From IMG/VR virus record IMGVR_UViG_3300045988_143923: 64,000 nucleotides of DNA, one strand, 5' to 3'. Made by a program: the position numbers and the translations under genes. Shown here in pieces: positions 1-64,000 of the stretch. The notes beneath the pieces are model-generated. The model was not told where the DNA came from, did no database searches, and saw only the letters and a list, made by a program, of their open reading frames with translations. Origin of the DNA: a virus. How positions within the stretch are numbered: the stretch's first letter is position 1; every line of letters begins with the position of its first letter.

Positions 1-18
1 ATTGTTTGAGGTGAAATT

Positions 19-810
19 ATGATCGGCGCAATTATCGGTGATATTGTCGGCTCACGTTTCGAGTACGACAACATTAAAATCAAAGACTTTGAGTTGTTCA
101 CGGATGACTGCCACTTCACCGACGATACAGTTCTGACAGTTGCTGTCGCAGGTGCATTGTTAGACGGTGGCAGACCAAGTTATTCACAATTACAGAAGAG
201 CACAAGAGTGTGGTTGCGCGGTCTTGCAAAGAAGTACCCCACCGCAGACTATGGCACACGGTTTGAAGATTGGGTCAATAGCAAATCCGATGAGCCGACC
301 AACAGCTATGGGAATGGGGCTGCGAGTCGAATTTCTCCTGTCGGCTTTGTTACCGCAAGCCGTGAACAGACGATAACGCTCGCGGATACGATTACCGGCG
401 TAACGCATAATCATGTTCACGCGCTCATTGGTGCCAGCGCGGTGGCTGTGTCAACGTATTATGCGCGAATCAGGTGGCCAAAAGAGCAGATCAAGAAACA
501 CATCAACGAATATTTTTACCAAATGGACTTCACTCTGGATGAAATTCGGCCAACGTATTCGTATTCTCTGGCGTGCTGGGATACCGTCCCGCAGGCGCTC
601 GAAGCGTTTTTTGAATCGACCAGTTTTGAGGATGCTATCCGCAACGCGATTTCAATCGGTGGCGATAGCGATACGATTGCCGCAATTACCGGCGGTGTAG
701 CCGAAGCATACTATGGCGTGCCACAGGAATTAAGAGAAAAGGCCGAATCTTATCTGGATGAACGACTTCTTCGTGTTATCCATGCCTTTGAAAACCTATT
801 TGAACGATGA
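19..810 (+). CDS. ADP-ribosylglycohydrolase family protein (DraG/ARH-like)
   Basis: 263-aa ORF behind a GAGGTGA RBS. It has the N-terminal GAIIGDIVGSRFE and C-terminal GGDSDTIAAITGGVAEAYYG motifs typical of ADP-ribosylglycohydrolases. Confidence 0.85.
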   Translation: MIGAIIGDIVGSRFEYDNIKIKDFELFTDDCHFTDDTVLTVAVAGALLDGGRPSYSQLQKSTRVWLRGLAKKYPTADYGTRFEDWVNSKSDEPTNSYGNGAASRISPVGFVTASREQTITLADTITGVTHNHVHALIGASAVAVSTYYARIRWPKEQIKKHINEYFYQMDFTLDEIRPTYSYSLACWDTVPQALEAFFESTSFEDAIRNAISIGGDSDTIAAITGGVAEAYYGVPQELREKAESYLDERLLRVIHAFENLFER

Positions 811-822
811 GGTGTTTGTAGC

Positions 823-1200
823 GTGACGTTAGATGAAGCGATTGAACATTTTGAGCGTATATACTGGGCAAAAACAGATGAAGATGGTGTTGAGTTTCCG
901 CAGCTTTCGCGTTGGTTGACCGAACTGAAAGAACTGCGAAAATTATGCGACTCTAAGTTGATAGACAACCGCCCACTTACACCGCGCGAGTTGATGTCCT
1001 TAGACGGTGAAGTGGTTTGGGTTAAAACCCAAAACGACTACGTTGTAAGTCAGCGCATGGTGGTGGATTCGACCAATCAGGTATGTGGTTCATTGTTACC
1101 GGGAACTGTCTTGTCGTTTGTAGATGGAGCGAATCATAATTGTGCTTATTGGGACTTGTGGGCAGCTTATCGTCTCAAACAGGAGGATAAAGAAGCATGA
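823..1200 (+). CDS. hypothetical early protein
   Basis: 125-aa ORF (GTG start) tightly packed in the co-directional gene array. No motif recognised. Confidence 0.55.
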   Translation: MTLDEAIEHFERIYWAKTDEDGVEFPQLSRWLTELKELRKLCDSKLIDNRPLTPRELMSLDGEVVWVKTQNDYVVSQRMVVDSTNQVCGSLLPGTVLSFVDGANHNCAYWDLWAAYRLKQEDKEA

Positions 1201-1439
1201 AAATCATAAAGCACGGGTTTCGTAAACCGCCGAAACTAATGCGATACAGGTGGGAATGCGAGAGATGCGGGTGTTTGTTTGAATATACCTATGAAGACCT
1301 AACGGTTGAATGGCACTTCAAGTATGGCGGCGGACGTAAACAGGGAGAAGGGGTTCTTTACTGCCCGGATTGTGGCATGAGAATTCCTGTTACTGAGGTT
1401 TTTGGATTTGAGATAGAGGAGGATAAAAATGACGATTGA
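1197..1439 (+). CDS. small zinc-ribbon protein
   Basis: 80 aa with an ATGA start/stop overlap. Has CERC...CPDC cysteine pairs. Confidence 0.6.
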   Translation: MKIIKHGFRKPPKLMRYRWECERCGCLFEYTYEDLTVEWHFKYGGGRKQGEGVLYCPDCGMRIPVTEVFGFEIEEDKNDD

Positions 1440-1818
1440 TGCAGCTATTAGGTACGCGGATATGCTTGCGAATGATGCAAGCACGATCTGGGAAATCCCC
1501 ATGGTGGAAATCCAGAGGCTTCACACGCTATGTGCGGACACGTTGCGGACGGTAAACGCGATGAGAGCCGAACCTCAGTGCCCAAATGACGTTGCGACGG
1601 AAGCACCGGGCACATGGCAGCAGCGCATGAAGCGCGAGTACCGCGAGACGAAGGAACGCTACGAGAAGTTACACCGCATGGTGACGAAGTACGAGGCCGG
1701 AACACTTGACTTCACTCCCAACTGTTCTCTTGACCTGCTCCGCCAGCAGAAGCGCCACATGGGCGAATACCTGCACGATCTTGAAATCCGAGCTGAAGTT
1801 GAGGGGATTGAACTGTGA
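1429..1818 (+). CDS. hypothetical helical protein (resembles small crAss001_48-type phage proteins)
   Basis: 129 aa, overlaps the upstream stop. The charged helical C-terminal half (KERYEKLHRMV...LLRQQKRHMGEYLHDL) supports this, but family assignment is from memory only. Confidence 0.5.
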   Translation: MTIDAAIRYADMLANDASTIWEIPMVEIQRLHTLCADTLRTVNAMRAEPQCPNDVATEAPGTWQQRMKREYRETKERYEKLHRMVTKYEAGTLDFTPNCSLDLLRQQKRHMGEYLHDLEIRAEVEGIEL

Positions 1819-2012
1819 AAGTAATCACTCACGGGAAATTCGGCGCACGAAGACATAGATGTGTCGGGTGTGAATGTGTATTTGAGTACACGACGGACGA
1901 TATCCATCACGCGGGCACAGACGACTACGAGGGCACAGACGACGGCCGGAGATTATTCGTTCTGTGCCCCGAGTGCGGCAGACCAGTAGCAGCTGTGTGG
2001 AGGAAGAGATGA
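1815..2012 (+). CDS. small zinc-ribbon protein
   Basis: 65 aa with CVGC...CPEC and a start/stop overlap. Confidence 0.55.
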   Translation: MKVITHGKFGARRHRCVGCECVFEYTTDDIHHAGTDDYEGTDDGRRLFVLCPECGRPVAAVWRKR

Positions 2013-2152
2013 ACATGTGGGACGATAACGACTACTGTTACGAATGCACCGGATACGGTGATGACTGGTACGAGGATGAGAACGGCGAACTTCAATCTCG
2101 CTGCGGTGACTGCCCGTTTAATCCGTCATACGATCCCGAGGAAGATTGGTAA
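2009..2152 (+). CDS. small acidic Cys-rich protein
   Basis: ATG at 2009 overlaps the upstream TGA (ATGA). Has CYEC...CGDC. Confidence 0.45.
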   Translation: MNMWDDNDYCYECTGYGDDWYEDENGELQSRCGDCPFNPSYDPEEDW

Positions 2153-2424
2153 TGTACGACAGCTTCATCGACATTTGGGAGGGAAGCCCTATGTGGGGAC
2201 AACACATCGAAGACTGGAAAACATCAGAAGAACAGAACGACGATTCATCCAACCGCTGGATTGTCGAGCTGGCGGATAACGGCTGGATGGATCACATCTG
2301 TCCTCGATGCCATTACAAGCGCAATCTGGACAACCATGTAATCAACACATATAGATATTGCCCGTACTGCGGCACACGACTCTATGGAGGAGGAAACGAC
2401 GATGGGTCTCGACGTTACGATTAA
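2146..2424 (+). CDS. small zinc-ribbon protein
   Basis: 92 aa with CPRC...CPYC. Confidence 0.55.
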   Translation: MVMYDSFIDIWEGSPMWGQHIEDWKTSEEQNDDSSNRWIVELADNGWMDHICPRCHYKRNLDNHVINTYRYCPYCGTRLYGGGNDDGSRRYD

Positions 2425-2719
2425 GGAAATACAAGAGTTTCGTTGTCCAGACTGCGGTAAGCTCGTAACGACAAAGGATGTCAATGAGGTCAGTGTCGGA
2501 GGGCTTGACTGGCGCGACTTCTTAAAGTCAATCGACTATTACGCTGAGGGCGGCGATAGCGATTGGTACGGCAAAGACATGGTACTTACCGACGAACAGG
2601 CTCGTGAGCTTGCCAAGTATTCTGTCAAAAATGTTTACTGGCCGAACAACGATATCGAAAAGCTCGTGGCCGTCGCTCTGCTGAGAGGTCATAAGGTGGT
2701 TGTCAATGCAGATTGGTGA
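2402..2719 (+). CDS. hypothetical protein with CPDC motif
   Basis: ATG at 2402 preceded by a GGAGGAGG RBS. The ORF track offers an alternative start at 2384. Confidence 0.55.
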   Translation: MGLDVTIKEIQEFRCPDCGKLVTTKDVNEVSVGGLDWRDFLKSIDYYAEGGDSDWYGKDMVLTDEQARELAKYSVKNVYWPNNDIEKLVAVALLRGHKVVVNADW

Positions 2720-2900
2720 TACACAAATCATTTATTGCCGAAACTGCAAATTCTACGGAGTAGGAGAGGAAGGCGTTAAAGATTGTCTTAATCCGTATGG
2801 GTTATTCCTCTCCAAGGAATTTGATTTTTGCAGCTTAGCAGAGTTAAAAAGTAATAGCGAAGGAGAACAAAATAAAAGCTGGCTTAATGCTCGCGGTTAA
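2700..2900 (+). CDS. small Cys-containing hypothetical protein
   Basis: 66-aa ORF containing CRNC. The start is uncertain. Confidence 0.4.
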   Translation: MSMQIGDTQIIYCRNCKFYGVGEEGVKDCLNPYGLFLSKEFDFCSLAELKSNSEGEQNKSWLNARG

Positions 2901-2939
2901 TCCACAAGCAAAAGGAAGAATGAAGGAGAAAGAGCAAAA

Positions 2940-3227
2940 ATGAGTTTTCCATATCGAGAAAAAATGAACAATCTCAGAACTGGCGATATTTTTGAGAAAG
3001 ACGGGGTTGTTTATGCAGCGTTAAGTGGACCTTCATATTTTGTGGACCTATCTTGCTGCACAATGATCGTGACAATACCAAAAATTATGAAAGAAAAAAT
3101 GATTTTTGATGGCGATTTCGACTTCATTTTAGTCGTTCCGGAAGAAGAAGTTGAAGTAGTAGGCGTAGATATAAACGTGATAGCAAAACATAACGAAGTA
3201 GTTTGTCAGCAATCTAAAAAGAGGTAA
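2940..3227 (+). CDS. hypothetical protein, tandem paralogue A
   Basis: 95 aa. Its N-terminus MSFPYREKMNNLRTGDIF matches the next gene's MDFPQTKKMRDLRTGDVF. Confidence 0.6.
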   Translation: MSFPYREKMNNLRTGDIFEKDGVVYAALSGPSYFVDLSCCTMIVTIPKIMKEKMIFDGDFDFILVVPEEEVEVVGVDINVIAKHNEVVCQQSKKR

Positions 3228-3233
3228 TTCAAG

Positions 3234-3506
3234 ATGGACTTTCCACAGACAAAGAAAATGCGTGATCTCAGGACTGGCGACGTTTTTGTGCGAGACGACT
3301 TTACATATGTAGCAATCGCCGACCCATACTACGGCACAGTCTGGGTGACAAAGCCGGAATTCATAAACGAAGAGGGAGTATACAGCTACACATCGGCTGC
3401 TTTACTGCAATACGAACCAGAAGATGAGGCAGAAGTCATCGGTCAAGATGAGCGCTCTCTGAAGATGTTCCGGCGAAAACACACTTATTCTAATGAAAAG
3501 GAGTAA
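3234..3506 (+). CDS. hypothetical protein, tandem paralogue B
   Basis: 90 aa, clear paralogue of 2940..3227. Confidence 0.6.
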   Translation: MDFPQTKKMRDLRTGDVFVRDDFTYVAIADPYYGTVWVTKPEFINEEGVYSYTSAALLQYEPEDEAEVIGQDERSLKMFRRKHTYSNEKE

Positions 3507-3511
3507 CCTAA

Positions 3512-3712
3512 ATGCGACTTTACTGGCTCTTACTTATTATCCCGTTCTTTGCTCTGTCTGTCATGGACGTAAAGAAGGCATGTGGGAAGATCAAAGACGC
3601 CCGCAGGAACCCGGTAGTTCGTGATGACGCACTGAATCTCGGACTCTCCGTGTACTCACTGATTGTCTGTGCGGTTCTAATGATCCTGATGATGCTCGGG
3701 GTAATCGGATGA
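3512..3712 (+). CDS. small membrane protein
   Basis: 66 aa with two hydrophobic segments. Confidence 0.5.
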   Translation: MRLYWLLLIIPFFALSVMDVKKACGKIKDARRNPVVRDDALNLGLSVYSLIVCAVLMILMMLGVIG

Positions 3713-3852
3713 TCTTCTGGGGCTCGCTCTTCGTTATAACTGTGACAATGGATTGGCTTATTGTTAATGCGTCAACAGAAGAAGAAGAACTAGTCGCAGC
3801 AGTTCTCGGAATCATAGCGATGATTATGATACTTGTGTACTTTGTGCGGTAA
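3709..3852 (+). CDS. small membrane protein (below the ORF-track size cutoff)
   Basis: 47-aa ORF read by hand. It has an ATGA overlap with the upstream stop and hydrophobic ends. Confidence 0.35.
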   Translation: MIFWGSLFVITVTMDWLIVNASTEEEELVAAVLGIIAMIMILVYFVR

Positions 3853-3861
3853 GGAGATTTT

Positions 3862-4053
3862 ATGACAGCAGGAATTATTGCACTCTTATTCGGTGTGGCC
3901 GGGCTTATCATAAACACGTCCTCTGGCCGAGTAAAAGGCGACCGAATTCTACGATGGCAGCTTAGAAGTGCCGCAGAATCGTGTTTCATCTTCTCGGTTT
4001 TGTTCTGGATGGCTTTCGCATTCCACTTGATTTGTACGATGAGAGGTGCGTAA
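3862..4053 (+). CDS. small membrane protein
   Basis: 63 aa, hydrophobic, with a GGAG RBS. Confidence 0.45.
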   Translation: MTAGIIALLFGVAGLIINTSSGRVKGDRILRWQLRSAAESCFIFSVLFWMAFAFHLICTMRGA

Positions 4054-4077
4054 CGTGAAAAATATGTGAACACAGCA

Positions 4078-4245
4078 ATGATTACTTCTGGTTCCGCGGA
4101 CGATTTTAATAAACGCTTAGCGAGTACGATTGAGGATTTTCAGAATCATGGCTGTGAAGTTGAAGTTCAGTATCAAACTGTGTTCAGAAAATCCTCTGAA
4201 CATTTTCTATACACCGCTTTAGTTCTCGCATATCGAATGGAGTGA
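4078..4245 (+). CDS. small hypothetical protein
   Basis: 55-aa ORF read by hand that fills the gap between neighbouring genes. Confidence 0.3.
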   Translation: MITSGSADDFNKRLASTIEDFQNHGCEVEVQYQTVFRKSSEHFLYTALVLAYRME

Positions 4246-4451
4246 TTGTTATGTTTTTGAGATGGTATCGCAGAAAAATCGCAGAAGCAGTTGAAGCAAG
4301 AATGTCATATATGGCAACTTGCCTGAATGAGCGTGACATCATTTTGAACCTTATCGCCCCAAAAGATTACAAACGAAAGGGTATACCCCATTGTAGCACA
4401 GATTGCCACAATAACTCATGTTATTCCTATCGTGCCAATAAGAAAGGCTGA
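4242..4451 (+). CDS. hypothetical protein
   Basis: 69-aa ORF. An alternative ATG lies at 4251. Confidence 0.4.
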   Translation: MIVMFLRWYRRKIAEAVEARMSYMATCLNERDIILNLIAPKDYKRKGIPHCSTDCHNNSCYSYRANKKG

Positions 4452-4458
4452 TTTGATT

Positions 4459-4767
4459 ATGCAATACGTTCCAAAAATTCAAAAAGGTGATATTGCTGAC
4501 ATATATGTGGCTGGCATGAAATTATTCTCGGTCAGACTCGGAGAGATTGATTGTTCTTTCGAAACGGCCGAAATCAGAAATGAAGTCAGGCCGGGTGTAG
4601 TTGAAGTGACAATTCCTGCGGATTTTGTACCTAACTGCAAAATCACAATAGAAGGAACTGTCCAGTCAGACGTAGAACTCTCCTTTACAAAATCCGTATC
4701 GCCCGAGAGGGCCGCTACGGCTGACGATATGATCAGCAAATTACAACAATTCATTATCGAAAAGTAA
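4459..4767 (+). CDS. hypothetical protein
   Basis: ORF 4432..4767. The ATG at 4459 avoids overlap with the upstream gene. Confidence 0.5.
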   Translation: MQYVPKIQKGDIADIYVAGMKLFSVRLGEIDCSFETAEIRNEVRPGVVEVTIPADFVPNCKITIEGTVQSDVELSFTKSVSPERAATADDMISKLQQFIIEK

Positions 4768-4794
4768 ATCTGAGCGTGAAAGGAACTGAATCAG

Positions 4795-5592
4795 GTGGCA
4801 AATAATAATTATTGGATAGGCAAAGAGGCACGAGCTAAAAGGGCTGCCGAATGGACAACTAAGAATACGAGAGAACACAGCGAGGAAATAAGACGAAGCG
4901 TTGCCAACGCTAAGATCTACGATGATGAGGATGGACGCAAGCGCGTTTTCATGCCAGGCGCACCCACCTCTGTGCCGGTTCTTCGCTTGCTCGCAGAAGA
5001 TTCTGTTACGGCACTTTGTAATTGCAAAGCAAAGCATCCCTCGCAAAAGGTCGCCGTGCTCAATTTCGCGTCCTACAAGAACCCCGGCGGCATGTTCCTA
5101 AAAGGCAGTCGTGCACAGGAAGAGTGCCTGTGCCACGAGTCGTTCTTGTATAATGTGTTGCGTGAGTTTGAGGAAGAGTATTATAGTCAGAATCGAAAAA
5201 CGCTGCGCCGAGCAATGTACACCAATCGCGCCATTTATGCCCCTGATGTACACTTTTACCACAACGGGGGAGATGTGACCTGCGACGTCATTACATGTGC
5301 AGCTCCCAATTTTTCTGCAGGTGCCAAATACGCGAACGTAGATCCCGCAACTAACAGCAAAGCCTTATTTTCTCGTATCCGCTTTGTTTTGGACGTTGCC
5401 GCAGCGCAGAAAGTAGATACGCTCGTTCTTGGCGCGTTCGGCTGCGGTGTATTTGGACAGAACCCAACGGAGGTAGCTGAGATCATGCGAGACCTTGCAG
5501 GAAAATATCCTTTTGCTGAAGTCGTATTCGCAATACCTGACCCAAACCATGAGAACTATGTTTCGTTTGCTAAGGTTTTCGATAATCACTAA
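4795..5592 (+). CDS. TIGR02452-type macrodomain protein (microbial PARG-like ADP-ribose hydrolase)
   Basis: 265 aa. The signature VAVLNFASYKNPGGMFLKGSRAQEECLCHESFLYNVL plus LVLGAFGCGVFGQNP matches the bacterial PARG-like/DUF2263 family. Confidence 0.8.
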   Translation: MANNNYWIGKEARAKRAAEWTTKNTREHSEEIRRSVANAKIYDDEDGRKRVFMPGAPTSVPVLRLLAEDSVTALCNCKAKHPSQKVAVLNFASYKNPGGMFLKGSRAQEECLCHESFLYNVLREFEEEYYSQNRKTLRRAMYTNRAIYAPDVHFYHNGGDVTCDVITCAAPNFSAGAKYANVDPATNSKALFSRIRFVLDVAAAQKVDTLVLGAFGCGVFGQNPTEVAEIMRDLAGKYPFAEVVFAIPDPNHENYVSFAKVFDNH

Positions 5593-5621
5593 TTTTCGGA
5601 TTACTAGAAGGAGGATTTTAT

Positions 5622-5807
5622 ATGGACTTTTCTGAGCGATTCCCTGACATGAAAGTCGGAGAAGCAAAGCACGCACTTCTCAAGCATCAGATCAGCTTGC
5701 CATGCTGTATCTGTGGGAAGAAAACTCCATTCTCCGATCTCCGTTTTGGGCGAAGACTTTGCAGTTCAGAATGCTTTGATTACTTTTATGAGGATGTGTA
5801 CGGATGA
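5622..5807 (+). CDS. small zinc-binding protein
   Basis: 61 aa with CCICGKK...CSSEC. Confidence 0.5.
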   Translation: MDFSERFPDMKVGEAKHALLKHQISLPCCICGKKTPFSDLRFGRRLCSSECFDYFYEDVYG

Positions 5808-6118
5808 AGAAGATTTTTATTACTGCTACGGTTGTTTGCTTATCCTTGGTGACATTAACTGGCTGTTCGGTTACGGTGCGAGAGTCATCTGAAGATCCCG
5901 ATGCCATCTCGACTATTGGACTTAGATCAAGCCAAGGAAGCGGATTGTTTTGTGACGTTTGCGGTAAAGAGTTGAGTAACCGAGAATGCGGCGAAGACTA
6001 TCAGATTACGTTTTTCAGAGGGCGTCTCGTAGAGGAGACCTACAACTTAGTATGTCCTGATTGCGCAGACAACATTGAAGCGTACATTGAACAATTAAAG
6101 AACAGAGATGAGAAATGA
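5804..6118 (+). CDS. lipoprotein with C-terminal zinc-ribbon
   Basis: Signal peptide plus lipobox (LVTLTGC). The C-terminal CDVCG...CPDCADNIEAYI motif is shared with 6837..7058. Confidence 0.6.
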   Translation: MKKIFITATVVCLSLVTLTGCSVTVRESSEDPDAISTIGLRSSQGSGLFCDVCGKELSNRECGEDYQITFFRGRLVEETYNLVCPDCADNIEAYIEQLKNRDEK

Positions 6119-6124
6119 GGTTTT

Positions 6125-6514
6125 ATGAAGATCAGAGGATTCACCAGTTCGGATTCCCCGAACTTAGAAAAAGATATGAAACAGGCATTGCTGTATCATT
6201 CTATCGTAAAGGTCGAAGAGGTAGACGGTCAGACCGGTCGGCTTATTTTAGACGATGGTACGCGACTGATCGTAATCGGGAACGAGGGCTGTGGCGGCTG
6301 TGGCAATGGGTGGTTCTACTTAACCAAGCTCAACACTTGTGAAAATATGATTACGGATGTTAAGTGTTCCGATGATTTTGATGATGGGGATGAAGTGTTC
6401 TCGCTGTTCGTTTATTCTGTGAACCAGCCAGCAACCGAAGTTCTTCGTTACGAAGGTTATGACAACGGATATTACGGAACAGGTTATCGTGTTTATGTCG
6501 AAATCGAGGAATAA
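6125..6514 (+). CDS. hypothetical protein (GNEGCGGCGNGWF motif)
   Basis: 129-aa ORF in the packed array. Confidence 0.55.
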   Translation: MKIRGFTSSDSPNLEKDMKQALLYHSIVKVEEVDGQTGRLILDDGTRLIVIGNEGCGGCGNGWFYLTKLNTCENMITDVKCSDDFDDGDEVFSLFVYSVNQPATEVLRYEGYDNGYYGTGYRVYVEIEE

Positions 6515-6516
6515 AT

Positions 6517-6831
6517 ATGAAGAAATTTTTCATTATGGTTGCGGTCATTTTCTCTCTTCTCGCCCTGCTGACCGGATGCAGTGATGCGGAGATAGTCGGA
6601 GACAACCGTTTAGAGCAGACCCTCGCCAGAGACTTTGGCGGCACAACTATCATCAACCTCGAACCAAATCTGAAACTCGAAGAGATTACTTGGAAGGACG
6701 ACGACCTTTGGTATCTCACTCGACCGATGCGCGAGGATGAGGAGCCTAAGACGCACACCTTTACAGAGAAGGGCGGTCTCGGAACCGTCTTTGATGGTGG
6801 CGCCGTTATTGTCGTTGAGAGAAAGGAATAA
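6517..6831 (+). CDS. lipoprotein
   Basis: MKKFFIMVAVIFSLLALLTGC signal peptide with lipobox. Confidence 0.6.
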   Translation: MKKFFIMVAVIFSLLALLTGCSDAEIVGDNRLEQTLARDFGGTTIINLEPNLKLEEITWKDDDLWYLTRPMREDEEPKTHTFTEKGGLGTVFDGGAVIVVERKE

Positions 6832-6836
6832 ATCTG

Positions 6837-7058
6837 ATGACCAGAGTATTTTGTGACATCTGTGGAGAACAAATCTATTACGGACTGATGGAACCAGTTT
6901 ACAGAATCAATATGCATGCAGTAAGCGGGAATGTAGTCAATGGAGACGAATCTTATGACTACGAGGAAGTTTGTTCTAAGTGCGTCAAGAATATCGCATC
7001 CTATATTAAAGGAATGCCCAGACCGTACATACTACCTTCTGAAGACGTAAAAGGTTAA
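6837..7058 (+). CDS. small zinc-ribbon protein
   Basis: 73 aa with CDICGE...CSKCVKNIASYI. Confidence 0.5.
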   Translation: MTRVFCDICGEQIYYGLMEPVYRINMHAVSGNVVNGDESYDYEEVCSKCVKNIASYIKGMPRPYILPSEDVKG

Positions 7059-7090
7059 TTTGGAGTGACTTACAATGAGCGAAACTTCAA

Positions 7091-7288
7091 TTGCAACCAG
7101 TGCAAAGCAAACCGAAAATAGCTGAAAGAGAATCAGAAGAAGAGGAGAGAACAGTGACCAAAGGACGTTACACCAGAGATTTTTATTTCCTGCCGACCAT
7201 TCTGCTTCACAACGGCGAATGTTATGTCAGCGTCGAGCTTGCATGGCTCAAGTGGTATATCGGTATTGTTCTTGCGGAGGATTTCTAA
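7091..7288 (+). CDS. hypothetical protein (start uncertain; GTG at 7154 has the better RBS)
   Basis: ORF-track frame with a hydrophobic C-terminus. Confidence 0.35.
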   Translation: MQPVQSKPKIAERESEEEERTVTKGRYTRDFYFLPTILLHNGECYVSVELAWLKWYIGIVLAEDF

Positions 7289-7644
7289 TGAGTGACATTT
7301 CAGATCTTAGCCCCAAGGCACAGGAGCTTTACCGCAAAATCATGAGCGGCAAATATCTCACAGAACAGAGCGATGATATTCCTCTGCCGATGCGCCGCTA
7401 TTTCTGCCAAACACTCCATCTGGTTCGCGGATGGTTTGAAAGTCACCAAGACCAGATGAGGTTGTACTGTATGAACAGCACAGCCGGAGCAATCGCCATT
7501 CTCAAAGAGATGGAGAAGAATCCTGACGAGCTGATGAAGGGAGACTTCGCAGAGTTTCCGGTACCGGAACCGTTTAACACGAAGTTCAAGAAAAGAGCAA
7601 AGAAAATGCGAGAAAAACTCGCGAAAAAAGAGAAGAGTGAGTAA
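7288..7644 (+). CDS. hypothetical protein
   Basis: ATG at 7288 overlaps the upstream TAA. 118 aa with a lysine-rich tail. Confidence 0.55.
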   Translation: MSDISDLSPKAQELYRKIMSGKYLTEQSDDIPLPMRRYFCQTLHLVRGWFESHQDQMRLYCMNSTAGAIAILKEMEKNPDELMKGDFAEFPVPEPFNTKFKKRAKKMREKLAKKEKSE

Positions 7645-7646
7645 AG

Positions 7647-7775
7647 ATGGGAATTCCACAGATTATTGTCCTCATCTGGACAGCGTTAGAACTCTGCATT
7701 GGGTGGTATTATCACGGACAGCCGCTGCCGGGCAAAATTGATTTTCGCGTGCAGTGGATTTTCATGTGCGATTAA
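7647..7775 (+). CDS. small membrane protein
   Basis: 42-aa ORF read by hand, starting 3 nt after the upstream stop. Confidence 0.3.
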   Translation: MGIPQIIVLIWTALELCIGWYYHGQPLPGKIDFRVQWIFMCD

Positions 7776-7810
7776 ACTCATCGTTCTGGGGGCCGGCGGC
7801 TTCTTCGATT

Positions 7811-7841
7811 AAAAAAAGCTGACGTCAATCGTCAGCTTTTA
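7811..7841. terminator. bidirectional rho-independent terminator
   Basis: AGCTGACG/CGTCAGCT hairpin flanked by an A-run and a T-run, lying between convergent genes. Confidence 0.6.
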
Positions 7842-8166
7842 AGGTTTGAGCGAGTTTCTTTTTCTCGCGGCATTTTTTAATTCGCATCGCGTTCACAGTC
7901 GTGCCCCAGTCTTTGCGCGGGCCCTTCCTATAAGGAATGTAAGAGGAGACTGCGCTTGTAGATATTTTCAAAAGCTCAGCTATGTCCTTAGTCGGCATGC
8001 CTGCTACATATAGCTGTTGAATACGTTTTGCCCGTTCGGAAGTATACAGACCGGCTGTAATCAGTGTTCTCCTGACCGTTTGCTCGGAGATATTCAAAAC
8101 CGCGGCGACCCCTTTTATGCTCTGCGAGAGTCTATACTACTCCAGAATGTCATTGTACTGGCTCAT
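7825..8166 (-). CDS. double helix-turn-helix regulator containing an in-frame TAG (codon 10)
   Basis: ATG at 8166 sits behind an AAAAGAGGTGAGGAT RBS. The reading is MSQYNDILE-TAG-YRLSQSIKGVAAVLNISEQTVRR..., and the first HTH spans the TAG-proximal region. The ORF track only reports 7825..8097. Confidence 0.55.
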
Positions 8167-8227
8167 ATCCTCACCTCTTTTGTCTATTATACCATAAATA
8201 AGTTACGGGAACAAGGAGTGAAATCTA

Positions 8228-8872
8228 TTGTCAACATACGTTATGGCCGACATCCACGGCGAGATTGACCGTTATCACGCGATGCTCGACCTTATCAACT
8301 TCAGCGCGGACGACCAGCTTTACATCATCGGCGACATCATCGACCGAGGTTCGGAAGGACTTACAATCCTTCAGGAAATCATGGATAAAGGCAACGTTCA
8401 TTTTATCCTCGGCAACCACGAGGACATGATGCTCGGCACACTCAGTCAGCATTCATACCCGGGTGCGAGAACCATGTGGAAGCAGAACGGCGGCGACAAG
8501 ACCTATCGCGAACTGCTCTATCATATGACATCCGTCGACCGTGAGCGTATCCTCGCTTACTGCCTGACCAGACCGGCAATGGAGACAGTTGAGGTAGGCG
8601 AAACATCGTGGACTTTGGTTCATGGGCGACCCTCAACCAAGTTCCTCGACATGATCTGGGGCAGGGTGGAAGCCGATGACGATTTTGGAAACGCACATTA
8701 TATCGTAGGGCACACGCCGACCTGTTATCTGACCAAGCGATTCAAAGAGCCGTACCACATCTTCCACGGCAAGGGATTCCTTTGCATCGACTGCGGATGC
8801 GGGAATTTGACGAATCCATACCGCCGACTGGCTTGTTTGAGGCTGGAAGACATGGCTGAATATTACGTCTAA
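8228..8872 (+). CDS. Ser/Thr protein phosphatase (lambda-type metallophosphoesterase)
   Basis: Has the DIHGE, GDIIDRG and GNHE motifs. Confidence 0.85.
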   Translation: MSTYVMADIHGEIDRYHAMLDLINFSADDQLYIIGDIIDRGSEGLTILQEIMDKGNVHFILGNHEDMMLGTLSQHSYPGARTMWKQNGGDKTYRELLYHMTSVDRERILAYCLTRPAMETVEVGETSWTLVHGRPSTKFLDMIWGRVEADDDFGNAHYIVGHTPTCYLTKRFKEPYHIFHGKGFLCIDCGCGNLTNPYRRLACLRLEDMAEYYV

Positions 8873-8876
8873 GAGA

Positions 8877-8904
8877 CGCCGCACGACTGTGCGGCGTTCA
8901 TTTT
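8877..8904 (+). terminator. rho-independent terminator
   Basis: CGCCGCAC-GACT-GTGCGGCG hairpin followed by a T-rich tract. Confidence 0.55.
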
Positions 8905-9062
8905 CCCTTCATTCAAAAATATTTTCAAAAAATCAAAAAAAGTTTAGGTTTTCGCGTCCCAAAATCGCGATTTTTGTATAGTAGTATATGTAGAGAAAAA
9001 ACGAGAGCGACCACAGAAAGCGAGTGAGCACATGAGAGAGTACCACAAAAGGAAGAACGAGT

Positions 9063-9266
9063 ATGAGAAATCCGGCGAGAATTGATGAGTTCTGCGACCG
9101 CTTGAAGGTCGCGTGGAAGAAACTGCCTGATTGGCGCTTCGGTCAGTTCATGATGAACTGCTTGGGGTCTATGCACGCGCAAGGCCGCGACCCGTTCTTC
9201 CCGGAAGAGCCGGAGATGATTGAGTTCATTGAGAAATACGCCGAAAAATACGGAATCGGCGATTAA
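9063..9266 (+). CDS. hypothetical protein
   Basis: 67-aa ORF. Confidence 0.5.
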   Translation: MRNPARIDEFCDRLKVAWKKLPDWRFGQFMMNCLGSMHAQGRDPFFPEEPEMIEFIEKYAEKYGIGD

Positions 9267-9313
9267 ATAAACGGAGTTTATACCAGATAGAATTACGAAA
9301 AGAGGGATTTTTT

Positions 9314-10006
9314 ATGAGATTAGCAAAGGGAACACGCGCGAAAATTGTTCGTCAGTTTACCAGTCAGGATCGGCTTGGAGACGTTTTCGAGGTCGCGGAA
9401 TGTGATTCCGAGTCTATCACGTTGAGTCGGTGCTATTCCGATTCAAACTCTTATCTGCATGAGTACACCTACACCATGCCGACAGACGAGTTCGGCGTTT
9501 TCTTCGAGATTATCGGCATGGAAAAGCCGAAAAAGGATAAGAAGAATGCCAAAAGCGAGGCGCTTATTGGCGACTACACCGAAACCGAACTCGATGATCT
9601 CTGGTGTCTTGCAGGTTCGTACGAGGATTTCAAAGCAATGCTGAAACTCGGTACTAAATGGCACCCAAGCAAGCAGCCGAAGAAGCAACGCGAGTGGACT
9701 GACTGGAAACGGTGGGGCGACGACCAGTGGTATGAGTATTCCGTCAGCCGTCCGGTTGGTCAGTCTGCAAAGGTAAAAGTGAGAACGCCCGATGGCTTTA
9801 TCGGTACTGCATCCTGTAGTCCGGATGATAATTTCGACCTTGCTTATGGTGTCGAGTTGGCATCCATTCGAGCCGAGATTAAAAATACAAAAGATGACGC
9901 AGCGCGAGCGTTCACTGACTACTTGATTGAAAAAAGAAGCGTCGAAGACCTGAAAAAGCGCTTAGAAAAGGTTCTGGGTCGCGCTTACGGAAAGGCGGCG
10001 AAGTAA
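9314..10006 (+). CDS. hypothetical protein
   Basis: 230-aa ORF with an RBS. No motif recognised. Confidence 0.6.
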   Translation: MRLAKGTRAKIVRQFTSQDRLGDVFEVAECDSESITLSRCYSDSNSYLHEYTYTMPTDEFGVFFEIIGMEKPKKDKKNAKSEALIGDYTETELDDLWCLAGSYEDFKAMLKLGTKWHPSKQPKKQREWTDWKRWGDDQWYEYSVSRPVGQSAKVKVRTPDGFIGTASCSPDDNFDLAYGVELASIRAEIKNTKDDAARAFTDYLIEKRSVEDLKKRLEKVLGRAYGKAAK

Positions 10007-10623
10007 TGGCAGACAAAACACAGTTTTTAAGCCCGGAGCAGCTCGCCAAGAATCGGAAAGAGTTCCTGCAGATCCTGCGTGACAATGTGAAGCGCGACGG
10101 TGTAGAGGATTTGATTCACTATCTGGAGAACAATGATTTCTTTACTGCTCCGTCTTCGACCAGATTTCACGGCAACTATGAAGGCGGCCTTTGTGAGCAT
10201 TCGCTGAATGTTTATGATTGTCTGGTGGCTCTTCATCAGAAGTACGAAAAGTTCGAATACACAGACGAAACACTGGCGATCGCGGCTTTAATGCATGATT
10301 TATGCAAGTGCCTAACGTATAAGAAGCAGCCGGCCTTCCGCAAAGACGCAGACGGCCGCTGGGAGCAGTACATGTCATACAAGTTTGATGAGGTATTTCC
10401 GGGCGGCCATGGCGAGAAATCGTGCTTCATCATTCAGCAGTTCATGAAGCTGACGCCCGATGAGTATCTGGCAATCCGATGGCACATGAACGGTTTTGAC
10501 AACGCCGTTAAGGGCGGCGACCGAGCAATGAACGCGGCAGCCGAGAAGTGCAAGCTCGTACCGATGCTTCAGCTAGCCGACATGGAAGCCAGCCACATGC
10601 TCGAAATTACCGTGGAGCACTAA
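10006..10623 (+). CDS. HD-domain phosphohydrolase
   Basis: Has FHGNYEGGLCEHS and ALMHDLCK (H...HD) motifs. Its start overlaps the upstream stop. Confidence 0.75.
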   Translation: MADKTQFLSPEQLAKNRKEFLQILRDNVKRDGVEDLIHYLENNDFFTAPSSTRFHGNYEGGLCEHSLNVYDCLVALHQKYEKFEYTDETLAIAALMHDLCKCLTYKKQPAFRKDADGRWEQYMSYKFDEVFPGGHGEKSCFIIQQFMKLTPDEYLAIRWHMNGFDNAVKGGDRAMNAAAEKCKLVPMLQLADMEASHMLEITVEH

Positions 10624-10681
10624 AGACAACACACCCGGCAAAGGGTTAAATATACAGAATCACAGTTAAGGAGTGACAAAC

Positions 10682-10870
10682 ATGGGTATTCCCAAGCACA
10701 AGCCAAGCGCGAAGCAGAAGTCTCGCGCCAAGTATCAGAGCGAGAACCGTCTCGCAAAGAATAAGGAGCGACGCCAGAAGAAGCACGAGAAGCGCCTCGA
10801 GTATTTCAAGAAGCGCCGCCAGAAGAAGTACGAGAAGCGCCGCGAAAAGAAGCAGGAGGAAGCTAAGTGA
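10682..10870 (+). CDS. extremely basic small protein (K/R-rich)
   Basis: ATG at 10682 sits behind an AAGGAGTG RBS. About half of the 62 residues are K/R. Confidence 0.45.
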   Translation: MGIPKHKPSAKQKSRAKYQSENRLAKNKERRQKKHEKRLEYFKKRRQKKYEKRREKKQEEAK

Positions 10871-11544
10871 GCGAAGCAACAAAGAGCATTTTCCAGACGC
10901 TATATGATGCAGATGTCACCGGAAAGGTAAAGAAGAAGAACGGTTTGTCGTACATCAGCTGGGCAGCCGCGTGGGCAGAGGTCAAGAAGCGTTATCCTGA
11001 CGCGACCTATCATGTCTACACCTGTCAGCCCGACCCGTATGAGGAAACCATCACGGAGTACAAGGACGGTGTTCCGGTTATGTCCCGCACTGTCAAGCGC
11101 ACGCCGCAGCCGCGTCCGTGGTTTGACGACGGAAAGAGCGCATGGGTTGAGGTCAGCGTGACCATCAATGGTCAGGAGGCAAAGGAAACCTATGCCATCA
11201 TGGACTTCAAGAACAACGCCGTGAAAGCAGATCAGGTCACTTCCACCGACGCCAACAAGGCAAAAATGCGTGCGCTGGCTAAGGCTTGTGCACAGCACGG
11301 CCTCGGATTATTTATCTACGAGGGCGAGGATATGCCGGAAGGCGTCAAGAAGGAGCGTACCGGTCTAGCCGACGCTCGTAAGAAGGTCGTGTCCGCTGCG
11401 CAGGCAGCCGTTAAGAAGGGCGTTGACCGCGCTAAGATTTACGCGCTGATTGCTGAGAAGAACAACGGCAACGATTCGCCGACCGAAATCCCGACCATTG
11501 CACTCTGCACCGAAATTACCACCGCCATCAAGGCAATGAAGTAA
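10867..11544 (+). CDS. Rad52-like single-strand annealing protein (Sak/DUF1071 type)
   Basis: LSYISWAAAWAEVKKRYPDATY motif, positioned just upstream of SSB. Confidence 0.65.
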   Translation: MSEATKSIFQTLYDADVTGKVKKKNGLSYISWAAAWAEVKKRYPDATYHVYTCQPDPYEETITEYKDGVPVMSRTVKRTPQPRPWFDDGKSAWVEVSVTINGQEAKETYAIMDFKNNAVKADQVTSTDANKAKMRALAKACAQHGLGLFIYEGEDMPEGVKKERTGLADARKKVVSAAQAAVKKGVDRAKIYALIAEKNNGNDSPTEIPTIALCTEITTAIKAMK

Positions 11545-11568
11545 AACAACCAAGAAGGAGATATAAAT

Positions 11569-11970
11569 TTGAACAAGATTGTAATTATTGGCCGCCTGAC
11601 CCGCGACCCGGAACTCAAGTCCACCAACGCAGGTACTGCCGTATGTAACTTTTCTGTTGCTGTAGACCGTACTTACCGTGACAAGGAAGGCAATCGCCCG
11701 ACCGACTTTTTCGACATTTCCGTTTTCGGCGCGACTGCTGAGTTCGTATCCAAGTATTTTAAGAAGGGCAGCTCTATCGCTGTTTCCGGCGCTATGGAGT
11801 CCCGCAAGTTTGTTGATAAGGACGGCAACAACCGCATCGCTTGGTCGCTCCATGCCGACGAAGTAAATTTCTGCGGCAGCAAGTCCGAGAACAACGGCGG
11901 CGGCCAGAAGCCGAGTATTGACGAGGGCTACTCCGGCGATCCGGTTGAGTCCGACGACGCACTGTTTTAA
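11569..11970 (+). CDS. ssb: single-stranded DNA-binding protein
   Basis: N-terminus MNKIVIIGRLTRDPELK..., an OB fold and an acidic tail ending DDALF. Confidence 0.9.
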   Translation: MNKIVIIGRLTRDPELKSTNAGTAVCNFSVAVDRTYRDKEGNRPTDFFDISVFGATAEFVSKYFKKGSSIAVSGAMESRKFVDKDGNNRIAWSLHADEVNFCGSKSENNGGGQKPSIDEGYSGDPVESDDALF

Positions 11971-12837
11971 GTGAGCGAATACACAGAGAAGCTCCAGAAT
12001 AGAGTCTGGAGCTGGTCTTCTGCGACGCAAGCGCACGAATGCCCCTACGGCTTCTATCTTCAGCGGCTCGCTGAGCCAAGGATTAAACAGGACGAGAACG
12101 TATTCGCCCAGTATGGCAGCCAGATGCACGAATGGCTCGAACTGGTATTCAAAGGCATCATGCAACCGGAGGAGCTTCTGGAACTGTATCTCACCGATTA
12201 CGATTCCAAGATCACGCTCAAGTGGCCGTTTAACCGCTATGTAGACCTTGAGAAATCCTACTATGAGGATGGTCTCGCGTTCGCCCGTCATTTTAAGGGA
12301 CTCTCACCGAACTATGAAGTCATCGGTGTAGAGCTTGAGATGAAGGCGGAAATCGAGGGTTACAAGGTCATCGGTTATATCGACCTGCTGGTCAAGAACA
12401 AAAAGACCGGCGAGTACATTGTCGTAGACCATAAGAGTAAGAAGAAGTTCGCCAGCAAAGCAGAGGAGAAGAAGTACCGCAAGCAGCTTGAGTTTTACGG
12501 CTACCTCGTCCATGAGAAGATGGGCATCTGGCCGGCTTATACAGACCTCGACCTGTTTCGAGGGCAGAAGCATTACATCGAGCCTTGCACAGCAGAGGAC
12601 TGCATCGCGGCTAAGGATTACTTTATCGAGTCTGTAAAGACCGCCTGCGAGACCGAGGAGTGGTTGGACAAGCATTCCATCAAGGCGCGGGAGAACTTCA
12701 AGTCTGCCAAGGACGCGAAAAAGGCCGGAAAGGCTGACTTCTTCTGTGCTGAAATCTGCTCCGTGCGTTCTCATTGCCCGATGTCATCCGCTTATGTGAA
12801 GCCGAAGAAAGAGAAAAAGAGTAAGAAAGCAGGTTAA
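11971..12837 (+). CDS. PD-(D/E)XK exonuclease, Cas4/RecB-like with Cys cluster
   Basis: IGYIDLLV...VVDHKSKK nuclease motif, N-terminal HECPYG and C-terminal FFCAEICSVRSHCP cysteines. Confidence 0.75.
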   Translation: MSEYTEKLQNRVWSWSSATQAHECPYGFYLQRLAEPRIKQDENVFAQYGSQMHEWLELVFKGIMQPEELLELYLTDYDSKITLKWPFNRYVDLEKSYYEDGLAFARHFKGLSPNYEVIGVELEMKAEIEGYKVIGYIDLLVKNKKTGEYIVVDHKSKKKFASKAEEKKYRKQLEFYGYLVHEKMGIWPAYTDLDLFRGQKHYIEPCTAEDCIAAKDYFIESVKTACETEEWLDKHSIKARENFKSAKDAKKAGKADFFCAEICSVRSHCPMSSAYVKPKKEKKSKKAG

Positions 12838-12839
12838 AT

Positions 12840-14171
12840 TTGAACGTAAACGACATTAAAAGCGTAGAGGGAGAGGCTGGAGTTATTGCAACATTGATCC
12901 AGCATCCAACTTACTATTTTTACGTTGAAGAGTTAAAGCCGGAGCATTTCACCGATCCGCAGAACCAGATAATTTATCTGGCGTTGAGTGAGCTTGCTAA
13001 AAGGGGTATAGAGAAGATTGATGCTCTGAATGTCTTGAAGGTATTGGGAACAAAAAAAGCGACAAAACAGGCGGCTCAAAATCTCACTGTCGCATCAATC
13101 AACGAGATGATTGATCTCAGTCTGGTTGTTGCTCGCAATACGCCCGAGGAATATAAGTTGTTTGCCGATGATGTTCTGAACAAGGCTTTTCGACGTGGCG
13201 TCTATCAAAAATTGCAGAAATGTGAGCAGCTCTGCTTGACGGACGATGGAGGGGATCTCGGACAAAAGATTTATGCCGAGATTGACGAAACCGTTCTGAA
13301 CTACAATCCTCGAAACGATTTGCCTCTTTTCGGAGATATTGTCGATAAAATCTGGAAGGGTATTAAGGCGCGGCAGCGCGGCGATGCAAATATTATTGAG
13401 TTCCCGTTCCCAGAATTAAATCAGTATGTAGTCATAGAACCTAACGAAGTTGTTTGTTTTGCTGCCGTGCAAAAAGCAGGAAAGAGCGCCATGCTACTGA
13501 CATGCACCGTGGACATGCTCAAAAAAGGGAAGAGTGTTTTATATGTCGATTCGGAAATTTCCGATGAACAGTTCACCAAGCGTATTCTCTCTCATTTAAC
13601 TGGTATTGAATACAAAGTTATACGAGATGGTTTGTATACGGAAGAGCAGGAAAAACTTATCGACGAACAAAGAGCGTGGCTCAAAACGCAGAAATTTATC
13701 CATGTTTACACTCCTGTGCTCGATGAAAACACTCTTTTACTCGCGGCAAAACGCGCAAAACACCTTATTGATGTCGATTGCTGCGTGCTGGATTACCTGA
13801 AGCCCGCCGGTGGCACGGAAGCCTTCACGGTCTACGCTGAGCTCGGGAATATCGCCGATTGTTTTAAGAATCGTGTTTGCGGCGATCTGGGAATCTGCGG
13901 ACTGACGGCCGCACAGGCTACGAAGTACGGCCAAATTGCGGATTCTGCTCGCATTGGACGTTCTGTCAGTACGGTTGTTACTATCACCAACAAAACGAAA
14001 GATGAAATCCGTAACGATGGTGAGATGTGCGGCAATAAAAAAATGCGCGTCGCTTATAACCGAAACGGGGCTCAAATGAACGACGATGAATACATTGATG
14101 TCGATTTCAAGGGTGATATTCTGACTTATTGTCCAGCGAGAAAACAGCACGACCCATACGCACCATATTAA
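12840..14171 (+). CDS. dnaB: replicative DNA helicase (DnaB family)
   Basis: DnaB-like N-terminal domain and a Walker A motif (AAVQKAGKSAMLL). Confidence 0.85.
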   Translation: MNVNDIKSVEGEAGVIATLIQHPTYYFYVEELKPEHFTDPQNQIIYLALSELAKRGIEKIDALNVLKVLGTKKATKQAAQNLTVASINEMIDLSLVVARNTPEEYKLFADDVLNKAFRRGVYQKLQKCEQLCLTDDGGDLGQKIYAEIDETVLNYNPRNDLPLFGDIVDKIWKGIKARQRGDANIIEFPFPELNQYVVIEPNEVVCFAAVQKAGKSAMLLTCTVDMLKKGKSVLYVDSEISDEQFTKRILSHLTGIEYKVIRDGLYTEEQEKLIDEQRAWLKTQKFIHVYTPVLDENTLLLAAKRAKHLIDVDCCVLDYLKPAGGTEAFTVYAELGNIADCFKNRVCGDLGICGLTAAQATKYGQIADSARIGRSVSTVVTITNKTKDEIRNDGEMCGNKKMRVAYNRNGAQMNDDEYIDVDFKGDILTYCPARKQHDPYAPY

Positions 14172-14186
14172 AGGTAAGGAGCAATC

Positions 14187-15176
14187 ATGGAAATCAGAGA
14201 TGTGGTAGAACAAATTGATATCGTGGACTACATCTCCCAGTACCTCGATGTAGAGAGGCGAAGCGAGAACGAATACGTTGCGCTGTGTCCCTTCCATGAC
14301 GAGAATACACCATCCTTCACGATTACGCGCTCCAAAGGGTTGTATTACTGCTTTGGCTGCGGAGCACGCGGCGATGTTGCCGATTTTGAGGTGTTGTACA
14401 ATCACGTTTCTCTGCGAGAAGCGGTCAAGCGACTCAAAGCCTACGCCGGAATCACAGAGGGTGTGTCACTGCCGTCCACCCATCTGGCGGCTGTACAGGC
14501 TCTCAAGAAGTACGCGCCGCTAAAAGAACAGAAAAATGTGTGTGAACCACACAAAATCCTAGGGGAAAATGTGATGGAACAGTACGAGTGGAGACCGGAG
14601 AAGTTCCAGTCTTGGCTCGATGAGGGTATCCCTCTCGACCAGATGAAGCGCTTCGGCTACCGCTATGATGCGTTGTCAAACCGGATCGTTCACCCGATTC
14701 GATTGCCCGACGGCCAGATTTTCAGCATCTGCGGCCGCACACTTGACCCCGATTTCAAGGAGAAGAAGCTCCGTAAGTATACCTATCTCGTAAAGCTCGG
14801 AGCGCTCGATACGCTGTTCGGGCTTTACGAAAACCGCGAAGCAATCCTCCGGAAGAAAGAGGTCATCCTGTTTGAGGGCGCTAAGTCCGTTCTCAAGGCC
14901 GCCGGTTACGGTTTCGATAACTGCTGTGCCGTACTGACCTCGCACATCAACCCTTACCAGACCAAGATTCTCCTGCAACTGGGCGTCCGTATTGTCATCG
15001 CATTCGATGAGGAGGTTGACCCGCGGCAGGATGGAGAAATCAAAAAGCTGAAACGTTTTTGCGGGGTGGATTGGGTTCGTAACCGTGACAACCTGTTGGG
15101 CGAAAAGATGGCTCCCGTAGATAATGGAGCGGAAGTATGGAATGAATTGTATCAGCGAAGGGAGCGGCTATCATAA
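14187..15176 (+). CDS. dnaG: DNA primase (DnaG-type, zf-CHC2 + Toprim)
   Basis: Zinc finger CPFHDENTPSFTI...YYCFGCGARGD. Confidence 0.85.
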   Translation: MEIRDVVEQIDIVDYISQYLDVERRSENEYVALCPFHDENTPSFTITRSKGLYYCFGCGARGDVADFEVLYNHVSLREAVKRLKAYAGITEGVSLPSTHLAAVQALKKYAPLKEQKNVCEPHKILGENVMEQYEWRPEKFQSWLDEGIPLDQMKRFGYRYDALSNRIVHPIRLPDGQIFSICGRTLDPDFKEKKLRKYTYLVKLGALDTLFGLYENREAILRKKEVILFEGAKSVLKAAGYGFDNCCAVLTSHINPYQTKILLQLGVRIVIAFDEEVDPRQDGEIKKLKRFCGVDWVRNRDNLLGEKMAPVDNGAEVWNELYQRRERLS

Positions 15177-15235
15177 TTTTTCAGAACTACCACAAACACA
15201 CAACCTACAGTAACCCTCGCGTCAGCGACTCGGTC

Positions 15236-18200
15236 GTGACCTACGAGGATTACGCCAAACGTGCCGTCGAGCTCGGACATTCCATTCTGTCCAGCTGCGA
15301 GCATGGCTGGCAGGGGAGATATATCGAGTGCTACGATCTCGCAAAGCAGTACGGTCTGAAGTTCCTGTTCGCCGCTGAGGCTTACTGGGTCTGGGATCGT
15401 CACGAAGAAGACCGTTCTAACTGCCACATTTGGATTGGCGCGAAGAACGAAAACGGCCGCGAATGGATCAACGAGGTTCTCAGTCAGGCGAACGAGGATG
15501 GTTTCTACTACCAGCCGCGACTGGATGAAGAGCTTCTCGACCTGCTTCCGGCGGGCGACGTTTGGATTACAACCGCCTGTGTTGCCGGATGGAAGTATCT
15601 CGACGAAGAAGAAGAGCGACTCAAAGCTCTCTGGAAGAAGCTGTACGACAAACACGGCGACAACTTCATGTTTGAGGTGCAGTACCACCCCTCTGAGCGT
15701 CAGAAAGAGCTAAACCGTTACATTCTGAATCTGCGGAAAGAGATTCCCGCGCCGATTATTATGGGCTGCGACAGCCACTACATCGAAGCAAACGGCGCAG
15801 AGCTCCGCTCTGACTTCCTCGTTTCCAAAGAAGATCGCAAGGCTTACGACGATGAAGAAGAATGGTTCATGGATTACCCGGATGGCGACACTGCCGTCCA
15901 GCGGTTCCGTGAACAGGGTGTCTTGACAGAAGCCGAGATCGCGGAGGCAATCGACCGGACAAACTGTTTTCTCGAAGTAGAGGAGTACGAGTGCGATATC
16001 TTTGACGACAGCCTGAAGCTGTTCTCGCTCCACCCAGATTGGACGCAAGAGCAGAAAAATGCCGAGTATCTTCATCTGGTTGATGAAGGCTGGCAGAACT
16101 ACAAGGCCGAGGTTGCCCCGGATCTGCTTTCAAAATATGAAAAAGAGATCAAATCCGAAACCGACACGGTTGTCGAGTGCCACATGGCAGACTACTTCAT
16201 TGATAATTACCACGTTATCAGGCGAGGGAAAGAGCTCGGCGGCCATTTGACTAATACTGGTCGAGGAAGCGCGGTTAGCTTCTTCACCAACAAACTGCTC
16301 GGATTTACCGAGGTAGACCGAATTGCGGCGAAGGTAAAGATGTATCCTGAACGCTTTATGACTGCGACTCGAATCCTTGAAACCCACAGCTTGCCGGATA
16401 TCGACTTCAACGTAGCTGAACAGGATATCTTTGCGGAAGGTCAGGCACAGGTCTGCGGGCGTGATCATGCAGTTCAGATGCTTGCTTACGGCACTCAAAA
16501 AGCGTCAGCTGCGTGGAAGATGTTTGCGAAGTCCCAGAACATCGACTTCGCTACGGCGAATGAAGTGTCCGCCCAGATCAAGCGGTATGAGAACAAACTC
16601 CATACCGTCGACGAAGAAGAGAAAGACACCATCAATATCATGGACTACATCGATAAACGATTCCATGACGTTTACCTCCGCTCGACAGAGTATCAGGGCA
16701 TCATCACGAGCTGGTCACCGGCACCGTGCGCGTTCCTGTTATATCAGGGCAGTATTCGCCGCAAGATTGGTCTTGTAAAGATCAAGGACAGAATCTGCTG
16801 TGCGATGGATGGTCACTGGGCGGAAAAGAATCACTTCCTGAAGAATGACTTACTCCGTGTTGCTGTGGTTGACCTGATCAATAAGGGATACACTCGCGCA
16901 GGTCTCAAAGTTCCAACCGTAAATGAACTGCTCGCTATGTGTCCGCCGGAAGACCCCGTGTGGGATATCTACCGTAAGGGCTGCACACTTGGCATCAATC
17001 AGGTTGAGCAGCCGGGAACCGCCAGCCGCGTAGGCGTTTACGCACCGACCAATATTTCCGAGCTTTGCGCGTTTATCGCCGCAATTCGCCCGGGATTCAA
17101 GTCGATGTATAAGATTTTCGAAAGCCGGCAGGACTTCTCGTATGACGTTAAGCCGTTCGACGACCTGCTTCGTACCGATGAACTGCCGCAGTCGTTCTGT
17201 TTGTATCAGGAGCAGCAGATGGCGGTGCTGAACTACGCTGGCTTTCCGATGTCAGAATGTTACGCGGCGATTAAGAACATTGCTAAGAAACGTAAAGAGA
17301 AAGTTCTTGCTTATCATGAGCGATTTATCAATGCATTCTCCAAACGACTGGTCGAACAGGAAAACATCAATAAAACTGATGCCGCCGAAAAGGCTAAAAA
17401 TGTTTGGAAAATCATCGAAGATGCTGCCCAGTATGCGTTTAATAGTAGTCATTCGTACAGTGTTTCTCTGGATTCCCTTTACGGTGCATGGCTCAAGCAG
17501 CATCATCCTCTCGCGTTCTATGAAACCTTCATGCGTATCATGGACGAAAAGGGCGACAAGGACAAGCTCGCCGCTGCCAAAGACGAAGCCGAAAGCTACT
17601 TCAATATCAAATTCCCGCCGTTCAAATTCGGTCAGGATAACCGAAAGGTAACCGCCGACGAAGAGAACAACGCAATCAGCAATGCGCTGACCTCTATCAA
17701 GGGATTCAATAAAGCTGCCGCCGTTGCTCTTTATGAGATCGGGCAGGAGCCGCCGAAGTACCTTTCCGACGTTCTTCTGGCTCTCCGACCAAAGAGTATT
17801 ATGAAGTCCACAACTGAACCTCTGGCTCAAATCAGTTACTTCTCAAGCTACGGCAACGACCGAGAGGTTCTGAACATCATCTCCCTGTGCGAGGAGTTCG
17901 GATACGGTGCAAAAGCATCCATGCCGCGAGAGCGCGTTGATAACAGCTTTTTGGCTGATATTGTGCCGAAGTACGCCGACGGCCTCAAGAAGGACGGCCA
18001 ACCAGCGACAAGATATACGTTCACGAGCCTGCAGATGAGTGCCTTGAAAGACGAAAAAAAGCAGCTCGCGGCCGCTCTTAAAAAGAACCCCACACCGGAA
18101 CTGGAAGAACAGCTTATCGCTGTCGAGCAGGAAATTGCTGAGGAACTGAAGCGAATCGTCGCTCAGGCGCTCCGCGAATGTGAAGACCGCGTACTGGCGG

Positions 18201-18529
18201 CAGGTATCGAAGACCTTCCGTTCCGCGTGAAGATTGAGAACCAGCAGGAAATTCTCGGATATGTGGACATCCGGACAGGCAAGGAAGAAGACCGCAGACT
18301 TGTTCTCGTGTCGGATTTCCGGCCACTTTTGAGTAAAGACACCGGAAAACCGTGGGGTTATGCTTGCTTTACACAGTCACTTGGTTCTGGTAAGCGCATT
18401 CGATTGACGCTTCGTTCGCGGCAGTACGACCAGAATCCAATCAAAAACGGCAGCATCATTTACGTTGACCGATGCACGAAGAATAAATCCGGCTATTGGT
18501 ATCTTGACCAGTATCATCTGGTCGGCTAA
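15236..18529 (+). CDS. dnaE: DNA polymerase III alpha subunit (DnaE-like, PHP N-terminus). The true start is probably upstream at 15170-15176.
   Basis: 1097-aa ORF with PHP and pol III alpha motifs. The conserved NYHKHTTYSN (HxH) lies in-frame upstream of the first canonical start codon. Confidence 0.85.
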   Translation: MTYEDYAKRAVELGHSILSSCEHGWQGRYIECYDLAKQYGLKFLFAAEAYWVWDRHEEDRSNCHIWIGAKNENGREWINEVLSQANEDGFYYQPRLDEELLDLLPAGDVWITTACVAGWKYLDEEEERLKALWKKLYDKHGDNFMFEVQYHPSERQKELNRYILNLRKEIPAPIIMGCDSHYIEANGAELRSDFLVSKEDRKAYDDEEEWFMDYPDGDTAVQRFREQGVLTEAEIAEAIDRTNCFLEVEEYECDIFDDSLKLFSLHPDWTQEQKNAEYLHLVDEGWQNYKAEVAPDLLSKYEKEIKSETDTVVECHMADYFIDNYHVIRRGKELGGHLTNTGRGSAVSFFTNKLLGFTEVDRIAAKVKMYPERFMTATRILETHSLPDIDFNVAEQDIFAEGQAQVCGRDHAVQMLAYGTQKASAAWKMFAKSQNIDFATANEVSAQIKRYENKLHTVDEEEKDTINIMDYIDKRFHDVYLRSTEYQGIITSWSPAPCAFLLYQGSIRRKIGLVKIKDRICCAMDGHWAEKNHFLKNDLLRVAVVDLINKGYTRAGLKVPTVNELLAMCPPEDPVWDIYRKGCTLGINQVEQPGTASRVGVYAPTNISELCAFIAAIRPGFKSMYKIFESRQDFSYDVKPFDDLLRTDELPQSFCLYQEQQMAVLNYAGFPMSECYAAIKNIAKKRKEKVLAYHERFINAFSKRLVEQENINKTDAAEKAKNVWKIIEDAAQYAFNSSHSYSVSLDSLYGAWLKQHHPLAFYETFMRIMDEKGDKDKLAAAKDEAESYFNIKFPPFKFGQDNRKVTADEENNAISNALTSIKGFNKAAAVALYEIGQEPPKYLSDVLLALRPKSIMKSTTEPLAQISYFSSYGNDREVLNIISLCEEFGYGAKASMPRERVDNSFLADIVPKYADGLKKDGQPATRYTFTSLQMSALKDEKKQLAAALKKNPTPELEEQLIAVEQEIAEELKRIVAQALRECEDRVLAAGIEDLPFRVKIENQQEILGYVDIRTGKEEDRRLVLVSDFRPLLSKDTGKPWGYACFTQSLGSGKRIRLTLRSRQYDQNPIKNGSIIYVDRCTKNKSGYWYLDQYHLVG

Positions 18530-18538
18530 GGAGGAGAC

Positions 18539-18718
18539 ATGATTAAGAGACACACGGTAGAAATCATCGAAGAATTGGACAAGGACGGGAAGGTTGTCTC
18601 CCGAACGACGATCACCACGGATGAGACAGACGACAACCATTACGGAAGTTATTATCCACCGATTACGCAGAATCCGTGCTACGCGGAAACGCCGGAGGAC
18701 TCAAAGTACGCTGTATGA
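18539..18718 (+). CDS. small hypothetical protein
   Basis: 59-aa ORF read by hand, with a GGAGGAG RBS. Confidence 0.4.
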   Translation: MIKRHTVEIIEELDKDGKVVSRTTITTDETDDNHYGSYYPPITQNPCYAETPEDSKYAV

Positions 18719-18912
18719 TTCCTAAATTCCCGAACCCTAAGAATCCACGAGATCCCGACTATGTTCCGGAGATTATCGGTCATTGTGAAAACTGCGGCAA
18801 TGAGCTATCTCCGGATTGGGAGCTCTGGAAAGATAAAGACAGCAACCTGTTTTGCTGTGAAGAATGTGCCATCTCGTATAATGGCATCCACGAAATCGAC
18901 GACCTGTTTTGA
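18715..18912 (+). CDS. small zinc-ribbon protein
   Basis: ATG at 18715 (ATGA overlap). Has CENCGNEL...CCEEC. Confidence 0.5.
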   Translation: MIPKFPNPKNPRDPDYVPEIIGHCENCGNELSPDWELWKDKDSNLFCCEECAISYNGIHEIDDLF

Positions 18913-18922
18913 GGTGAAGTGA

Positions 18923-19186
18923 ATGAGTGACGTAGTTAAAATGCCGCCAGAGAAAGAAAAATCGCCCGCCGAGCAAATTAGCGAGGAGTTTAAGGCTCAG
19001 TTGGAACTTCAGTTCCGCAGAGGATTATATACGGGTGTCAGTGCCGTGACCGGCGCTATCAACCAAGAGATTTCTACTTTGGCGAAAAAGCCTAATAAGC
19101 GCCTCGTGGATTATCAGACGGCCTTGGCTAAGATTAGCCGTCTGTGTTCCACGAAACTTAACAATCCTGATAAGCACAAGGAGTGA
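18923..19186 (+). CDS. hypothetical protein
   Basis: 87-aa ORF. Confidence 0.5.
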   Translation: MSDVVKMPPEKEKSPAEQISEEFKAQLELQFRRGLYTGVSAVTGAINQEISTLAKKPNKRLVDYQTALAKISRLCSTKLNNPDKHKE

Positions 19187-19425
19187 TGAGAATGGAAGAA
19201 ATGTCAAAGACCGCGATGGAAACCATCGTAGACTACAACCAGCAGGACGACACAGCACATGTGTTCACCTATGATCCTGCGCTCCAGAAGAAGATGGACA
19301 AGCTCTGCGCCGATCATCCTGATGAAGTTCAGTTAAGCGTTGAGTGCAACGGTTCTAAGAACTACACGTTCCCAAAGAACTGGCTCAAGATTACCGCACC
19401 GCGCAAGAAGAAGGTGACCGCGTGA
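19183..19425 (+). CDS. hypothetical protein
   Basis: 80-aa ORF with overlapping start and stop. Confidence 0.5.
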   Translation: MMRMEEMSKTAMETIVDYNQQDDTAHVFTYDPALQKKMDKLCADHPDEVQLSVECNGSKNYTFPKNWLKITAPRKKKVTA

Positions 19426-20276
19426 ACGTAAAGTTACTCGCTTGGACACCAATGCCGGAACTTGTTGTCGCGGCGGCCGGCAAGGGTTGTTACTCTTCCG
19501 GCACGGCTGCGGATATTCTGGAGGACATTACTCCGGAACAGGCGGCAAAGTTCATCCGACAGATCAAGCGCTCCGGCCATACTTCTGTTCTGGAGCATGC
19601 GTCTTTTACGTTCGGTATCGACGGGGTATCCCGCTCTCTGCTTGCACAGATTACGCGCCATCGTATCGCATCTTTCTCGGTGCAGAGTCAGCGTTATGTC
19701 AATATGGCAAAGCCGGAGTTCGTGATGCCGGAAGCCGTGAAGAATAATCTGGCCGCAAAGCTGATGTTCGAGAACTGTATGGAAACGATCAGAGCAACAT
19801 ACAGCGACATTCATGCAACGCTTATGAGCGAGAAGCTCCGCGAGAAGTATGCACAGTACGCTATCGGCGACTTTAACATTGAGTTCCGCAACAACGGTCA
19901 GTTCTTCTATCTGCAGCTTGACGCCATTATGGAGCAGAAGAAGAACGAGGATGAAGCGCTGTATAAACAGTACAAGAAAGATCGCTCGGCGGCTGAAAAA
20001 TACGCTAACGAGAATGCCCGCTGCGTGCTCCCAAATGCCGCAGGAACGTCGTTCTCTGTAACCATGAATGCACGCGAATTGCTCAGTTTCTTCGCTCTAC
20101 GGTGCTGTAATCGCGCACAGGACGAGATTAGAGAGCTGGCGGAGCAAATGTTAGTTTTATGCCAGAAGGTTGCTCCGACTATCTTTGAAAACGCCGGTGC
20201 GCCGTGTGTTTCCGGCTCCTGTCCTGAGGGTGTCATGACATGCGGGCATCCGAAGACCCGCCAGAAGGGAGAATAA
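19422..20276 (+). CDS. thyX: FAD-dependent thymidylate synthase
   Basis: ThyX signature ITRHRIASFSVQSQRY. Confidence 0.9.
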   Translation: MNVKLLAWTPMPELVVAAAGKGCYSSGTAADILEDITPEQAAKFIRQIKRSGHTSVLEHASFTFGIDGVSRSLLAQITRHRIASFSVQSQRYVNMAKPEFVMPEAVKNNLAAKLMFENCMETIRATYSDIHATLMSEKLREKYAQYAIGDFNIEFRNNGQFFYLQLDAIMEQKKNEDEALYKQYKKDRSAAEKYANENARCVLPNAAGTSFSVTMNARELLSFFALRCCNRAQDEIRELAEQMLVLCQKVAPTIFENAGAPCVSGSCPEGVMTCGHPKTRQKGE

Positions 20277-20277
20277 G

Positions 20278-20817
20278 TTGGCACATATCATTATTGTAAA
20301 TGGGCCCGCGAGAAGCGGAAAGGACACATTTTGTTCTTTGTGCCGAGACCGGGCTTATTTCTACGATATGCTGATCGCACAGATCAGCTCCGTAGATATC
20401 ATCAAGGAAGTCGCTCGACGGCTCGGCTGGAACGGTGAGAAGGACGACAAGTCCAGAAAGTTCTTGTCTGACCTGAAAGATCTGTCGACGCAGTATTCCG
20501 ACGCACCGCTTGAGTATCTGACCAAGGAATTCAATCGGGTGAAGGATCACGACAACGTCATGCTGTTCATGCACATCCGTGAACCGGAGGAGATTAAGCG
20601 AGCCAAGGAACGTTTTGACGCTCTGACACTGCTGATTAAGCGACCGGGTTACGAGCCAATCCAGAGCAACCACGCCGACCGTGATGTTGACCAGTATGAT
20701 TACGATTATACGATTGTCAACAACGGTACGAGGCAGGATCTGGAACAGCAGGCCAGCGATTTCATCGAAAAGGTAAAGGGCGGCTACTTTGAAAAGCGCC
20801 GCGAGGAAGTTAAGTAA
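20278..20817 (+). CDS. P-loop dNMP kinase-like protein
   Basis: N-terminal IIVNGPARSGKDT P-loop, in a nucleotide-metabolism context. Confidence 0.6.
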   Translation: MAHIIIVNGPARSGKDTFCSLCRDRAYFYDMLIAQISSVDIIKEVARRLGWNGEKDDKSRKFLSDLKDLSTQYSDAPLEYLTKEFNRVKDHDNVMLFMHIREPEEIKRAKERFDALTLLIKRPGYEPIQSNHADRDVDQYDYDYTIVNNGTRQDLEQQASDFIEKVKGGYFEKRREEVK

Positions 20818-20829
20818 GGGGGACGAGGA

Positions 20830-22575
20830 ATGACAGTCATCAAACGTGATGGCAGAGAAGTGCCATTTGATAAGGACAAAATTGTTAAGGCAGTGGTGAA
20901 GGCGTTCGTAGATAATGATTACTCTACGGACGTTGCACACCCGGTGGCTGAAAAAATTGCAGACGAGGTTGAAGCAACCAGTAAGAACCTTTCTGTAGAA
21001 GAAATTCAGGACACAGTAGAGAAGAAGCTGATGGCCACTAAGTATAAGGATATCGCCAAAGCGTATATCGAGTACCGACAGCTTCACAAGATGGCTCGAA
21101 GTCAGTATAAGGAGCTGATGCACGCCGTAGCAGAGAAGCTGCAGGCCAAAGATGTCAAAAACCAGAACGCCAATGTTGACGAGATGAGTTTCGGCGGTCG
21201 TGTTGGTGAGGCGAGTGACATCGTAACAAAGCAGTATGCGTTGGAATATCTTGTTTCACCGCTGTCTCGACGTAATCACGAGAACAACGAGATCTACATT
21301 CATGACCTGAACAGTTATGCGGTTGGATCACATAATTGCCTCTCGATTCCATTCGACGACCTGTTGAAAAACGGCTTCAATACCCGCCAGACGGATGTCC
21401 GCCCAGCGCAGAGCGTAAATACTGCATTTCAGCTCGTGGCGGTAATCTTCCAGCTCCAGTCCTTGCAGCAGTTCGGCGGTGTGAGCGCGACACATCTTGA
21501 CTGGACAATGGTTCCTTATGTGCGGAAGTCGTTCTGGAAGCATTTTAAGAACGGCTTGCATTACGTTCAGGGAGAACCGTTCCCAGACGATACTTCATTT
21601 GACCCAGAGCTTTCAATCGATGCAGACATCTATAAAGTAGCCGACGATGCGTATGAATACGCTATCGATATGACTACTAAGGAATGTTATCAGGCTGTAG
21701 AAGGGATGTATCACAACTTGAACACCCTGCAGTCACGCTCCGGCAATCAGCTTCCGTTCACTTCTATCAACTACGGCACTTGCACGTTGCCAGAAGGCCG
21801 GATGGTTACGAAGGCTCTTCTCGATGTGTCTATCAAGGGCATTGGCAAATTGCATCGCACCAGTATTTTCCCATGCGGCATTTTCCAGTGTATGAAGGGC
21901 GTGAATCGCAAGGAAGGCGATCCCAACTACGACCTCTTCCAGCTTGCCCTCAGATCAACCAGCCAGAGACTGTATCCGAACTACGCCAATGTAGATTGGT
22001 CAGGGAATGCAGGCTACGACATCAATGATCCCAGAACGTACTTTAGCACTATGGGGTGCAGGACGGCAAATGGCTGGGACATTAACGGATTCGGTCAGTT
22101 GAAGGACGGTCGCGGCAACATTTGTCCGGTAACTATCATCATGCCTACTTTGGCGATGGAAGTTAAGACCGATATGATTCAGCAGTATGGGGCTGAGGCG
22201 GTCGGCGAAGATGAATCTCATCTCGTTGACAGGTTTATCGGCTTGCTCGACCAGAAGATTCACGAGGCAAAGGATATGCTTTTGGAGCGATTTGACTGGA
22301 TTTGTTCCCAGTCTCCAGAAGCAGCTAAATTCATGTATGAGAACAATGTGATGGCAGGTTATGTGCCGGAAGAGGGAATTCGATCTGCTCTGAAGCACGG
22401 AACGCTTGCTATCGGTCAGATTGGTCTGGCTGAAACCTTGCAGATTCTGATTGGTTGCGACCACACCACAACCGCTGGCATGGAACTCGCCAAGCGAATT
22501 GAACAGTTGTTCAAAAACAGATGCGCTGAGTTCAAGGAAGAATATCATTTGAACTTCGGTGTTTATTTTACCCCT
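20830..22575 (+). CDS. nrdD: anaerobic ribonucleoside-triphosphate reductase, exon 1
   Basis: ATP-cone N-terminus and class III RNR core. The exon ends ...NFGVYFTP at a U that can pair with an intron GGGGG guide sequence. Confidence 0.9.
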
Positions 22576-23658
22576 GAATGTAACATATAACATCTTGCGG
22601 GGGCGTATGTGGTAACACATACTGAAAAAATCGCCTAACTCGGTGAACCTGAAAAGGAATACCGAACTAAGTTCGTTGCTTAAAATTTTTATAGAAAGGA
22701 GGTTATAATATGCCAAATTATATCGAAAAACTGCCTGAAGATGCAGTTCAGGTAAAAAACGCTTTGTGTTGGGTAACCCCTGCTGGGAATCTTTATGGAC
22801 AAGAAACACGAACATTATATAACAAAAAATTAGATAAAAAAATTCCGCACAAACACTATGGAGAGTTCTTCCAGTATAACACCACCGTGAATCGGAGAAA
22901 TGGTTACGTTTATGCACCCATCAAATACATTAAATCAGATGGGACATACGAAATTCGACGTCGCAGGTTGCACATTGTGATTGCGGAAACATTGCTTCCG
23001 AACCCTAATAAATTTCCTATTGTTGGGCACAAAAACAACATCAAAGCAGATATTAGGCTGAGTAATCTGTATTGGACGACAATCTCTGAGAATACAAAAA
23101 AAGCGTTCGACGATGGATTGGCCGTAAATGCAAAAGGTTATGATGACTCTCAATCTATCCCTGTCATAATGTTCAACACTTATACCAACGAAGAGATAGG
23201 AAGGTATGGAAGTGCCAGTGAAGCAGTGCGAGAAACAGGAATCCCTAAAAATACAGTTTTGCGCCAATGCCGGTATAAGAAACCTGTTCGTAAACCATTC
23301 TACTTCCGATTCCAATCAGACCCGTCGGTTGAACCGCCTCAGATTGTTATCCAATACGACTATGAAACAGATCGTGAAATAGGAAGATATTTCAATGTAT
23401 AGGAGGCAGCACGTCAAACAGGCGTGTATTCGAAGGTAGTAGACTACGAATGTAAATTAGGACATAAACCTGTCCGCAAGCCTAAAAATGGCACATATTT
23501 TACGTTCTATCAATCATCAATCTAAAGGCTCTATAAAATTTTAAGCAACGATAAATGCGTGGAGGTCATCGAAATCCGATAAGGTAAAGTAGAGTAGCGC
23601 AAGCGAAAGAGCGAACTCGTATGAAAAATACGATGAAAATATGACCCAAATAAAAATG
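22576..23658 (+). mobile_element. group I intron in nrdD
   Basis: The NrdD reading frame resumes exactly at 23659 (AENLCYTA...). There is a P1 pairing CCCCU/GGGGG, the intron ends in G, and it carries an HNH ORF. Confidence 0.75.
22710..23525 (+). CDS. HNH homing endonuclease with duplicated DNA-binding repeat, interrupted by an in-frame TAG at 23400..23402
   Basis: VGHKNNIKADIRLSNLYW HNH motif. Repeat 1 reads EEIGRYGSASEAVRETGIPKN...KPVRKP. Repeat 2 reads REIGRYFNV-TAG-EAARQTGVYSK...KPVRKP and continues in frame to the TAA at 23523. Confidence 0.7.
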
Positions 23659-24147
23659 GCAGAAAACTTATGTTACACTGCAATGAAGAAATTTCAGGCA
23701 AAGTACGGAACAATTCCGAACGTATCCGACAAGGATTTCTTCACCAATTCCATTCATGTACCGGTGTGGAGAAAGGTCTCCATTTTCGACAAAATCGGTA
23801 TCGAGTCACAGCTGACCGGCTATTCTTCCGCAGGCTGTATCACTTATGTAGAACTGGAATCTACTTGTAAGAACAATATTTCGGCTCTCGAGACCGTCGT
23901 TAATTACGCGATGGATATGGACATCCCGTACTTCGCGGTGAATGTTCCAAACGACCAGTGTATGAACTGCGGCTATTGCGACGAAATCAACGACACCTGT
24001 CCGCAGTGCGGCAGCAAGGACATCAAACGCCTGCGTCGAGTAACCGGCTATCTTACAAACGACTACAAGACCGCATTCAACAAGGGTAAACAGCAGGAAG
24101 TTGAAATGCGAGTAAAACACGACATGGAGGACAAACATTGTATTTAA
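23659..24147 (+). CDS. nrdD: anaerobic ribonucleoside-triphosphate reductase, exon 2
   Basis: C-terminal CMNCGY...CPQCGS zinc site and glycyl-radical motif RRVTGYL. Confidence 0.85.
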   Translation, partial: AENLCYTAMKKFQAKYGTIPNVSDKDFFTNSIHVPVWRKVSIFDKIGIESQLTGYSSAGCITYVELESTCKNNISALETVVNYAMDMDIPYFAVNVPNDQCMNCGYCDEINDTCPQCGSKDIKRLRRVTGYLTNDYKTAFNKGKQQEVEMRVKHDMEDKHCI

Positions 24148-24653
24148 CCGTAGCAGAATTTGACACCGTGAGCTATCCGCAGTTCACGGCAGACGTAAAA
24201 AAATGCAATCCGCTCATTTCGGAGGGTTGCATCGAAGATATGTGGCGCGACCTTGTTTTCCCTGATCGCGCGACTGAAGGCAGTGCAGGATATGACTTCC
24301 GCGTGCCGTATGACATTATCCTTGAACCGGGTGAGTCGGCACTGATCCCGACCGGTATGCGCTGCCAGATCGAAGAAGGCTGGGTGCTGATGCTGTTCCC
24401 GCGTTCCAGCATGGGCTTCAAGTATCGCATGCAACTTGATAATGGCACAGGTATCGTGGACGGGGACTACATTTTCGCCGAGAACGAAGGCCACATCATG
24501 GCAAAGATCACGAACGACAGCCGCGAAGGCAAGACAATGCATCTGCGAGCGGGTGACCGATTCATGCAGGGCGTGTTCGTTCCTTACGGCGTCACGGTTG
24601 ATGACGAACCAAGAGGGAAGAGAACCGGCGGCCTCGGCTCCACTGGCAATTAA
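24138..24653 (+). CDS. dut: dUTP diphosphatase
   Basis: GSAGYDFRV and C-terminal RTGGLGSTG motifs. Confidence 0.9.
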   Translation: MYLTVAEFDTVSYPQFTADVKKCNPLISEGCIEDMWRDLVFPDRATEGSAGYDFRVPYDIILEPGESALIPTGMRCQIEEGWVLMLFPRSSMGFKYRMQLDNGTGIVDGDYIFAENEGHIMAKITNDSREGKTMHLRAGDRFMQGVFVPYGVTVDDEPRGKRTGGLGSTGN

Positions 24654-24708
24654 AAACAACGTGCTTACGACTGCCTTAAAGATCGCAAACAACAAAGAAC
24701 AGCGATTC

Positions 24709-24739
24709 AAGAAGAAAAAAGGAGCGGCTTTGCCGCTCC
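24709..24739 (-). terminator. rho-independent terminator of the small peptide gene
   Basis: GGAGCGGCAAAGCCGCTCC followed by TTTTTTCTTCTT on the minus strand. Confidence 0.55.
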
Positions 24740-24755
24740 AAGCACCGAAGAGACT

Positions 24756-24866
24756 TCAAGTAAGCTGCTCAATGAAGAATTTCAGCGCATCCCAAAGGGC
24801 GGCCGCAAGCACTCCATACGCTACCGTAGCAGCGGAACAGCGAACATTAGATCGAAAATCTCTCAT
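24756..24866 (-). CDS. 36-aa hydrophobic peptide
   Basis: AAAGGAGG RBS, reading MRDFRSNVRCSAATVAYGVLAAALWDALKFFIEQLT, with a dedicated terminator. Confidence 0.35.
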   Translation of the reverse strand: MRDFRSNVRCSAATVAYGVLAAALWDALKFFIEQLT

Positions 24867-24998
24867 AGGAACCTCCTTTTATAGAAGGCGACGCAGTCGT
24901 TAGGGGGCTGCGAAAACCCGCCGGATTGCGGGTGATTCTGGTGGCGCAACACCAATCATACCGCGTTTTCTAAAATTCGCCAAGGTTTGCTGTATCCG

Positions 24999-25024
24999 TA
25001 AAAAAAGGCACCCGAAAGGGTGCC
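24999..25024 (-). terminator. rho-independent terminator
   Basis: GGCACCC-TTTC-GGGTGCC plus a T7 run immediately after the stop at 25025. Confidence 0.7.
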
Positions 25025-25315
25025 TCACCTATTGGGATGGATATACCACACGCCCTCGGGCGTTTTCCAAACCTTCGTCCGATGATTGCCGATTTTAACC
25101 CCGTACTCGGTAGCACGAAGGTCTTTATTGAACATGCAGCCGGTGACGAGACGTATACGATAGCCTTTGTTGAGATAGCTTATCAGCTCTGGTTGTGATG
25201 TGTGCGGATTGAGTGTCACACTAACTTCGGCAAACCCTGCGCGCTGTTCAATCGGCGGCAGAGTAACCGGAGAATACTTTGCATATGCGGCGTTGCCGCT
25301 GATGGGGTCGTACAT
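25025..25315 (-). CDS. hypothetical 96-aa protein expressed from a consensus promoter
   Basis: ORF with a GAGGTGA RBS. No HTH recognised. Confidence 0.6.
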   Translation of the reverse strand: MYDPISGNAAYAKYSPVTLPPIEQRAGFAEVSVTLNPHTSQPELISYLNKGYRIRLVTGCMFNKDLRATEYGVKIGNHRTKVWKTPEGVWYIHPNR

Positions 25316-25332
25316 AGTATCACCTCAAACCC

Positions 25333-25361
25333 ATTATAGAACAAATGTTCGATAAAATCAA
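25333..25361 (-). promoter_or_regulatory. sigma-70-type promoter (TTGATT-17-TATAAT)
   Basis: Read on the minus strand upstream of 25315. Confidence 0.5.
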
Positions 25362-25415
25362 GCGTACAATTAAATAAAGGTTTAGGGCGCTTCGCACCCC
25401 ATTTTTTTCGAATTA

Positions 25416-25444
25416 TTGTAAACCTTATAAAAGTATGCTATTAT
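25416..25444 (+). promoter_or_regulatory. sigma-70-type promoter (TTGTAA-17-TATTAT) for xis/int
   Basis: Read upstream of 25463, divergent from the previous promoter. Confidence 0.45.
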
Positions 25445-25462
25445 AAAGAAAGGTTCTAATAG

Positions 25463-25669
25463 ATGAAAACTTATAAATTGCTGACTGCCGATGAAGTGTC
25501 CAAGTCATTAGGCGTTTCGGTGTCCTATGCTTATAAGATTATCCGCCAGTTGAATGATGAACTTCAAAATCAAGGGTATCTTACAATACATGGGAAAATC
25601 GATTCATCATATTTTCAGAAGCGGTTCTTCCCCTCTTTTGGGAAGGAGGATATTTATGCCTCAGTATAA
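25463..25669 (+). CDS. xis: excisionase-type helix-turn-helix protein
   Basis: LLTADEVSKSLGVSVSYAYKIIRQLNDEL motif, lying immediately upstream of and overlapping the integrase. Confidence 0.6.
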   Translation: MKTYKLLTADEVSKSLGVSVSYAYKIIRQLNDELQNQGYLTIHGKIDSSYFQKRFFPSFGKEDIYASV

Positions 25670-26765
25670 GTACACTACAAAAAAAGGAGTGAAGTGGTAC
25701 TCAAAGTTCAACTATCTCGATGCTCAAACTAATAAGTTTGTAACTACGCTGAAACGTGGATTTTCATCAAAACGAGAGGCGAGAGCGTTTGAAGAAAAAT
25801 TTTTGGATGAGTTAGATTCTCAGTCTCAGTCTTCGACAACGCATACCATAACGGATATTTATAACGAATATCTTTCTTCGTTTAAGCGTTCGGATATGAA
25901 ACAGTCTACTCTGCAGACCAAACGCAACATATTTGCCAGCCATATCGCTCCGTATTTTGAAGGCATCCCAGTTGAAGAAATTACAGCCGCAGACATCGCC
26001 GCATGGCAGAAAAATGTCAAGGAAACAAAAAAGTCAAACGGTCAGCCGCTTTCTCCGGCTTATCTGCGAACGGTACAATCTCAGCTCAACGCTTTGATAA
26101 ACTATGCAAGTGGTAAAGGGTATATTTCTATCAACCCTCTGGTTGACATCAAGAACATGGGAGTGAAAGGTAGACGACTTCTTTTCTGGAGTTACGAAGA
26201 ATATGAAAAGTTTGCATATGAAGCTATGAATTTCCCAACTTACTATTATGCTTATGAAGTCTTATATTGGTGCGGCATTCGAGAAGGCGAATTACTCGCT
26301 CTCACGCGCGAAGATATAGACTTAGACAATCAAACGATTCGTATCAATAAGACATATAGCCGAGTTGGGCGAAAAGACATTATCACAACTCCTAAAACAC
26401 AAAGCTCCGTAAGAACGATTAGCATTCCTCGATTTCTTTGTGATGAATTGACAGAATACTTCGCAATGAAATATGATTTAACGCCAGACCAGCGCATCTT
26501 TGTGTTTACAAAGCACGGGTTATCGAGCAATTTCCATTCTTTGATTGCAAAAGCTAATGTCCCAGATATGCCAATCCACGGATTGAGACATTCTCATGTG
26601 TCCCTTCTTATCAGTAAACAATATAACATTTTTGAAATTTCAAAACGTATTGGCCATAAATCCATCAGTACAACACAAGATATTTACGGCCATTTGTTTG
26701 ACAATGTTCAAAAAGCTATTGCGGACGATCTCAATTCAATGAGGAGTGTTAGAACGGATGTCTAA
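25656..26765 (+). CDS. int: tyrosine integrase (Tn916/phage Int type with arm-binding N-terminus)
   Basis: ATG at 25656 behind a GGGAAGGAGG RBS. Has HGLRHSHVSLL and IGHKSISTTQDIYGHL catalytic motifs. Confidence 0.9.
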   Translation: MPQYKYTTKKGVKWYSKFNYLDAQTNKFVTTLKRGFSSKREARAFEEKFLDELDSQSQSSTTHTITDIYNEYLSSFKRSDMKQSTLQTKRNIFASHIAPYFEGIPVEEITAADIAAWQKNVKETKKSNGQPLSPAYLRTVQSQLNALINYASGKGYISINPLVDIKNMGVKGRRLLFWSYEEYEKFAYEAMNFPTYYYAYEVLYWCGIREGELLALTREDIDLDNQTIRINKTYSRVGRKDIITTPKTQSSVRTISIPRFLCDELTEYFAMKYDLTPDQRIFVFTKHGLSSNFHSLIAKANVPDMPIHGLRHSHVSLLISKQYNIFEISKRIGHKSISTTQDIYGHLFDNVQKAIADDLNSMRSVRTDV

Positions 26766-27090
26766 GAAAAACTGCGATAGAGACGGTCGCGTGAGGACAA
26801 AAACATGTGCGTTTCGCGTTTCACCCAAAGAATATGAACAGATCGAACTGGCTGTTTCTCTCAGTGGAATGATGAAACAAGATTACCTTCTAAACAAAGC
26901 GCTTGATCGGCAATTTGTCATCCAAGGTAATTGTAAGGTTCACCGAGCTGTTTGCGATAGACTCGACGCTTTGTTGATGAAGCTACAAGCATTAAACGAC
27001 CTGAACGGATACAATGACTATTTATCCGCTGATATAAAAATGATTGCACAGCTAATAAAGCAACTGTATTCGTCGGGCGACAGTGAATAA
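26758..27090 (+). CDS. MobC/ribbon-helix-helix-like small protein
   Basis: The reading RTKTCAFRVSPKEYEQIELAVSLSGMMKQDYLLNKAL resembles relaxosome accessory proteins. The similarity is weak. Confidence 0.4.
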   Translation: MSKKNCDRDGRVRTKTCAFRVSPKEYEQIELAVSLSGMMKQDYLLNKALDRQFVIQGNCKVHRAVCDRLDALLMKLQALNDLNGYNDYLSADIKMIAQLIKQLYSSGDSE

Positions 27091-27100
27091 CTTCTTCTTT

Positions 27101-27121
27101 TTTGATACATTTTTTGATACA
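27101..27121 (+). repeat. direct repeats TTTGATACAT x2 (candidate integrase arm sites)
   Basis: Copies at 27101-27110 and 27113-27121. The same pair recurs at 27311-27331. Confidence 0.6.
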
Positions 27122-27310
27122 AAAAAAATGTGTACTCAGAATAACATGGATAATACAAATAATATACCACAAAATATAGAATATATGTGCGTATGGACAC
27201 CACAAGATATATTCTTGAAATTGAGTGGGAATAACCTTCTCTGGCTAACACCTCTTAAAAAGTGACCATATATCTAAGGATTTGGGCATTTTGAAAAACG
27301 TCAAAATTTT

Positions 27311-27331
27311 TTTGATACATTTTTGATACAT
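27311..27331 (+). repeat. direct repeats TTTGATACAT x2 (candidate integrase arm sites)
   Basis: Copies at 27311-27320 and 27322-27331. Confidence 0.6.
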
Positions 27332-27368
27332 GTCAGTAATTTACATCTATTAACAAGACCTAAAAATC

Positions 27369-27401
27369 CCCGCCTGTTTTTGATCGCAGGCGGGTTTTTT
27401 T
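27369..27401. terminator. bidirectional terminator
   Basis: CCCGCCTG...CAGGCGGG hairpin flanked by an A-run and a T7 run. Confidence 0.6.
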
Positions 27402-27435
27402 ATGAATAGATATGTACAAGAAGTGGATAATATTC

Positions 27436-27462
27436 GTAAAAAATGGGGCGCAAACGCGCCCC
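27436..27462 (-). terminator. terminator of the lysis operon
   Basis: GGGGCGC/GCGCCCC hairpin plus a T-run just after the endolysin stop. Confidence 0.6.
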
Positions 27463-27467
27463 AAAAC

Positions 27468-28220
27468 TTACTTCATATCCTTGAACCGGTACAAGAACTG
27501 AACCATCTGCTCCCTCGTGCAGAAGCTCTTGTAATTCTTGTTGCCCTTATCATCGCCCTTAATCAGGCCGATGCCTTCAGCCCACTTACGAGCAGTCTCA
27601 GACCAAGAGCTCGGCTGCTGCTTAGCAAGGCCGGCCAGATAGGTATCCATCATCTTGTTAAACTGTTCCTGAGTCACTTCTTCTTCCTCCTTTACAGGTG
27701 TTGCAGGTTTCTCCGGCGCAGTCAGTCGCGCCTTAAAATTCGTCCATTTACTCTGGTCACGAACCCACGGTTCCGGGCAATACTTGCCGGTCACATCGTA
27801 GTGGCGAATAACGTGGTCGGCCGCGATGTTGTATTTCTTCATCAACATCTTGACAAGTTCGACCGTTCGATCAACGGTGGCCGCCGTGATGACATACTTG
27901 CCGTTCACCTTATCGCTGCACATCTCTACTCCGATAGAGTTCTTATTCGTGCAGATGTTGCGGTACGGATGATGCGAAGACTCCAAAGAGCCGCCGCAGT
28001 GCCAAGCGCCGTCTGAATCCTTCACAGACTGAACTACACTGTTCTCGTCAACGAAGTAATGTGCCGAGGCTTTGCGATTTGGACTGGAGAAATAATTGCC
28101 GTTGCCTGCGGCCGTATCACCATTGTTCGCGGTGTAATGTACTACGATATATTTGATAGAATTGCCGCTGCGCCCATGGTAATAGTTCGATGGGTCTGCG
28201 GCAATAAACTTGATGTTCAC
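27468..28220 (-). CDS. endolysin: N-acetylmuramoyl-L-alanine amidase (Amidase_2) with C-terminal SLH-like module
   Basis: IVVHYTANN...AHYFVD...WHCGG amidase motifs. The C-terminus ARKWAEGIGLIKGDDKGNKNYKSFCTREQMVQFLYRF is SLH-like. Confidence 0.85.
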   Translation of the reverse strand: MNIKFIAADPSNYYHGRSGNSIKYIVVHYTANNGDTAAGNGNYFSSPNRKASAHYFVDENSVVQSVKDSDGAWHCGGSLESSHHPYRNICTNKNSIGVEMCSDKVNGKYVITAATVDRTVELVKMLMKKYNIAADHVIRHYDVTGKYCPEPWVRDQSKWTNFKARLTAPEKPATPVKEEEEVTQEQFNKMMDTYLAGLAKQQPSSWSETARKWAEGIGLIKGDDKGNKNYKSFCTREQMVQFLYRFKDMK

Positions 28221-28555
28221 TCTGCGTCAACCTCCTGATTTTTGCCGTTTACAACCTTGGACATATTGCAGAGACTGTCGATCATCTTGGACAGCGTGTC
28301 CTCGTCTACAGGGTAATTGATGTAGTCAGCCGAAGCCTTGACCATCGCCATGACCCATTCTTTTCTGGTTGCTCCGTCGTCGAACTTCTTCTCCGCCTGT
28401 TCCATCAGGGACATAACGAGGCCGAGCAGGTTCGCCCAGTTCTTTTCCTTGGTCGCCGTCTTTACATACTCCACCAGCTTCACAGCAAGCGGGATGCAGG
28501 TTGCCAGACCGGTAAGAATAGCCACAATGAGCTGTACAATCTGATTAGTATCCAT
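28217..28555 (-). CDS. holin (LL-H-like)
   Basis: N-terminal TM segment plus a charged tail, lying directly upstream of the endolysin. Confidence 0.65.
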   Translation of the reverse strand: MDTNQIVQLIVAILTGLATCIPLAVKLVEYVKTATKEKNWANLLGLVMSLMEQAEKKFDDGATRKEWVMAMVKASADYINYPVDEDTLSKMIDSLCNMSKVVNGKNQEVDAE

Positions 28556-28589
28556 AATTGCCTCCTTTCGGGCATATACTTAAAAGTTA

Positions 28590-28901
28590 TCAGCAGTCGC
28601 GGTCGTCGTTCTCATATCCGAAGTCGGTATCTGTATAAGAAACTGGCGGCGCGATCTCAATTTTTTTTATGTTCTCCTTGCCACTCTTGCTCTGGTAGAA
28701 GCTAACGCTCGTACCATATGCCGCCCAGACAGCGGAGATAAAGGTCGTCAGATAGGGGAGAGACCCTGTGTAGTCCAACTCAATCGCCCGTCCGACAAAC
28801 CCCAAAACCCTATGCGACACATAAGCCACGAGCACGGTCTCAAACACCAGAATCAGCTTGGAGAACTCGAGCTTACGCTTCTTTCTTCTTTTGCGAGCCA
28901 T
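28590..28901 (-). CDS. membrane protein (second holin/antiholin candidate)
   Basis: Basic N-terminus and two TM segments. Confidence 0.45.
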   Translation of the reverse strand: MARKRRKKRKLEFSKLILVFETVLVAYVSHRVLGFVGRAIELDYTGSLPYLTTFISAVWAAYGTSVSFYQSKSGKENIKKIEIAPPVSYTDTDFGYENDDRDC

Positions 28902-28966
28902 GACAGCTCCTTTCGCGTTTTATTGAAAATTGGTAAAGAAAAAGCCGGGGAGCCCCGGCTTATCTT

Positions 28967-29515
28967 TTAAGATGCTGTGCTCATCAGGATAACCACAACA
29001 GGGATGTCTACGGTCGGAACAGTGCCATCCGCAGTCATCGTCAGCGAATTTGCAGCCTGACCGGTAGCACGCAGAGATGCTTTCTTAGCAGCTTTCAAAG
29101 CGGCCGCCGAGATATTCTGCGTCAGACTGATAACGCCGTTCTGGCTGGCAGCCAATCCTTTAATCGTCAGAGCTTGCGTCTTATTGCTCCAAGCAGCCGC
29201 CGACAGGGTAGTAAACACCGCCTCTGTCTCATAGCCGGGGGTGAGGTCAACCCATGCCCCGCCGGTATAACGCCACAGGTGAGCCGTTTCTTTTACGAAG
29301 TAGAAACGCTCCATCGGCGCAAGAATTGCTTGTCGAGCCGACTCGGTAGCTACATCAATGATGTCGGTCAGGTGCTTGCGAACCTTATCCTTGGTGTCGT
29401 AGAAGACATCGCCGGTGTCCGTGCAGATCAGATAACGTCCCGGCACAATCGGCACAGTGGTCGTATTCTGAGCCTTGCTGAGCACCGTCTCATAGGTTCG
29501 GAAGTAATAGCCCAT
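28967..29515 (-). CDS. tail-fibre-associated protein
   Basis: The C-terminal domain ending TVDIPVVVILM is homologous to that of 37797..38201. Confidence 0.5.
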   Translation of the reverse strand: MGYYFRTYETVLSKAQNTTTVPIVPGRYLICTDTGDVFYDTKDKVRKHLTDIIDVATESARQAILAPMERFYFVKETAHLWRYTGGAWVDLTPGYETEAVFTTLSAAAWSNKTQALTIKGLAASQNGVISLTQNISAAALKAAKKASLRATGQAANSLTMTADGTVPTVDIPVVVILMSTAS

Positions 29516-29580
29516 TTCGCACCCCCTCCTTTATAAAGAATAGCCCCGCTTCTCGCGGGGCGGATAAACAACAGGGGCGA

Positions 29581-30672
29581 TCAGAACGTGCCAACTTCCA
29601 GAGCGGTCTCAACAGCGGCAACACGGCCGTCCATGGTGGTGTTCAGACCATCAGCGTAAGCCTTAGCATTGGTCTCAGCGGTTGTAGCAGAGCCCTTAGC
29701 ATCGTAGTTGACAGCCAGACCATCAGCGTAGGTCTTAGCGTTTGTCTCAGCAGTTGCAGCCTTGCCGTCAGCGTAGGTCTTAGCGGAAGCCAGAGCGGTA
29801 TCAGCAGCACCCTTTGCGTCATAGTTCTTAGCCAGACCATCAGCATAAGCCTTAGCGTCAGCCAGAGCCTTAGCAACAGAGCCGGCAACGTCAGCGCCGC
29901 CGTTCAGAACGCCAACCTTGGACTCAAGGTCAGTAATGCGAGCAACAGCTGCAGTCAGGTCAGCAGCCTTTGCGTAGTCGCCGATCTTCAGAGCGTCGAT
30001 AGCTGCGGTAACGTATGCAACAACGGTGGCCGGCTCATCGGTGCCGCCGATGCCATCAACGATAGCCTCCAGAGCCTTGATAGCAGAATTCATGGAAGCA
30101 GCGTCAGTCTTGTGGCCGGAAATCCAGTCAGCGATCTCCTTCAGGGTGTCGAAAGAAGCGTCAGCGCCGTCAACGATCTTCGCAACCTCCTCAGCTGCGA
30201 TTGCGCGAGCAGACTTGGAAGCGTCCTCGCCAACCAGAGTAGAAGCCTGAGCAGCAGCGTCGTTGATCTTCTTCTTCAGAGCGTCGCCGAGCTCGGTCTC
30301 GGTTACCTCGTCCTTCTTAGCCAGTGCGCCCAGAGCACCGATGCCGCCGGTAACGAGGTTGTCAACGTAGTCCTTTACAGCCTTAGCGGTTGCAATCTGC
30401 TCGTCGGTTACGCCAGCCTCAATCTTAGTAACGGTCGGCTTGAAGACAGTCTTCCATGCAGAACCGTCGTAAACCTCACCAAGGCCGGAGGGCAGAATGT
30501 ACAGAACGCCCTGTGCCGGGGTGGTCTCACGCTCGGGTACAAAGCGTACCGGCTCGGTGTACAGGTTCTGGCCGAAGTATACCTCATGGGTATCAGTGGT
30601 CAGATAGAATGCCTGCTCACGAACTGCAGGCAGGTTTACCTTCTTACCGCAAAATACAAGTTTAGTTGCCAT
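29581..30672 (-). CDS. tail fibre protein with (A/T)KxYADG repeats
   Basis: Repeated AKAYADGLAKNYDAKGAA units at the C-terminus. Confidence 0.6.
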   Translation of the reverse strand: MATKLVFCGKKVNLPAVREQAFYLTTDTHEVYFGQNLYTEPVRFVPERETTPAQGVLYILPSGLGEVYDGSAWKTVFKPTVTKIEAGVTDEQIATAKAVKDYVDNLVTGGIGALGALAKKDEVTETELGDALKKKINDAAAQASTLVGEDASKSARAIAAEEVAKIVDGADASFDTLKEIADWISGHKTDAASMNSAIKALEAIVDGIGGTDEPATVVAYVTAAIDALKIGDYAKAADLTAAVARITDLESKVGVLNGGADVAGSVAKALADAKAYADGLAKNYDAKGAADTALASAKTYADGKAATAETNAKTYADGLAVNYDAKGSATTAETNAKAYADGLNTTMDGRVAAVETALEVGTF

Positions 30673-30772
30673 AGTGTTTTCTTCCTTTCTTGCCGCATTG
30701 AGCGGCCATCATGATGTGAAAAGTGTGAAAATATTAGAAAAGGACGCCCGGGAGCGCCCGAATCTACTTTGT

Positions 30773-31246
30773 TTAGAAGCCGTTAACTTCAACCAAATCG
30801 TCAGCCGAAGCAATGCCCTGACCGCGTGGAATACCAAGATTTAGAACATAGTTCGGTGCTTCGCCGGTAATATCGGCCGTCGCCTGCTCGTCAGGAGCCA
30901 GCGTGGTTACCGTGCCGATGGTCAGATAAGCAGCCTGTCCATCTTCGCCGGTCTCGCCGCGAGGAAGGCTGATTACCAGATGCGGATTCTCTGCGTCTCC
31001 GCTGACGGAAACGGTCGGAGCATCCGTAGGCTCGAGAGCTTTTACCTCGAAGGAAAGATTCGGCGTTGCGCCGGTCTCTCCCTTTTTACCCTGTGGGATG
31101 GAAAACTTCAGCTTTGCTTCATTTGCAGTGCCGACATTTTCAACCAAAGCAGGGGAGCCCGCCGCTACAGTTTCAGTCGATTCAACCTCAACGGTCGCGG
31201 CTTTGCCCTCTGGGCCAACTACTTTACCAAGAATAAGTTTCGCCAT
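30773..31246 (-). CDS. fibre protein with short collagen-like G-x-y motifs
   Basis: IPQGKKGETGA, LPRGETGEDGQ and IPRGQG motifs. Confidence 0.5.
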   Translation of the reverse strand: MAKLILGKVVGPEGKAATVEVESTETVAAGSPALVENVGTANEAKLKFSIPQGKKGETGATPNLSFEVKALEPTDAPTVSVSGDAENPHLVISLPRGETGEDGQAAYLTIGTVTTLAPDEQATADITGEAPNYVLNLGIPRGQGIASADDLVEVNGF

Positions 31247-31260
31247 GCGCGTTCACCCCC

Positions 31261-32031
31261 TCAAATCTCCGCCACAAGATAACCATCTTCATTGATGGAA
31301 AGATTGGGCGCAGCTGTGTTGTCTGCATAATGCAGTTCGAGATATCCGTCAGGATTGACTTCAAAGCCGTATAAGCCCTCATGTGCAACAACATCGCCCG
31401 GGTCGCCTTTCTCACCTTTAGGAATAGAGAAGTTCAGTGAAATGTTGCCATCTTCATCGACAGTCTTTTCAACAGAGGCTTCCTCATCAGGCTCTACCGA
31501 TTTGGCCGTTGCGCCCATGTTTTCGATGGCGTTCTTGGCTTTTTCAGCCTCGGCAGCCGTGTTCTTAACCTTCTCGTAGGTCTCGTTTACACGATGCTCA
31601 ATCTGGGTAAACTCAGATGGAACCTCCGGCCACTGTGCTTCTCCGGCCATCGACTTCGGAATACGGATGGTGATGAGATTGGTATGACGAACCTCTTCGC
31701 CTTTGACGCCGCGGAGCTGAACAGAGTATTTGCCCGATTCGCCGACCCAGCCGCGTTCGAGAACCGCGCCGATTAACTTGGGTTTCTTCTCTGGCTCGCC
31801 GTCATCTTCCGGAATGTCAGCCACGGCCGAGGCAGTATCTTCGATGGGTTCCATCAACACGATGTTGAAATTATCGCCGCACTGCACAAGCATGTGCCAG
31901 ATGTAACCGTCCGGCAGATTGCCCGCCACCAGAAGCGAGCGGGAGAGATGGTCATACTGCTGAGCAATCGTTCCAACAGGCTTGTCAAGATACCAATCGT
32001 CAAATGTAAAGACAGAGGAGTAGTATTCCAT
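31261..32031 (-). CDS. baseplate/fibre-associated hypothetical protein
   Basis: 256-aa ORF with an IPKGEKGDPGD motif. Confidence 0.5.
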   Translation of the reverse strand: MEYYSSVFTFDDWYLDKPVGTIAQQYDHLSRSLLVAGNLPDGYIWHMLVQCGDNFNIVLMEPIEDTASAVADIPEDDGEPEKKPKLIGAVLERGWVGESGKYSVQLRGVKGEEVRHTNLITIRIPKSMAGEAQWPEVPSEFTQIEHRVNETYEKVKNTAAEAEKAKNAIENMGATAKSVEPDEEASVEKTVDEDGNISLNFSIPKGEKGDPGDVVAHEGLYGFEVNPDGYLELHYADNTAAPNLSINEDGYLVAEI

Positions 32032-32034
32032 GCG

Positions 32035-32580
32035 TTACGCCTCCTTTCCCGATGAGTTCGGACATTCCCTTACAATCAGTTCGGTCATCGCTGGCTGAAC
32101 TACTGAGTGCATATATCCGTTGCCGCCGGCCTCTTCATAATCGCGAAACAACCCCCAGAAGGCTTCAGCCTCCATCTGTGTCCATGACTTACTGGGGTTG
32201 GTTTCTTCGTTTGTGTAGTAACGGTAACTCTGAAGAAGCCTGTCACGGAGCTTGTTGCACTCGCGGCGTTTATTGGTTTCTTCTACTGAGTCCAGTCTGG
32301 CTTGGTAGCGCTCCATTGCTTGGCGGATAGTCTGTATCTCGTTTTCCAGCGTTTGCTGTATCTTGATGCTCTGGGCGCGGTACTCAGGGTATTTATGCAC
32401 AGCGTCGAGTGCTTCATTGATTCGCTGGTCGCGGGCTTTTTCAGCCTCGTAGCGTTCAATGAGAAAATCTCTGACCTTTTTGTAGATCAGATAAAGAAAA
32501 ACGCCGGCGAGAACTAACTCGACGACGGTAGAAAGGGTGACTTGCCCAAATAGATTTATAAAATTATTAAGGCCGGTCAT
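32035..32580 (-). CDS. hypothetical protein with N-terminal TM helix
   Basis: 181-aa ORF. Confidence 0.5.
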   Translation of the reverse strand: MTGLNNFINLFGQVTLSTVVELVLAGVFLYLIYKKVRDFLIERYEAEKARDQRINEALDAVHKYPEYRAQSIKIQQTLENEIQTIRQAMERYQARLDSVEETNKRRECNKLRDRLLQSYRYYTNEETNPSKSWTQMEAEAFWGLFRDYEEAGGNGYMHSVVQPAMTELIVRECPNSSGKEA

Positions 32581-32624
32581 TACGCATCACGCTCATGGCG
32601 AGCCTCCTTTCTTTGCAAAATTTA

Positions 32625-32653
32625 TTGACGTTAGGTGGATTCTATTGTATAAT
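32625..32653 (+). promoter_or_regulatory. near-consensus sigma-70 promoter (TTGACG-17-TATAAT)
   Basis: Read directly. It drives the + strand cassette embedded in the - strand tail operon. Confidence 0.6.
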
Positions 32654-32676
32654 TTATACAATAAAGAAATGAAGGT

Positions 32677-33711
32677 GTGAGACCAGTGACAGAGAACGAA
32701 ACTCCGCTCAAGTTATGCAGAAAGTGGAGCGAGATGGCTCCCGGCTGCTTCGACACGTTAGACGTGTTGTGCAGAGAGTCTCACGAAGAAATGGGAGTAA
32801 GCGATGTGTGCGACCTCCCAATAGGCGCAGCATATGAATATCTGCGAGTAAAGTGTCATTTGGAAAAAGACGGACGTGCTCGTCTCGCCAGTGAACTGAC
32901 GGGATTATACATTTGGCGAAAGCATAAGGTTATCTACAACTTCGACCATACTCTTGCGCAAGAGTTGGTCGCTCAAGCCGATGCTATAACAGAAGATGAC
33001 AAAATCCCCACAGAAATTCTGCTGAGACCGCCTTATCCGTGCGTGTATATTCAGACCGATAAGCCGATTCCCGGAAATTCGCTGCCTCTCAAGTTTATGG
33101 CTTGGATAGAAGAAGACGCGAATTCACACGTTAGAGAGTTCCGCGTCCAACCTTTTTCAGATGACATGGAACATACCAAAACGTTCATGTTAGAGCTGAC
33201 GAAGCCCACGGTTTATGAGTGTATTTATGATACCGTAGCCACAACCGCAAAATATCACACTTTCGCCAAATTTCAGTTGAACAACATTCACATTGACGAA
33301 AGTGTTCGTGTGGTGCTCCGCGCTATGCAGTTATATCTGTATGTCTGCAGTGACCAAGCGGATATCCGAGAAAATCCTAAACAGAAGGGAATTTATCGGC
33401 CTCGCCAGCCGGGTCAGCCGATTAAAGATAAATTCCGCGAGATAGACATGAAGGACGTCGGTGTTGTGATTGGTCACACGCTGCGCCGTGCCGAACAGGA
33501 ATCCAGCGCTCCGCAATCAAACCCTTCGGTTGATGAATCGAAGCAGGGAAGTCATAAACGCCCGCATACTCGTCGAGGCCACTGGCATCATTACTGGACT
33601 GGCCCAAAGAGCGAGCCAGAACAGAGAAAACTGATTCTGAAGTGGACTCACCCGATACTCGTCGGCGGTTACACAGATAATGTCGTTACCATGTTCCCGG
33701 TAAAGGAGTAA
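32677..33711 (+). CDS. hypothetical protein, cassette gene A (C-terminal RRGHWHHYWTG motif)
   Basis: 344-aa ORF. An alternative GTG start lies at 32686. Confidence 0.6.
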   Translation: MRPVTENETPLKLCRKWSEMAPGCFDTLDVLCRESHEEMGVSDVCDLPIGAAYEYLRVKCHLEKDGRARLASELTGLYIWRKHKVIYNFDHTLAQELVAQADAITEDDKIPTEILLRPPYPCVYIQTDKPIPGNSLPLKFMAWIEEDANSHVREFRVQPFSDDMEHTKTFMLELTKPTVYECIYDTVATTAKYHTFAKFQLNNIHIDESVRVVLRAMQLYLYVCSDQADIRENPKQKGIYRPRQPGQPIKDKFREIDMKDVGVVIGHTLRRAEQESSAPQSNPSVDESKQGSHKRPHTRRGHWHHYWTGPKSEPEQRKLILKWTHPILVGGYTDNVVTMFPVKE

Positions 33712-33714
33712 TGT

Positions 33715-33999
33715 ATGAAAAACAGAAGTTCTAACACTGTTGCTGTAATCATGTGGGTGTATGCAATAGTCAACGCGGTTGTTGGTATTATTTTTGCTTG
33801 TTCAATGTATGATACCTATGAAGTCTTGAGCATCTTGTTTATAGCAGTAACTGTTGTTTTCAGTTTTGGCATCTATGCTGTTGGTGAAATCATCCAACTT
33901 TTGCAGGACATCAAAGATAATACCAATGGTGCGATTCAACCTATCACATTATCGCAAAAGCAGAGCAGCTCGGTAGATGATGATTTGCCTTCGATATAA
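33715..33999 (+). CDS. small membrane protein, cassette gene B
   Basis: 94 aa with two to three TM helices. Confidence 0.55.
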   Translation: MKNRSSNTVAVIMWVYAIVNAVVGIIFACSMYDTYEVLSILFIAVTVVFSFGIYAVGEIIQLLQDIKDNTNGAIQPITLSQKQSSSVDDDLPSI

Positions 34000-34011
34000 G
34001 CATCACTAGAG

Positions 34012-34950
34012 GTGAATGATATGTCTGAAAAATATACGGTTATACAACATGAAAAGCGTGTGTTCTGGGCGCATGATTGTCCTGTACTACTGCAGGCTCA
34101 TGCTTTAACAAAGAACAATGTAGACAACAGTATCTTGGTTCAATGCAAATTCGAAAATCTATCTGAACAGAACATAAAGGCGATGTTTGTTTCCGTCAAG
34201 TGTTTTGATGTTCTGAATAGAGAATTAACTGGAGTGGACAAATTTTCTTATCTGGATATTTCGATACAACCATATACGTTGTTTGGAGACAGGACAGCTA
34301 TACTACTGCCGGATAATGAAACCAGAAATATTCGCATCACTCCTGAGCAAATAGTGTTCTCTGACAACACAGTCTGGGAAAACAAATATAGGCAAGCATA
34401 TGAGTTAGCGAAATATGATCAACTACCAATTTCTTCTTTAGGAGAATTAGCAAGCCAGTATAGCCGAGATTTAAGTTACATCAGCCCCACACAGCAGCAT
34501 AACTATTTGCCTTGTCATGAAAATGGATTTGTTATTTGCGGATGTGGAAAAATTGTTATGAATTCGGTTGCGAATTGCCCCTGCTGCAAGGTTCCCTTGA
34601 AAGCATTGTTCGACTTGAATAATGTCAAAAATCTGGAAAAACATCTCTCTGAATACAATGCTGAACTAGAAGATAATTATAAAAAAATTGAGATTCAACG
34701 CGCCAAAGAGAAAGCCATACTATCTGAAAAGGCCCGACAAGAGGAACTTCAACATCTGCAGAGAAATCCTTTTATAAAACAAAATCCGAGTTCAGATCAT
34801 ACAAAAGTATATAATCTGAAGAAAAAAATCGAGTTAAGTATCTTTGAGAAGGTAGATAGTAAGATTGAAAAAAATAAAAATGCTGTTCTCATCGTTCTCT
34901 TCGTTTTGGTCATATTACTCGCAATCGTGTTACCTCTATATTTGGGGTAG
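34012..34950 (+). CDS. zinc-ribbon, coiled-coil, C-terminally membrane-anchored protein, cassette gene C
   Basis: Has CGCGK...CPCCK, a K/E-rich helix and a terminal TM segment (VLIVLFVLVILLAIVLPLYLG). It ends in TAG. Confidence 0.6.
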   Translation: MNDMSEKYTVIQHEKRVFWAHDCPVLLQAHALTKNNVDNSILVQCKFENLSEQNIKAMFVSVKCFDVLNRELTGVDKFSYLDISIQPYTLFGDRTAILLPDNETRNIRITPEQIVFSDNTVWENKYRQAYELAKYDQLPISSLGELASQYSRDLSYISPTQQHNYLPCHENGFVICGCGKIVMNSVANCPCCKVPLKALFDLNNVKNLEKHLSEYNAELEDNYKKIEIQRAKEKAILSEKARQEELQHLQRNPFIKQNPSSDHTKVYNLKKKIELSIFEKVDSKIEKNKNAVLIVLFVLVILLAIVLPLYLG

Positions 34951-34989
34951 TCAAAAAATGTGGCACTTTTGTCATTCAGAAAAAATAAG

Positions 34990-35016
34990 AAAAGCACCCT
35001 TTTACAGGGTGCTTTT
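34990..35016. terminator. bidirectional terminator
   Basis: AAAAGCACCC-TTTTACA-GGGTGCTTTT hairpin. Confidence 0.65.
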
Positions 35017-35286
35017 ATTTGCATATGTTCCCTTCAGGTAGGCTTCGGCTATCTCATATTGACGCTGAAGCTCGCACAGGTGATCTTGAAGACGACGAAA
35101 GGAGTAGCTAGGAATTTCGTCGATGATAAAACCATTACTGCCCGTACCGGTCACCTTCTGACCCTTCGCATAAGCGATAGAGCCAGTCTGCATGTCGGAT
35201 GCGACAATGGTAGCGTCGTTAGTATCCACATCGAGCTTGCGGATATTAAGCGACTTTACAGGTGTACTGCCGAGACAAAGTTTCAA
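35002..35286 (-). CDS. truncated fibre N-terminal module
   Basis: DTNDATIVASDMQTGSIAYAKGQKVTGTG matches the N-terminal module of the two BNR-propeller genes. Confidence 0.45.
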   Translation of the reverse strand: MKLCLGSTPVKSLNIRKLDVDTNDATIVASDMQTGSIAYAKGQKVTGTGSNGFIIDEIPSYSFRRLQDHLCELQRQYEIAEAYLKGTYANKSTL

Positions 35287-35305
35287 TATTGATCACCTCT
35301 TTCTT

Positions 35306-36403
35306 TCAGGCCCAGGAATCAAAGGAGTCTTTGAGATAATAAGAAGATTCATTGCAAACGGCTACAAACTTTCCTGCACCATAAGTAACAGGAACTAATT
35401 TTGTCTGAGCTCCACCTGGATAAGTGCCACTTCTCCAATTAACACCATCTATCGAGTAAGCAAAAAGCCCTTGGGTAAATGACGTTGCTATAAATTTTCC
35501 ATTGCCATAGCAAACAGAACCCCAGCCTGAGGATGTTGGCATCTCAGTCAGAGTCCAGGAGATACCATCCTCAGAATAAGCTGCAGTATTGCTATCTTTC
35601 TCAACAGCTACAAATTTCCCATTACCGTAACAAACAGAGGCCCAGTTTTTATTTTTTGTCAAATGAGCCTCTCTAAAACCGTGTTTGGTACTTTCATTAC
35701 TATAGATAGCACCACATTCAGGTGAACCATCGGCAACAGCTACTAGTGTGCCTTTACCATAAGCAAGTGTCCAATTATCAGCATAGAATAGCAAACCTTC
35801 CGGTTCCCAATTGATACCATCCTCGGAATAAGCTGGATCGCAATCCTCACTTCCACCCTGTCCAATTACTTCGAAACCTTTATCGTAATAGCAAACAGAA
35901 TTCCAGTTTCCCATTATAGGTCCAAGACGAGGAAAAGTCCAATTAATACCATCAAGAGAATAAGCTACTGCACCATTTCTAGCTACAGCTATAAACTTAT
36001 CCGCGCCGTAGCAAACAGAAGTCCAGTTCTCCTTAATTGTAGCATTAGACTTAGACCAATTAATGCCATCAGTAGAATAAACAGGAGTATCAAGACCAAC
36101 AGCAACGAACTTACCCGCTCCATAACAAATAGAAGACCACGATGTATTAACTGGCATTGTTCCGGTAATCCATTCAGGTTTCTCGATGGGAATTAATGTA
36201 CCAGTGACCTTCTCGCCATTGACATAAAGAGTCTTACCGGACAGAATTTTGTCGGCAGTGGCAGTGGCATCGGAGGTATCCACACCAGTCTGGATTGCTA
36301 AAATTCGATTAGCAAAATCCGAAGCCTTGATTGGATCAGTAGATCCGTCCTTATCACGAATGGCATCTGCGATAGATTTAAGATTGGTTTCTTGAATATT
36401 CAA
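35306..36403 (-). CDS. receptor-binding/fibre protein with BNR (Asp-box) beta-propeller repeats, paralogue 2
   Basis: TTG start behind a GGAGG RBS. Has repeated YS.DGINW...W.SVCYG.GKFVAV units. Confidence 0.65.
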   Translation of the reverse strand: MNIQETNLKSIADAIRDKDGSTDPIKASDFANRILAIQTGVDTSDATATADKILSGKTLYVNGEKVTGTLIPIEKPEWITGTMPVNTSWSSICYGAGKFVAVGLDTPVYSTDGINWSKSNATIKENWTSVCYGADKFIAVARNGAVAYSLDGINWTFPRLGPIMGNWNSVCYYDKGFEVIGQGGSEDCDPAYSEDGINWEPEGLLFYADNWTLAYGKGTLVAVADGSPECGAIYSNESTKHGFREAHLTKNKNWASVCYGNGKFVAVEKDSNTAAYSEDGISWTLTEMPTSSGWGSVCYGNGKFIATSFTQGLFAYSIDGVNWRSGTYPGGAQTKLVPVTYGAGKFVAVCNESSYYLKDSFDSWA

Positions 36404-36420
36404 AATATCATACCTCCTCT

Positions 36421-37515
36421 CTATGCCCAGGAATCAAAGGAATCTTTGAGGTAAGCAGCGACTTTACTCCTGAAAACTATAGCTACAAACTTACCCGTAC
36501 CATAGCAAACATGTGTCGAGGCCGCGCTAGTCGGCAGCGTAGTCTGAATCTGAGTCCAGTTGATACCATCGGTAGAGTAAGCTGCGATATTGTTACTACT
36601 AGACATGGCTACAAACTTGCCATTGCCATAGCATACCCATTGCCAGGCTGCAGAAATCGGCATCGTAGCCTGAGTCCAGTTGATACCATCGGTAGAGTAA
36701 GCTGCAATATTACCGGTCCTAGACACGGCTACAAACTTACCATTGCCATAACAAACCGAGAGCCAGGTTTTATTAGCCGGCAACGTAGTCAGAGTCCAGT
36801 TGATGCCGTCCTTCGAGTAAGCGGCGCGATCATCAGAACCACCAACAGCCACAAACTTACCCGCACCATAGCAAACTGAATACCACCAAACCTCATCCGA
36901 AATCGTAGTCTTAGTCCAGTTAATGCCATCAGTAGAATAAGCAGCGACACCCTCTACACCACTAGCTATCGCTACAAACTTACCTGCACCATAACAAACC
37001 GAGCCCCAGTCGTAACGACTAGCAGGCATTGTAGTCTGAGTCCAGTTGATACCATCGGTAGAGTAAGCAGCGACATTATCACTGTTAGCCACAGCCACAA
37101 ACTTACCCGCACCATAGCAAACCGAGTTTCCGATTCCACTAGCAGGCATTGTAGTCTGAGTCCAGTTGATGCCATCGGTAGAATAAGCAGCGATATTGCT
37201 GCTATAATTCACAGCCACAAACTTACCCGCACCATAGCAAACCGAAAACCAGCTCTCGCTAGCAGGCATGTCGGAACTTTCCCATTTCGGTTTTTCAATA
37301 GGAACTAGAGTACCCGTTACCTTCTGGTTATTCGCATAACCGGTCAGTCCTGAGAGAATGTCTTTGGCTCCTGCAGTGGCATCAGATGTGTCGATGCCGG
37401 TCTCAATGGTGCTGATTTTACTCGCAAATTCCGATGCTTTAATAGTTCCGGTTTCCCCAGTCTTAGCTTTGATGGCGTCGGCGATAGCTTTAAGATTAGT
37501 CTCCTGAACGCTCAT
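36421..37515 (-). CDS. receptor-binding/fibre protein with BNR (Asp-box) beta-propeller repeats, paralogue 1
   Basis: ATG at 37515 overlaps the upstream TGA. Six to seven AAYSTDGINWTQTTMP...SVCYGAGKFVAV repeats. It ends in TAG. Confidence 0.65.
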   Translation of the reverse strand: MSVQETNLKAIADAIKAKTGETGTIKASEFASKISTIETGIDTSDATAGAKDILSGLTGYANNQKVTGTLVPIEKPKWESSDMPASESWFSVCYGAGKFVAVNYSSNIAAYSTDGINWTQTTMPASGIGNSVCYGAGKFVAVANSDNVAAYSTDGINWTQTTMPASRYDWGSVCYGAGKFVAIASGVEGVAAYSTDGINWTKTTISDEVWWYSVCYGAGKFVAVGGSDDRAAYSKDGINWTLTTLPANKTWLSVCYGNGKFVAVSRTGNIAAYSTDGINWTQATMPISAAWQWVCYGNGKFVAMSSSNNIAAYSTDGINWTQIQTTLPTSAASTHVCYGTGKFVAIVFRSKVAAYLKDSFDSWA

Positions 37516-37784
37516 CAATAGCTCGCCTCCCAAGTGTCTTGAATAGCCACCTGAATAGCAGAATCGGTATACGCCTTAGCATTAGCTAAAGATTGCGCGG
37601 TTAAACCTTTCACATCTGCCGCATTCGGAATCTGTGTGTTCTTGCCATCAGCGTTGCCGGTATACAGCCGCTTTTCATTGGTTACATACGCAACCTTGCC
37701 CTCTTCCAGCGATGGCAAACCGGATTTAGGGCCAGTATAATCGACGGTGCTTTCGCCCGTCGGAAATGCCGAAATAATAGGCAT
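37515..37784 (-). CDS. hypothetical tail protein
   Basis: 89-aa ORF. Confidence 0.5.
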   Translation of the reverse strand: MPIISAFPTGESTVDYTGPKSGLPSLEEGKVAYVTNEKRLYTGNADGKNTQIPNAADVKGLTAQSLANAKAYTDSAIQVAIQDTWEASY

Positions 37785-37796
37785 ATTTCTACCTCC

Positions 37797-38201
37797 TTAA
37801 CCTAAAATAACAACCACAGCAGGAATATCCACCGTGGGCTTCTTGCCGTCGCAGTTCAGAGTAAGCAATCCATCAGCCTGCGCCGCAATCGAAAGCTGAG
37901 CCTTGCGGACAGCTGTACGCTGATCTGCCGTCGCACCGCTTGCAATCGCAATAGAGCCATTGGTATCAGCCTTCAGATTTGCTACTGCAACCTGTTGCGA
38001 AAATGGCGCGGCGTCGCCAGTCCAACCATCGGCCGTCAGCGTAATTTCAACCGAACGGCTTTGCTCAGCCTTTCCGGAAAGGGCGGCATCGATCTTCACC
38101 ATATTGGAATTGGACTCGGACGCCATCTGTTCGCGCCAGTCCTTGAATTTAGTCCCTGCATCATCTGTGACGAACAGGTCGTAGTTAGGTGTTCTGCTCA
38201 T
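37797..38201 (-). CDS. tail-fibre-associated protein
   Basis: The C-terminus KKPTVDIPAVVVILG is homologous to that of 28967..29515. Confidence 0.5.
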   Translation of the reverse strand: MSRTPNYDLFVTDDAGTKFKDWREQMASESNSNMVKIDAALSGKAEQSRSVEITLTADGWTGDAAPFSQQVAVANLKADTNGSIAIASGATADQRTAVRKAQLSIAAQADGLLTLNCDGKKPTVDIPAVVVILG

Positions 38202-38216
38202 CTCACACCGCCTTTC

Positions 38217-39434
38217 TTACAAAACCACATAATCTAAGTTGTCGAGCGTCATCGTGTCTATGTCAGCCAGAGACCTATCATCAACCTCAGACAGCAGCCG
38301 ATATCTCCGAATCAGCTCCTCAATCGCACAGCCAAGTACCATAACAGAAGCTAGCTCAGGAGAAGAACCAGTCAACGCCGCGTCACACGCAGCCGCGATA
38401 ACACTATCGGAATCAGCGTGTTCTCTCTTTTCGAGCAGAAAATGGCCGGCGGCCGTATTCTCTATCTGGACAGCATTTTCAAAGCCGCCGAGCGGAAAGT
38501 GTTCCTCAAGCTCGCCGAGTTTCGCTGTGATCTCCATGCCGGAGCTGCCGCCGGAGAAATAGTTGTAGCACAGGTTGGTAACTGCCGCAGAAACTACGGT
38601 TTGAGTCTCTGCACCCACGGCATATGTCAGTAAAAACTGAACCGGAAACGCGACCGGAATTACGGAAGTCTCAGTCTGCAGAAAACTATTCTTTGCTATT
38701 TCTACAACCGTAGAACCAAGAGCAAAAGAAGAAGCGCCGCCGCCCAGAGAGTAAAGAATCTCCACCTGCAGCGGTGCCGCGTAAGGCTCCATCGCTGTCA
38801 TGCCGCCATCAGAGAAAAGCTGATAGCATAAACTTTGCAATTTTGCCTGAAAATGCAATGCGTTCTCGGCTTTGTCGAATTTGTGGCTCCAAGTCTGCTG
38901 AACTTCTGCGGAGAAGGGAAGTGCGCCGGTTGCTTTTTCAAGCGTCTGCTTAGTCTCCTGCGCGGTGGTCTGAATCTCCAAACCATTCTCCGTGCCGGAG
39001 AGCTTTTTGCGTACTTCCATATTCAGCTTGTCTACTGCCAGAACAACAACGTCATCAGCCTGTTCGAAGGTCTCAGCGTGCAGTTCGGTCGGCTCGCTGT
39101 GAATCGTGAGCGCGTTAGGGAAGGAGCTCAGAATCTTGTGAGAGGTGAGCTCCGCCTTGCTGTCAATAACAAGCGCGTTCATGCCGCGTTCCATAACGTG
39201 TCGCAGAATCTGGTCAATCTCCGAATGGATAACCACGCCTTCATCTACAGAGAAAAGGCCGGTCAGATAAGTATCGACCACATGGCTGTCTACGATGATT
39301 GCGTCATATACCTCGCCGACATATTCACGGAAGGGGATAGAGGATATCGTCAGGTCACATTCGGTGTAACGAGACTTGGTGACCAGATCAATGTCGATCA
39401 GCCGGTCACGAAGATAGAGTTTATAATCCTTCAT
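38217..39434 (-). CDS. hypothetical structural protein
   Basis: 405-aa ORF in the tail operon. Confidence 0.5.
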   Translation of the reverse strand: MKDYKLYLRDRLIDIDLVTKSRYTECDLTISSIPFREYVGEVYDAIIVDSHVVDTYLTGLFSVDEGVVIHSEIDQILRHVMERGMNALVIDSKAELTSHKILSSFPNALTIHSEPTELHAETFEQADDVVVLAVDKLNMEVRKKLSGTENGLEIQTTAQETKQTLEKATGALPFSAEVQQTWSHKFDKAENALHFQAKLQSLCYQLFSDGGMTAMEPYAAPLQVEILYSLGGGASSFALGSTVVEIAKNSFLQTETSVIPVAFPVQFLLTYAVGAETQTVVSAAVTNLCYNYFSGGSSGMEITAKLGELEEHFPLGGFENAVQIENTAAGHFLLEKREHADSDSVIAAACDAALTGSSPELASVMVLGCAIEELIRRYRLLSEVDDRSLADIDTMTLDNLDYVVL

Positions 39435-39455
39435 GTTTGTCCCCTTATCTTAAAC

Positions 39456-39866
39456 TTAGGCGGTCGGGTTCTGAACGGACAGCTTGAGGTAATTCTCCTT
39501 GATGGTCATGATGGTAGCCGTCTCGACCGTTCTCGGCGTAGTCAGTGCGCCGTACATCAGCAGATTGCCCGCGCCGATCTCGTTGGAATCATATACAACA
39601 AAGTGGGTAACAGTGCCCCAGCCGTTGGTAGACTCGTTGAAATTGATTGCCTGCTGGTTGGTTACCAGACCGTCAACCGGCTCACCCAGACTGTTCAGCT
39701 CAACACGAGCGTAGCCTGCTGCAGTCTCCGGTTCCGTTACATTGCCGCCGGTCTCATTGGGCTCGGTCTTGCTCAGGCCGATGTAATACTTCGTCGGAAT
39801 AGCCGGCGTCTCCTTGGAACGAAATACATTGCCCGCTACAAGGTTCAGAAAATACTTAGTATTCAT
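39456..39866 (-). CDS. hypothetical structural protein
   Basis: 136-aa ORF. Confidence 0.5.
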   Translation of the reverse strand: MNTKYFLNLVAGNVFRSKETPAIPTKYYIGLSKTEPNETGGNVTEPETAAGYARVELNSLGEPVDGLVTNQQAINFNESTNGWGTVTHFVVYDSNEIGAGNLLMYGALTTPRTVETATIMTIKENYLKLSVQNPTA

Positions 39867-39878
39867 GCCTTTTCTCCT

Positions 39879-40259
39879 TTACTTGATGATTGGTTTGTCA
39901 ATATTACGCGTCACATACATGATGCCCTGATAAGGAATGTCCACATCTCCCTCGGAGCCTTTGATAGTGACCTGATAAATAAATTTCCCCGCCAGATTGA
40001 CCGTATCAGATGGTTCGAGTTCGACGCGAAGAATGTTGTCTGTCGCGTCGGTTTTGCTCTCGATGATATCCATCGTTTTGGTAATCAGCGGGGAAGATTT
40101 ATTCAGATACTCAGCTACAGAAAAGTAGCCGGTGCAGCCTCTCATGCTGAGCGGGCGGCCGTTGTCCTCAAAGTAGGTATGGAACGCCAACTGCTGTGTT
40201 GCACCGCCAACAAATGTGACGGTCGGCAGCTGATAGGGCGATTGGTCGCAAAGCGACAT
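39879..40259 (-). CDS. hypothetical structural protein
   Basis: 126-aa ORF. Confidence 0.5.
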   Translation of the reverse strand: MSLCDQSPYQLPTVTFVGGATQQLAFHTYFEDNGRPLSMRGCTGYFSVAEYLNKSSPLITKTMDIIESKTDATDNILRVELEPSDTVNLAGKFIYQVTIKGSEGDVDIPYQGIMYVTRNIDKPIIK

Positions 40260-40275
40260 AAGTTCACCGCCTTTC

Positions 40276-40440
40276 TTAGTCCGCAGAGTTGTCCTCTTCT
40301 GCGAGTTTTGAGAGTTGCTGTGCGAGGTTTCGGCAGCGCGTCAGCACTTCTGCCATGCGGATAGCATCATCGCCGCGGACTGAGATTTCCGCCAGACGAT
40401 TGTGAATCTGTGCTACTTCCGCGAGAATTTCTTTTGTCAT
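40276..40440 (-). CDS. small helical protein
   Basis: 54-aa ORF read by hand that fills the gap. Confidence 0.35.
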   Translation of the reverse strand: MTKEILAEVAQIHNRLAEISVRGDDAIRMAEVLTRCRNLAQQLSKLAEEDNSAD

Positions 40441-40450
40441 GCGTGCTCCT

Positions 40451-41353
40451 TTAGATTTGATCTATCCACTCATTCATACATCGGGCGAGCGTGGTAAAGT
40501 ACCAAGCATACACAGTGTCACCCGAGGCAACTTCGTTAATACCGGTAGAGTGACTGCGGCCAATATTATAGCGAAGTGAATTGAACCGTGTTGCAGTCAG
40601 CCTTTTATCAGATGTTGTCATTTTAGTGTCAGTATATTGGGCATATTTTGTGCTCCAAGTCTGCCCGAGCGCGTTTTCAATCTCAATAACCTTACCACAC
40701 ATATCGTTCCAGACTTTATAGGAGAAGTCTGAAAGTGCCCCTTTATTTATCAGAGCATCATACGCCGCTTTGGTCTGAGCTGCTGAAGCAGTACCGTTTG
40801 AAGAACTCCACGACCATTTAGATATGGCAGGCTTGTCTGTCGTAAATTCATCTGCGTCCAGCCATGAACCGTCAACGCGTACATTGATGGCGTAACGTGT
40901 GTTCGGCGAAAGATTTTTGTATGTTTTCGAGAAAGAAGAGCCACTCGCACTATAGTCTTGATTAACGACAGTCGTACTGGAATCATTGTACGGTCGAATC
41001 AGTACACGAATGCTTTGGCCATACGCGAGATCTTCAACATAAACAGTAACAGAGTTTGTTCCGATATTGCCGGTATAAAAATAAGGATTAAGCTCCGTTT
41101 TTGTTCGGAATTTTGCGCCAGTTTGCCATACGTTATTTACTCGGACGTTGGCGATATAAGCAGTATCAGGTTCGAGACCACCTATATCTGTGCTCATCGT
41201 TGTGCTGGTCGCAGTCGCATAATCAGTTCCCGACACGTCCGACGAATCGTCTTGTCGGCGAACGAAGAAAAACAGGTCGTCGCCCCTTTTTACGCCGCTG
41301 ACACGGACGGTAACGCTGGTAGACTCAATATTTCTTACGGAAACGGTAGCCAT
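40451..41353 (-). CDS. structural protein with two fibronectin-III-like repeats
   Basis: Tandem repeats of the form VTV.V..L..G...L.PDT.Y...VRV. Confidence 0.55.
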   Translation of the reverse strand: MATVSVRNIESTSVTVRVSGVKRGDDLFFFVRRQDDSSDVSGTDYATATSTTMSTDIGGLEPDTAYIANVRVNNVWQTGAKFRTKTELNPYFYTGNIGTNSVTVYVEDLAYGQSIRVLIRPYNDSSTTVVNQDYSASGSSFSKTYKNLSPNTRYAINVRVDGSWLDADEFTTDKPAISKWSWSSSNGTASAAQTKAAYDALINKGALSDFSYKVWNDMCGKVIEIENALGQTWSTKYAQYTDTKMTTSDKRLTATRFNSLRYNIGRSHSTGINEVASGDTVYAWYFTTLARCMNEWIDQI

Positions 41354-41365
41354 AGATCAGCCTCC

Positions 41366-44300
41366 TTATCCGAATGTAGCCGTGAGTCCATTGACCGTTG
41401 CGTGGCTAAAATCCCATGTTCCATATAATTGAACTAAGTCTTTGTTATTGATCTGTAAAAATGGATTTTCGGAAAGAGATGAAAATGCAACGGTATCTAC
41501 TGCGTCGAAAATTCGAAAAGTCTTATCTCCATTAGCTCGATAAATAACAAAATCTCCGTATGCTCCACCGTCTAACTGCAATTTAGCTCCGCCTTCAATA
41601 TTATAATAAGCACTACCATAGAATTTGCCAGCTTCAATAGTCGGAGCAGATATCTTCGTACCTGTTATGAAAGTGACCGATGGAGCTTTCGCTTCACCGT
41701 ATTGTCCATGAGCAAGTTTATAAACGTCATCCGCTGCATCTTCAGCAGCAGAGGAGGCATTATTTGCTGTCGTCTGTGCATTCTCGATCTTCTGGTCAAT
41801 CGCATCTGTTCCGGTAACCGCGCCCCAACTGATCTTACCGCTCTTAATAGTTACATTACCAGAGCTATCTACTTGAAACGCTCCGTTGCCAATATCAAGA
41901 CTAACGCCTGTGATAGTGCCACCATCTTGGCCACCTTTTAGCGTGCCGTCCAGAGTAGTAGCTTTCAAAGTGCCGCTAAAAGTACCTCCGGTCGCCTCAA
42001 TTTCGCCAGTAAACTTTCCACTTGTAGCAGTAACTTTGCCGGTAAACTCGCCGTCCTTGGCATAAACGGTGCCGTTGAAAATGCCGTCTTCGGCATAGAT
42101 ATTGCCCCGGAAATAAGCCTTGCCGTCATTGGCGTCGATGTAGAAGTTCGTACCTTTCGGAATCTTCAAGCCCTTCAGTGTGATATCGTCGTCGAACACA
42201 ATCTTTCCGTCCTCGTCGATAAACGAAGGGGTGACTGTCGTGCCGTTCGTTGTATACAGGTCTCCCTTGCCGGATGCAATGCCGTAGCGTGGGTCGATTA
42301 AAATCTTGCCGCCGCCGTCCTTCGCCAAAACAAAGGTAGAGTTATACAGCCAAGCGCCGGTAGCGTCAACCTTGAACTGCATTACACCGTCATCGTTCGG
42401 AGCCTCAATTACCAGACCGTTACCGATAAGCAGCTTGCCGCCGATGATGTCGGCATTTACGCCCCAGTGGTCGCCCAGTTCATCAGTTGCAAAGTGCCCG
42501 ATAGCAACCTTCGCGCTCTGAAATCCGTCGTCCGACATAGCAATCATGCCGTTAATAATGCGAATCTGGTACGGAGAGTCAGGCTCGCCAATATGCAGAC
42601 CAGCACCGTCGATGCGGACACTCTGATTCTTTGCGCCGATAATAGAATTGACCGCCGCGTCCAAAGAACTGTTCATGAACTCGGAAACCTTGGAAGCCTG
42701 ATTCGCCGTCTGATTGTAGGTATACTTCGCCGCGTCAAAACTGCGGCTCGAAGAATAGCTGTTCTCAATCATCTCTTTCAGGTTCGCCACGTTGTCGTGA
42801 CGCTTGAACCTGTTGGAGAAGGTGAGCGACAGCTTTTCCTGATCCTCAAAGTCGAGGTCGAATCCAATCAGAACAGGGGTGATAACCTCATCATTGTGCA
42901 GACGCAGGTAAACGCCTTTGCCGAGCTCCAGTCCCTTTCGGAACGGCTCGAACTCCTGTGCCCAGATGAAGTTGCCGGTTTCAACGCTAAACTCATAGGT
43001 CGGCGAAGCAACGTCGGCGAGCGTCTTGACCGCATGGTCGTAAAGCTCCATCTCGACGGAATACTTCTGATAGTCCGACACATTGGTTGTCATATAAAGG
43101 TCGGCCGTCGTGATATCAAACGACAGAGAAGTGCCCTCGTAGGTAATAACCTCTTTGTCGTTTACCTCGTGAATGTCATTCTTGAGGTTGGACAGCGTAC
43201 CGGTCAGCGTAATCAGACCGCTTGGTGCGTTTTTTTCACCGATTTTCATTTCGCCGCAGTATAAACTGAACACAAATTCGTCACCGGCCTTGTGTTCCAG
43301 AGTACCACGGATAATTGAAATGGACATTTTGTTCGCCGCTGTTACCACGGCAGTGCCACCAGCGATGGTGTACATCTTCTTCTTGATCTCGCCGAAGTCA
43401 ACCTGCGCGAGGGTTGAATCAGAAATAGCAATCGCGCCATTCGTCACCTTGGAGCTCTCACCGGTCACAGCGGTATCAACATCGGAAGCGACAAAGGTAT
43501 CATCCGAAAGCGGTTGCTCGATAAAGTAGTGCCGTAACAGTGCGTACTCGTCTGCGGTAAAGAAAGCCGTCAGCTTCAGCTCGTCATTCACGGCTTTGAT
43601 TTGCGCCGGATAGGAGTCGGGGTTGGAAGCGTCGAGCGTGGTCTTGATATCTGCTACCACAGCTTCTTGGTCGGCAACCTCTTTCTTTTTCTTCTCCATG
43701 TTGGCGTTGATCTCGTCGAGCTTTTTCTGCTGCGAAGCCTTACCGTCCGCGGTCGTTTCCAGAGCCAGAGCCTGAATGGTTACAGACTGCTGATTCGTCA
43801 GGTCGTCCAGTTCGGCTTTTCGGTCAACCAGTTTGGCTTGTTCGGAGAGCAGCCGCGCTGTTGCAGAAGCTCGCAGTCCGACCAATCCCTTGTAGTATTC
43901 CTGACGGTTCAGCACGCTTTTCTGCCACTCTGTCCATTTTTCGGCCAGGGCAGAAGGAATATCGCCGTTCTCAATGAAGTACGAGATGTCGTAAATCCAG
44001 TTCGTGCCGGTCGGGTTTACTTGTCGTATGTCAAGGTCGTCCGCACCGCTTGGTGTCATAGCAGTTACTAACTCATCAGTCAGTTCTGTGATATCAAGGT
44101 CGGTCACGAGGTTGTCGAACCCGAGGTAAATCGGCAGGGTAGACACATCATCGTCCGCATCATAGGCGTTGATCGTCTTATTATACACGTCGAATACAAC
44201 CACGCAGCGAAACGTATCCATTGCGTCATCATACAGAAAACTCAGCGCGTAGTCGTCATACTGGTCGAACGTGCGGTAACGTCCAATCAAAGACGGCGCA

Positions 44301-44761
44301 ACATATCCTGCCTTCCAACCGGGGGATACTTCCAGAATTCGCCCCAGAATAGTATCATCCGGCGTTGCGGGATTCCAGAAGTTAAATGTGCCCTCCTCGA
44401 GGAAGAACTGCTTGTTCTCCAGCTTCTTCTCCAGAGAGTAGCCGGTCACCGACTTAATCTCTTCGATACCGTCACCGGAGATTTCCGGCTTCATCAGCAG
44501 AAAGATGCCGTAGTGCTCGGTGCGAATCACCTTGTATCCGACTACTTTATCATAGAGCGGCGTCGGCACGCCGTCAGAATAGGCGGGCAGGTCAAAAGAG
44601 ATTTCGCTTGTCTCGGAAAAGTTAACTGTGATTTTCAGATTCGCCACGTTGGGAAGCGTGCCAATCGTGCGCTCGTCAGCCGTTTGGAGCAGCAGGGTAG
44701 GCGGCTCCGGCCGACCAAATTTGTCAAAGGCGATTTGCGTATAATCGAGATACATACACAC
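41366..44761 (-). CDS. tail-associated protein (Tal / prophage tail endopeptidase-like minor structural protein)
   Basis: 1131 aa, positioned after Dit, with an N-terminus typical of siphoviral Tal. Confidence 0.7.
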   Translation of the reverse strand: MCMYLDYTQIAFDKFGRPEPPTLLLQTADERTIGTLPNVANLKITVNFSETSEISFDLPAYSDGVPTPLYDKVVGYKVIRTEHYGIFLLMKPEISGDGIEEIKSVTGYSLEKKLENKQFFLEEGTFNFWNPATPDDTILGRILEVSPGWKAGYVAPSLIGRYRTFDQYDDYALSFLYDDAMDTFRCVVVFDVYNKTINAYDADDDVSTLPIYLGFDNLVTDLDITELTDELVTAMTPSGADDLDIRQVNPTGTNWIYDISYFIENGDIPSALAEKWTEWQKSVLNRQEYYKGLVGLRASATARLLSEQAKLVDRKAELDDLTNQQSVTIQALALETTADGKASQQKKLDEINANMEKKKKEVADQEAVVADIKTTLDASNPDSYPAQIKAVNDELKLTAFFTADEYALLRHYFIEQPLSDDTFVASDVDTAVTGESSKVTNGAIAISDSTLAQVDFGEIKKKMYTIAGGTAVVTAANKMSISIIRGTLEHKAGDEFVFSLYCGEMKIGEKNAPSGLITLTGTLSNLKNDIHEVNDKEVITYEGTSLSFDITTADLYMTTNVSDYQKYSVEMELYDHAVKTLADVASPTYEFSVETGNFIWAQEFEPFRKGLELGKGVYLRLHNDEVITPVLIGFDLDFEDQEKLSLTFSNRFKRHDNVANLKEMIENSYSSSRSFDAAKYTYNQTANQASKVSEFMNSSLDAAVNSIIGAKNQSVRIDGAGLHIGEPDSPYQIRIINGMIAMSDDGFQSAKVAIGHFATDELGDHWGVNADIIGGKLLIGNGLVIEAPNDDGVMQFKVDATGAWLYNSTFVLAKDGGGKILIDPRYGIASGKGDLYTTNGTTVTPSFIDEDGKIVFDDDITLKGLKIPKGTNFYIDANDGKAYFRGNIYAEDGIFNGTVYAKDGEFTGKVTATSGKFTGEIEATGGTFSGTLKATTLDGTLKGGQDGGTITGVSLDIGNGAFQVDSSGNVTIKSGKISWGAVTGTDAIDQKIENAQTTANNASSAAEDAADDVYKLAHGQYGEAKAPSVTFITGTKISAPTIEAGKFYGSAYYNIEGGAKLQLDGGAYGDFVIYRANGDKTFRIFDAVDTVAFSSLSENPFLQINNKDLVQLYGTWDFSHATVNGLTATFG

Positions 44762-44770
44762 AGACCTCCT

Positions 44771-45559
44771 TTATGCGCCCACGTTGTACAGCATTCTGCC
44801 GCTGATTGTGAGCTTGCCGCTGCCAGTGATTTTCAGGTGATTATCACCGCGAACCAGCCGGAAAAAATTCATATTGAACTTGTCATACAGGTTTGTATCG
44901 TGGGATTCGGTGATGATACCGGCGTTGTTATCCACTGTAATGATAGAGTCAGCCGCGGGTACGCCCGTCAGCTTAAACTCGCGCCCATTGTCATCAGCGT
45001 TCACGATAGAGAAATCAGCCGCCGTCGGTTCAATGGTCAGCACGGGTTTGATGTACTCCCGAACCGAGCTGTTGTTCCGAAAGACGATTTCAGTTTCGCC
45101 GGCCACTTCGTATGTCTCTGTGAAAGGGAAGCCGTAAGCGTAAGGGCAGTCGCAGGTGACTGTAGCCTCAAATGCGAATGGCAGCCAGCCAACAGAGATT
45201 GGCTCGAGGTTTGTAATCAGGCAGCGGTACTGATAGTCTTCCATGTCAGGCTGACAGATGGAGAGCCATTGGTATTCCTGATAACCGGTCAGCCAGAGTT
45301 GAATCTCTTGAAAGTCGTAACGGTCAAGTGGCGTTTCCGAACCAAAGACAAGGTTGAACTCCAGAGGCTTCTCGTGGTAGTTTACGCCTTGATGAATTGG
45401 TTGAACGCGGCCGGTCGTTCTCGTTTCGATGATACTGGCTTCGTTACCGAACGCCGTGTCTTCGTTGCTTTTGCTGTCCAGATCACAGATAAAAAGGTTA
45501 TATGCCAGAGACGACTCTCCGGCGAACGTGAATTCGTAGGTGTTAAACAGGTTAAGCAC
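44771..45559 (-). CDS. distal tail protein (Dit)
   Basis: 262 aa, immediately downstream of the tape measure gene, with a Dit-like N-terminus. Confidence 0.7.
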   Translation of the reverse strand: MLNLFNTYEFTFAGESSLAYNLFICDLDSKSNEDTAFGNEASIIETRTTGRVQPIHQGVNYHEKPLEFNLVFGSETPLDRYDFQEIQLWLTGYQEYQWLSICQPDMEDYQYRCLITNLEPISVGWLPFAFEATVTCDCPYAYGFPFTETYEVAGETEIVFRNNSSVREYIKPVLTIEPTAADFSIVNADDNGREFKLTGVPAADSIITVDNNAGIITESHDTNLYDKFNMNFFRLVRGDNHLKITGSGKLTISGRMLYNVGA

Positions 45560-45602
45560 CTCCTATAGAAAGGCGCGGCATGTTTCCATACCGCGCTGGC
45601 CA

Positions 45603-48600
45603 TTATTTTTTGATTTTGAGAACTTCGATAATGTCGTTGACCATGCGGCGAGATACAGCTTCATGCTGCTTAACCGTGTCTCCGTCCGCACCCTTGATGA
45701 TGGTGTCACCGAAGGTAACGTTCGTGACGTTTTCACGCGGGATCGTGACAACTTCACGGTTCACGCCGGAAACAGGCATCTGAGCGGCCTTGGACAGGTC
45801 AGGCAGGGCAGAAGCGGACAAACCGCTGGTAATGGCGGACATTACCTTGAGAATGGAGTCGAGCGACTGCTGTTTGGGCTTGTCGAGCACGATTTCGCCC
45901 TTTTGCAGAATCGCCATCATCTCGTCTTGACGCAGGGTAGAGGCATCGCCGACAACGCCGCCGGTGTGGTATATACCGAGGTACTTATCATAGATGTTAT
46001 TGCCATACTTGTCATACCAAACACCAGTGTGACCATCATAGTGAACACCGAGATCGTACTGGCTGTTGAGTTGACCAGCATAGTCGGCATTCTTTTGGTT
46101 GAGCGCTTTCTTCTGCTCCACCGTCATGTTGGCAGACCAAGTATCACTGTTCTTCTTCATCTTCGCCACGATTCGAGCGATCCCAGCCGCATCTGCATCC
46201 CCAGTGCCGTATTTATTCGAATCGCCAATGATATTGGAGTTGGAACCGTTGGAAGAAGAATTGGAACCGTTTTCACCAAGACGATCATAGACTTCGAGGT
46301 AAGTAGCATTGTACTTCTCCATAGCCTTTTGGGCGTCTTGCCATGCTTGCGTAACCTTGGCATTGATGTCCGAACCCGCACGAGTGTTATATTCAATTAA
46401 ATCATCGTAAAGTGTTGCCCAACCATCTTGTATTCTCTTTCGAGCCATTTGGTAGAGTTTTTCCTCCGATGAAATTGAATCCTGCAGTTTCTTAATCTCG
46501 GCGTCCTTTTCCTTCTCGTAAGCCTCCTGCATCTTATCAAGATTATCGGTCTGACGGTCATAGGCTTCATTTGCCTGCGTCTCGCCAAGTTCTTTTTGGA
46601 GATCGGCGAGTTGTTCTTCAAGGTCTTTACGCTTTGCGATTGACTCGCGGCTGTCATCCAGAGACAGAGCGTTAATCTTCTCTTGGAGCTTTGCCATTTC
46701 CTTGACCTTGTCGGCTACCTCGTCCTGATAGTCGGCTTCGTCCTTGCTCAGTTGCAGGCTTTCCTTCTTCTTATCGATGATCTCGCTATACTTATCCTTC
46801 AGCTCTTCCAGAGCGTCGACCTGCTGGTCGATTTCGTCTCGAATCATATCCTCGACGTACTTGAACAGAGCGTCAACGCTATCCTTGGTGTCGTCGAAGT
46901 CGATTCCGACGCCGGCTTTTACGTTAGCCAGAACGCTGCGGTACGCATCTACATTCTTAACAGCCTGCGCATAGCCTTCCTCGGTGAGGTCAAGCATAGC
47001 GAGCTGTGCGTAAACGGAACCCCACTGAACCTCGGTCAGGTCGGCCGTTGCGTTCAGCAGATTATTCAGAGAAACAACGTCGTTCTCCTGCAGAGCCATA
47101 CGCAGACGCTCCACATAAGCGGAGGCGCTTTCCAAAGCCATCTGCTCAGTCTTAGCTTTGATAACGCGGTTGATGGCTTCCTCGTTGATGGTCAGAAGAC
47201 CATTCTCGTCTTTGAGGTATCCCATGTATTCGACGCCAAGTTTGGAGATTTCTTGGAAGGTATCGACGGAGATAAAACCACCATTTGTCGAGTATTCCTC
47301 GGCAGCCTTCTTGAACGTGTCGAGAACGTCCTGAATCGTATCAACAGAGTCGCTTGCCGCATCAACAATATCAGAGAGATAGTCGATAACTTTCTGCTTA
47401 ACATCCTTAACAGCGTCTTCGTATTCCCACCACTGATCTGAGAGGTCGGCCACTTCGTCGCTAAGGTCGGAATATCCCATGCCACGGTAATACTGCGCTT
47501 CCTTGTGCAGGTTCTTCTGAGCTTCGCGATAATGGTCAATGATGCCGTTGAGCGTAGACTCAATTGCGTCGCCATCGATAGACGAGAAGATAGTATCAAC
47601 AGTCTTGGTTTCGAAACTGTCTGCAATGCCGCTGAAGATGCCGGCCAGAGGATTGCCCTTCTTGGCGACACCGTTCAGAATATTCTGCGACAGCTTTGCC
47701 GAATTGAAAATCTTACGCTGAGCACGAGTGAAAGAGCGTTCGAGCTTATCAGTATCGAGCAGACGGTCAAGGCTTCGCTCGGCCAGTTTGATAGCATTTT
47801 CATGTTCCGACGTGATCTTGTCGTACATGTCCTTCATCGTGTCGATGATGCTGTCATGTGCCTCCCAGTATTTCTTCTGCATAGACATAATGTATTCAGA
47901 AGAATCTTTCTGCCCTTGAGCACGGTAACGCTCGGCGGCTTTATGGGTTTCATCCTGAATCTGCTTATAATAAGCGACAATCTTCATCGGGTCGCCACGC
48001 TGCTTTTCGACGAGGTATATCTTGTGCTCAATCTGGTCGATGATATCTTCGACTTCTTCTTTGATTTTGTCGAGAGCTTCCTTTGCAGAATCTGAAAGCT
48101 GAGAGGTATCAGCAGAGACTTTGACGGTGGCGTTACTGGATTTGCCAGATGAACTGGAAGGCACCCAGTTCCGGTAATGACCATTGGTGGCAAAGCTAAG
48201 ATTGCTCAATGCACCGTTAGCGTTCGCGCCGCCCCACACACCGCCAGATGCTTGATGGGGAATACCGCCGTGCATCAGACCAGCAGTCAGATTAGCAGGA
48301 ACAATCGCGTCACCGGGTTTAGTGTTGATGACTTCCATTCCATGCAAGCCAACAAATTTACTATGCTTGCCGTCCCGAGAAATCCACTGCTCAGGGCCAA
48401 GTTCGCCGACAAGTGTTTTGCCGCCTACAGCGTTGCCGCCAGATGCGTACTGAGTCATTTTGCCAACGTGTCCGGTGAAGTCTTGCTTTTTATTCCCCTC
48501 ACGGCGACTATGAATGTCAGCCTTGGTCTGAGCTTCGGTTCTGGTTGTCTGGACTGTGTTTACGCGAATGGTCACACTCTTATCGTGAATACCACTCATT

Positions 48601-51600
48601 AACCCAACTGTGTATAGAATCTTACTGTTGGCTTCCGAAGTATTTACATTGACATGGCGTTCTTTTTCGATAGGTTTAAGTGCTTCATCTATCGCATTGA
48701 CTTTCCCGGCAGCTTCCACAGTATTCCCTTCAATAGTAAGCTGTACTGGATTTCCCGCCTCATCTTGGATTTGCGCCATCGTACTCAATACAATTTGCGC
48801 CTGTTCTTGCGTAACACCAAGACTGCTTGCGAAAGCATCCAAGTTGCTCACATTGATAGACCAACCACCATCATCAAGACGTTCAACACTAGCAGCAGCT
48901 TCGCCCGAAGCGGTTTTCACGCTTTCAAGAGATGCTTTCAGGCCATCAAAAGTCGGAGTCTCTCCGCCAATGCTTGCCTTGAATTTATTCATGGCACTTA
49001 CAAGCGTGTCGAGCTCATCTACAGATATTTCTTTAACATCAATATCCGTTCCTTCAGTAAGAGACTCGAGTGCGATTTTCGCACTTTCACTCATGTGCTC
49101 CCATGCTTTTGTGGACGACCGATCAGCCGCAGAAACAGATTGTTTGATACGATAGGTGTCATCGTTCAGCGTCTGGATACTTGATGTAACCGAACTAACT
49201 GTTTTCGGAACATAATCCGAATATGTGGAGATTAAATCAAGTGATTGTTGCAGAGAAGCTGCCGAAATTCCAAAAGCGTCGGCCAGAGCGACAACATCAT
49301 GTTGTGCGACTTGGATAGAACCAGTATCCCAATCCACATCCATGAGTCCATCGACAATCTTTTTCTTGTCAGCACTGAGCTCGTTATACTTCTTATGAAG
49401 TGTATTAAACGTTCCGGTTAGGTCTTGACCGACATTATCCTCGTCTGTACCTGTTAAGAAGAGGCCCTCATTGTCCTTAACCCACTGCTTCGCTTCTTGC
49501 AGGCTAACAACCTTGCCGATGAGAAGCTCCATTTGATTGCGAGCTTCCTCTGTGTTAATTTGCCCTTTATTTACTGATTCTGCAAAATCATCGTAGATTG
49601 AAACCATACTCTCGTGATCTTGTACATGGTCGGTAATCCCTTCCATAGAGGTTTCATAATTTGCAAGAGCATCAGAAACCGTATTAAGAGAGTCAGTTTG
49701 TTTGCTCAGGGAATTTGAAATCGCATCCAGAGCTTCAGGCAAAGCGCCAACTTGAGCAAGAGCGGCCAACCGAGCGGCAAATTCCGAAGCATGATCGCCA
49801 GTATCAACCAGAGCGGAATTGAGAGCGGAAAGTTGATTCTTTGACAATTTTTCGAGATTGAAGTCCTTGAGAAGCTCGTCTACGGAAGAACCTTCAATAT
49901 CTGAGCCGCTTAGAGCCTCTTCGAAATTACTCCGGATGGTCTCTCGCATTTGATACATGTCTGACTGGAATTGTTTTAATCCGAAAGCCTCAGACAAATC
50001 AATTGCGTTCATTTCTTCAGGAGTTAATCGTTTCGATAATTCTGCGCGAACAGCCTCCATCACTGTTGACATTTTTGCAACATATTTATCGTAAGGCATC
50101 GAGTCCTGTTCTTCTTGAATCTTATAATAATCAGAAATAGCCTTTTTCCCTGCTTCGGTGTTTTTAACAACTTGAAGCATCGCATTCGCATATCTTAACG
50201 GCGCGTCGGGATTATTTGCGTCATAAAGCGCGTCAGAACTAATGCTGTCAGCGTATTGTGATAAAAATGTTTTCTGCTGGTCATCTAATTCGTAATAGAG
50301 TTTATTCGCCTCAAGAGACGCTTGCATCATCTGCTTGACCTCGGAGCTACTTGCATCTACACTCTCAGAAGCAGAATGCCAAGCATTAGCTAAACTTTCG
50401 CCATCTGCCGATAAATCGCCTGTCATTCCACGCATTTGATTCAATTGACCGAGAATATTATCAAAATTCTTTCCAAGAGCTTCGGAATTATCGCGAATAT
50501 AATCAAGCCAAGTAACACTTTTAGAGCCGTTGGTTTCTTTGTTGATTTTATCAGCGTACTCATCGTAAGTCATACCAATAGTGTCGGAAATTAACTTATT
50601 GAAATTCTTAATATCTCGGCCGCCGTTTTTAGACAAAGCAGTTTGAACCCGAGATAAATAATTAAAGATGTCATTATCGACACTTTTTACGCCTTCCTGT
50701 GCTGTTTTATATTGTTCTTGGAAGTCTTTATAGGCAGCTTCATAATTCTTCTTATGACCGTCATTCTCTGATGATCCACCATATACGGCATCTCGCGCTT
50801 CCTGTCTCTGCTGCTTCTCGAGTAATGCGATTGTTTCCTCGATAGCAGAATTTTTATCCAAGATAGCTTGTTGCTCATCGTTATAACCCTCCACTAATGA
50901 TGGATTGATCCCAACAAGTTGGGAAACAATATCTTGGTATTCTTGATATTCATCGGCAGCCAGAGAAATATTTTTGCCGTTGTCTGTTACGCCCTTGGAC
51001 AATTCTGCGAATCGATCTTTGAGATTTTCGACTGACGTAATATTGCCCTCGATAGATGATTTGGCGCTGTCGTAGTTGCTCAATGCATTTTGGGTTATTT
51101 CGGCTGCTTCTTGTGCGGACATCACTGTTTTATCAATAGCACTCATAAGACCGGTTAGTATAGTCTGAACAGCCATAAATGCTACCATCGACACGGCCAT
51201 ACTTGCAATAGCAGACCCGATCCCCTTAAAAGTCGATGCAATCTTGGCTCCGAGTGTTCCTACCTTTTCTTGCTTTGCAGTGAAGTTATCGATTTGTCCG
51301 TTAACAACATCACACTCATTCCCGACGGTGTCAAGGGATTTAGCAAACTCACGACTTTGAATACTTGCGCCAGAAAGAGCTTTTTCAAAATCAGCACCTC
51401 TAAGTTTTTGCTTCATCTGAGCGTAGTTTTTCAGAATTTCATTTTGTTCCTGCCAATAGTCGTGGTTTTTGGTGTTATAATTTTTCAGCCAACTGAATAA
51501 ACCACTTCCGCCAAAGATGTTTTCTCCATATTCTCCCTTTCCTCCGATAATGCTTTTCCCGTTCATTGACAGAAGCAGGGAACCTACAGGAGCGATAAGC

Positions 51601-51901
51601 CCCGGAAGAACGCCAAGTTTATCAATCAGAGTGTTGAAGAACCCGAGAATGCCAGAACCGGCGCCGATAGTTCCTTTCACAAGACCAGAATCAAGAATAG
51701 AAGTGCTCAAAGACTGGAATGTGGCTTGGAACTGTTGCATTTTACCCTCGATAGAATCAAGATGTTTTGCGTTCTCGGCATCGGCTGAGCCAGTTGCGTT
51801 TTTAGTCGACTCGATGACGTCCTCAACGGTCGACCAGTTCTGGATGAGCGCTGAAGTTGTATTCGCCATTCTCTTCGTTTTGTTTACAAGGGTTGCAAAG
51901 C
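45603..51901 (-). CDS. tail tape measure protein, last exon
   Basis: Reads through ...KTKRMANTTSALIQNW... to the TAA at 45603. The ORF track reports 45603..51869. The exact 3' splice site is uncertain by a few codons. Confidence 0.8.
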
Positions 51902-52274
51902 CTTATGTTGTATCTACAACCTCATGCTTTCGCATGAGACCCGACTATTTCTTCACCCTTAAAACTAAGGGGCATACCTTTTCCATTTAAGGGATTTTCA
52001 CCCACGCCTTTGCTTGCGCCGTACTCCTGTTGCTCATAAAGAGCCGAGGGATAGTCTGTGAACCTTCTCCGTGTCATGAGACCGATAGGAGCTTGGCTGC
52101 ATGATCACCCATTGTTACTGCACTTAGGCTTTTGACCGTATGCAATCCGCACGTTGTTTCTGCTTTCGCACCGTCATAAACTGCTTTCGCGCTCATTGTG
52201 GTGTGCGGCTTTAGGGGGTACCTGCAATTAAATATGTTGTTATTGCACATTGCTGTACAACCGGGCAAGTGAAT
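51902..52274 (-). mobile_element. group I intron 5 in the tape measure gene (family A)
   Basis: P1 pairing CGGGU/GCCCG with U-G. P7 pairing GACUAU/AUAGUC. Terminal G. Confidence 0.7.
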
Positions 52275-52309
52275 ACCCGAAATCTTTTCGAGCAAAGCTC
52301 AGTATATTC
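52275..52309 (-). CDS. tape measure protein, 35-nt micro-exon (…NILSFARKDFG…)
   Basis: Restores the conserved DQANIL.. motif in frame between two introns. Confidence 0.65.
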
Positions 52310-52705
52310 CACGGGGGCACAACTCCCGTGAGCTGTCTAAAACAGCATCTCTGCGTTTCCACAGAAGTTTAGATCATTTCTTAATCGTGCCTTTCGGCGA
52401 CGACCACACCGTTTCCATTTAAGGGGTTCTCACCCACGCCTTTGTTTGCGCCGTACTTCTGTTGCTGCTTACGCAGCCCTACATGGGAATGATCGTTTGA
52501 CACACCTCTATTCGAGGCTTCGCGACCAAGCTACCATTGTCACTGCACTTAGGCTTTTGACCGTATGCAATCCTTACCGTTGTTTTACTTTCGTTCCCGT
52601 CATGCCAGCTTATTTCATCCGCATTGTGGTGGTAAGGCTTTAGGTTTTACTGGTTTTAGATGTGTTATTTACGCACATTTCTGTACGCACAGGCAATATT
52701 GGTCT
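52310..52705 (-). mobile_element. group I intron 4 in the tape measure gene (family A)
   Basis: Close sequence relative of intron 5. P7 pairing GAUCAU/AUGAUC. P1 pairing CAGGC/GCCUG, which is C-G rather than U-G. Terminal G. Confidence 0.65.
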
Positions 52706-52972
52706 GCCTGATCTACGTCACTAAGTTGATCATAAACGCCGGCAATTTCGCGCATAATCTGCGTTGTACTCTTAAATTGAGTGCCTGCCTCGTCGGCCAT
52801 GATGTCAACTTTGTCGTGGGTTAAAGTTTTGATGGTTTCGCGAAGCTCGCTCACAGAGTTTGCCATACCATCCGTTTCGATTCCGGCCTCTTCAGCATCA
52901 GCTTTAGCGGCACGGAGGTACATACTAAGAGTTTTAGCCCATGTCAATCTGTTACTTTCGGCGGGTCGCCTA
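52706..52972 (-). CDS. tape measure protein, exon (…RRPAESNRLTWAKTLSMYLRAAKADAEEAGIETDGM…LSDVDQA)
   Basis: Conserved TMP core, part of ORF 52669..52980. Confidence 0.75.
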
Positions 52973-53132
52973 CTGACCACTTTTGTGGCGGCAAGGCCGT
53001 TAAACCTTGCTCTCGCGTTTCGTTGTTAGATTATAGCGCGAGTTCGGACTGTATCTTCACCCCAGAGCGGGGGAATGGCGAAGCCCCGCTTGTTACCAAG
53101 CGGGGCTTTACAGTCTCTACGGATATTAAAAT

Positions 53133-53651
53133 TTAAGTTATTGGAATGCTGACCGGTTCATCGAAAGAATATAGATCATGATCATTATCCATATAATATA
53201 CTAAATTTGCACTAGTTATATTATCTCGATCATCCCAATGTTCATTGTTACTATCTATGCTCAAAAATCCATCAAATGTTTGATCTGGGGCTAATAAGCC
53301 CGTATGCGTAAAACCTTCGGAGTAAACAATATTCCCGTTTGAATCCAATAAATCTGCACCAATAAGCGGAGATTTCAAAGCAGATCCAGAAATATTTTTT
53401 ATTTTGAAGTAAAAATACATTACAGATTCGCTCTCGTAATTTTCGCATTTTTTAGTTTGAAATGTAACTTCCAAAGGTATATCCACAGGACTAGTTTCAG
53501 GCTTAGCATCAGATTCATCTATTACCGTATATGTTGTAGCTGGAGATTCATCTTGAGCAGGCTCAGCTTTCTCAACGGATTCCTTCCCGCAACCGCAAAA
53601 GCTAAGCGTAGTTATAATAGCCAACAATATAAGGTGGCGTTTTCTTTTCAT
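53133..53651 (-). CDS. intron-encoded secreted lipoprotein-like protein (not a homing endonuclease)
   Basis: ATG at 53651 behind an AAGGGTGAG RBS. MKRKRHLILLAIITTLSFCGC signal/lipobox-like N-terminus and a beta-rich body. AT-rich. Confidence 0.65.
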   Translation of the reverse strand: MKRKRHLILLAIITTLSFCGCGKESVEKAEPAQDESPATTYTVIDESDAKPETSPVDIPLEVTFQTKKCENYESESVMYFYFKIKNISGSALKSPLIGADLLDSNGNIVYSEGFTHTGLLAPDQTFDGFLSIDSNNEHWDDRDNITSANLVYYMDNDHDLYSFDEPVSIPIT

Positions 53652-53673
53652 ATTTCTCACCCTTTCAACTTTA

Positions 53674-53701
53674 ATTATACATTAAAAGAAGAAAAAGTAA
53701 A
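53674..53701 (-). promoter_or_regulatory. candidate promoter (TTTACT-16-TATAAT) for the intron-borne ORF
   Basis: Read on the minus strand upstream of 53651. Confidence 0.4.
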
Positions 53702-53803
53702 TCTTAAATTTTAATCTTTCCTCGGTCTGAACCGTCTCCGGCCTTTAACCGATATAGCCATTTGCTTGCTCGCATATTACTATGCGGCTGGGCGCATGGA
53801 TTC

Positions 53804-53857
53804 ACCCACTGTATCAGGATCTTGTCGTTTCTGTTACTTGTTAGCGCTGATATACCA
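53804..53857 (-). CDS. possible 54-nt (or 51-nt) tape measure mini-exon between tandem introns 3a and 3b
   Basis: Open and frame-preserving (GISALTSNRNDKILIQW) if intron 3a ends at ..AUUAG. It might instead be skipped. Confidence 0.35.
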
Positions 53858-54108
53858 CTAATCTGACCGCAAAGCGGCGGCAAGGTCTTTCGGCCTTACT
53901 CTCACGTTTCCTTTCATTATTGCGTGAGTCCGGACTGTATATTACACCCTTCCCAGAGGAGTGGGGTGGATTGGTTCAGCTCTGGTGTTACCATCAGAAC
54001 CCCGCAGTCTCTACGGATATTGCTACCCACGGTCTCTGCTGTCGCCAGCCTTTGACCGTTTTACCAATCTGCTTGCGAACGTATTACTACGCCGCGTGGC
54101 AAAGATCT
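53858..54108 (-). mobile_element. group I intron 3a in the tape measure gene (family B)
   Basis: P1 pairing GUGGU/GCCAC. Has the CCGUAGAGACUGCGGGG element and P7 pairing GACUG/CAGUC. The 3' end is uncertain by about 5 nt. Confidence 0.65.
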
Positions 54109-54214
54109 ACCACTTCGTTTGCTGCTGTTACGAGGCCCAAACTCTCATCGAGAGAGTTGCCGCCTGCGTACAGAGCTGCTGCTGATCTTTTAAGAGCTTC
54201 GCCAAGCCCTTCTG
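54109..54214 (-). CDS. tape measure protein, 106-nt exon (SEGLGEALKRSAAALYAGGNSLDESLGLVTAANEVV)
   Basis: Matches the conserved TMP core and lies in frame with its neighbours. Confidence 0.75.
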
Positions 54215-54556
54215 CGTACCTTTAGCGCGGGTCGTTACTCCGCACCGACATAAAGTCCTCCGTCTTTCAACGGAGCCGAGATCATATCTTCACCCCATAG
54301 GGTGCCTACCACTTTCAGAGCACTCGCCCCTACTTTGATCGTTGAACCTTCCTCTGTTCGAGGCTTGGCTGCTGATTATCCATTGTCACGGCGTTTAGGG
54401 TTTAACCTTGCGCCATCTCTCATTTTTTTTCTGCTTTCGCCGCATTCACGTTTGCGCCTGTTCGGCACTGCGTTGTAGCATGAGAGCTTTAGGACGTCCC
54501 AGCAATTCAATAGGTGATTTTGCGAACACATTTCTGTGAACGAAGTCCAATGATTA
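54215..54556 (-). mobile_element. group I intron 2 in the tape measure gene (family A)
   Basis: P1 pairing AAGUU/GACUU with U-G. P7 pairing GAUCA/UGAUC. Terminal G. Confidence 0.7.
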
Positions 54557-54579
54557 AACTTATCGCGTAGTTGTTTCCG
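54557..54579 (-). CDS. tape measure protein, 23-nt micro-exon (GNNYAIS)
   Basis: CGGAAACAACTACGCGATAAGTT completes ..FNEV|GNNYAIS|SEGLGEAL.. in frame. Confidence 0.7.
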
Positions 54580-54856
54580 CTGTTTGTTACTTTTTTCCTT
54601 AAAAACGAAAAGAACAGGTCATTTCTGCCTGTTTCTGCAATTTCATTATTCGATTATATTTGCAGACCCGACTATATCTTCACCTCCAAAAAAGGAGGGG
54701 ATGGCATGACTCTGCACGTTACCGTGCAAAATCGGTTAGTCTGTACGGATTCTTGTGGTCAAACACAAGTCTTTCCTCGGTATTGCCCATCTCTGGGTGT
54801 TCACCGATATAGCCATCTTTTACGCTGCACATCGCTGTGCAGGGAGGCCGGTCAAA
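54580..54856 (-). mobile_element. group I intron 1 in the tape measure gene (family B)
   Basis: P1 pairing GAGGU/GCCUC. Has the CCGUACAGACUAACCG and GAAGAUAUAGUCGGG elements. Terminal G. Confidence 0.7.
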
Positions 54857-56532
54857 ACCTCATTGAAACGGTCTACGACGCTTCCAACATCATCAGCAGC
54901 AAGATGGAAGCCCTGCAGAGTAGAAACAAGCGACTGTGCCGCGTCCTCAATGTTCGTGTATTCCGACACGTTCATATATTTGGTCGCCCAGTCGCCAAGA
55001 TTGGAGGCATCCTCCAAATTAAATCCGAGTCGGCTAAACTCAGATGTTGCTCCAATTACATCCGTAATCGAAGCGCCGAGGCTCTTCGCGCGTTCACCAG
55101 CGCTGTCAAGATAATTAGCGTAATCCTGACTTGAACCTTCCGAAACCTTTTTCAGGTCGGTCATCGCCGTGTCAACGTCGATAACATTCTGGAGCGTCTG
55201 CTGTAAGCCATTCTGCAATAAGTGCAGTCCTGCCATCGCAATAGCCGTGTTAAAGTGATCCTTGAACAGGCGAGTCAGCTTCTGCCCGACAGTTTCAGAC
55301 GTAAACCCGAGTTCTTCCATACTGGAGCGAACAGATGCGAGGTCTCTTTGAAGTCCCTCAACGCTATCACCTTCGCCCGGGTTTCTCGCACGGCTCATAA
55401 TGTTCCGCAGTTCGCCTTGAAAATAAGAACCCGCCGCTTTTGGGTTATTTTTAAGTGTTTCGCTGGCCTGCCGATAAATGTTCGCCAAATGTTCCTGCGA
55501 TCTCTGAGAACGAACGGTCGCAGTTTGCTTAGCATTAAACAAATCTGCCTGTGCGCTCGCATCAGCCCACGCGGAACGGAGTCCATTCAGGCCCTGCTCC
55601 AGCTCATAAGTACCGGCCGCCGCATTCTGGAAAACAGATTTTGCATTCTCGAATGCCGTCCAATCATAATTCTGCAGCGTCCCTTTATCTTTTAGAGCCT
55701 GAAGCTGCGTTATATATTTCTGGCCGGATGCCAAAACATTATCAGTAACCGACTGAGAGTTCTGTCTGGACACTGTAGTCCACATCTTCTTGATGTTTTT
55801 CTCAAGCGCGTACTTCTCTGGCGTAAAATCCGCCATGCTCTTGTACTGTTTGAGCATCTTATCAAGGCTGGCTACATTCTCCTCACCAAAAAGGTTACCC
55901 TTCTTGAGCTTTCCAAACTTAGAGCTAATCTGCTGAACATCCAACATAGATCGCTCGGCCTTTTCTGCAGCCTTCAAATTGTTGCGAGAGAACGCAATAT
56001 TGGTCGCCTGCTGTGCCTCTTTCAGAGCGTTAACGCTTTCTACAGTTCCCTTGGTCGTTGACTCAAACTTCTTCATCGCGGTTTCAGCCGCCGAGATAGC
56101 CTTTGAATCGATAGGACTCGGCATGTTCTTCAGATACGACATCGTCTGTCTCAAGCCGGTCGCCTGACGCTCCATTGTACGCAACTGCCGTTCCGCAGCC
56201 TTCTCTGCGTCTGTTTTGCCCGATGTGGAGCTTTTAGACGAGCTGCTCTTTGTGGTAGAGGAGCGGGTCGAAGCCGCAGAAGACTTAGCTTTGCCGGAGC
56301 TGTTTGTTCCAGTTCCGGCCGCCGAGATAGCCTTTTTAATCTGAGCAGTGATATTGGCAGTATCAACGTTTACTTTCAGCTTGGTTGAGGAAGCGTTTTT
56401 GATTGCTGAACTGATACTTTTCTGCAGAGCTGCAGCATCAACTTGAATTGGAAAATCCTTGTAGTTACTGAGGGCGCTTTCGAGTTTGTCAAAATTAGGG
56501 ATAAGTTCGACAGTAACGCCTAAATCAGCCAT
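54857..56532 (-). CDS. tail tape measure protein, exon 1
   Basis: Helical N-terminal part ending ..VVDRFNEV. The ORF track (54820..56532) runs on into the intron. Confidence 0.8.
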
Positions 56533-56551
56533 AAATTCACCTTCCTTATAG

Positions 56552-56577
56552 CAAAAAAGCCGCGGAAAGGCGCGGCT
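56552..56577 (-). terminator. rho-independent terminator directly upstream of the tape measure start
   Basis: GCCGCG/CGCGGC hairpin plus TTTTTTGC. Confidence 0.6.
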
Positions 56578-56578
56578 A

Positions 56579-56611
56579 AAATAAAAGAAGCACCACGGAA
56601 ACGTGGTGCTT
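56579..56611 (-). terminator. rho-independent terminator after the cargo block
   Basis: GCACCACG/CGTGGTGC hairpin plus CTTTTATTTT. Confidence 0.6.
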
Positions 56612-56621
56612 GGGAATCTTC

Positions 56622-57209
56622 TTAAATTTTAGAACTGTTCTTGGGATATTTAATTTCGACCCGAGAAATTTTCGCAGTGTCTAACGCAATTTTTCGAGTG
56701 TCGTCTTCTTTGTAATCAAATATCGGTTCATCCGCATGTGATTCGCTACCCTGATATTTTTTGTAATTAGTTAAAACAATCCACTGTCGGCCATCCTCGC
56801 TTTTGTGATCTTCTGTAAAATATCCACGATAAGACACATCAGAATCACTTAGATATACGCGGAGCGTAGTTCCTTTTTCGAAGTCGGATATTGCATACCA
56901 GACATCTTCTTCGAGCGTTTTATAGAAGAATTGGTCGAGAATACATGATACAAATTCAGAATTGCGGAGAATGCCACCAACGAACCCGAAAGCAAAAGAA
57001 AATGCAAGGATTGCTAAAATACTAATTTGAGGATAAACAGAGCGAAGAACGACAGTCAGAACATAGCTCCAAATAATTGTAGTTGCGGAGAAAATATCTC
57101 TTTTAGCCGAATAGCGTGCTGTCAGTTTATATGCGAACATAAAAACAGTAGCAGGCACAAAATATACCATTATTTTGTCGAGATTTTCTAAAATATACTC
57201 AATGTTCAT
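56622..57209 (-). CDS. polytopic membrane protein with soluble C-terminal domain
   Basis: 195 aa, three to four N-terminal TM helices, AT-rich. Confidence 0.55.
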   Translation of the reverse strand: MNIEYILENLDKIMVYFVPATVFMFAYKLTARYSAKRDIFSATTIIWSYVLTVVLRSVYPQISILAILAFSFAFGFVGGILRNSEFVSCILDQFFYKTLEEDVWYAISDFEKGTTLRVYLSDSDVSYRGYFTEDHKSEDGRQWIVLTNYKKYQGSESHADEPIFDYKEDDTRKIALDTAKISRVEIKYPKNSSKI

Positions 57210-57217
57210 AGATGCTC

Positions 57218-57424
57218 CTATTCATCATCGATAGGTTTGCGACGCTTTCCACCACACACAAGGCGTGCGGGCTTTGTAAATCCACGGCGAGCATGTCGTT
57301 TGCATTGCCCTTTGAAGCATCCGTAAATACGGATATTGGAAGTCCTGCGATGATTATCGCTCATATACCAACCGTGCATATTGCTGCTGGTTCGAATTCT
57401 TCCTCTAACAGTCTTCCGTTTCAT
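57218..57424 (-). CDS. very basic small protein (uncertain)
   Basis: ATG at 57424 behind a GGCGGAG RBS. R/K-rich. It ends in TAG. Confidence 0.3.
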   Translation of the reverse strand: MKRKTVRGRIRTSSNMHGWYMSDNHRRTSNIRIYGCFKGQCKRHARRGFTKPARLVCGGKRRKPIDDE

Positions 57425-57486
57425 AATATCTCCGCCAATCTTTATTTCTGGAGACATTATACATCTTTCCGTTTCGCCTGTCTACT

Positions 57487-58677
57487 TTATTTGAACAGCT
57501 CAGCGAACAGTTTACTTGCGCTGCTTCTTACATCCTCATCAAGGTAAATGCACCCGAAGGACTTCTCGCCGCGCAGTTCATTACACATCTTTACCAGTGG
57601 ATTGTTCGCAGTTCTGTCCACTAGTGACTGACCATAATCGCCGCTCAAGAAGATACGGCTGTTCTGTCCGAGACGGGTTCCTACAAGTCGAATCTGTGCT
57701 TCAGACAAGTCTTCCGCCTCGTCCACAAGCATAATCGTGTCGTTGTAGGTTGTACCCTTCATATAATAGGGGATGTTCGTATCAAGCTGGCCGCGCTGAC
57801 GAAGAGCTTCAAGCTCAAACTCGCCGCCCTTTAGCTGCTGTTCAATCGGCAGAAAGAAGTTGCGCGTCTTGTCCTCAAGCGTACCCTTCAAATAGCCGAC
57901 CGGAGCGCCTTCACCGGCAGGCTCACGAATTCCCAACAGCTTGCTCTGGTTGCCCTTTTCGAGCACATGATATAGCCCCATCTGGGTGGTCAGAAAAGAC
58001 TTGCCGCTGCCGTAAGTGCCGAGAATTGCTACAATGTCAATATCACGGTTCATCAGCAGGTCGAGAGCACATCGCTGAAGCGAGTTCTTTCCCTTGAGAT
58101 AGCCGGACGGCGGCAAACGCAGTTCAACAAACTTCTCGCCGTCGAATCGCATTTCGCTCGTCTTGCCGGTCTCCGTGTCCGTCAGCAGAAGATACTGATT
58201 CGGGAACAGGGCAGCGGTGTCGAGCTGCTCCATGTACTGGTTGATTTCATCAGAAGTACCCGCGAACTGAACATATCCGGTATAGACATCATCCTCTACA
58301 TCAGAAGATGCTACTTCCATGTGATACAGCCCCCGCGCAATACAGCGACAGGAGAGGTCATCCGTCACGAATACAATCGGCTCTGCCGCGCGGGTCTGTG
58401 CCGCATCGTAGCAGATTAGGTAATCCGGAGAACCGTCATGCAGAGCAATAGAAGTGCTCGGAATCACCGTGGCGTAGTTTGCTACCGTATACATCTCTGG
58501 GTGACTGTCCAGTAGTCGGGTCACCTTGCGAGCCTTATGCTTGACCTCGGCATCCTTGCTGCGGCTGGTCTTGATATTCTCCAGCTCACGCAACGTCACC
58601 ATAGAGATGTAAAAAGGCTCCGCGAACGCACGTTCACCGGCGTTCAGCAGAGCACAAGTGTCATAGAATTTCTTCAT
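57487..58677 (-). CDS. phoH: PhoH-like ATPase with N-terminal PIN domain
   Basis: Walker A GTYGSGKSF, Walker B MLVDEAEDL, and a PIN-like N-terminus. Confidence 0.85.
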   Translation of the reverse strand: MKKFYDTCALLNAGERAFAEPFYISMVTLRELENIKTSRSKDAEVKHKARKVTRLLDSHPEMYTVANYATVIPSTSIALHDGSPDYLICYDAAQTRAAEPIVFVTDDLSCRCIARGLYHMEVASSDVEDDVYTGYVQFAGTSDEINQYMEQLDTAALFPNQYLLLTDTETGKTSEMRFDGEKFVELRLPPSGYLKGKNSLQRCALDLLMNRDIDIVAILGTYGSGKSFLTTQMGLYHVLEKGNQSKLLGIREPAGEGAPVGYLKGTLEDKTRNFFLPIEQQLKGGEFELEALRQRGQLDTNIPYYMKGTTYNDTIMLVDEAEDLSEAQIRLVGTRLGQNSRIFLSGDYGQSLVDRTANNPLVKMCNELRGEKSFGCIYLDEDVRSSASKLFAELFK

Positions 58678-59258
58678 GCGCCAATTACCTCATCCACAAG
58701 ACCATACTTGAGCATATCATCCGAGTCCATGTACCACTCGTAGCGTTCCATGCGTTCGTATTCATCCTCCGTGATCTTGGAATGAGAGAGTGTGTAGTCG
58801 CGAAGACGCTGTTCAAAGCGTTCCGTAAACTTAAACGTATCCTTCACCGATGAGCTCGTGCCTTCCATATAACTGGAGCCACCGTGCAGCAGGGCAGTAG
58901 AGTGCTTGAAGCACTTCTTGGTTACGTTTGGGTTACTGTATCCGGCCATCAGAAAATAGCCGCCCATCGAATAGGCGTGGCCGGTCACCAAAATGGTTGT
59001 CGGAGTCTTGAGATTGTCAATAATATCACAAAGAGGCATGCCGTCAAACAGCGAGCCGCCACAGGTGTTCAGTACAATCGTGATTGGCTTGCCACTGCCG
59101 TCGTTGTCCATCTCCAGCAAGGGGAGCATAACACTCTCGACAATGCGGTCGTCAACCTCATCGTTGAATACGATGCGGCGATCCTGCAAACCCTTAAAAT
59201 ACTGATAGGTGGACGGGTCCATTGCGTCTTTTGCAATATTCTCCAGAAAAAGTTCCAT
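58674..59258 (-). CDS. clpP: ClpP-family serine protease
   Basis: LNTCGGSLFDGMPLCDII...GHAYSMGGYFLMAG matches the ClpP active-site region. Confidence 0.8.
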   Translation of the reverse strand: MELFLENIAKDAMDPSTYQYFKGLQDRRIVFNDEVDDRIVESVMLPLLEMDNDGSGKPITIVLNTCGGSLFDGMPLCDIIDNLKTPTTILVTGHAYSMGGYFLMAGYSNPNVTKKCFKHSTALLHGGSSYMEGTSSSVKDTFKFTERFEQRLRDYTLSHSKITEDEYERMERYEWYMDSDDMLKYGLVDEVIGA

Positions 59259-59320
59259 TTATGGTCTCCTTAAATTTTGAAAGATTTTTGAGCGAATGCT
59301 CATTAGTGTGAGGGAATCCC

Positions 59321-59758
59321 TCAAATGTTGGCTAAAAAGCCGGCGCGAACCACAGAAATAAGCTCGCTGGAACCGTTAAGGTCTGCAACCGCAGCGTCAT
59401 AGAATTTACGCGGGTGCATCCATGGGTAATCTGCATTGTTAAATACGTTCGGCGCACCAGTGTCGTTAATCATCTGGGCGAAATATCCGGGGCCCGGAGG
59501 GCTGCCGCTCCTCTGCGGTGTGTTTGCAGAGCTGATATCATAAATGCGAAGATTGTACCCACTTGGGATGAGTGCAAACGTAGTGCCAAGCGTATTTCGA
59601 CGGGAATACATAACAGGTGAGTAACTGCCGTAAACAACTTCCTGTGCTTTTTCTCGAATTTTATGCTCAACCAGCGTTGCAACCTGATTGCGTAGGGTTA
59701 CTTGTGCCGATCTCTTAGCAGCAGCTTCCAGAGCTGCAAGACTCTTAAAGGTTTTCAT
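59321..59758 (-). CDS. hypothetical protein
   Basis: 145-aa ORF. Confidence 0.45.
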   Translation of the reverse strand: MKTFKSLAALEAAAKRSAQVTLRNQVATLVEHKIREKAQEVVYGSYSPVMYSRRNTLGTTFALIPSGYNLRIYDISSANTPQRSGSPPGPGYFAQMINDTGAPNVFNNADYPWMHPRKFYDAAVADLNGSSELISVVRAGFLANI

Positions 59759-59772
59759 AAGTCAGCCTCCAA

Positions 59773-60780
59773 TCACTTTTCGGCTTCTTCTGCCTCCGCA
59801 GCGCGTTTGTTTTCAAAGAACTTGCTCAGTCGCTCGCTGGCTGGCACATCGTTATAAACCTGTACCATCGCGCTGTTCGCCCAGCCGACCACATCGGTAA
59901 TATCGCTCTCAGACATACCGTCACGCACCAGATTGGACACAAAAAGGTGCCGCATAGAGTGCCAGTAGAACGGCTTAACCGTGAATCGGTCAATCGTCTG
60001 TGCCCAGCTGTTCAAAGTCTCGGCCGAAGCCTGCTCGTAACCCTTATCGGTTTTGGTCACGAACAGCCATTCGCTGTTAATGCTGAGGTCTTTACGCTGC
60101 TGTAACCAGCGTTTCAGGTACGGGTCAAATCCTGATTTTATAACGTAGCAGTCGATCATCTTCGCACCCTTGGTCAAAACCTTCTCGGGAGTGCAGTAAA
60201 AATAGTCAAAAACCACGTTTTCAGGCTTAAACCAGTCCACTTTGAATCGAGTCAGTTCAGCCTTTCGGCGACCGCTGTAGACTGCCAGAGCGAGAGCACA
60301 GGCAATCTGAAACTTGCCCGCCTCAGTCAGTTTCTGCAGAATAACCTCCATCTCCTCGGTGGAGAAGACGCTCTTCTCACGGACAGGCGTATTCTGTGGG
60401 TTCTCAATCTTGCGGATGATCGGACGGAAGTCCTCGTATTCATCGTCAAGGATGTTCTCGATGTAGTTCGAGAGAGAAGAAAGCGCCGCCTTTACACGGC
60501 GCACACGGGCAGGGGAGTTGCCGTTCTCGTTGATGAGCCAGTTCTGTAGAGAAACAATCTCTCGCTTTTTCAAATCAATGAACGACTTATTTCCGCAGTG
60601 CTGGAGCACATAAGTGAATACGATAAGCAGGTCGCTCTTGTATCCTTTAATCGTGCCTTCACTGCGTTTTAGAGAACGAAGATACTCCAGAAAATCATTC
60701 ATCAACTGAATGTTCTCCGGATTTATCTGCTTCGTCAGCTCCGGAGAGGTCAGCTTGTTCATCTGTGTCTGGCGTCCCAT
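59773..60780 (-). CDS. tyrosine recombinase (XerC/D-phage integrase family), second copy in the window
   Basis: ATG at 60780 behind a GGAAAGGAGGGTGAAG RBS. Has SAM-like N-terminal and WHSMRHLFVSNL...VGWANSAMVQVY motifs. Confidence 0.8.
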   Translation of the reverse strand: MGRQTQMNKLTSPELTKQINPENIQLMNDFLEYLRSLKRSEGTIKGYKSDLLIVFTYVLQHCGNKSFIDLKKREIVSLQNWLINENGNSPARVRRVKAALSSLSNYIENILDDEYEDFRPIIRKIENPQNTPVREKSVFSTEEMEVILQKLTEAGKFQIACALALAVYSGRRKAELTRFKVDWFKPENVVFDYFYCTPEKVLTKGAKMIDCYVIKSGFDPYLKRWLQQRKDLSINSEWLFVTKTDKGYEQASAETLNSWAQTIDRFTVKPFYWHSMRHLFVSNLVRDGMSESDITDVVGWANSAMVQVYNDVPASERLSKFFENKRAAEAEEAEK

Positions 60781-61360
60781 CTTCACCCTCCTTTCCGAAA
60801 AGGCCGTAGACGAGGTTGTCTGCTGTGGAATCATCCAGTGTGCCGGACAGCAGTGCCTTCGCAGTATCAACATCAATGCCGGTAATCACATTCTTCAGAC
60901 CACTCATCAGGTCAGTCGCCGCGTCTGCGATACGGTCAAACGGGTTAGACTGGGTCATTGCCTGCATCAGTACCAACTCGGTATCAATCGCGGCGTTAAT
61001 CTGCTTGTAACAAGCCTCTTCCAGCTCAGCCAGTTTATCCTCGCCGATAACCTCTGCAATCAGAGTATAGATATCGGTCTTGTACAGCAGAGCAGCTTCA
61101 AAGCCACCATCCAGTGAGATATGCAGGTCAGTGCAAATCTTCACGACAGCGGAGCGGAAAGCCCAGTCAACCAGACCAAAATTGCGGCCGTCACCGTCAT
61201 CAATATGCTGGCCGACCTCATTTACAATAGTCGCACGCATCTTCGGGGTAATCAGCGGCTTAATCTTGATTGGAATAATGGTCTCGCCGATAGTGAGATC
61301 CTTGGTTACAGACTCTACATACGGAGTCAGAGCCGCCATAATATCAGTCTTCTTGGACAT
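60695..61360 (-). CDS. hypothetical protein with acidic C-terminal tail
   Basis: 221-aa ORF. Its 3' end overlaps the recombinase start by 86 nt. Confidence 0.5.
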   Translation of the reverse strand: MSKKTDIMAALTPYVESVTKDLTIGETIIPIKIKPLITPKMRATIVNEVGQHIDDGDGRNFGLVDWAFRSAVVKICTDLHISLDGGFEAALLYKTDIYTLIAEVIGEDKLAELEEACYKQINAAIDTELVLMQAMTQSNPFDRIADAATDLMSGLKNVITGIDVDTAKALLSGTLDDSTADNLVYGLFGKEGEDGTPDTDEQADLSGADEADKSGEHSVDE

Positions 61361-61844
61361 TTTTCTTTTGTTCCTCCAAATTTTTAAGATACGCCAACGC
61401 GATGCAAAGCGCGTCAGCTTCGTCCGTTTCCACGGACAAGTTATAGGTTTCGCGAATCAGGTCGATAGCCTGTTGTTTCAGATTTTCGCGAGTGACGCGC
61501 CCTTGCTTAAAGCCGAGCACCTTGCGCCACTGGGTAGGCAGGTAAATCGTTACGGGAACCTGAAAAATGTGACAGTATCCCAGAATGACACCCTGCAGTC
61601 GGGCAAGAACAATAAGCGCCTGCGCCGACTTCATGTACATAACATCCTCGACAACCACTTGGTCGGGCTTGTATTTTGTGATGACATCACGGATAGCAAG
61701 ACACATCTCCGTAAAGCGTATACTGCCGTCTTTCTGGCTGTGCAAGTCGATCATTCCGTGACGGACATATTTACCGTCATCAAAAACAGCCCAGCCGGTT
61801 ATCAAGGTTGATTGGTCAAAACTTAATACGCGCATTGGATTCAC
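61344..61844 (-). CDS. ruvC: RuvC-like Holliday junction resolvase
   Basis: MRVLSFDQST...VVVEDV...ETDEADALCIALAY acidic catalytic pattern. Confidence 0.75.
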   Translation of the reverse strand: MNPMRVLSFDQSTLITGWAVFDDGKYVRHGMIDLHSQKDGSIRFTEMCLAIRDVITKYKPDQVVVEDVMYMKSAQALIVLARLQGVILGYCHIFQVPVTIYLPTQWRKVLGFKQGRVTRENLKQQAIDLIRETYNLSVETDEADALCIALAYLKNLEEQKKNVQED

Positions 61845-62674
61845 TCAACCTTATCCAATACACGCGCAATGACCGCTGCGAGTTCCTCTCGGGTTACAGC
61901 AGCCTTTGGTCGGAACTTCCCGTTCGCGTCTCCCTGCATAATGCCGGATACAACCATCTTCTCAACACAGGGTCGTGCCCAGATTGCAATCTCGTTCTGG
62001 TCGGCCAGCTTCGCGAGCGGGTCTTCTTTCAGATATACACAGAACACATTGTCAACCGGTCGGTTTTCAATCGGCGTATTCATAACCTTGTTCTCGTGCA
62101 TCTTGCGAACAGAGCCGCCGCCATCGAGGTTCATCGCATACTGGGCATCGTATTCAACGAAGATTTTCGCCATCTCGGCAAACTTCATGCCCGGTTTGTC
62201 TACCGTCAGGATGAGAAGCGTTCCATCCTCACGAACACCCACCGCCGAGCGCAAGGTTAAATAATTGAGGCTGGAAGCATTGCCGTAAACGGTATTTACC
62301 TTGCCGTTAATGACGAGCATAGGGTAGGCAGTCATGAAATACTTCCACTTCTGCGCCTTGTCAGTTCCGTATACCAGTTTTGCCGGGTCACCGCCAAGCA
62401 CACCCATACCTGTAAATCCATTCTGGTAGTTCTGTTCCTCGCCGTCGCAGACAAAGGACATAACGTTATGCCCGGTAGACATATTGAAAAGACCGCCGTT
62501 AATCATAATCTGCGGTTTCTTTTTCTTGCTGGAATAGTAACTGCCGAGTGTCTCTTTCGGGTCGGCGCATTTTTCAAAAGCCACAGCCTCAATCGAGCTG
62601 TGCGGCACGATGTCAAGCTGTGTGTAGCTGTTGATCTTTACCGTCTGAAACGGTTTATGATCGATTAAAGCCAT
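61841..62674 (-). CDS. phosphodiester glycosidase (NAGPA-like) with C-terminal SLH domain
   Basis: YAMNLDGGGS motif. The C-terminus is WARPCVEKMVVSGIMQGDANGKFRPKAAVTREELAAVIARVL. Confidence 0.75.
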   Translation of the reverse strand: MALIDHKPFQTVKINSYTQLDIVPHSSIEAVAFEKCADPKETLGSYYSSKKKKPQIMINGGLFNMSTGHNVMSFVCDGEEQNYQNGFTGMGVLGGDPAKLVYGTDKAQKWKYFMTAYPMLVINGKVNTVYGNASSLNYLTLRSAVGVREDGTLLILTVDKPGMKFAEMAKIFVEYDAQYAMNLDGGGSVRKMHENKVMNTPIENRPVDNVFCVYLKEDPLAKLADQNEIAIWARPCVEKMVVSGIMQGDANGKFRPKAAVTREELAAVIARVLDKVE

Positions 62675-62744
62675 TCGCGTTCGCCTCCATTCAAAAAATT
62701 TTCGTTTTATTTGCGAAATGTAAAGAAACCGAGGACAAAAACGG

Positions 62745-63026
62745 TCATTCCTCGGTTAATACACTCACATCCGCGTCATATACATCCTCAGCAGGACGCG
62801 AATCCTCATAGGTGATGGTCGGAGTCTCCGCGATAACGGGAGTTTCTACGACCGGTTCCTTCGCCGCAGCTTCAGCGGCTTTGCGTGCGCGAACAGTGTC
62901 TACCCAGATATTCCAGCATTCGGGCGAGCATGCTACAGCACGCCAGCTGCCGATCTGTTCACACTTCTCGCAATGGTGATACTTTTTACCGCAGACTTTG
63001 CAGACTGCGTTCAGATATTCAGCCAT
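62745..63026 (-). CDS. small zinc-ribbon protein
   Basis: CKVCGKKYHHCEKC...CSPEC motif. Confidence 0.5.
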   Translation of the reverse strand: MAEYLNAVCKVCGKKYHHCEKCEQIGSWRAVACSPECWNIWVDTVRARKAAEAAAKEPVVETPVIAETPTITYEDSRPAEDVYDADVSVLTEE

Positions 63027-63050
63027 AATAGTTTCCTTTCTTATTTAATG

Positions 63051-63126
63051 TGGCACGAGTGCTTCGAGTCGAACGAAGATCGGAGAATTTTGGAGATTCC
63101 CAGTTTCCCAATTAGCCTACACTCGC
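63051..63126 (-). tRNA. tRNA-Trp (anticodon CCA)
   Basis: Hand-folded 76-nt cloverleaf. Anticodon loop CUCCAAA, T arm CTTCG-TTCGACT-CGAAG, encoded CCA. There is one C-A mismatch in the D stem and a G1-U72 pair. Confidence 0.8.
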
Positions 63127-63129
63127 ATG

Positions 63130-63222
63130 TGGCAGAGATGGTTGGATTCGAACCAACGAGCGAGAGCGTTACCTCTCTTGGCGGAGTCAAATTCCGCTGC
63201 CTTACCGCTTGGCCACACCTCT
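63130..63222 (-). tRNA. tRNA-Gln (anticodon UUG) with an 18-nt hairpin inserted in the variable loop
   Basis: 93 nt. It has the Gln-type D arm GCCAAGCGGTAAGGC, anticodon stem-loop GCGGA-AUUUGAC-UCCGC, T arm GTTGG-TTCGAAT-CCAAC and G73-CCA. The variable region is CAAGAGAGGTAACGCTCTCGCTC. Confidence 0.7.
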
Positions 63223-63266
63223 GTATAAAAAGGGAGGCTCGAAAGCCTCCCGATGAATCAGATAAC

Positions 63267-64000
63267 TTAGGCTACCAGATAGATGTTCCAGAGGGTCTTG
63301 TCCTTGGCACATACGTCGGTCAGAGTCTTAGCGCTGAACGCATGAACAGCCGGCTCGTCACCGATATCCAGAGTGTAGTTGCCGTCGATCTTAGCCTTCG
63401 GAATCTCGAGGATTGCATGGTGCTTGATGTTCTCGTCGCACTTCTCAGCAACAGTGCAGTCAACCAGAATGCGTGCATTCTTAGAGAAGTTGTCTGCGAT
63501 GTTGGAAATCTTGCGGCCCTCGGTGATCTCGTGGTCATAAGCAACGTAGATCTCGGAACCCTTCTTCAGATCATCAGCTGCGAAGGTGATGGTCTTCTCT
63601 GCAGCATTAACAGTGAAGGACTTGCCCTTAACCGGAGTCTCAGCAACAACAGTGTACTCAGCACCCTGCGTGCCATCGCTTGCAACCAGCCAGATGCGCT
63701 TAACCTCAGCACCCTCAACGCCTACCGGAACGTAGGACAGCTTAGCGGTGGTGTCGGTGTCCAGCTCAACGCGCTCGAAGTTCGGAACCTGAATCTTGTT
63801 GTCCTCAGATGCCTCTTCAATGTCAGTACCAGCCTGAGCAGCCAGCAGACCAGCTACGAGGAATGCGTTGTTCCAAGTAATCGTTGCAGCCTTGTTACGG
63901 TCGAGGGAAGCGAGCAGCATGCCCATCTTACCGGTAACATCGCTGGAATCAACGGTGTTTTCCAGAGAACCATCCTTAATCTGGTCGCACAGTGCATACA
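63267..64000 (-). CDS. phage structural protein, 5'-partial (possibly major tail/tube protein)
   Basis: The ORF is open to the window edge and has highly expressed-type codon usage. The function is guessed from position only. Confidence 0.45.
   Translation of the reverse strand, partial: YALCDQIKDGSLENTVDSSDVTGKMGMLLASLDRNKAATITWNNAFLVAGLLAAQAGTDIEEASEDNKIQVPNFERVELDTDTTAKLSYVPVGVEGAEVKRIWLVASDGTQGAEYTVVAETPVKGKSFTVNAAEKTITFAADDLKKGSEIYVAYDHEITEGRKISNIADNFSKNARILVDCTVAEKCDENIKHHAILEIPKAKIDGNYTLDIGDEPAVHAFSAKTLTDVCAKDKTLWNIYLVA

What the first reader, a model, noticed from the sequence alone, without database searches (positions are those of the whole stretch)
51902..54856. Tape measure gene interrupted by six group I introns in under 3 kb
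On the minus strand, ORFs 54820..56532 and 45603..51869 are the two ends of a single tape measure protein. Between them the conserved TMP core is readable only in short pieces. These are FNEV | GNNYAIS | SEGLGEALKRSAAALYAGGNSLDESLGLVTAANEVV | RRPAESNRLTWAKTLSMYLRAAKADAEEAGIETDGM...LSDVDQA | NILSFARKDFG | ..KTKRMANTTSALIQNW. Each intervening segment shows group I hallmarks. First, the last exon U pairs with a G in an internal guide sequence a few nt downstream (GAGGU/GCCUC, AAGUU/GACUU, GUGGU/GCCAC, UGGGU/GCCCA, CGGGU/GCCCG). Second, there is a CCGUA(C/G)AGACU or CA(C/A)A(G/C)A(C/U).. J6/7-P7 element. Third, there is a GAAGAUAUAGUC-like P7' element with compensatory changes between copies (GACUA/UAGUC, GACUG/CAGUC, GAUCA/UGAUC). 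Fourth, every segment ends in a terminal G. The joined exons are in frame, at 8406 nt or 8460 nt with the optional segment. The introns fall into two sequence families: 1, 3a and 3b versus 2, 4 and 5. I know of phage genes with one to three group I introns, but not of a tail tape measure gene fragmented to this density.
Basis: partly seen in the sequence, partly recalled or inferred. Interest (0 to 1): 0.9.

Follow-up and report, generated by a model that had tools for sequence, protein, structure and literature searches.

The report
Six introns split a phage gene
A phage tail-length (tape measure) gene is cut into seven pieces by six self-splicing group I introns within 3 kb, twice the number I found reported for any phage gene, and one intron carries a fast-evolving surface lipoprotein gene instead of the usual homing nuclease.

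Summary
The core claim holds. On the minus strand, one tape measure gene (56532..45603) is interrupted by six group I introns between 54856 and 51876.

Evidence:
- Two introns pass Rfam RF00028, and a third scores E=9e-6.
- The other three are homologues of these, with complete, compensated group I helices.
- In 41 related contigs every one of the six sites is found both occupied and empty, and the empty alleles match the predicted ligated exons.

- All six 5' splice sites are right, but four of the six 3' splice sites are wrong.
- The correct mRNA is 8364 nt (2787 aa), not 8406 or 8460 nt.
- There is no "optional segment". Three obligatory micro-exons of 23, 22 and 25 nt encode (V)GNNYAIS, (V)QDPDTVG and AALLEKISG.
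- "RRPAESNRL", "NILSFARKDFG" and "CFATLVNKT" are intron sequence.

Group I introns in prophage tape measure genes are already published (B. cereus group, three sites, two per gene), so the kind is known. What I did not find in the literature is the density (relatives carry 0-5), the tandem pairs 22-25 nt apart, and intron 4's cargo. That cargo is an AT-rich lipoprotein gene with a promoter-like site, present as six alleles 27-52% identical.

No RNA evidence exists. Six in cis could still be an assembly mosaic.

The parts
54857..56532 (-). Exon 1 of the tape measure gene (1676 nt; starts MADLGVTVEL, ends ...VVDRFNE + GT of Val559)
   Evidence: ORF. The N-terminus matches homologues P0001/P0004. 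The empty allele L009 reads AATGAGGT|CGGAAAC across the junction.
54580..54856 (-). Intron 1 (277 nt, family A, no ORF). P1 is GAGGU/GCCUC with U.G; omega-G is at 54580.
   Evidence: RF00028 32.7 bits, E 9e-6. Helices P2-P9 verified. Absent in L001-3, L009-11, L066-69 and others. L088 has it without intron 2.
54557..54579 (-). Exon 2, a 23-nt micro-exon: C GGA AAC AAC TAC GCG ATA AGT T, encoding (V)GNNYAIS(S)
   Evidence: Continuous with exons 1 and 3 in P0001 and L009.
54215..54556 (-). Intron 2 (342 nt, family B, no ORF). P1 is AAGUU/GACUU; omega-G is at 54215.
   Evidence: RF00028 69.2 bits, above the gathering score of 50. The empty allele L009 reads GATAAGTT|CAGAAGG.
54109..54214 (-). Exon 3 (106 nt; SEGLGEALKRSAAALYAGGNSLDESLGLVTAANEV + GT)
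   Evidence: Alignment A1.
53826..54108 (-). P1 is GUGGU/GCCAC, P10 is GAUCUU/AAGAUC, omega-G is at 53826.
   Evidence: No Rfam hit. Homologous to intron 1 with compensated P3, P4, P5 and P7. In L002, L008, L010 and L077 it is 1240 nt with a 319-aa nuclease ORF in the P6 loop. Absent in L001 and L003, which read ANEVVQDPD continuously.
53804..53825 (-). Exon 4, a 22-nt micro-exon: A CAA GAT CCT GAT ACA GTG GGT, encoding (V)QDPDTVG.
   Evidence: Restores the conserved motif ANEVVQDPDxVGTWAKT seen in P0001, P0002, P0009 and P0012. P0005 reads QDPDSVG and then enters intron 4.
52945..53803 (-). P1 is UGGGU/GCCCA, P10 is CCAUG/CAUGG, omega-G is at 52945. The P6 loop holds the lipoprotein gene and is closed by the 13-bp stem AUUAAAAUUUAAG/CUUAAAUUUUAAU.
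   Evidence: nhmmer family A hits on both halves. Helices verified. Empty alleles L002 and L008 read GTAGGA|ACATGGGCT. 'RRPAESNRL' lies inside the 3' tail of this intron.
53133..53651 (-). Intron-4 cargo: a 172-aa predicted lipoprotein (MKRKRHLILLAIITTLSFCGC...). GC is 35.5% against 50% for the ribozyme parts.
   Evidence: ORF. There are six alleles, 27-52% identical, with an invariant Cys. AlphaFold gives a beta-sandwich with pLDDT >90 for residues 55-175. Only generic Ig-like fold matches were found. Only 9 clusters reach E<1e-10 in 1.84 billion representatives. No nuclease, Pfam or PADLOC family matched.
53674..53701 (-). Promoter-like site TTTACT-16-TATAAT, followed by the Shine-Dalgarno-like GGGTGAG upstream of the lipoprotein ATG
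   Evidence: Best sigma-70-type match (10 of 12) in 51800..56700. The TATAAT is retained in the other alleles. This is a consensus match only.
52706..52944 (-). Exon 5 (239 nt; TWAKTLSMYLRAAK...YDQLSDVDQ + GC)
   Evidence: Alignment A1; junction mapping.
52300..52705 (-). P1 is CAGGC/GCCUG with C-G, not U.G, at the cleavage site. Omega-G is at 52300. A 2-nt AG repeat leaves the exact phase formally ambiguous.
   Evidence: RF00028 only 15.5 bits. It is 71% identical to intron 6. Collinear P2, P3, P4, P6a, P7 and P9 with compensation against intron 6. In L001 and L073 it is 1557 nt with a 254-aa nuclease ORF. Empty alleles read CAGGCCGCTTTGCTC.
52275..52299 (-). Exon 6, a 25-nt micro-exon: A GCT TTG CTC GAA AAG ATT TCG GGT, encoding (A)ALLEKISG
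   Evidence: Restores DVDQAALLE(K/L)(I/L)SGKR as in P0002, P0036 and P0070.
51876..52274 (-). P1 is CGGGU/GCCCG, P10 is UUCACUU/AAGAGAA (6 of 7), omega-G is at 51876.
   Evidence: RF00028 61.2 bits. In L070 and L072 it carries a 276-aa HNH-like ORF. Empty alleles L001, L008 and L011 read TCTGGC|AAGAGA.
45603..51875 (-). Exon 7 (6273 nt incl. stop; KRMANTTSALIQNW... to the C-terminus)
   Evidence: ORF. The spliced total is 8364 nt, in frame, with a single terminal stop.

Best explanation
The minus strand of 56532..45603 is one tape measure gene of an SPbeta-like temperate siphophage from the human gut. Mobile group I introns have colonised its conserved PF10145 core at six sites: after nt 2 of codon 559, after nt 1 of codon 567, after nt 2 of codon 602, after codon 609, after nt 2 of codon 689, and after codon 697.

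Inferred mechanism:
- The late transcript contains all six ribozymes.
- Each ribozyme folds and uses its own internal guide sequence to pair with the last 5 exon nucleotides (P1) and with the first nucleotides of the next exon (P10).
- Each splices by the guanosine-initiated two-step transesterification of group I introns.
- The seven exons, three of them only 22-25 nt long, are joined into an 8364-nt ORF for a 2787-aa protein.

The introns arrived and are lost independently, by homing and gene conversion. Relatives carry nuclease-bearing versions at the intron 1 site and of introns 3, 5 and 6. The window holds only ORF-less derivatives. The exception is intron 4, whose P6 loop holds a low-GC lipoprotein gene preceded by a promoter-like site. 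I infer that this gene is expressed from the prophage as a lysogenic-conversion gene, possibly for superinfection exclusion.

Shown here: sequence anatomy, homology, covariation and population polymorphism. Inferred: splicing, its efficiency, and expression and function of the lipoprotein.
For: 1. Rfam RF00028: intron 2 at 69.2 bits and intron 6 at 61.2 bits (gathering score 50), intron 1 at 32.7 bits (E 9e-6), intron 5 at 15.5 bits.
2. Family A (introns 1, 3, 4): P2, P3, P4, P5, P7, the hairpin between P7 and P3', P8 and P9 are all fully complementary in 10 sequences, with compensatory changes. P3 is GAUGGC/GCCAUC, GAUUGG/CCAAUC, GAUCAC/GUGAUC or AAUGGC/GCCAUU. P4 is UCGGU/ACCGA or ACGGU/ACCGU. 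P7 is C[A]GACUA/UAGUCG or G[A]GACUG/CAGUCC.
3. Family B: intron 5 has collinear P2-P9 with compensation against intron 6. P3 is CACAUC/GGUGUG against CAUAUUU/AGGUAUG, P4 is ACCAG/CUUGGU against UGCAG/CAUGCA, and P7 is GAUCA/UGAUC against GACUA/UAGUC.
4. The G-C pair next to the bulged nucleotide in P7 is invariant in all six, and every intron ends in G.
5. The spliced product is in frame. It restores motifs that are continuous in homologues: P0001 at 95% identity across junctions 1-4, and P0002, P0036 and P0070 across junctions 5-6. It gives one PF10145 match of 50.9 bits, whereas the N-terminal fragment alone scores 26.8, below the cut-off of 33.2.
6. In 41 related contigs every site is seen both occupied and empty. 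Occupancy ranges from 0 to 5, and three contigs are intron-less. Empty alleles match the predicted ligation products base for base in length.
7. Exon bases that form P1 or P10 differ synonymously between occupied and empty alleles, as expected from co-conversion or selection for pairing.
8. Nuclease ORFs sit in relatives' copies and match phrog_559/9084/7140, annotated as HNH, homing or intron-encoded nuclease.
9. In five of the six introns an in-frame stop follows the 5' splice site within 7-16 codons, upstream of the core.
10. The same intron families sit at the same codon positions in TMP cores only 35-40% identical, in distant genomes.
Against: - There is no RNA or protein evidence of any kind.
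- RF00028 does not detect introns 3 and 4. Introns 1 and 5 are below the gathering score.
- Intron 5 has C-G instead of the near-universal U.G at the 5' splice site (that rule is from my own knowledge of group I introns). Its P10 is weak.
- Intron 3 in the window has an A.C mismatch in the hairpin after P7.
- Intron 6 lets ribosomes read 66 codons into the core.
- Adjacent homologous ribozymes could misfold with each other. Skipping any micro-exon would shift the frame.
- None of the 41 related contigs has all six introns, and intron 5 is never seen together with introns 1 and 2 outside the window.
- For the lipoprotein, the promoter is only a consensus match and the fold is generic.
Confidence: 0.82

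Rival explanations
1. The six-in-cis arrangement is an assembly mosaic. Each intron is real, but the contig joins strain variants, and real genomes carry at most five.
For: None of 41 related contigs has six introns. Intron 5 never co-occurs with introns 1 and 2 elsewhere. From exon 3 onward the window is 99-100% identical to L009 and L079, while its intron1-exon2-intron2 block is 100% identical to L008.
Against: Exon 1 of the window is at most 97.6% identical to any sampled contig, including L008 (94.2%) and L009 (97.0%), so it is not a simple join of sampled variants. Homing with co-conversion would produce exactly such mosaics naturally. Five-intron genes occur in 12 independent contigs, some from genome-derived UViGs.
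Confidence: 0.12
2. The gene is a decaying prophage pseudogene. The interruptions are dead insertions, and the fragments are either not joined or the phage is defective.
For: No nuclease gene remains in any of the six introns. Intron 5 has a non-canonical C-G splice-site pair. One relative (L002) has a frameshifting 77-nt deletion in this region.
Against: Removing exactly the six introns gives an uninterrupted 2787-aa ORF. The ribozyme helices are maintained by compensatory changes. The micro-exons keep conserved residues. The same arrangements recur at 97-100% identity in many samples.
Confidence: 0.05
3. One reading: acceptors at 52972, 52309 and 51901, an mRNA of 8406 nt, or 8460 nt with an optional 54-nt exon.
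For: It is in frame, each proposed acceptor follows a G, and it still scores on PF10145.
Against: It inserts RRPAESNRL, NILSFARKDFG and CFATLVN where every continuous homologue has QDPDxVG and ALLExxSG. Empty alleles have exactly the length of the corrected model. The proposed exon stretches are conserved as the 3' tails of introns 3, 4 and 6 (AAGUAACAGA..G). P10 pairings fit the corrected sites.
Confidence: 0.02
4. The pairing of introns 22-25 nt apart is not chance. The second intron of a pair sits in the recognition or cleavage window of the nuclease of the first. This would give immunity or allow hitch-hiking (collaborative homing), so pairs are selected as units.
For: There are three pairs with spacings of 23, 22 and 25 nt. 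Introns 1 and 2 co-occur in most contigs. Nuclease-bearing and ORF-less introns are neighbours in relatives: I1' with intron 2, intron 3 with intron 4, intron 5 with intron 6. Some phage intron nucleases cut about 23-25 nt from the insertion site (I-TevI; my own knowledge).
Against: Most members are also found without their partner: L088 and L080 for the intron 1 site, L008 for intron 3, L003 for intron 4, L001 for intron 5, L066 for intron 6. Intron 2 was never seen without an intron at the intron 1 site. The sites coincide with the most conserved TMP motifs, which alone could explain clustering. No cleavage sites are known for these nucleases.
Confidence: 0.2

Closest known systems
Group I introns TMP-IVS1/2/3 in tape measure genes of Bacillus cereus-group prophages (Tourasse & Kolsto 2008, PMC2504315)
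   Same: Same host gene family (TMP) and the same element type (group I, IA subclasses). Insertion is at conserved sites, related introns have adapted to different sites through P1, different introns occupy one site, copies are mostly ORF-less, and distribution among related prophages is patchy.
   Different: That work found three sites and at most two introns per gene. Here there are six in one gene within 2.98 kb, arranged as three tandem pairs separated by 22-25-nt exons, and one intron carries a lipoprotein gene. I could not test whether any site is homologous to IVS1-3, because figures are not held and those genomes are not in the collections.
Staphylococcus phage Twort orf142, with three group I introns and exon skipping (Landthaler & Shub 1999, cited in PMC11878797)
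   Same: Several self-splicing group I introns in one phage structural-module gene, with short internal exons.
   Different: Three introns against six. Exon skipping there is experimentally shown. Here any skip would shift the frame, and nothing has been tested.
Bastillevirinae DNA polymerase and terminase introns (NAR 2025, PMC11878797)
   Same: [quoted passage not shown]
   Different: The maximum reported there is three. The genes are different, and no non-nuclease cargo is reported.
Organellar multi-intron genes (fungal mitochondrial cox1) and rps3 inside the mt-LSU group I intron (my own knowledge, not checked here)
   Same: Comparable intron density, very short exons, and a host-useful non-nuclease gene lodged in a group I intron loop.
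   Different: Those are eukaryotic organelles with protein splicing cofactors and no transcription-translation coupling. This is a bacterial virus.
Ltp-type superinfection-exclusion lipoproteins of temperate phages (TP-J34; PMC3952083 and its reference Bebeacua et al. 2013)
   Same: A prophage-encoded, surface-anchored lipoprotein. Ltp's identified target is the tape measure protein of the incoming phage, and here the lipoprotein gene lies inside a tape measure gene.
   Different: There is no sequence or fold relationship. The model here is a beta-sandwich, whereas Ltp is built of helical repeats (my own knowledge). The function here is untested, so the resemblance is only a lead.

Membership tests
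Group I intron (Rfam RF00028) | Score at or above the curated gathering score (50 bits) | tested here: inconclusive
   Met by intron 2 (69.2) and intron 6 (61.2). Intron 1 scores 32.7 (E 9e-6) and intron 5 scores 15.5. Introns 3 and 4 give no hit even in a 311-nt search. Related copies in other loci also go undetected.
Group I intron | Conserved core helices P3-P4-P5-P6-P7-P8 in canonical order, with the P3/P7 pseudoknot | tested here: met
   All six introns. Family A was verified by script with perfect complementarity and four P3 variants. Family B was shown by the Rfam alignments and a collinearity check for intron 5.
Group I intron | P1 formed by the 5' exon end and an internal guide sequence, with a U.G wobble at the cleavage site | tested here: met
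   Introns 1, 2, 3, 4 and 6: GAGGU/GCCUC, AAGUU/GACUU, GUGGU/GCCAC, UGGGU/GCCCA, CGGGU/GCCCG.
Group I intron | U.G wobble at the cleavage site, intron 5 specifically | tested here: not met
   Intron 5 has CAGGC/GCCUG, that is C-G. This is conserved in L001, L003 and L009. The Ala codon GCN at the site excludes a U.
Group I intron | Guanosine-binding site: a G-C pair in P7 next to a bulged nucleotide | tested here: met
   C[A]GACUA, G[A]GACUG and A[C]GAUCA, each paired with ..UAGUC, CAGUC or UGAUC. The G-C pair is invariant in all six.
Group I intron | Terminal omega-G, and P10 pairing with the 3' exon | tested here: met
   Omega-G is present in all six at junctions fixed by empty alleles. P10 is 6 bp for intron 3, 6 of 7 for intron 6 and 5 bp for intron 4. 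It is weak (3 bp) for introns 1, 2 and 5.
Group I intron | Self-splicing with a guanosine cofactor | not testable with these tools
   Needs in vitro transcription with GTP, or RNA-seq.
Subgroup IA group I introns | Extra pairing(s) P7.1/P7.2 between P7 and P3' (definition from my own knowledge of the Michel-Westhof classes) | tested here: met
   Family A has one 10-12-bp hairpin with a GUAA loop between P7 and P3'. Family B has 22-80-nt insertions at the same place in the Rfam alignments. I did not assign a finer subclass (IA1, IA2 or IA3).
Mobile (homing) intron | Intron-encoded homing endonuclease gene | tested here: not met
   None of the six window introns encodes a nuclease. Relatives do: intron 3 carries 319 aa, intron 5 carries 254 aa (phrog_559 at 4e-42 and 2e-56), intron 6 carries a 276-aa HNH-like ORF, and the intron 1 site carries 423 aa with DUF4379.
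Mobile (homing) intron | Precise presence/absence polymorphism at a fixed site among close relatives | tested here: met
   All six sites, in 41 loci.
Twintron (intron within intron) | One intron interrupts another, so the outer one cannot splice first | tested here: not met
   Each tandem pair is separated by a 22-25-nt exon that encodes conserved TMP residues.
TP901-type tape measure protein (PF10145 / TIGR01760) | Match above the curated cut-off across the core | tested here: met
The spliced core scores 50.9 bits on PF10145 (cut-off 33.2), profile positions 29-197 of 201 in one stretch, and 35.5 bits on TIGR01760 (cut-off 28.8).
Bacterial lipoprotein | N-terminal signal peptide ending in a lipobox with an invariant Cys | tested here: met
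   MKRKRHLILLAIITTLSFCGC. The Cys is invariant in six alleles. Read from the sequence; no dedicated predictor was available.
Ltp-type superinfection exclusion protein | Sequence or fold similarity to Ltp | tested here: not met
   No Pfam, PHROG-function or PADLOC hit. The predicted fold is a beta-sandwich with only generic matches.

The most novel reading that the evidence does not exclude
Intron 4 is not a degenerate homing intron. It may be a vehicle for a host-interaction gene. Its P6 loop, the place where intron 3 carries its nuclease, holds a low-GC lipoprotein cassette preceded by a promoter-like site. The cassette is exchanged or diversifies far faster than the ribozyme around it: six alleles at 27-52% protein identity inside ribozyme arms 85-100% identical. 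If the lipoprotein is expressed in the lysogen and acts at the cell surface, for example to exclude related phages whose tape measure protein must cross the envelope, then a self-splicing intron would let a phage insert a conversion gene into the middle of an essential late gene at no coding cost. In addition, the three tandem intron pairs 22-25 nt apart may reflect selection, through nuclease-site immunity or co-conversion, rather than chance.
Probability: 0.25. Interest if true: 0.75.

Novelty: new variant of a known kind. Interest (0 to 1): 0.6.

Why it matters
- It doubles the number of self-splicing introns I found documented in a single phage or bacterial protein-coding gene. It also shows that group I ribozymes may work side by side with only 22-25 nt of exon between them, if splicing is confirmed. 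That would be a demanding test of co-transcriptional folding and splice-site choice.
- The set of 41 related contigs carrying 0-5 introns in nearly identical genes is a ready natural experiment on intron gain, loss, co-conversion and nuclease decay.
- The standard covariance model (RF00028) misses four of the six introns. Such genes are therefore annotated as strings of fragments, and tape measure proteins, which are used to infer tail length, are mis-called.
- A group I intron carrying a lipoprotein gene with a promoter-like site would be a new way for temperate phages to carry conversion genes.

Tried and rejected
- Megablast of the region against GenBank phages gave no match.
- The first protein-pattern scan of GTDB genomes found nothing, so the host species is not identified. 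The contexts are human-gut metagenomes with SPbeta-like gene content.
- RNAalifold de novo on family B recovered only local hairpins, not the pseudoknotted core.
- Column-wise pair counts on MAFFT alignments A4 and A5 were abandoned because P3', P4' and P7 were misaligned for introns 3 and 5. I replaced them with per-sequence helix checks.
- I first took an interruption at aa ~1360 in L012 for a seventh intron site. It is an in-frame coding insertion with no Rfam hit, so I retracted it.
- PDB sequence searches with the two nuclease ORFs gave nothing useful.
- PADLOC, Pfam and NCBIfam gave nothing for the lipoprotein beyond its signal peptide.
- The generic core pattern scan mostly returned unrelated group I introns, in Patescibacteria, Streptomyces and others. 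Only the subset confirmed by nhmmer and tblastn was used.
- The plasmid search did not retrieve the published pBWB404 TMP intron, so site homology with TMP-IVS1-3 stays untested.

Full report
**What is there**

The minus strand holds a 570-aa ORF (56532..54820) and a 2088-aa ORF (51869..45603), with only short ORFs between them. Rfam RF00028 (group I intron) scores above its gathering threshold at 54566..54258 (69.2 bits) and 52284..51921 (61.2 bits). No other group I hit appears anywhere in the 64-kb window. A permissive scan of 51500..55300 adds 54866..54648 (32.7 bits, E 9e-6) and a weak partial hit at 52501..52349 (15.5 bits). It finds nothing over 52945..54108, even when that stretch is searched alone. 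The N-terminal ORF alone stays below the Pfam cut-off.

**Correcting the exon-intron map**

A homologue search with the spliced core returned both close relatives that read through some junctions and distant intron-less tape measure proteins. Their alignment is decisive on four points.
- P0001 (95% identical) is continuous through FNEV-GNNYA(V/I)S-S(Q/E)GLGEAL.
The window encodes exactly QDPDTVG in a 22-nt stretch (53825..53804) between '3a' and '3b'.
- Between DVDQA and KR(x)ANTT every continuous homologue has ALLE(K/L)(I/L)SG. The window encodes this as a 25-nt stretch (52299..52275).

The corrected map has seven exons:

| Exon | Coordinates (minus strand) |
|---|---|
| 1 | 56532..54857 |
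| 2 | 54579..54557 |
| 3 | 54214..54109 |
| 4 | 53825..53804 |
| 5 | 52944..52706 |
| 6 | 52299..52275 |
| 7 | 51875..45603 |

It has six introns of 277, 342, 283, 859, 406 and 399 nt. Together the exons give 8364 nt, in frame, with one terminal stop, encoding 2787 aa. Four of the six acceptor sites are wrong, and the 'optional 54-nt segment' does not exist.

**Are all six really group I introns?**

Introns 2 and 6 pass the curated model.

Family A:
- Introns 1, 3 and 4 are one sequence family.
- Ten family-A sequences from the window and relatives were checked helix by helix.
- P2, P3, P4, P5, P7, a 10-12-bp GUAA-capped hairpin between P7 and P3', P8, P9, P9.1 and P9.2 are all fully complementary and carry compensatory changes.
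- The hairpin between P7 and P3' is the extra pairing that marks subgroup IA (my own knowledge).
- The long-range P3 occurs in four versions, each a perfect 6-bp match: GAUGGC/GCCAUC, GAUUGG/CCAAUC, GAUCAC/GUGAUC and AAUGGC/GCCAUU.
- P4 is UCGGU/ACCGA or ACGGU/ACCGU.
- P7 with its flanking pair is C[A]GACUA/UAGUCG or G[A]GACUG/CAGUCC.

Family B:
- Intron 5 is 71% identical to intron 6.
- It has every core helix in the canonical order, again with compensation: P3 CACAUC/GGUGUG against CAUAUUU/AGGUAUG, P4 ACCAG/CUUGGU against UGCAG/CAUGCA, and P7 GAUCA/UGAUC against GACUA/UAGUC.

Features shared by all six:
- The G-C pair next to the bulged nucleotide in P7, the expected guanosine site, is invariant, and each intron ends in G.
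- P10 supports the corrected acceptors. It is GAUCUU/AAGAUC for intron 3, UUCACUU/AAGAGAA for intron 6 and CCAUG/CAUGG for intron 4. For intron 5 the pairing lies in register next to P1 and covaries in L003.
- In five introns an in-frame stop closes translation 7-16 codons after the donor, before the core. Intron 6 allows 66 codons.

One real oddity is intron 5. It has a C-G pair, not U.G, at the cleavage site, conserved in all copies. A 2-nt AG repeat leaves its exact phase formally ambiguous. Homology of the guide sequence with intron 6 favours 52706|52705.

**Comparative evidence**

I fetched 41 related loci by exact-protein look-up and by scans of IMG/VR and metagenomes. I mapped exons and introns in each.
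- Every site is found both occupied and empty.
- Three contigs are intron-less (L067-69). Others carry one intron: L066 has intron 6, L001 and L073 have intron 5, and L080 has an intron at site 1.
- Intermediate combinations occur: 3+4, 4+5, 5+6, 1+2+3, 1+3+4, 3+4+5+6 and 1+2+3+6.
- The commonest full pattern is 1-2-3-4-6, in 12 contigs.
- Empty alleles have exactly the predicted ligated length. L009 matches the E1|E2|E3 junctions with 0-1 mismatch.
- Exon bases used for P1 or P10 differ synonymously between occupied and empty alleles: CAGTGGGT against CAGTAGGA at site 4, TTTCGGGT against TTTCTGGC at site 6, and ACAAGATCC against TCAGGACCC at site 3. This is the signature of co-conversion or of selection for pairing.
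- Larger versions of introns 3, 5 and 6 carry ORFs of 319, 254 and 276 aa. The first two match phage nuclease families phrog_559/9084/7140. The third has an HNH-like motif.
- At site 1, several contigs carry a different, RF00028-positive intron (65.6 bits) with a 423-aa ORF, inserted after the same codon position.

The window therefore holds ORF-less derivatives of mobile introns. nhmmer profiles of both families find no further copy in the window.

**How general is it?**

- A scan of GTDB genomes with a generic J6/7-P7...P7' pattern, filtered with the family profiles and tblastn, shows the same intron families inside PF10145 cores that are only 35-40% identical.
- The genomes are distant: Thomasclavelia cocleata DSM 1551, Faecalibacillus, Clostridium, Alkalibaculum, Oscillospiraceae, and even Paludibacteraceae and Bacteroidales MAGs.
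- The introns often sit at the same codon positions (site 1, site 4, site 6), and also at two further positions near codons 597 and 620.
- Tourasse & Kolsto (2008) already described group I introns at three sites in TMP genes of B. cereus-group prophages, with two per gene.
- The largest numbers I could find reported for a phage gene are three: Twort orf142, and Bastillevirinae polymerase and terminase.
- So the kind is known, but six in one gene, with tandem pairs separated by 23, 22 and 25 nt, is beyond what I found described.

**The cargo of intron 4**

- The P6 loop of intron 4 is the position where intron 3 carries its nuclease. It is closed by a 13-bp stem and contains a 172-aa ORF (53651..53133).
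- The ORF has a lipoprotein signal peptide. Its GC is 35.5%, against 50% for the ribozyme arms.
- It is preceded by the best promoter-like site of the region, TTTACT-16-TATAAT, at 53701..53674, and a Shine-Dalgarno sequence.
- Six alleles from related contigs are homologous but only 27-52% identical, with the Cys invariant. The surrounding ribozyme is 85-100% identical.
- The AlphaFold model is a confident beta-sandwich with only generic Ig-like, ApaG or DUF4352-type neighbours.
- A profile search of 1.84 billion representatives finds only nine clusters at E<1e-10.
- No nuclease, defence or named family matches.
- I infer a lysogenic-conversion gene, possibly for superinfection exclusion. The only link to Ltp, the TP-J34 lipoprotein that targets the tape measure protein (PMC3952083 and its reference list), is by analogy, not homology.

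**Caveats**

- Nothing here shows splicing.
- No other contig has all six introns. From exon 3 onward the window equals L009/L079, while its intron1-exon2-intron2 block equals L008, so an assembly mosaic cannot be excluded.
- Against a simple mosaic, exon 1 is at most 97.6% identical to any sampled contig, which argues for a distinct strain. Five introns in cis are well replicated in any case.
- Skipping any micro-exon would shift the frame, so accuracy of splice-site pairing is essential for the phage.

**Verdict**

It is an extreme case, with new features, of a phenomenon already on record.

Noticed in passing
L002:4290-4330 (relative of window 52760..51860): This relative has a 77-nt, frameshifting deletion between two GAAAT/GAAT repeats. 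It removes exactly the stretch holding insertion sites 5 and 6 (AGVYDQLSDVDQAALLEKISGKRMA). It is either a dead gene, an imprecise intron loss, or an assembly artefact.
   Followed up: partly
window 56558..56611 (-): Two strong terminator-like hairpins with T-runs (10 and 7 bp stems) lie back to back in the 90-nt gap just upstream of the tape measure start codon, inside what should be one late operon.
   Followed up: no
window 53826..54108 and 52945..53803; also L001-L003, L020, L058, L063: RF00028 fails to detect the whole family-A intron lineage and ORF-bearing copies, even at permissive thresholds. Genes split by these introns will be annotated as fragments.
   Followed up: yes
L013:10657-12321, L080:857-2745: A different group I intron (RF00028 65.6 bits), with a 368-423-aa zinc-ribbon/DUF4379 nuclease ORF, occupies exactly the same codon position as window intron 1. 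So two unrelated introns compete for one site.
   Followed up: partly
L020 (Thomasclavelia cocleata DSM 1551), L058, L063, L056, L040, L059, L064: Distant prophage tape measure genes (35-40% identity), including some in Bacteroidota MAGs, carry relatives of the same two intron families at the same and at two further core positions (near codons 597 and 620). L056 and L058 each have three within 2-4.5 kb.
   Followed up: partly
window 52074..52295 (-): The reading frame of exon 6 stays open for 66 codons into intron 6, through P3-P6. This is unlike the other five introns, which stop within 7-16 codons. A ribosome could disrupt this ribozyme if splicing lags.
   Followed up: no
phage records KP144388/NC_029073 (Geobacillus virus E3) and plasmid NZ_CP020426 (C. 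difficile): The tape measure match falls into two separated pieces in these annotated records. That suggests unannotated introns there too.
   Followed up: no
window 63133..63222 (-): A tRNA gene (RF00005, 53 bits) sits within the structural module. Relatives L003, L012 and L013 have one or two tRNAs at the same place, next to the YomU-like tube gene.
   Followed up: no
L064:6149-6227: A skipping-rope RNA (RF02924, 81 bits) lies about 1 kb downstream of an intron-bearing tape measure core in an Oscillospiraceae MAG.
   Followed up: no

What the first reader, a model, noticed from the sequence alone, without database searches (positions are those of the whole stretch)
53133..53701. Group I intron in the tape measure gene carries a promoter-equipped lipoprotein gene instead of a homing endonuclease
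The only ORF in the six TMP introns is 53133..53651. It encodes a 172-aa protein with a signal peptide and lipobox-like MKRKRHLILLAIITTLSFCGC and a beta-rich extracellular-looking body. It has no nuclease motif. It is markedly AT-rich and has its own RBS and a TTTACT-16-TATAAT candidate promoter, so it could be expressed independently of the late operon, for example in a lysogen. Prophage lipoproteins such as Ltp of Streptococcus phage TP-J34 block superinfection by interfering with the incoming tape measure protein. A lipoprotein moron nested inside the tape measure gene itself is therefore a suggestive arrangement.
Basis: partly seen in the sequence, partly recalled or inferred. Interest (0 to 1): 0.7.

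Follow-up and report, generated by a model that had tools for sequence, protein, structure and literature searches.

The report
Variable lipoprotein gene inside a phage intron
A self-splicing intron in the tail tape-measure gene of a gut Butyricicoccus prophage carries, where a homing nuclease normally sits, a promoter-equipped and highly variable surface lipoprotein gene, so a ribozyme is serving as the carrier for an accessory gene.

Summary
On the minus strand, 53651..53133 encodes a 172-aa protein. It has a signal peptide, a lipobox (SFCG|C), a disordered linker and a confidently modelled Ig-like beta sandwich, with no nuclease fold. The ORF fills the loop closed by helix P6a of the fourth of six group I introns (53803..52945) in an 8.4-kb tape measure gene.

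New findings:
- Every complete copy of this intron found in public data carries such a gene. None is empty or holds a nuclease.
- There are seven allele classes, 26-61% identical, set in a ribozyme that is 93-100% identical. Each class is under purifying selection.
- A conserved -10 box sits in the loop of a hairpin that pairs the ribosome-binding site with sequence upstream of the predicted transcription start. This is the phage T4 intron-gene design. The hairpin is lost or weak in two chromosomal copies.
- The phage occurs as a prophage in Butyricicoccus.

The gene is best read as a "moron" (an add-on gene with its own promoter) translated only from that promoter. A role in superinfection exclusion is plausible but untested. 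The protein is not an Ltp relative, and nothing links it functionally to the tape measure protein.

The parts
53133..53651 (-). Lipoprotein gene, 172 aa, allele class A: signal peptide, lipobox SFCG|C (Cys21), about 35-aa disordered linker, Ig-like beta-sandwich domain (residues 57-172)
53589..53651 (-). Codons 1-21: n-region KRKR, hydrophobic core, lipobox, invariant Cys21 (53591-53589)
53656..53662 (-). Shine-Dalgarno GGGTGAG, 4 nt before the ATG
53674..53701 (-). Sigma-A-type promoter candidate: -35 TTTACT (53701-53696), 16-nt spacer, -10 TATAAT (53679-53674). The 13-mer TTAATGTATAATT is identical in cassettes whose proteins are 26% identical
53657..53700 (-). SD-sequestering hairpin: 5' arm TTACTTTTTC (53700-53691, upstream of the predicted transcription start), -10 box in the loop, 3' arm GAAAGGGTGA (53666-53657, containing the SD)
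   Evidence: T4 precedent in PMC2988022
53703..53715 (-). P6a 5' strand ATTAAAATTTAAG
53125..53137 (-). P6a 3' strand CTTAAATTTTAAT, a 13-bp perfect stem with 53715-53703. It contains the stop codon
52945..53803 (-). Group I intron 4 of the TMP gene (859 nt). Helices P1-P9.2 are all present. P3 is 53762-53757 / 53079-53074 and P7 is 53115-53111 / 53051-53047. The 5' exon ends in U and the intron ends in G
53804..53825 (-). TMP exon 4 (22 nt, ..QDPDTVG)
52704..52944 (-). TMP exon 5 (241 nt, TWAKTLSMYLR...DQA)
53826..54108 (-). Intron 3 (283 nt), paralog of intron 4, with no ORF here. In relatives L015 and L045 its P6a loop carries a 319-aa homing endonuclease gene
54580..54856 (-). Intron 1 (277 nt), paralog of introns 3 and 4. 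Rfam RF00028 scores 32.7 bits, E=8.8e-6
54215..54556 (-). Intron 2 (342 nt), Rfam RF00028 69.2 bits. Junction corrected using intron-less L040
52298..52703 (-). Intron 5 (406 nt). Absent from L001-L006, L008 and L021
51876..52274 (-). Intron 6 (399 nt), Rfam RF00028 61.2 bits
45603..56532 (-). Tape measure protein gene, 7 exons, spliced length 8364 nt / 2787 aa

Best explanation
This is an accessory gene with its own promoter (a 'moron') parked in a ribozyme loop.

Shown by the sequence comparisons:
- Intron 4 of the tape measure gene is a group I intron with no homing endonuclease.
- Its P6a terminal loop is the place where sister introns hold nuclease genes. Here it is filled by a 590-nt AT-rich cassette made of a promoter-like site, a ribosome-binding site and a lipoprotein gene.
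- The cassette is exchanged as a unit between otherwise near-identical introns, in seven allele classes.
- Every class is kept intact by purifying selection.

Inferred:
- The protein is exported, lipid-anchored at Cys21, and displayed on the outer face of the membrane of its Gram-positive host (Butyricicoccus). It sits on a flexible tether ending in an Ig-like beta sandwich whose surface varies freely.
- Expression is gated as in the phage T4 intron genes.
- In late read-through RNA (TMP pre-mRNA or excised intron), a hairpin pairs the SD with a CU-rich tract lying between the -35 and -10 boxes. Ribosomes therefore stay out of the intron and splicing is not disturbed.
- RNA started at the internal promoter lacks that arm and can be translated. 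The protein would then be made when host RNA polymerase fires that promoter, most likely in the lysogen.

Most likely role, about 0.35 on its own: changing the cell surface so that related phages are kept out (superinfection exclusion or receptor masking). The allele turnover would reflect that arms race.

Sitting in an intron gives the gene a harmless insertion site. It probably also gives it a ride on homing events driven by neighbouring nuclease-bearing introns.
For: Intron and position:
- The spliced TMP is in frame and is supported by PF10145 and by uninterrupted homologs.
- L015 has the exon 4 / exon 5 junction with no intron, exactly where predicted. There the last exon-4 codon is GGA rather than GGU.
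- Helices P1-P9.2 show compensatory changes among orthologs and paralogs.
- P6a closes the ORF loop in the minimum-free-energy fold of the full intron.
- The same loop holds a homing endonuclease in intron 3 of L015 (phrog_559, 1e-41).

Gene reality and nature:
- dN/dS is 0.08-0.28 within classes.
- Cys21 is invariant and the lipobox is present.
- The AF2 model is a beta sandwich with pLDDT >92.
- Foldseek returns Ig-like domains and phage lipoproteins, and no nuclease.

Cassette behaviour:
- The contigs carrying the intron-4 core (7 viral, 19 metagenomic) yielded 16 complete P6a loops. All 16 hold a lipoprotein ORF, none is empty, and none holds a nuclease.
- Classes are 26-61% identical while the ribozyme halves are 93-100% identical.
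- Breakpoints fall at the ORF ends, within 95%-identical 10-kb flanks.

Gating:
- P(SD unpaired) is 0.02-0.16 in read-through RNA against 0.38-0.99 from the predicted start.
- Only 0-5 of 100-200 shuffles reach values as low, and three different arm sequences achieve this.
- The hairpin is lost in chromosomal copy L007 and weak in L013.
- The T4 design is described in PMC2988022.

Lysogeny:
- The window encodes an arm-type integrase.
- Allele D is WP_118358997.1 of Butyricicoccus, on contigs of 0.52 and 1.70 Mb.
Against: - There are no expression data of any kind. The transcription start, the promoter activity and the hairpin's effect are all predictions.
- The promoter motif alone is not above chance for this AT-rich stretch.
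- No terminator follows the gene, so a promoter-initiated RNA would run into the 3' half of the ribozyme and the TMP exons.
- The lipobox of this allele is atypical (F at -3, C at -2) and fails the strict Gram-positive pattern. SignalP and LipoP could not be run.
- The function has no homology support. There is no Pfam, NCBIfam, PADLOC or annotated PHROG family.
- Some phages carry a frameshifted copy (L009, P0004-6), and one relative lacks the whole intron (L015). The gene is therefore dispensable for phage growth.
- High ribozyme identity could reflect RNA constraint rather than recent spread.
Confidence: 0.55

Rival explanations
1. Lysogenic-conversion factor aimed at the host's environment rather than at phages. 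The anchored Ig-like domain would bind a glycan, mucus, another cell or a host immune component, and would improve the fitness of Butyricicoccus lysogens in the gut. Allele diversity would reflect niche or immune selection.
For: - The fold resembles Ig-like modules of glycoside hydrolases, IrmA and ApaG-type domains.
- Derived copies have settled in bacterial chromosomes beside sugar-utilisation genes (L013) and elsewhere (L007), and remain under purifying selection with dN/dS 0.07-0.19.
- The phage is common in human gut metagenomes; allele A and D proteins are on 265-408 contigs.
Against: - No ligand-binding family or motif was detected.
- The invariant residues look structural only.
- Seven deeply diverged alleles swapped at one phage locus is the pattern usually seen for phage-phage or phage-defence conflict genes. 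That is an inference, not a test.
Confidence: 0.25
2. One reading: an Ltp-like exclusion protein that blocks the tape measure protein of incoming phages. It would be placed inside the TMP gene because the two are functionally matched.
For: - It is a lipoprotein with a flexible tether, as Ltp is, and Ltp's target is a TMP (PMC3952083, citing Bebeacua 2013).
- Tight linkage of an exclusion allele to a TMP allele could in principle be selected.
- The TMP middle region is also highly variable among relatives.
Against: - The fold is all-beta and no similarity to Ltp was found in any library.
- The same lipoprotein allele occurs with different TMP variants, and different alleles occur with about 95%-identical TMP flanks.
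- The location is explained by intron clustering in the conserved PhageMin_Tail domain. TMP introns are already known in B. cereus prophages (PMC2504315).
Confidence: 0.1
3. A late protein translated from the TMP pre-mRNA or the excised intron. It would act in lysis, in release, or in protecting progeny from adsorbing to cell debris, like the T5 Llp lipoprotein that masks the phage receptor (Llp recalled from memory).
For: - The gene has the same orientation as the late operon, so it is certainly transcribed late.
- No terminator or insulator separates it from that operon.
Against: - The SD is predicted to be paired in exactly those read-through RNAs, in all seven allele classes, with compensatory changes.
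- A conserved -10 box would be unnecessary under this reading.
Confidence: 0.07
4. A functionless passenger: a captured gene decaying in a loop where an endonuclease gene once sat. Alternatively, a protein that serves the intron itself, as a maturase or homing helper.
For: - Frameshifted copies exist.
- The intron is optional.
- Intron loops tolerate junk.
Against: - Purifying selection acts in every class, with 0.05 for the domain.
- All 16 complete loops found in the census carry an intact ORF.
- The regulatory elements are conserved.
- An exported lipoprotein cannot act on RNA or DNA in the cytoplasm.
- There is no nucleic-acid-binding fold.
Confidence: 0.03

Closest known systems
[quoted passage not shown]
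   Same: - The ORF sits in a peripheral loop of a phage group I intron (P6a for the td intron, from my own knowledge).
- It has its own promoter immediately upstream.
[quoted passage not shown]
- The rationale is to keep ribosomes out of the ribozyme (PMC2988022).
   Different: - The cargo is an exported lipoprotein, not a nuclease, so it cannot mobilise the intron.
- The promoter looks like a host sigma-A type, not a T4 late promoter.
- The cargo exists as seven exchangeable alleles.
- The phage is temperate.
Prophage morons that encode envelope lipoproteins: Ltp of TP-J34, and from memory Cor of phi80/HK022, Llp of T5 and Bor of lambda
   Same: - A small lipid-anchored protein encoded by a phage.
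- Its own promoter-like signal.
- Base composition unlike its surroundings.
- Not needed for lytic growth.
- Exclusion is the commonest known role of such proteins (PMC3952083).
   Different: - There is no sequence or fold kinship with any of them.
- It is not in a lysogeny module or an intergenic gap, but inside a ribozyme within an essential structural gene.
- No terminator follows it.
- Its function is untested.
IStrons (group I intron plus IS605/IS607 transposon) and fungal mitochondrial rps3 inside the mL2449 intron
   Same: They show that group I introns can carry genes other than homing endonucleases. A survey of bacterial introns noted 'uncharacterized accessory factors' among associated genes (PMC10690162). 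The rps3 case is from my own knowledge.
   Different: - IStron cargo (TnpA, TnpB) still serves mobility and sits at the 3' end of the intron.
- rps3 is a housekeeping gene.
- Here the cargo is a variable surface protein with its own promoter, in the P6a loop of a phage intron.
Group I introns in prophage tape measure genes of the Bacillus cereus group
   Same: Several group I introns at different positions within one TMP gene of temperate phages of Firmicutes (PMC2504315).
   Different: Six introns fall within about 170 codons here, and one of them carries a lipoprotein cassette. No such cargo is mentioned in the passages I read.
Collaborative homing of endonuclease-less introns (Bonocora and Shub; Zeng et al. 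2009), from my own knowledge
   Same: An intron with no nuclease of its own lies 22 nt from an intron that carries a nuclease in some relatives. Co-conversion could therefore spread it.
   Different: This is entirely inferred here. No cross or cleavage-site data exist.

Membership tests
Group I intron (Rfam RF00028) | Excision restores an uninterrupted host reading frame at a precise junction | tested here: met
   In-frame 2787-aa TMP. No gap at VG|TWAK against uninterrupted TMPs. L015 has the intron-less junction.
Group I intron (Rfam RF00028) | Conserved core: P1 with a U.G pair at the 5' splice site, P3-P8, the P7 pseudoknot, and a terminal G | tested here: met
   All helices were located and fully paired, with compensatory changes in P2, P3, P6a, P7, P7.1 and P8 among orthologs and paralogs. 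The exon ends in U and the intron ends in G.
Group I intron (Rfam RF00028) | Score above the Rfam gathering threshold (50 bits) | tested here: not met
   Intron 4 gives no hit, either whole or as halves. The 590-nt loop insert breaks the model. Paralog intron 1 scores 32.7 bits (E=8.8e-6). Introns 2 and 6 pass at 69 and 61 bits.
Group I intron (Rfam RF00028) | Self-splicing activity | not testable with these tools
   Needs in vitro transcription and GTP-dependent splicing, or RT-PCR.
Homing endonucleases (LAGLIDADG, GIY-YIG, HNH, His-Cys, PD-(D/E)XK) | A nuclease motif or fold | tested here: not met
   No Pfam, PHROG or NCBIfam nuclease hit. The confident model is a beta sandwich whose structural neighbours are Ig-like domains. 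Positive control: the ORF in L015 intron 3 hits HNH and homing-endonuclease PHROGs at 1e-41.
Bacterial lipoproteins (Lgt/Lsp substrates) | Positively charged n-region, hydrophobic h-region, lipobox ending in Cys within residues 15-35 | tested here: met
   The PROSITE-type rule is met at Cys21 (SFCG|C). It is met in 7 of the 9 family members tested, and the Cys is invariant. The strict G+LPP pattern is not met for this allele.
Bacterial lipoproteins (Lgt/Lsp substrates) | Diacylglyceryl modification and signal peptidase II cleavage | not testable with these tools
   Needs labelling, globomycin treatment or mass spectrometry.
Ltp-type superinfection exclusion lipoproteins | Sequence or fold similarity to Ltp (helical repeat domains, recalled from Bebeacua et al. 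2013) | tested here: not met
   The model is all-beta. No Ltp-related hit in Pfam, PHROGs, NCBIfam or PADLOC.
Ltp-type superinfection exclusion lipoproteins | Gene located in the lysogeny module | tested here: not met
   The gene lies in a TMP intron at 53 kb. The arm-type integrase is at 25.5-26.8 kb. Ltp's location is given in PMC3952083.
Ltp-type superinfection exclusion lipoproteins | Blocks DNA entry by interacting with the incoming TMP | not testable with these tools
   Needs challenge and binding assays.
DUF4352 / DUF5067 Ig-like domains | Match to the Pfam profile | tested here: not met
   No hit at E<=10 for any of 8 members. Only DUF3426 appears, at E about 0.08-0.09.
DUF4352 / DUF5067 Ig-like domains | The same fold | tested here: inconclusive
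   Foldseek lists DUF4352- and DUF5067-named phage proteins at E 1e-4 to 3e-3, but with TM 0.31-0.35 and high rmsd. This is a generic Ig-like sandwich.
Moron (Hendrix-type add-on gene in a phage genome) | Its own promoter | tested here: inconclusive
   A 10/12 consensus match. The -10 box is conserved across cassettes of 26% protein identity and in chromosomal copies. No transcript data exist.
Moron (Hendrix-type add-on gene in a phage genome) | Its own terminator | tested here: not met
   No terminator-like site follows the stop codon. Chromosomal copy L007 does have one.
Moron (Hendrix-type add-on gene in a phage genome) | Deviant base composition and presence/absence among close relatives | tested here: met
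   35.5% against 47.8% GC. Absent, with its intron, from L015. Alleles are swapped.
T4-type translational gating of intron ORFs | A hairpin pairs the SD, and the internal promoter starts RNA inside the hairpin | tested here: met
   Predicted in all 7 allele classes, with three different arm sequences and 0-5 of 100-200 shuffles as low. The -10 box lies in the hairpin loop. Prediction only.

The most novel reading that the evidence does not exclude
The intron works as a vehicle and gene drive for a hypervariable surface-protein cassette.

- The ribozyme loop is a safe harbour, bounded by conserved sequence that lets alleles be swapped by recombination.
- T4-style gating keeps the cargo silent in late RNA.
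- Homing by the neighbouring nuclease-bearing intron, 22 nt away, spreads intron and cargo through co-infecting phages faster than ordinary inheritance would.
- The alleles are specificity determinants of exclusion between members of this phage group, possibly matched to the tail genes they ride in.
- The cassette has also escaped into host chromosomes, taking a piece of ribozyme with it.
Probability: 0.2. Interest if true: 0.88.

Novelty: new variant of a known kind. Interest (0 to 1): 0.72.

Why it matters
Bacterial and phage group I introns are thought of as carrying a homing nuclease or nothing. Here one carries a regulated accessory gene that is under selection and exists as exchangeable alleles. 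Nearly the whole known protein family lives in this one ribozyme loop.

If the predictions hold, three things follow:
- Self-splicing introns would be a further route by which temperate phages carry and spread host-interaction genes, without disrupting essential genes.
- The T4 solution to the conflict between translation and splicing would have arisen, or been kept, in a gut Clostridia phage for a quite different cargo.
- The system would offer a tractable test of whether cargo can hitch a ride on intron homing.

It also flags a new family of surface lipoproteins in Butyricicoccus, a common butyrate-producing gut genus, that may govern which phages can infect lysogens.

Tried and rejected
- Rfam on intron 4, whole and as two halves cut at the loop: no group I hit. 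The only matches were spurious ones of the P7.1 hairpin to sRNA terminators. I fell back on hand-located helices checked by script.
- MAFFT alignments of intron paralogs (A5) and of the leaders (A6) put P3' and the hairpin arms out of register. The count of structure pairs was therefore not used. Per-sequence folding with shuffles was used instead.
- Two scans of species-representative genomes (GTDB) found nothing, one with the lipoprotein profile and one with the TMP N-terminus. The host came instead from a cluster name.
- Pfam, PHROGs, NCBIfam, PADLOC and the PDB sequence search gave no family for the protein. The hits to Cor, PG1828 and similar families cover only the signal peptide.
- My first junction for intron 2 (AISLYAEG) was wrong by 6 nt. 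Intron-less L040 corrected it to AISSEG.
- I considered that the P7.1 hairpin after the gene might be the cassette's terminator. I rejected this because ORF-less paralogs have the same element with a GUAA loop and there is no U-tract.
- I considered that the 13-bp inverted repeat might be the terminal repeat of a transposon. It is better explained as P6a, because the chromosomal copy also carries 26 nt of ribozyme core beyond it.
- Literature searches found no report of a lipoprotein or a moron in a group I intron.
Full report
**1. What is there.** All features are on the minus strand.
- The ORF runs from ATG 53651 to TAA 53135-53133 and encodes 172 aa.
- It lies between two long ORFs that are the ends of one tape measure protein (TMP) gene: 56532-54820 and 51869-45603.
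- Rfam finds group I introns at 54566-54258 (69 bits) and 52284-51921 (61 bits), and a sub-threshold one at 54866-54648 (32.7 bits, E=8.8e-6).
- From reading-frame continuity, paralogy between introns, and relatives that lack single introns, I derived seven exons:
  - 56532-54857
  - 54579-54557
  - 54214-54109
  - 53825-53804
  - 52944-52704
  - 52297-52275
  - 51875-45603
- Joined, they give 8364 nt and 2787 aa with no internal stop.
- The spliced region hits PF10145 (PhageMin_Tail) in one stretch at 53.5 bits. The unspliced pieces gave only faint hits.
- The spliced region also aligns as a single piece with uninterrupted TMPs: MT837120 at 55.6% and Brevibacillus phage Sundance at 39%.
All six end in G, and five follow a U.

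**2. Intron 4 and the place of the ORF.** Intron 4 is 53803-52945 (859 nt).
- A 90%-identical relative, L015, has exon 4 joined directly to exon 5 (..GTA GGA|ACA TGG..) exactly at the predicted junction. The window has GGU before the intron, as the U.G pair of P1 requires.
- Rfam does not recognise intron 4, whole or in halves.
- Even so, every helix from P1 to P9.2 is present in the canonical order and fully paired, with compensatory changes:

| Helix | Window intron 4 | Variants elsewhere |
|---|---|---|
| P2 | CGCATA/TATGCG | CACACA/TGTGTG in L008 |
| P3 | AATGGC/GCCATT | AATAGC/GCTATT, GATTGG/CCAATC, GATCAC/GTGATC |
| P7 | GACUG/CAGUC | GACUA/UAGUC in intron 1 |

- The ORF with its upstream signals fills the loop closed by a perfect 13-bp stem, P6a (53715-53703 with 53137-53125). 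The stop codon lies in the 3' strand of that stem.
- The stem survives in the minimum-free-energy fold of the whole 871-nt RNA.
- In relatives L015 and L045, the same loop of paralogous intron 3 carries a 319-aa ORF. It matches HNH, homing-endonuclease and intron-encoded-nuclease PHROGs at 1e-41 to 2e-10.
- An intron-1-like intron in L037 also ends an ORF there.
- The lipoprotein gene therefore sits where this intron family normally keeps its nuclease.

**3. The protein.**
- The N-terminus (KRKR, a 12-residue hydrophobic core, SFCG|C) passes the PROSITE-type lipobox rule at Cys21. It fails the stricter Gram-positive pattern.
- Cys21 is one of only seven invariant positions across the family.
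- AlphaFold2 (AF2) with a shallow alignment gives pLDDT >92 for residues 57-172 as a seven-strand beta sandwich. Residues 22-54 are disordered, as expected for a tether.
- Foldseek finds ApaG/DUF525, IrmA, Ig-like modules of GH2 enzymes and 4les in the PDB.
- Among viral models it finds unnamed phage proteins, DUF5067- and DUF4352-named proteins and phage lipoproteins. TM-scores are modest and no nuclease appears.
- No Pfam, NCBIfam, PADLOC or annotated PHROG family is matched. The sub-threshold hits cover only the signal peptide.
- The family is tiny. A full HMMER pass over 1.84 billion representatives gave 13 hits, and a profile search of 5.8 billion clusters gave 11.

**4. It is a gene, and it is a swappable cassette.**
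- Searching for the intron-4 5' core found 7 viral and 19 metagenomic contigs. Sixteen complete P6a loops were recovered, and each contains an intact lipoprotein ORF. None is empty and none holds a nuclease.
- The ORFs fall into seven classes with pairwise identity of 26-61%:

| Class | Length (aa) | Example |
|---|---|---|
| A | 172 | this window |
| B | 174 | L008, L070 |
| C | 172 | L021, L057 |
| D | 151-153 | L042, L073 (P0016) |
| E | 191 | L012 (P0010) |
| F | 179 | L064, L067 |
| G | 197 | L072 |

- The two ribozyme halves stay 93-100% identical to the window. That is more conserved than the adjoining exon 5, at 75-89%.
- Against an allele-D phage (L075), 10 kb of upstream sequence is 95.7% identical up to ten bases inside the ORF. 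Similarity then vanishes and resumes 28 bases before the stop.
- Synonymous divergence between classes is saturated.
- Within classes dN/dS is 0.08-0.28, and 0.05 for the folded domain of class A.
- Old alleles are thus being exchanged by recombination in the conserved flanks, and each is maintained by selection.
- One variant (L009, P0004-6) has 42 nt replaced by 62 nt and is frameshifted. The gene can therefore be lost.

**5. Expression signals.**
- TTTACT-16-TATAAT (53701-53674) is the best sigma-70-type match in the 3.2-kb intron region. Two such sites against 4.5 expected is not significant in itself.
- The weight comes from conservation. The 13-mer TTAATGTATAATT is identical in the two leader types: type 1 for classes A and C, and type 2 for classes D to G. 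Class B has a type-1 variant leader with TATATT. The proteins behind the two types are about 30% identical.
- A TATAAT is also kept in the two chromosomal copies.
- Folding the leader shows a hairpin. Its 5' arm is a CU-rich tract between the -35 and -10 boxes (53700-53691), its loop holds the -10 box, and its 3' arm is the Shine-Dalgarno (SD) sequence (53666-57).

| RNA | Predicted probability that the SD is unpaired |
|---|---|
| Read-through, all seven intron-borne classes | 0.02-0.16 |
| Started about 7 nt after the -10 box | 0.38-0.99 |

- Only 0-5 of 100-200 shuffles of the upstream part reach values as low as the read-through figures.
- Three different arm pairs do the job: CUUUUUCUUC/GAAAGGGUGA, UUUUCCACCUUU/AAGAGGUGGAAAA and CCAUUCUCUU/AAAGGAGUGG.
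- In chromosomal copy L007 the pairing is gone (0.53, with 186 of 200 shuffles as low). In L013 it is weak (0.31, 39 of 200).
[quoted passage not shown] There it limits translation to promoter-initiated RNA and protects splicing (PMC2988022).
- No terminator follows the gene.

**6. Phage and host.**
- The window also encodes a tyrosine integrase with an arm-binding domain (25554-26765), DNA polymerase III alpha, DnaB, primase and an anaerobic ribonucleotide reductase.
- Allele D is WP_118358997.1, annotated 'hypothetical protein [unclassified Butyricicoccus]'. It lies in the same TMP context on an NCBI contig of 523,545 bp and on contigs of up to 1.70 Mb.
- Allele A relatives are on contigs of up to 439 kb.
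- These contigs are longer than any phage contig of this group (at most 175 kb). The phage therefore exists as an integrated prophage of Butyricicoccus (Clostridia).

**7. Escape to chromosomes.**
- In L013 a 606-nt, 35.6%-GC insert lies in 55-62%-GC DNA among sugar-utilisation genes. It carries a class-F-like gene (71% identical) and is flanked by a 70-nt direct repeat.
- Its similarity to the intron-borne cassette starts at the P6 strand. It ends 26 nt into the ribozyme core: GAGCTGTAAAGTCCCGCTTGATA against GAGACTGTAAAGCCCCGCTTGGTAA.
- This copy therefore came from an intron.
- L007 holds a class-A/B-like gene between a 5S rRNA gene and a sulfatase-family gene, with its own terminator.

**8. 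Interpretation.**
- Shown:
  - the intron, the loop position and the absence of a nuclease
  - the lipoprotein-type signals and the fold
  - the allele series and the purifying selection
  - the conserved -10 box and the predicted hairpin
  - the prophage state
- Inferred:
  - that the promoter fires in lysogens
  - that the hairpin gates translation
  - that the protein is lipidated and exposed on the surface
  - that its role is exclusion of related phages (about 0.35), rather than a host-directed conversion function (about 0.25)
- The Ltp analogy fails as a family assignment. There is also no sign that the TMP location is functional. TMP introns are known elsewhere (PMC2504315), and the same alleles occur with different TMP variants.
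- A further inference is that the cassette gains mobility by co-conversion when the neighbouring intron's nuclease cuts. Exon 4 is only 22 nt long.

**9. Novelty.**
- Each ingredient is known: introns in TMP genes, intron ORFs with their own promoter and a gating hairpin, prophage lipoprotein morons, and non-nuclease cargo in IStrons (PMC10690162).
- I found no report of the combination. That combination is a regulated, hypervariable surface-lipoprotein cassette that is the constant occupant of a ribozyme loop.
- I rate it a new variant of a known kind, with interest 0.72.

Noticed in passing
L013:5493-6238 (metagenome contig ERZ28639949 scaffold_1154): A chromosomal copy of the cassette (P0011, 71% identical to intron-borne class F). 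It is a 606-nt AT-rich insert flanked by a 70-nt direct repeat of 90% identity. It carries 26 nt of ribozyme core (P7/P7.1) after the stop codon, so it derives from an intron-borne copy. The insertion mechanism is unknown.
   Followed up: partly
L007:560-1260: A second free-standing copy (P0003, 54% identical to the window protein), at 32% GC within 57%-GC DNA, lying between a 5S rRNA gene and a sulfatase/LtaS-like gene. It keeps the TATAAT box and part of the inverted repeat, has gained a clear terminator, and has lost the SD hairpin.
   Followed up: partly
L009:8596-9140 (also P0004, P0005, P0006; L068): In some class-A phages, 42 nt of the ORF after residue 92 are replaced by an unrelated 62 nt that contains TTGCGT-16-TATAAT. 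This frameshifts the gene. It is either a pseudogene or a small insertion element.
   Followed up: partly
window 20830-24147 (+): The anaerobic ribonucleotide reductase gene nrdD is split. Profile positions 2-414 fall in 20830-22590 and positions 415-562 in 23641-24147. Between them lies a 230-aa HNH endonuclease ORF (22710-23402). Rfam finds no intron there, so it may be an unrecognised intron or a free-standing nuclease that splits the gene.
   Followed up: partly
L015:2868-3827, and L045: Intron 3 of these relatives has a 964-bp insert in its P6a loop encoding a zinc-finger plus HNH-type homing endonuclease. In the window this intron is empty. A GIY-YIG endonuclease sits in a further intron, far downstream in the TMP gene, in L002, L004 and L078.
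   Followed up: partly
window 51876-54856, compared with L001-L006, L008, L015, L021, L040-L045: The set of introns differs between phages that are 90-99% identical.
- Introns 1 and 2 are absent from L040, L021 and L045.
- Intron 4 is absent from L015.
- Introns 5 and 6 are absent from L001-L006, L008 and L021.
- L041-L044 appear to have a single intron in place of introns 5 and 6.
Exon sequence next to the intron-5 site differs sharply between intron-plus and intron-minus alleles.
   Followed up: partly
window 56622-57209 (-): A 195-aa AT-rich (about 39% GC) predicted membrane protein with no family hit lies between the PhoH-like gene and the TMP gene. It is present in L075, L076 and L079 and absent from L001, L077 and L078. 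It looks like a second add-on gene site.
   Followed up: partly
window 48489-50729 (-), inside TMP exon 7: The middle of the TMP is far more divergent between relatives (77% identical or not alignable) than its flanks (about 95%).
   Followed up: no
window 59773-60876 (-): A second tyrosine recombinase (SAM-like N-terminal domain plus catalytic domain) sits inside the structural gene block, between a RuvC-like gene and a YomN-like gene. It is conserved in all relatives and is distinct from the arm-type integrase at 25554-26765.
   Followed up: no
window 63051-63222 (-): Phage-borne tRNA-Trp(CCA) and tRNA-Gln(TTG) genes lie side by side.
   Followed up: no
window 53078-53138 (-): The P7.1 hairpin of intron 4 (GCCCCGCUUG-GUAA-CAAGCGGGGC) gives weak Rfam matches to the terminator ends of unrelated sRNA families (BTnc060, RsmY). 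I judge these spurious. It is a native intron element with a GNRA loop and no U-tract.
   Followed up: yes
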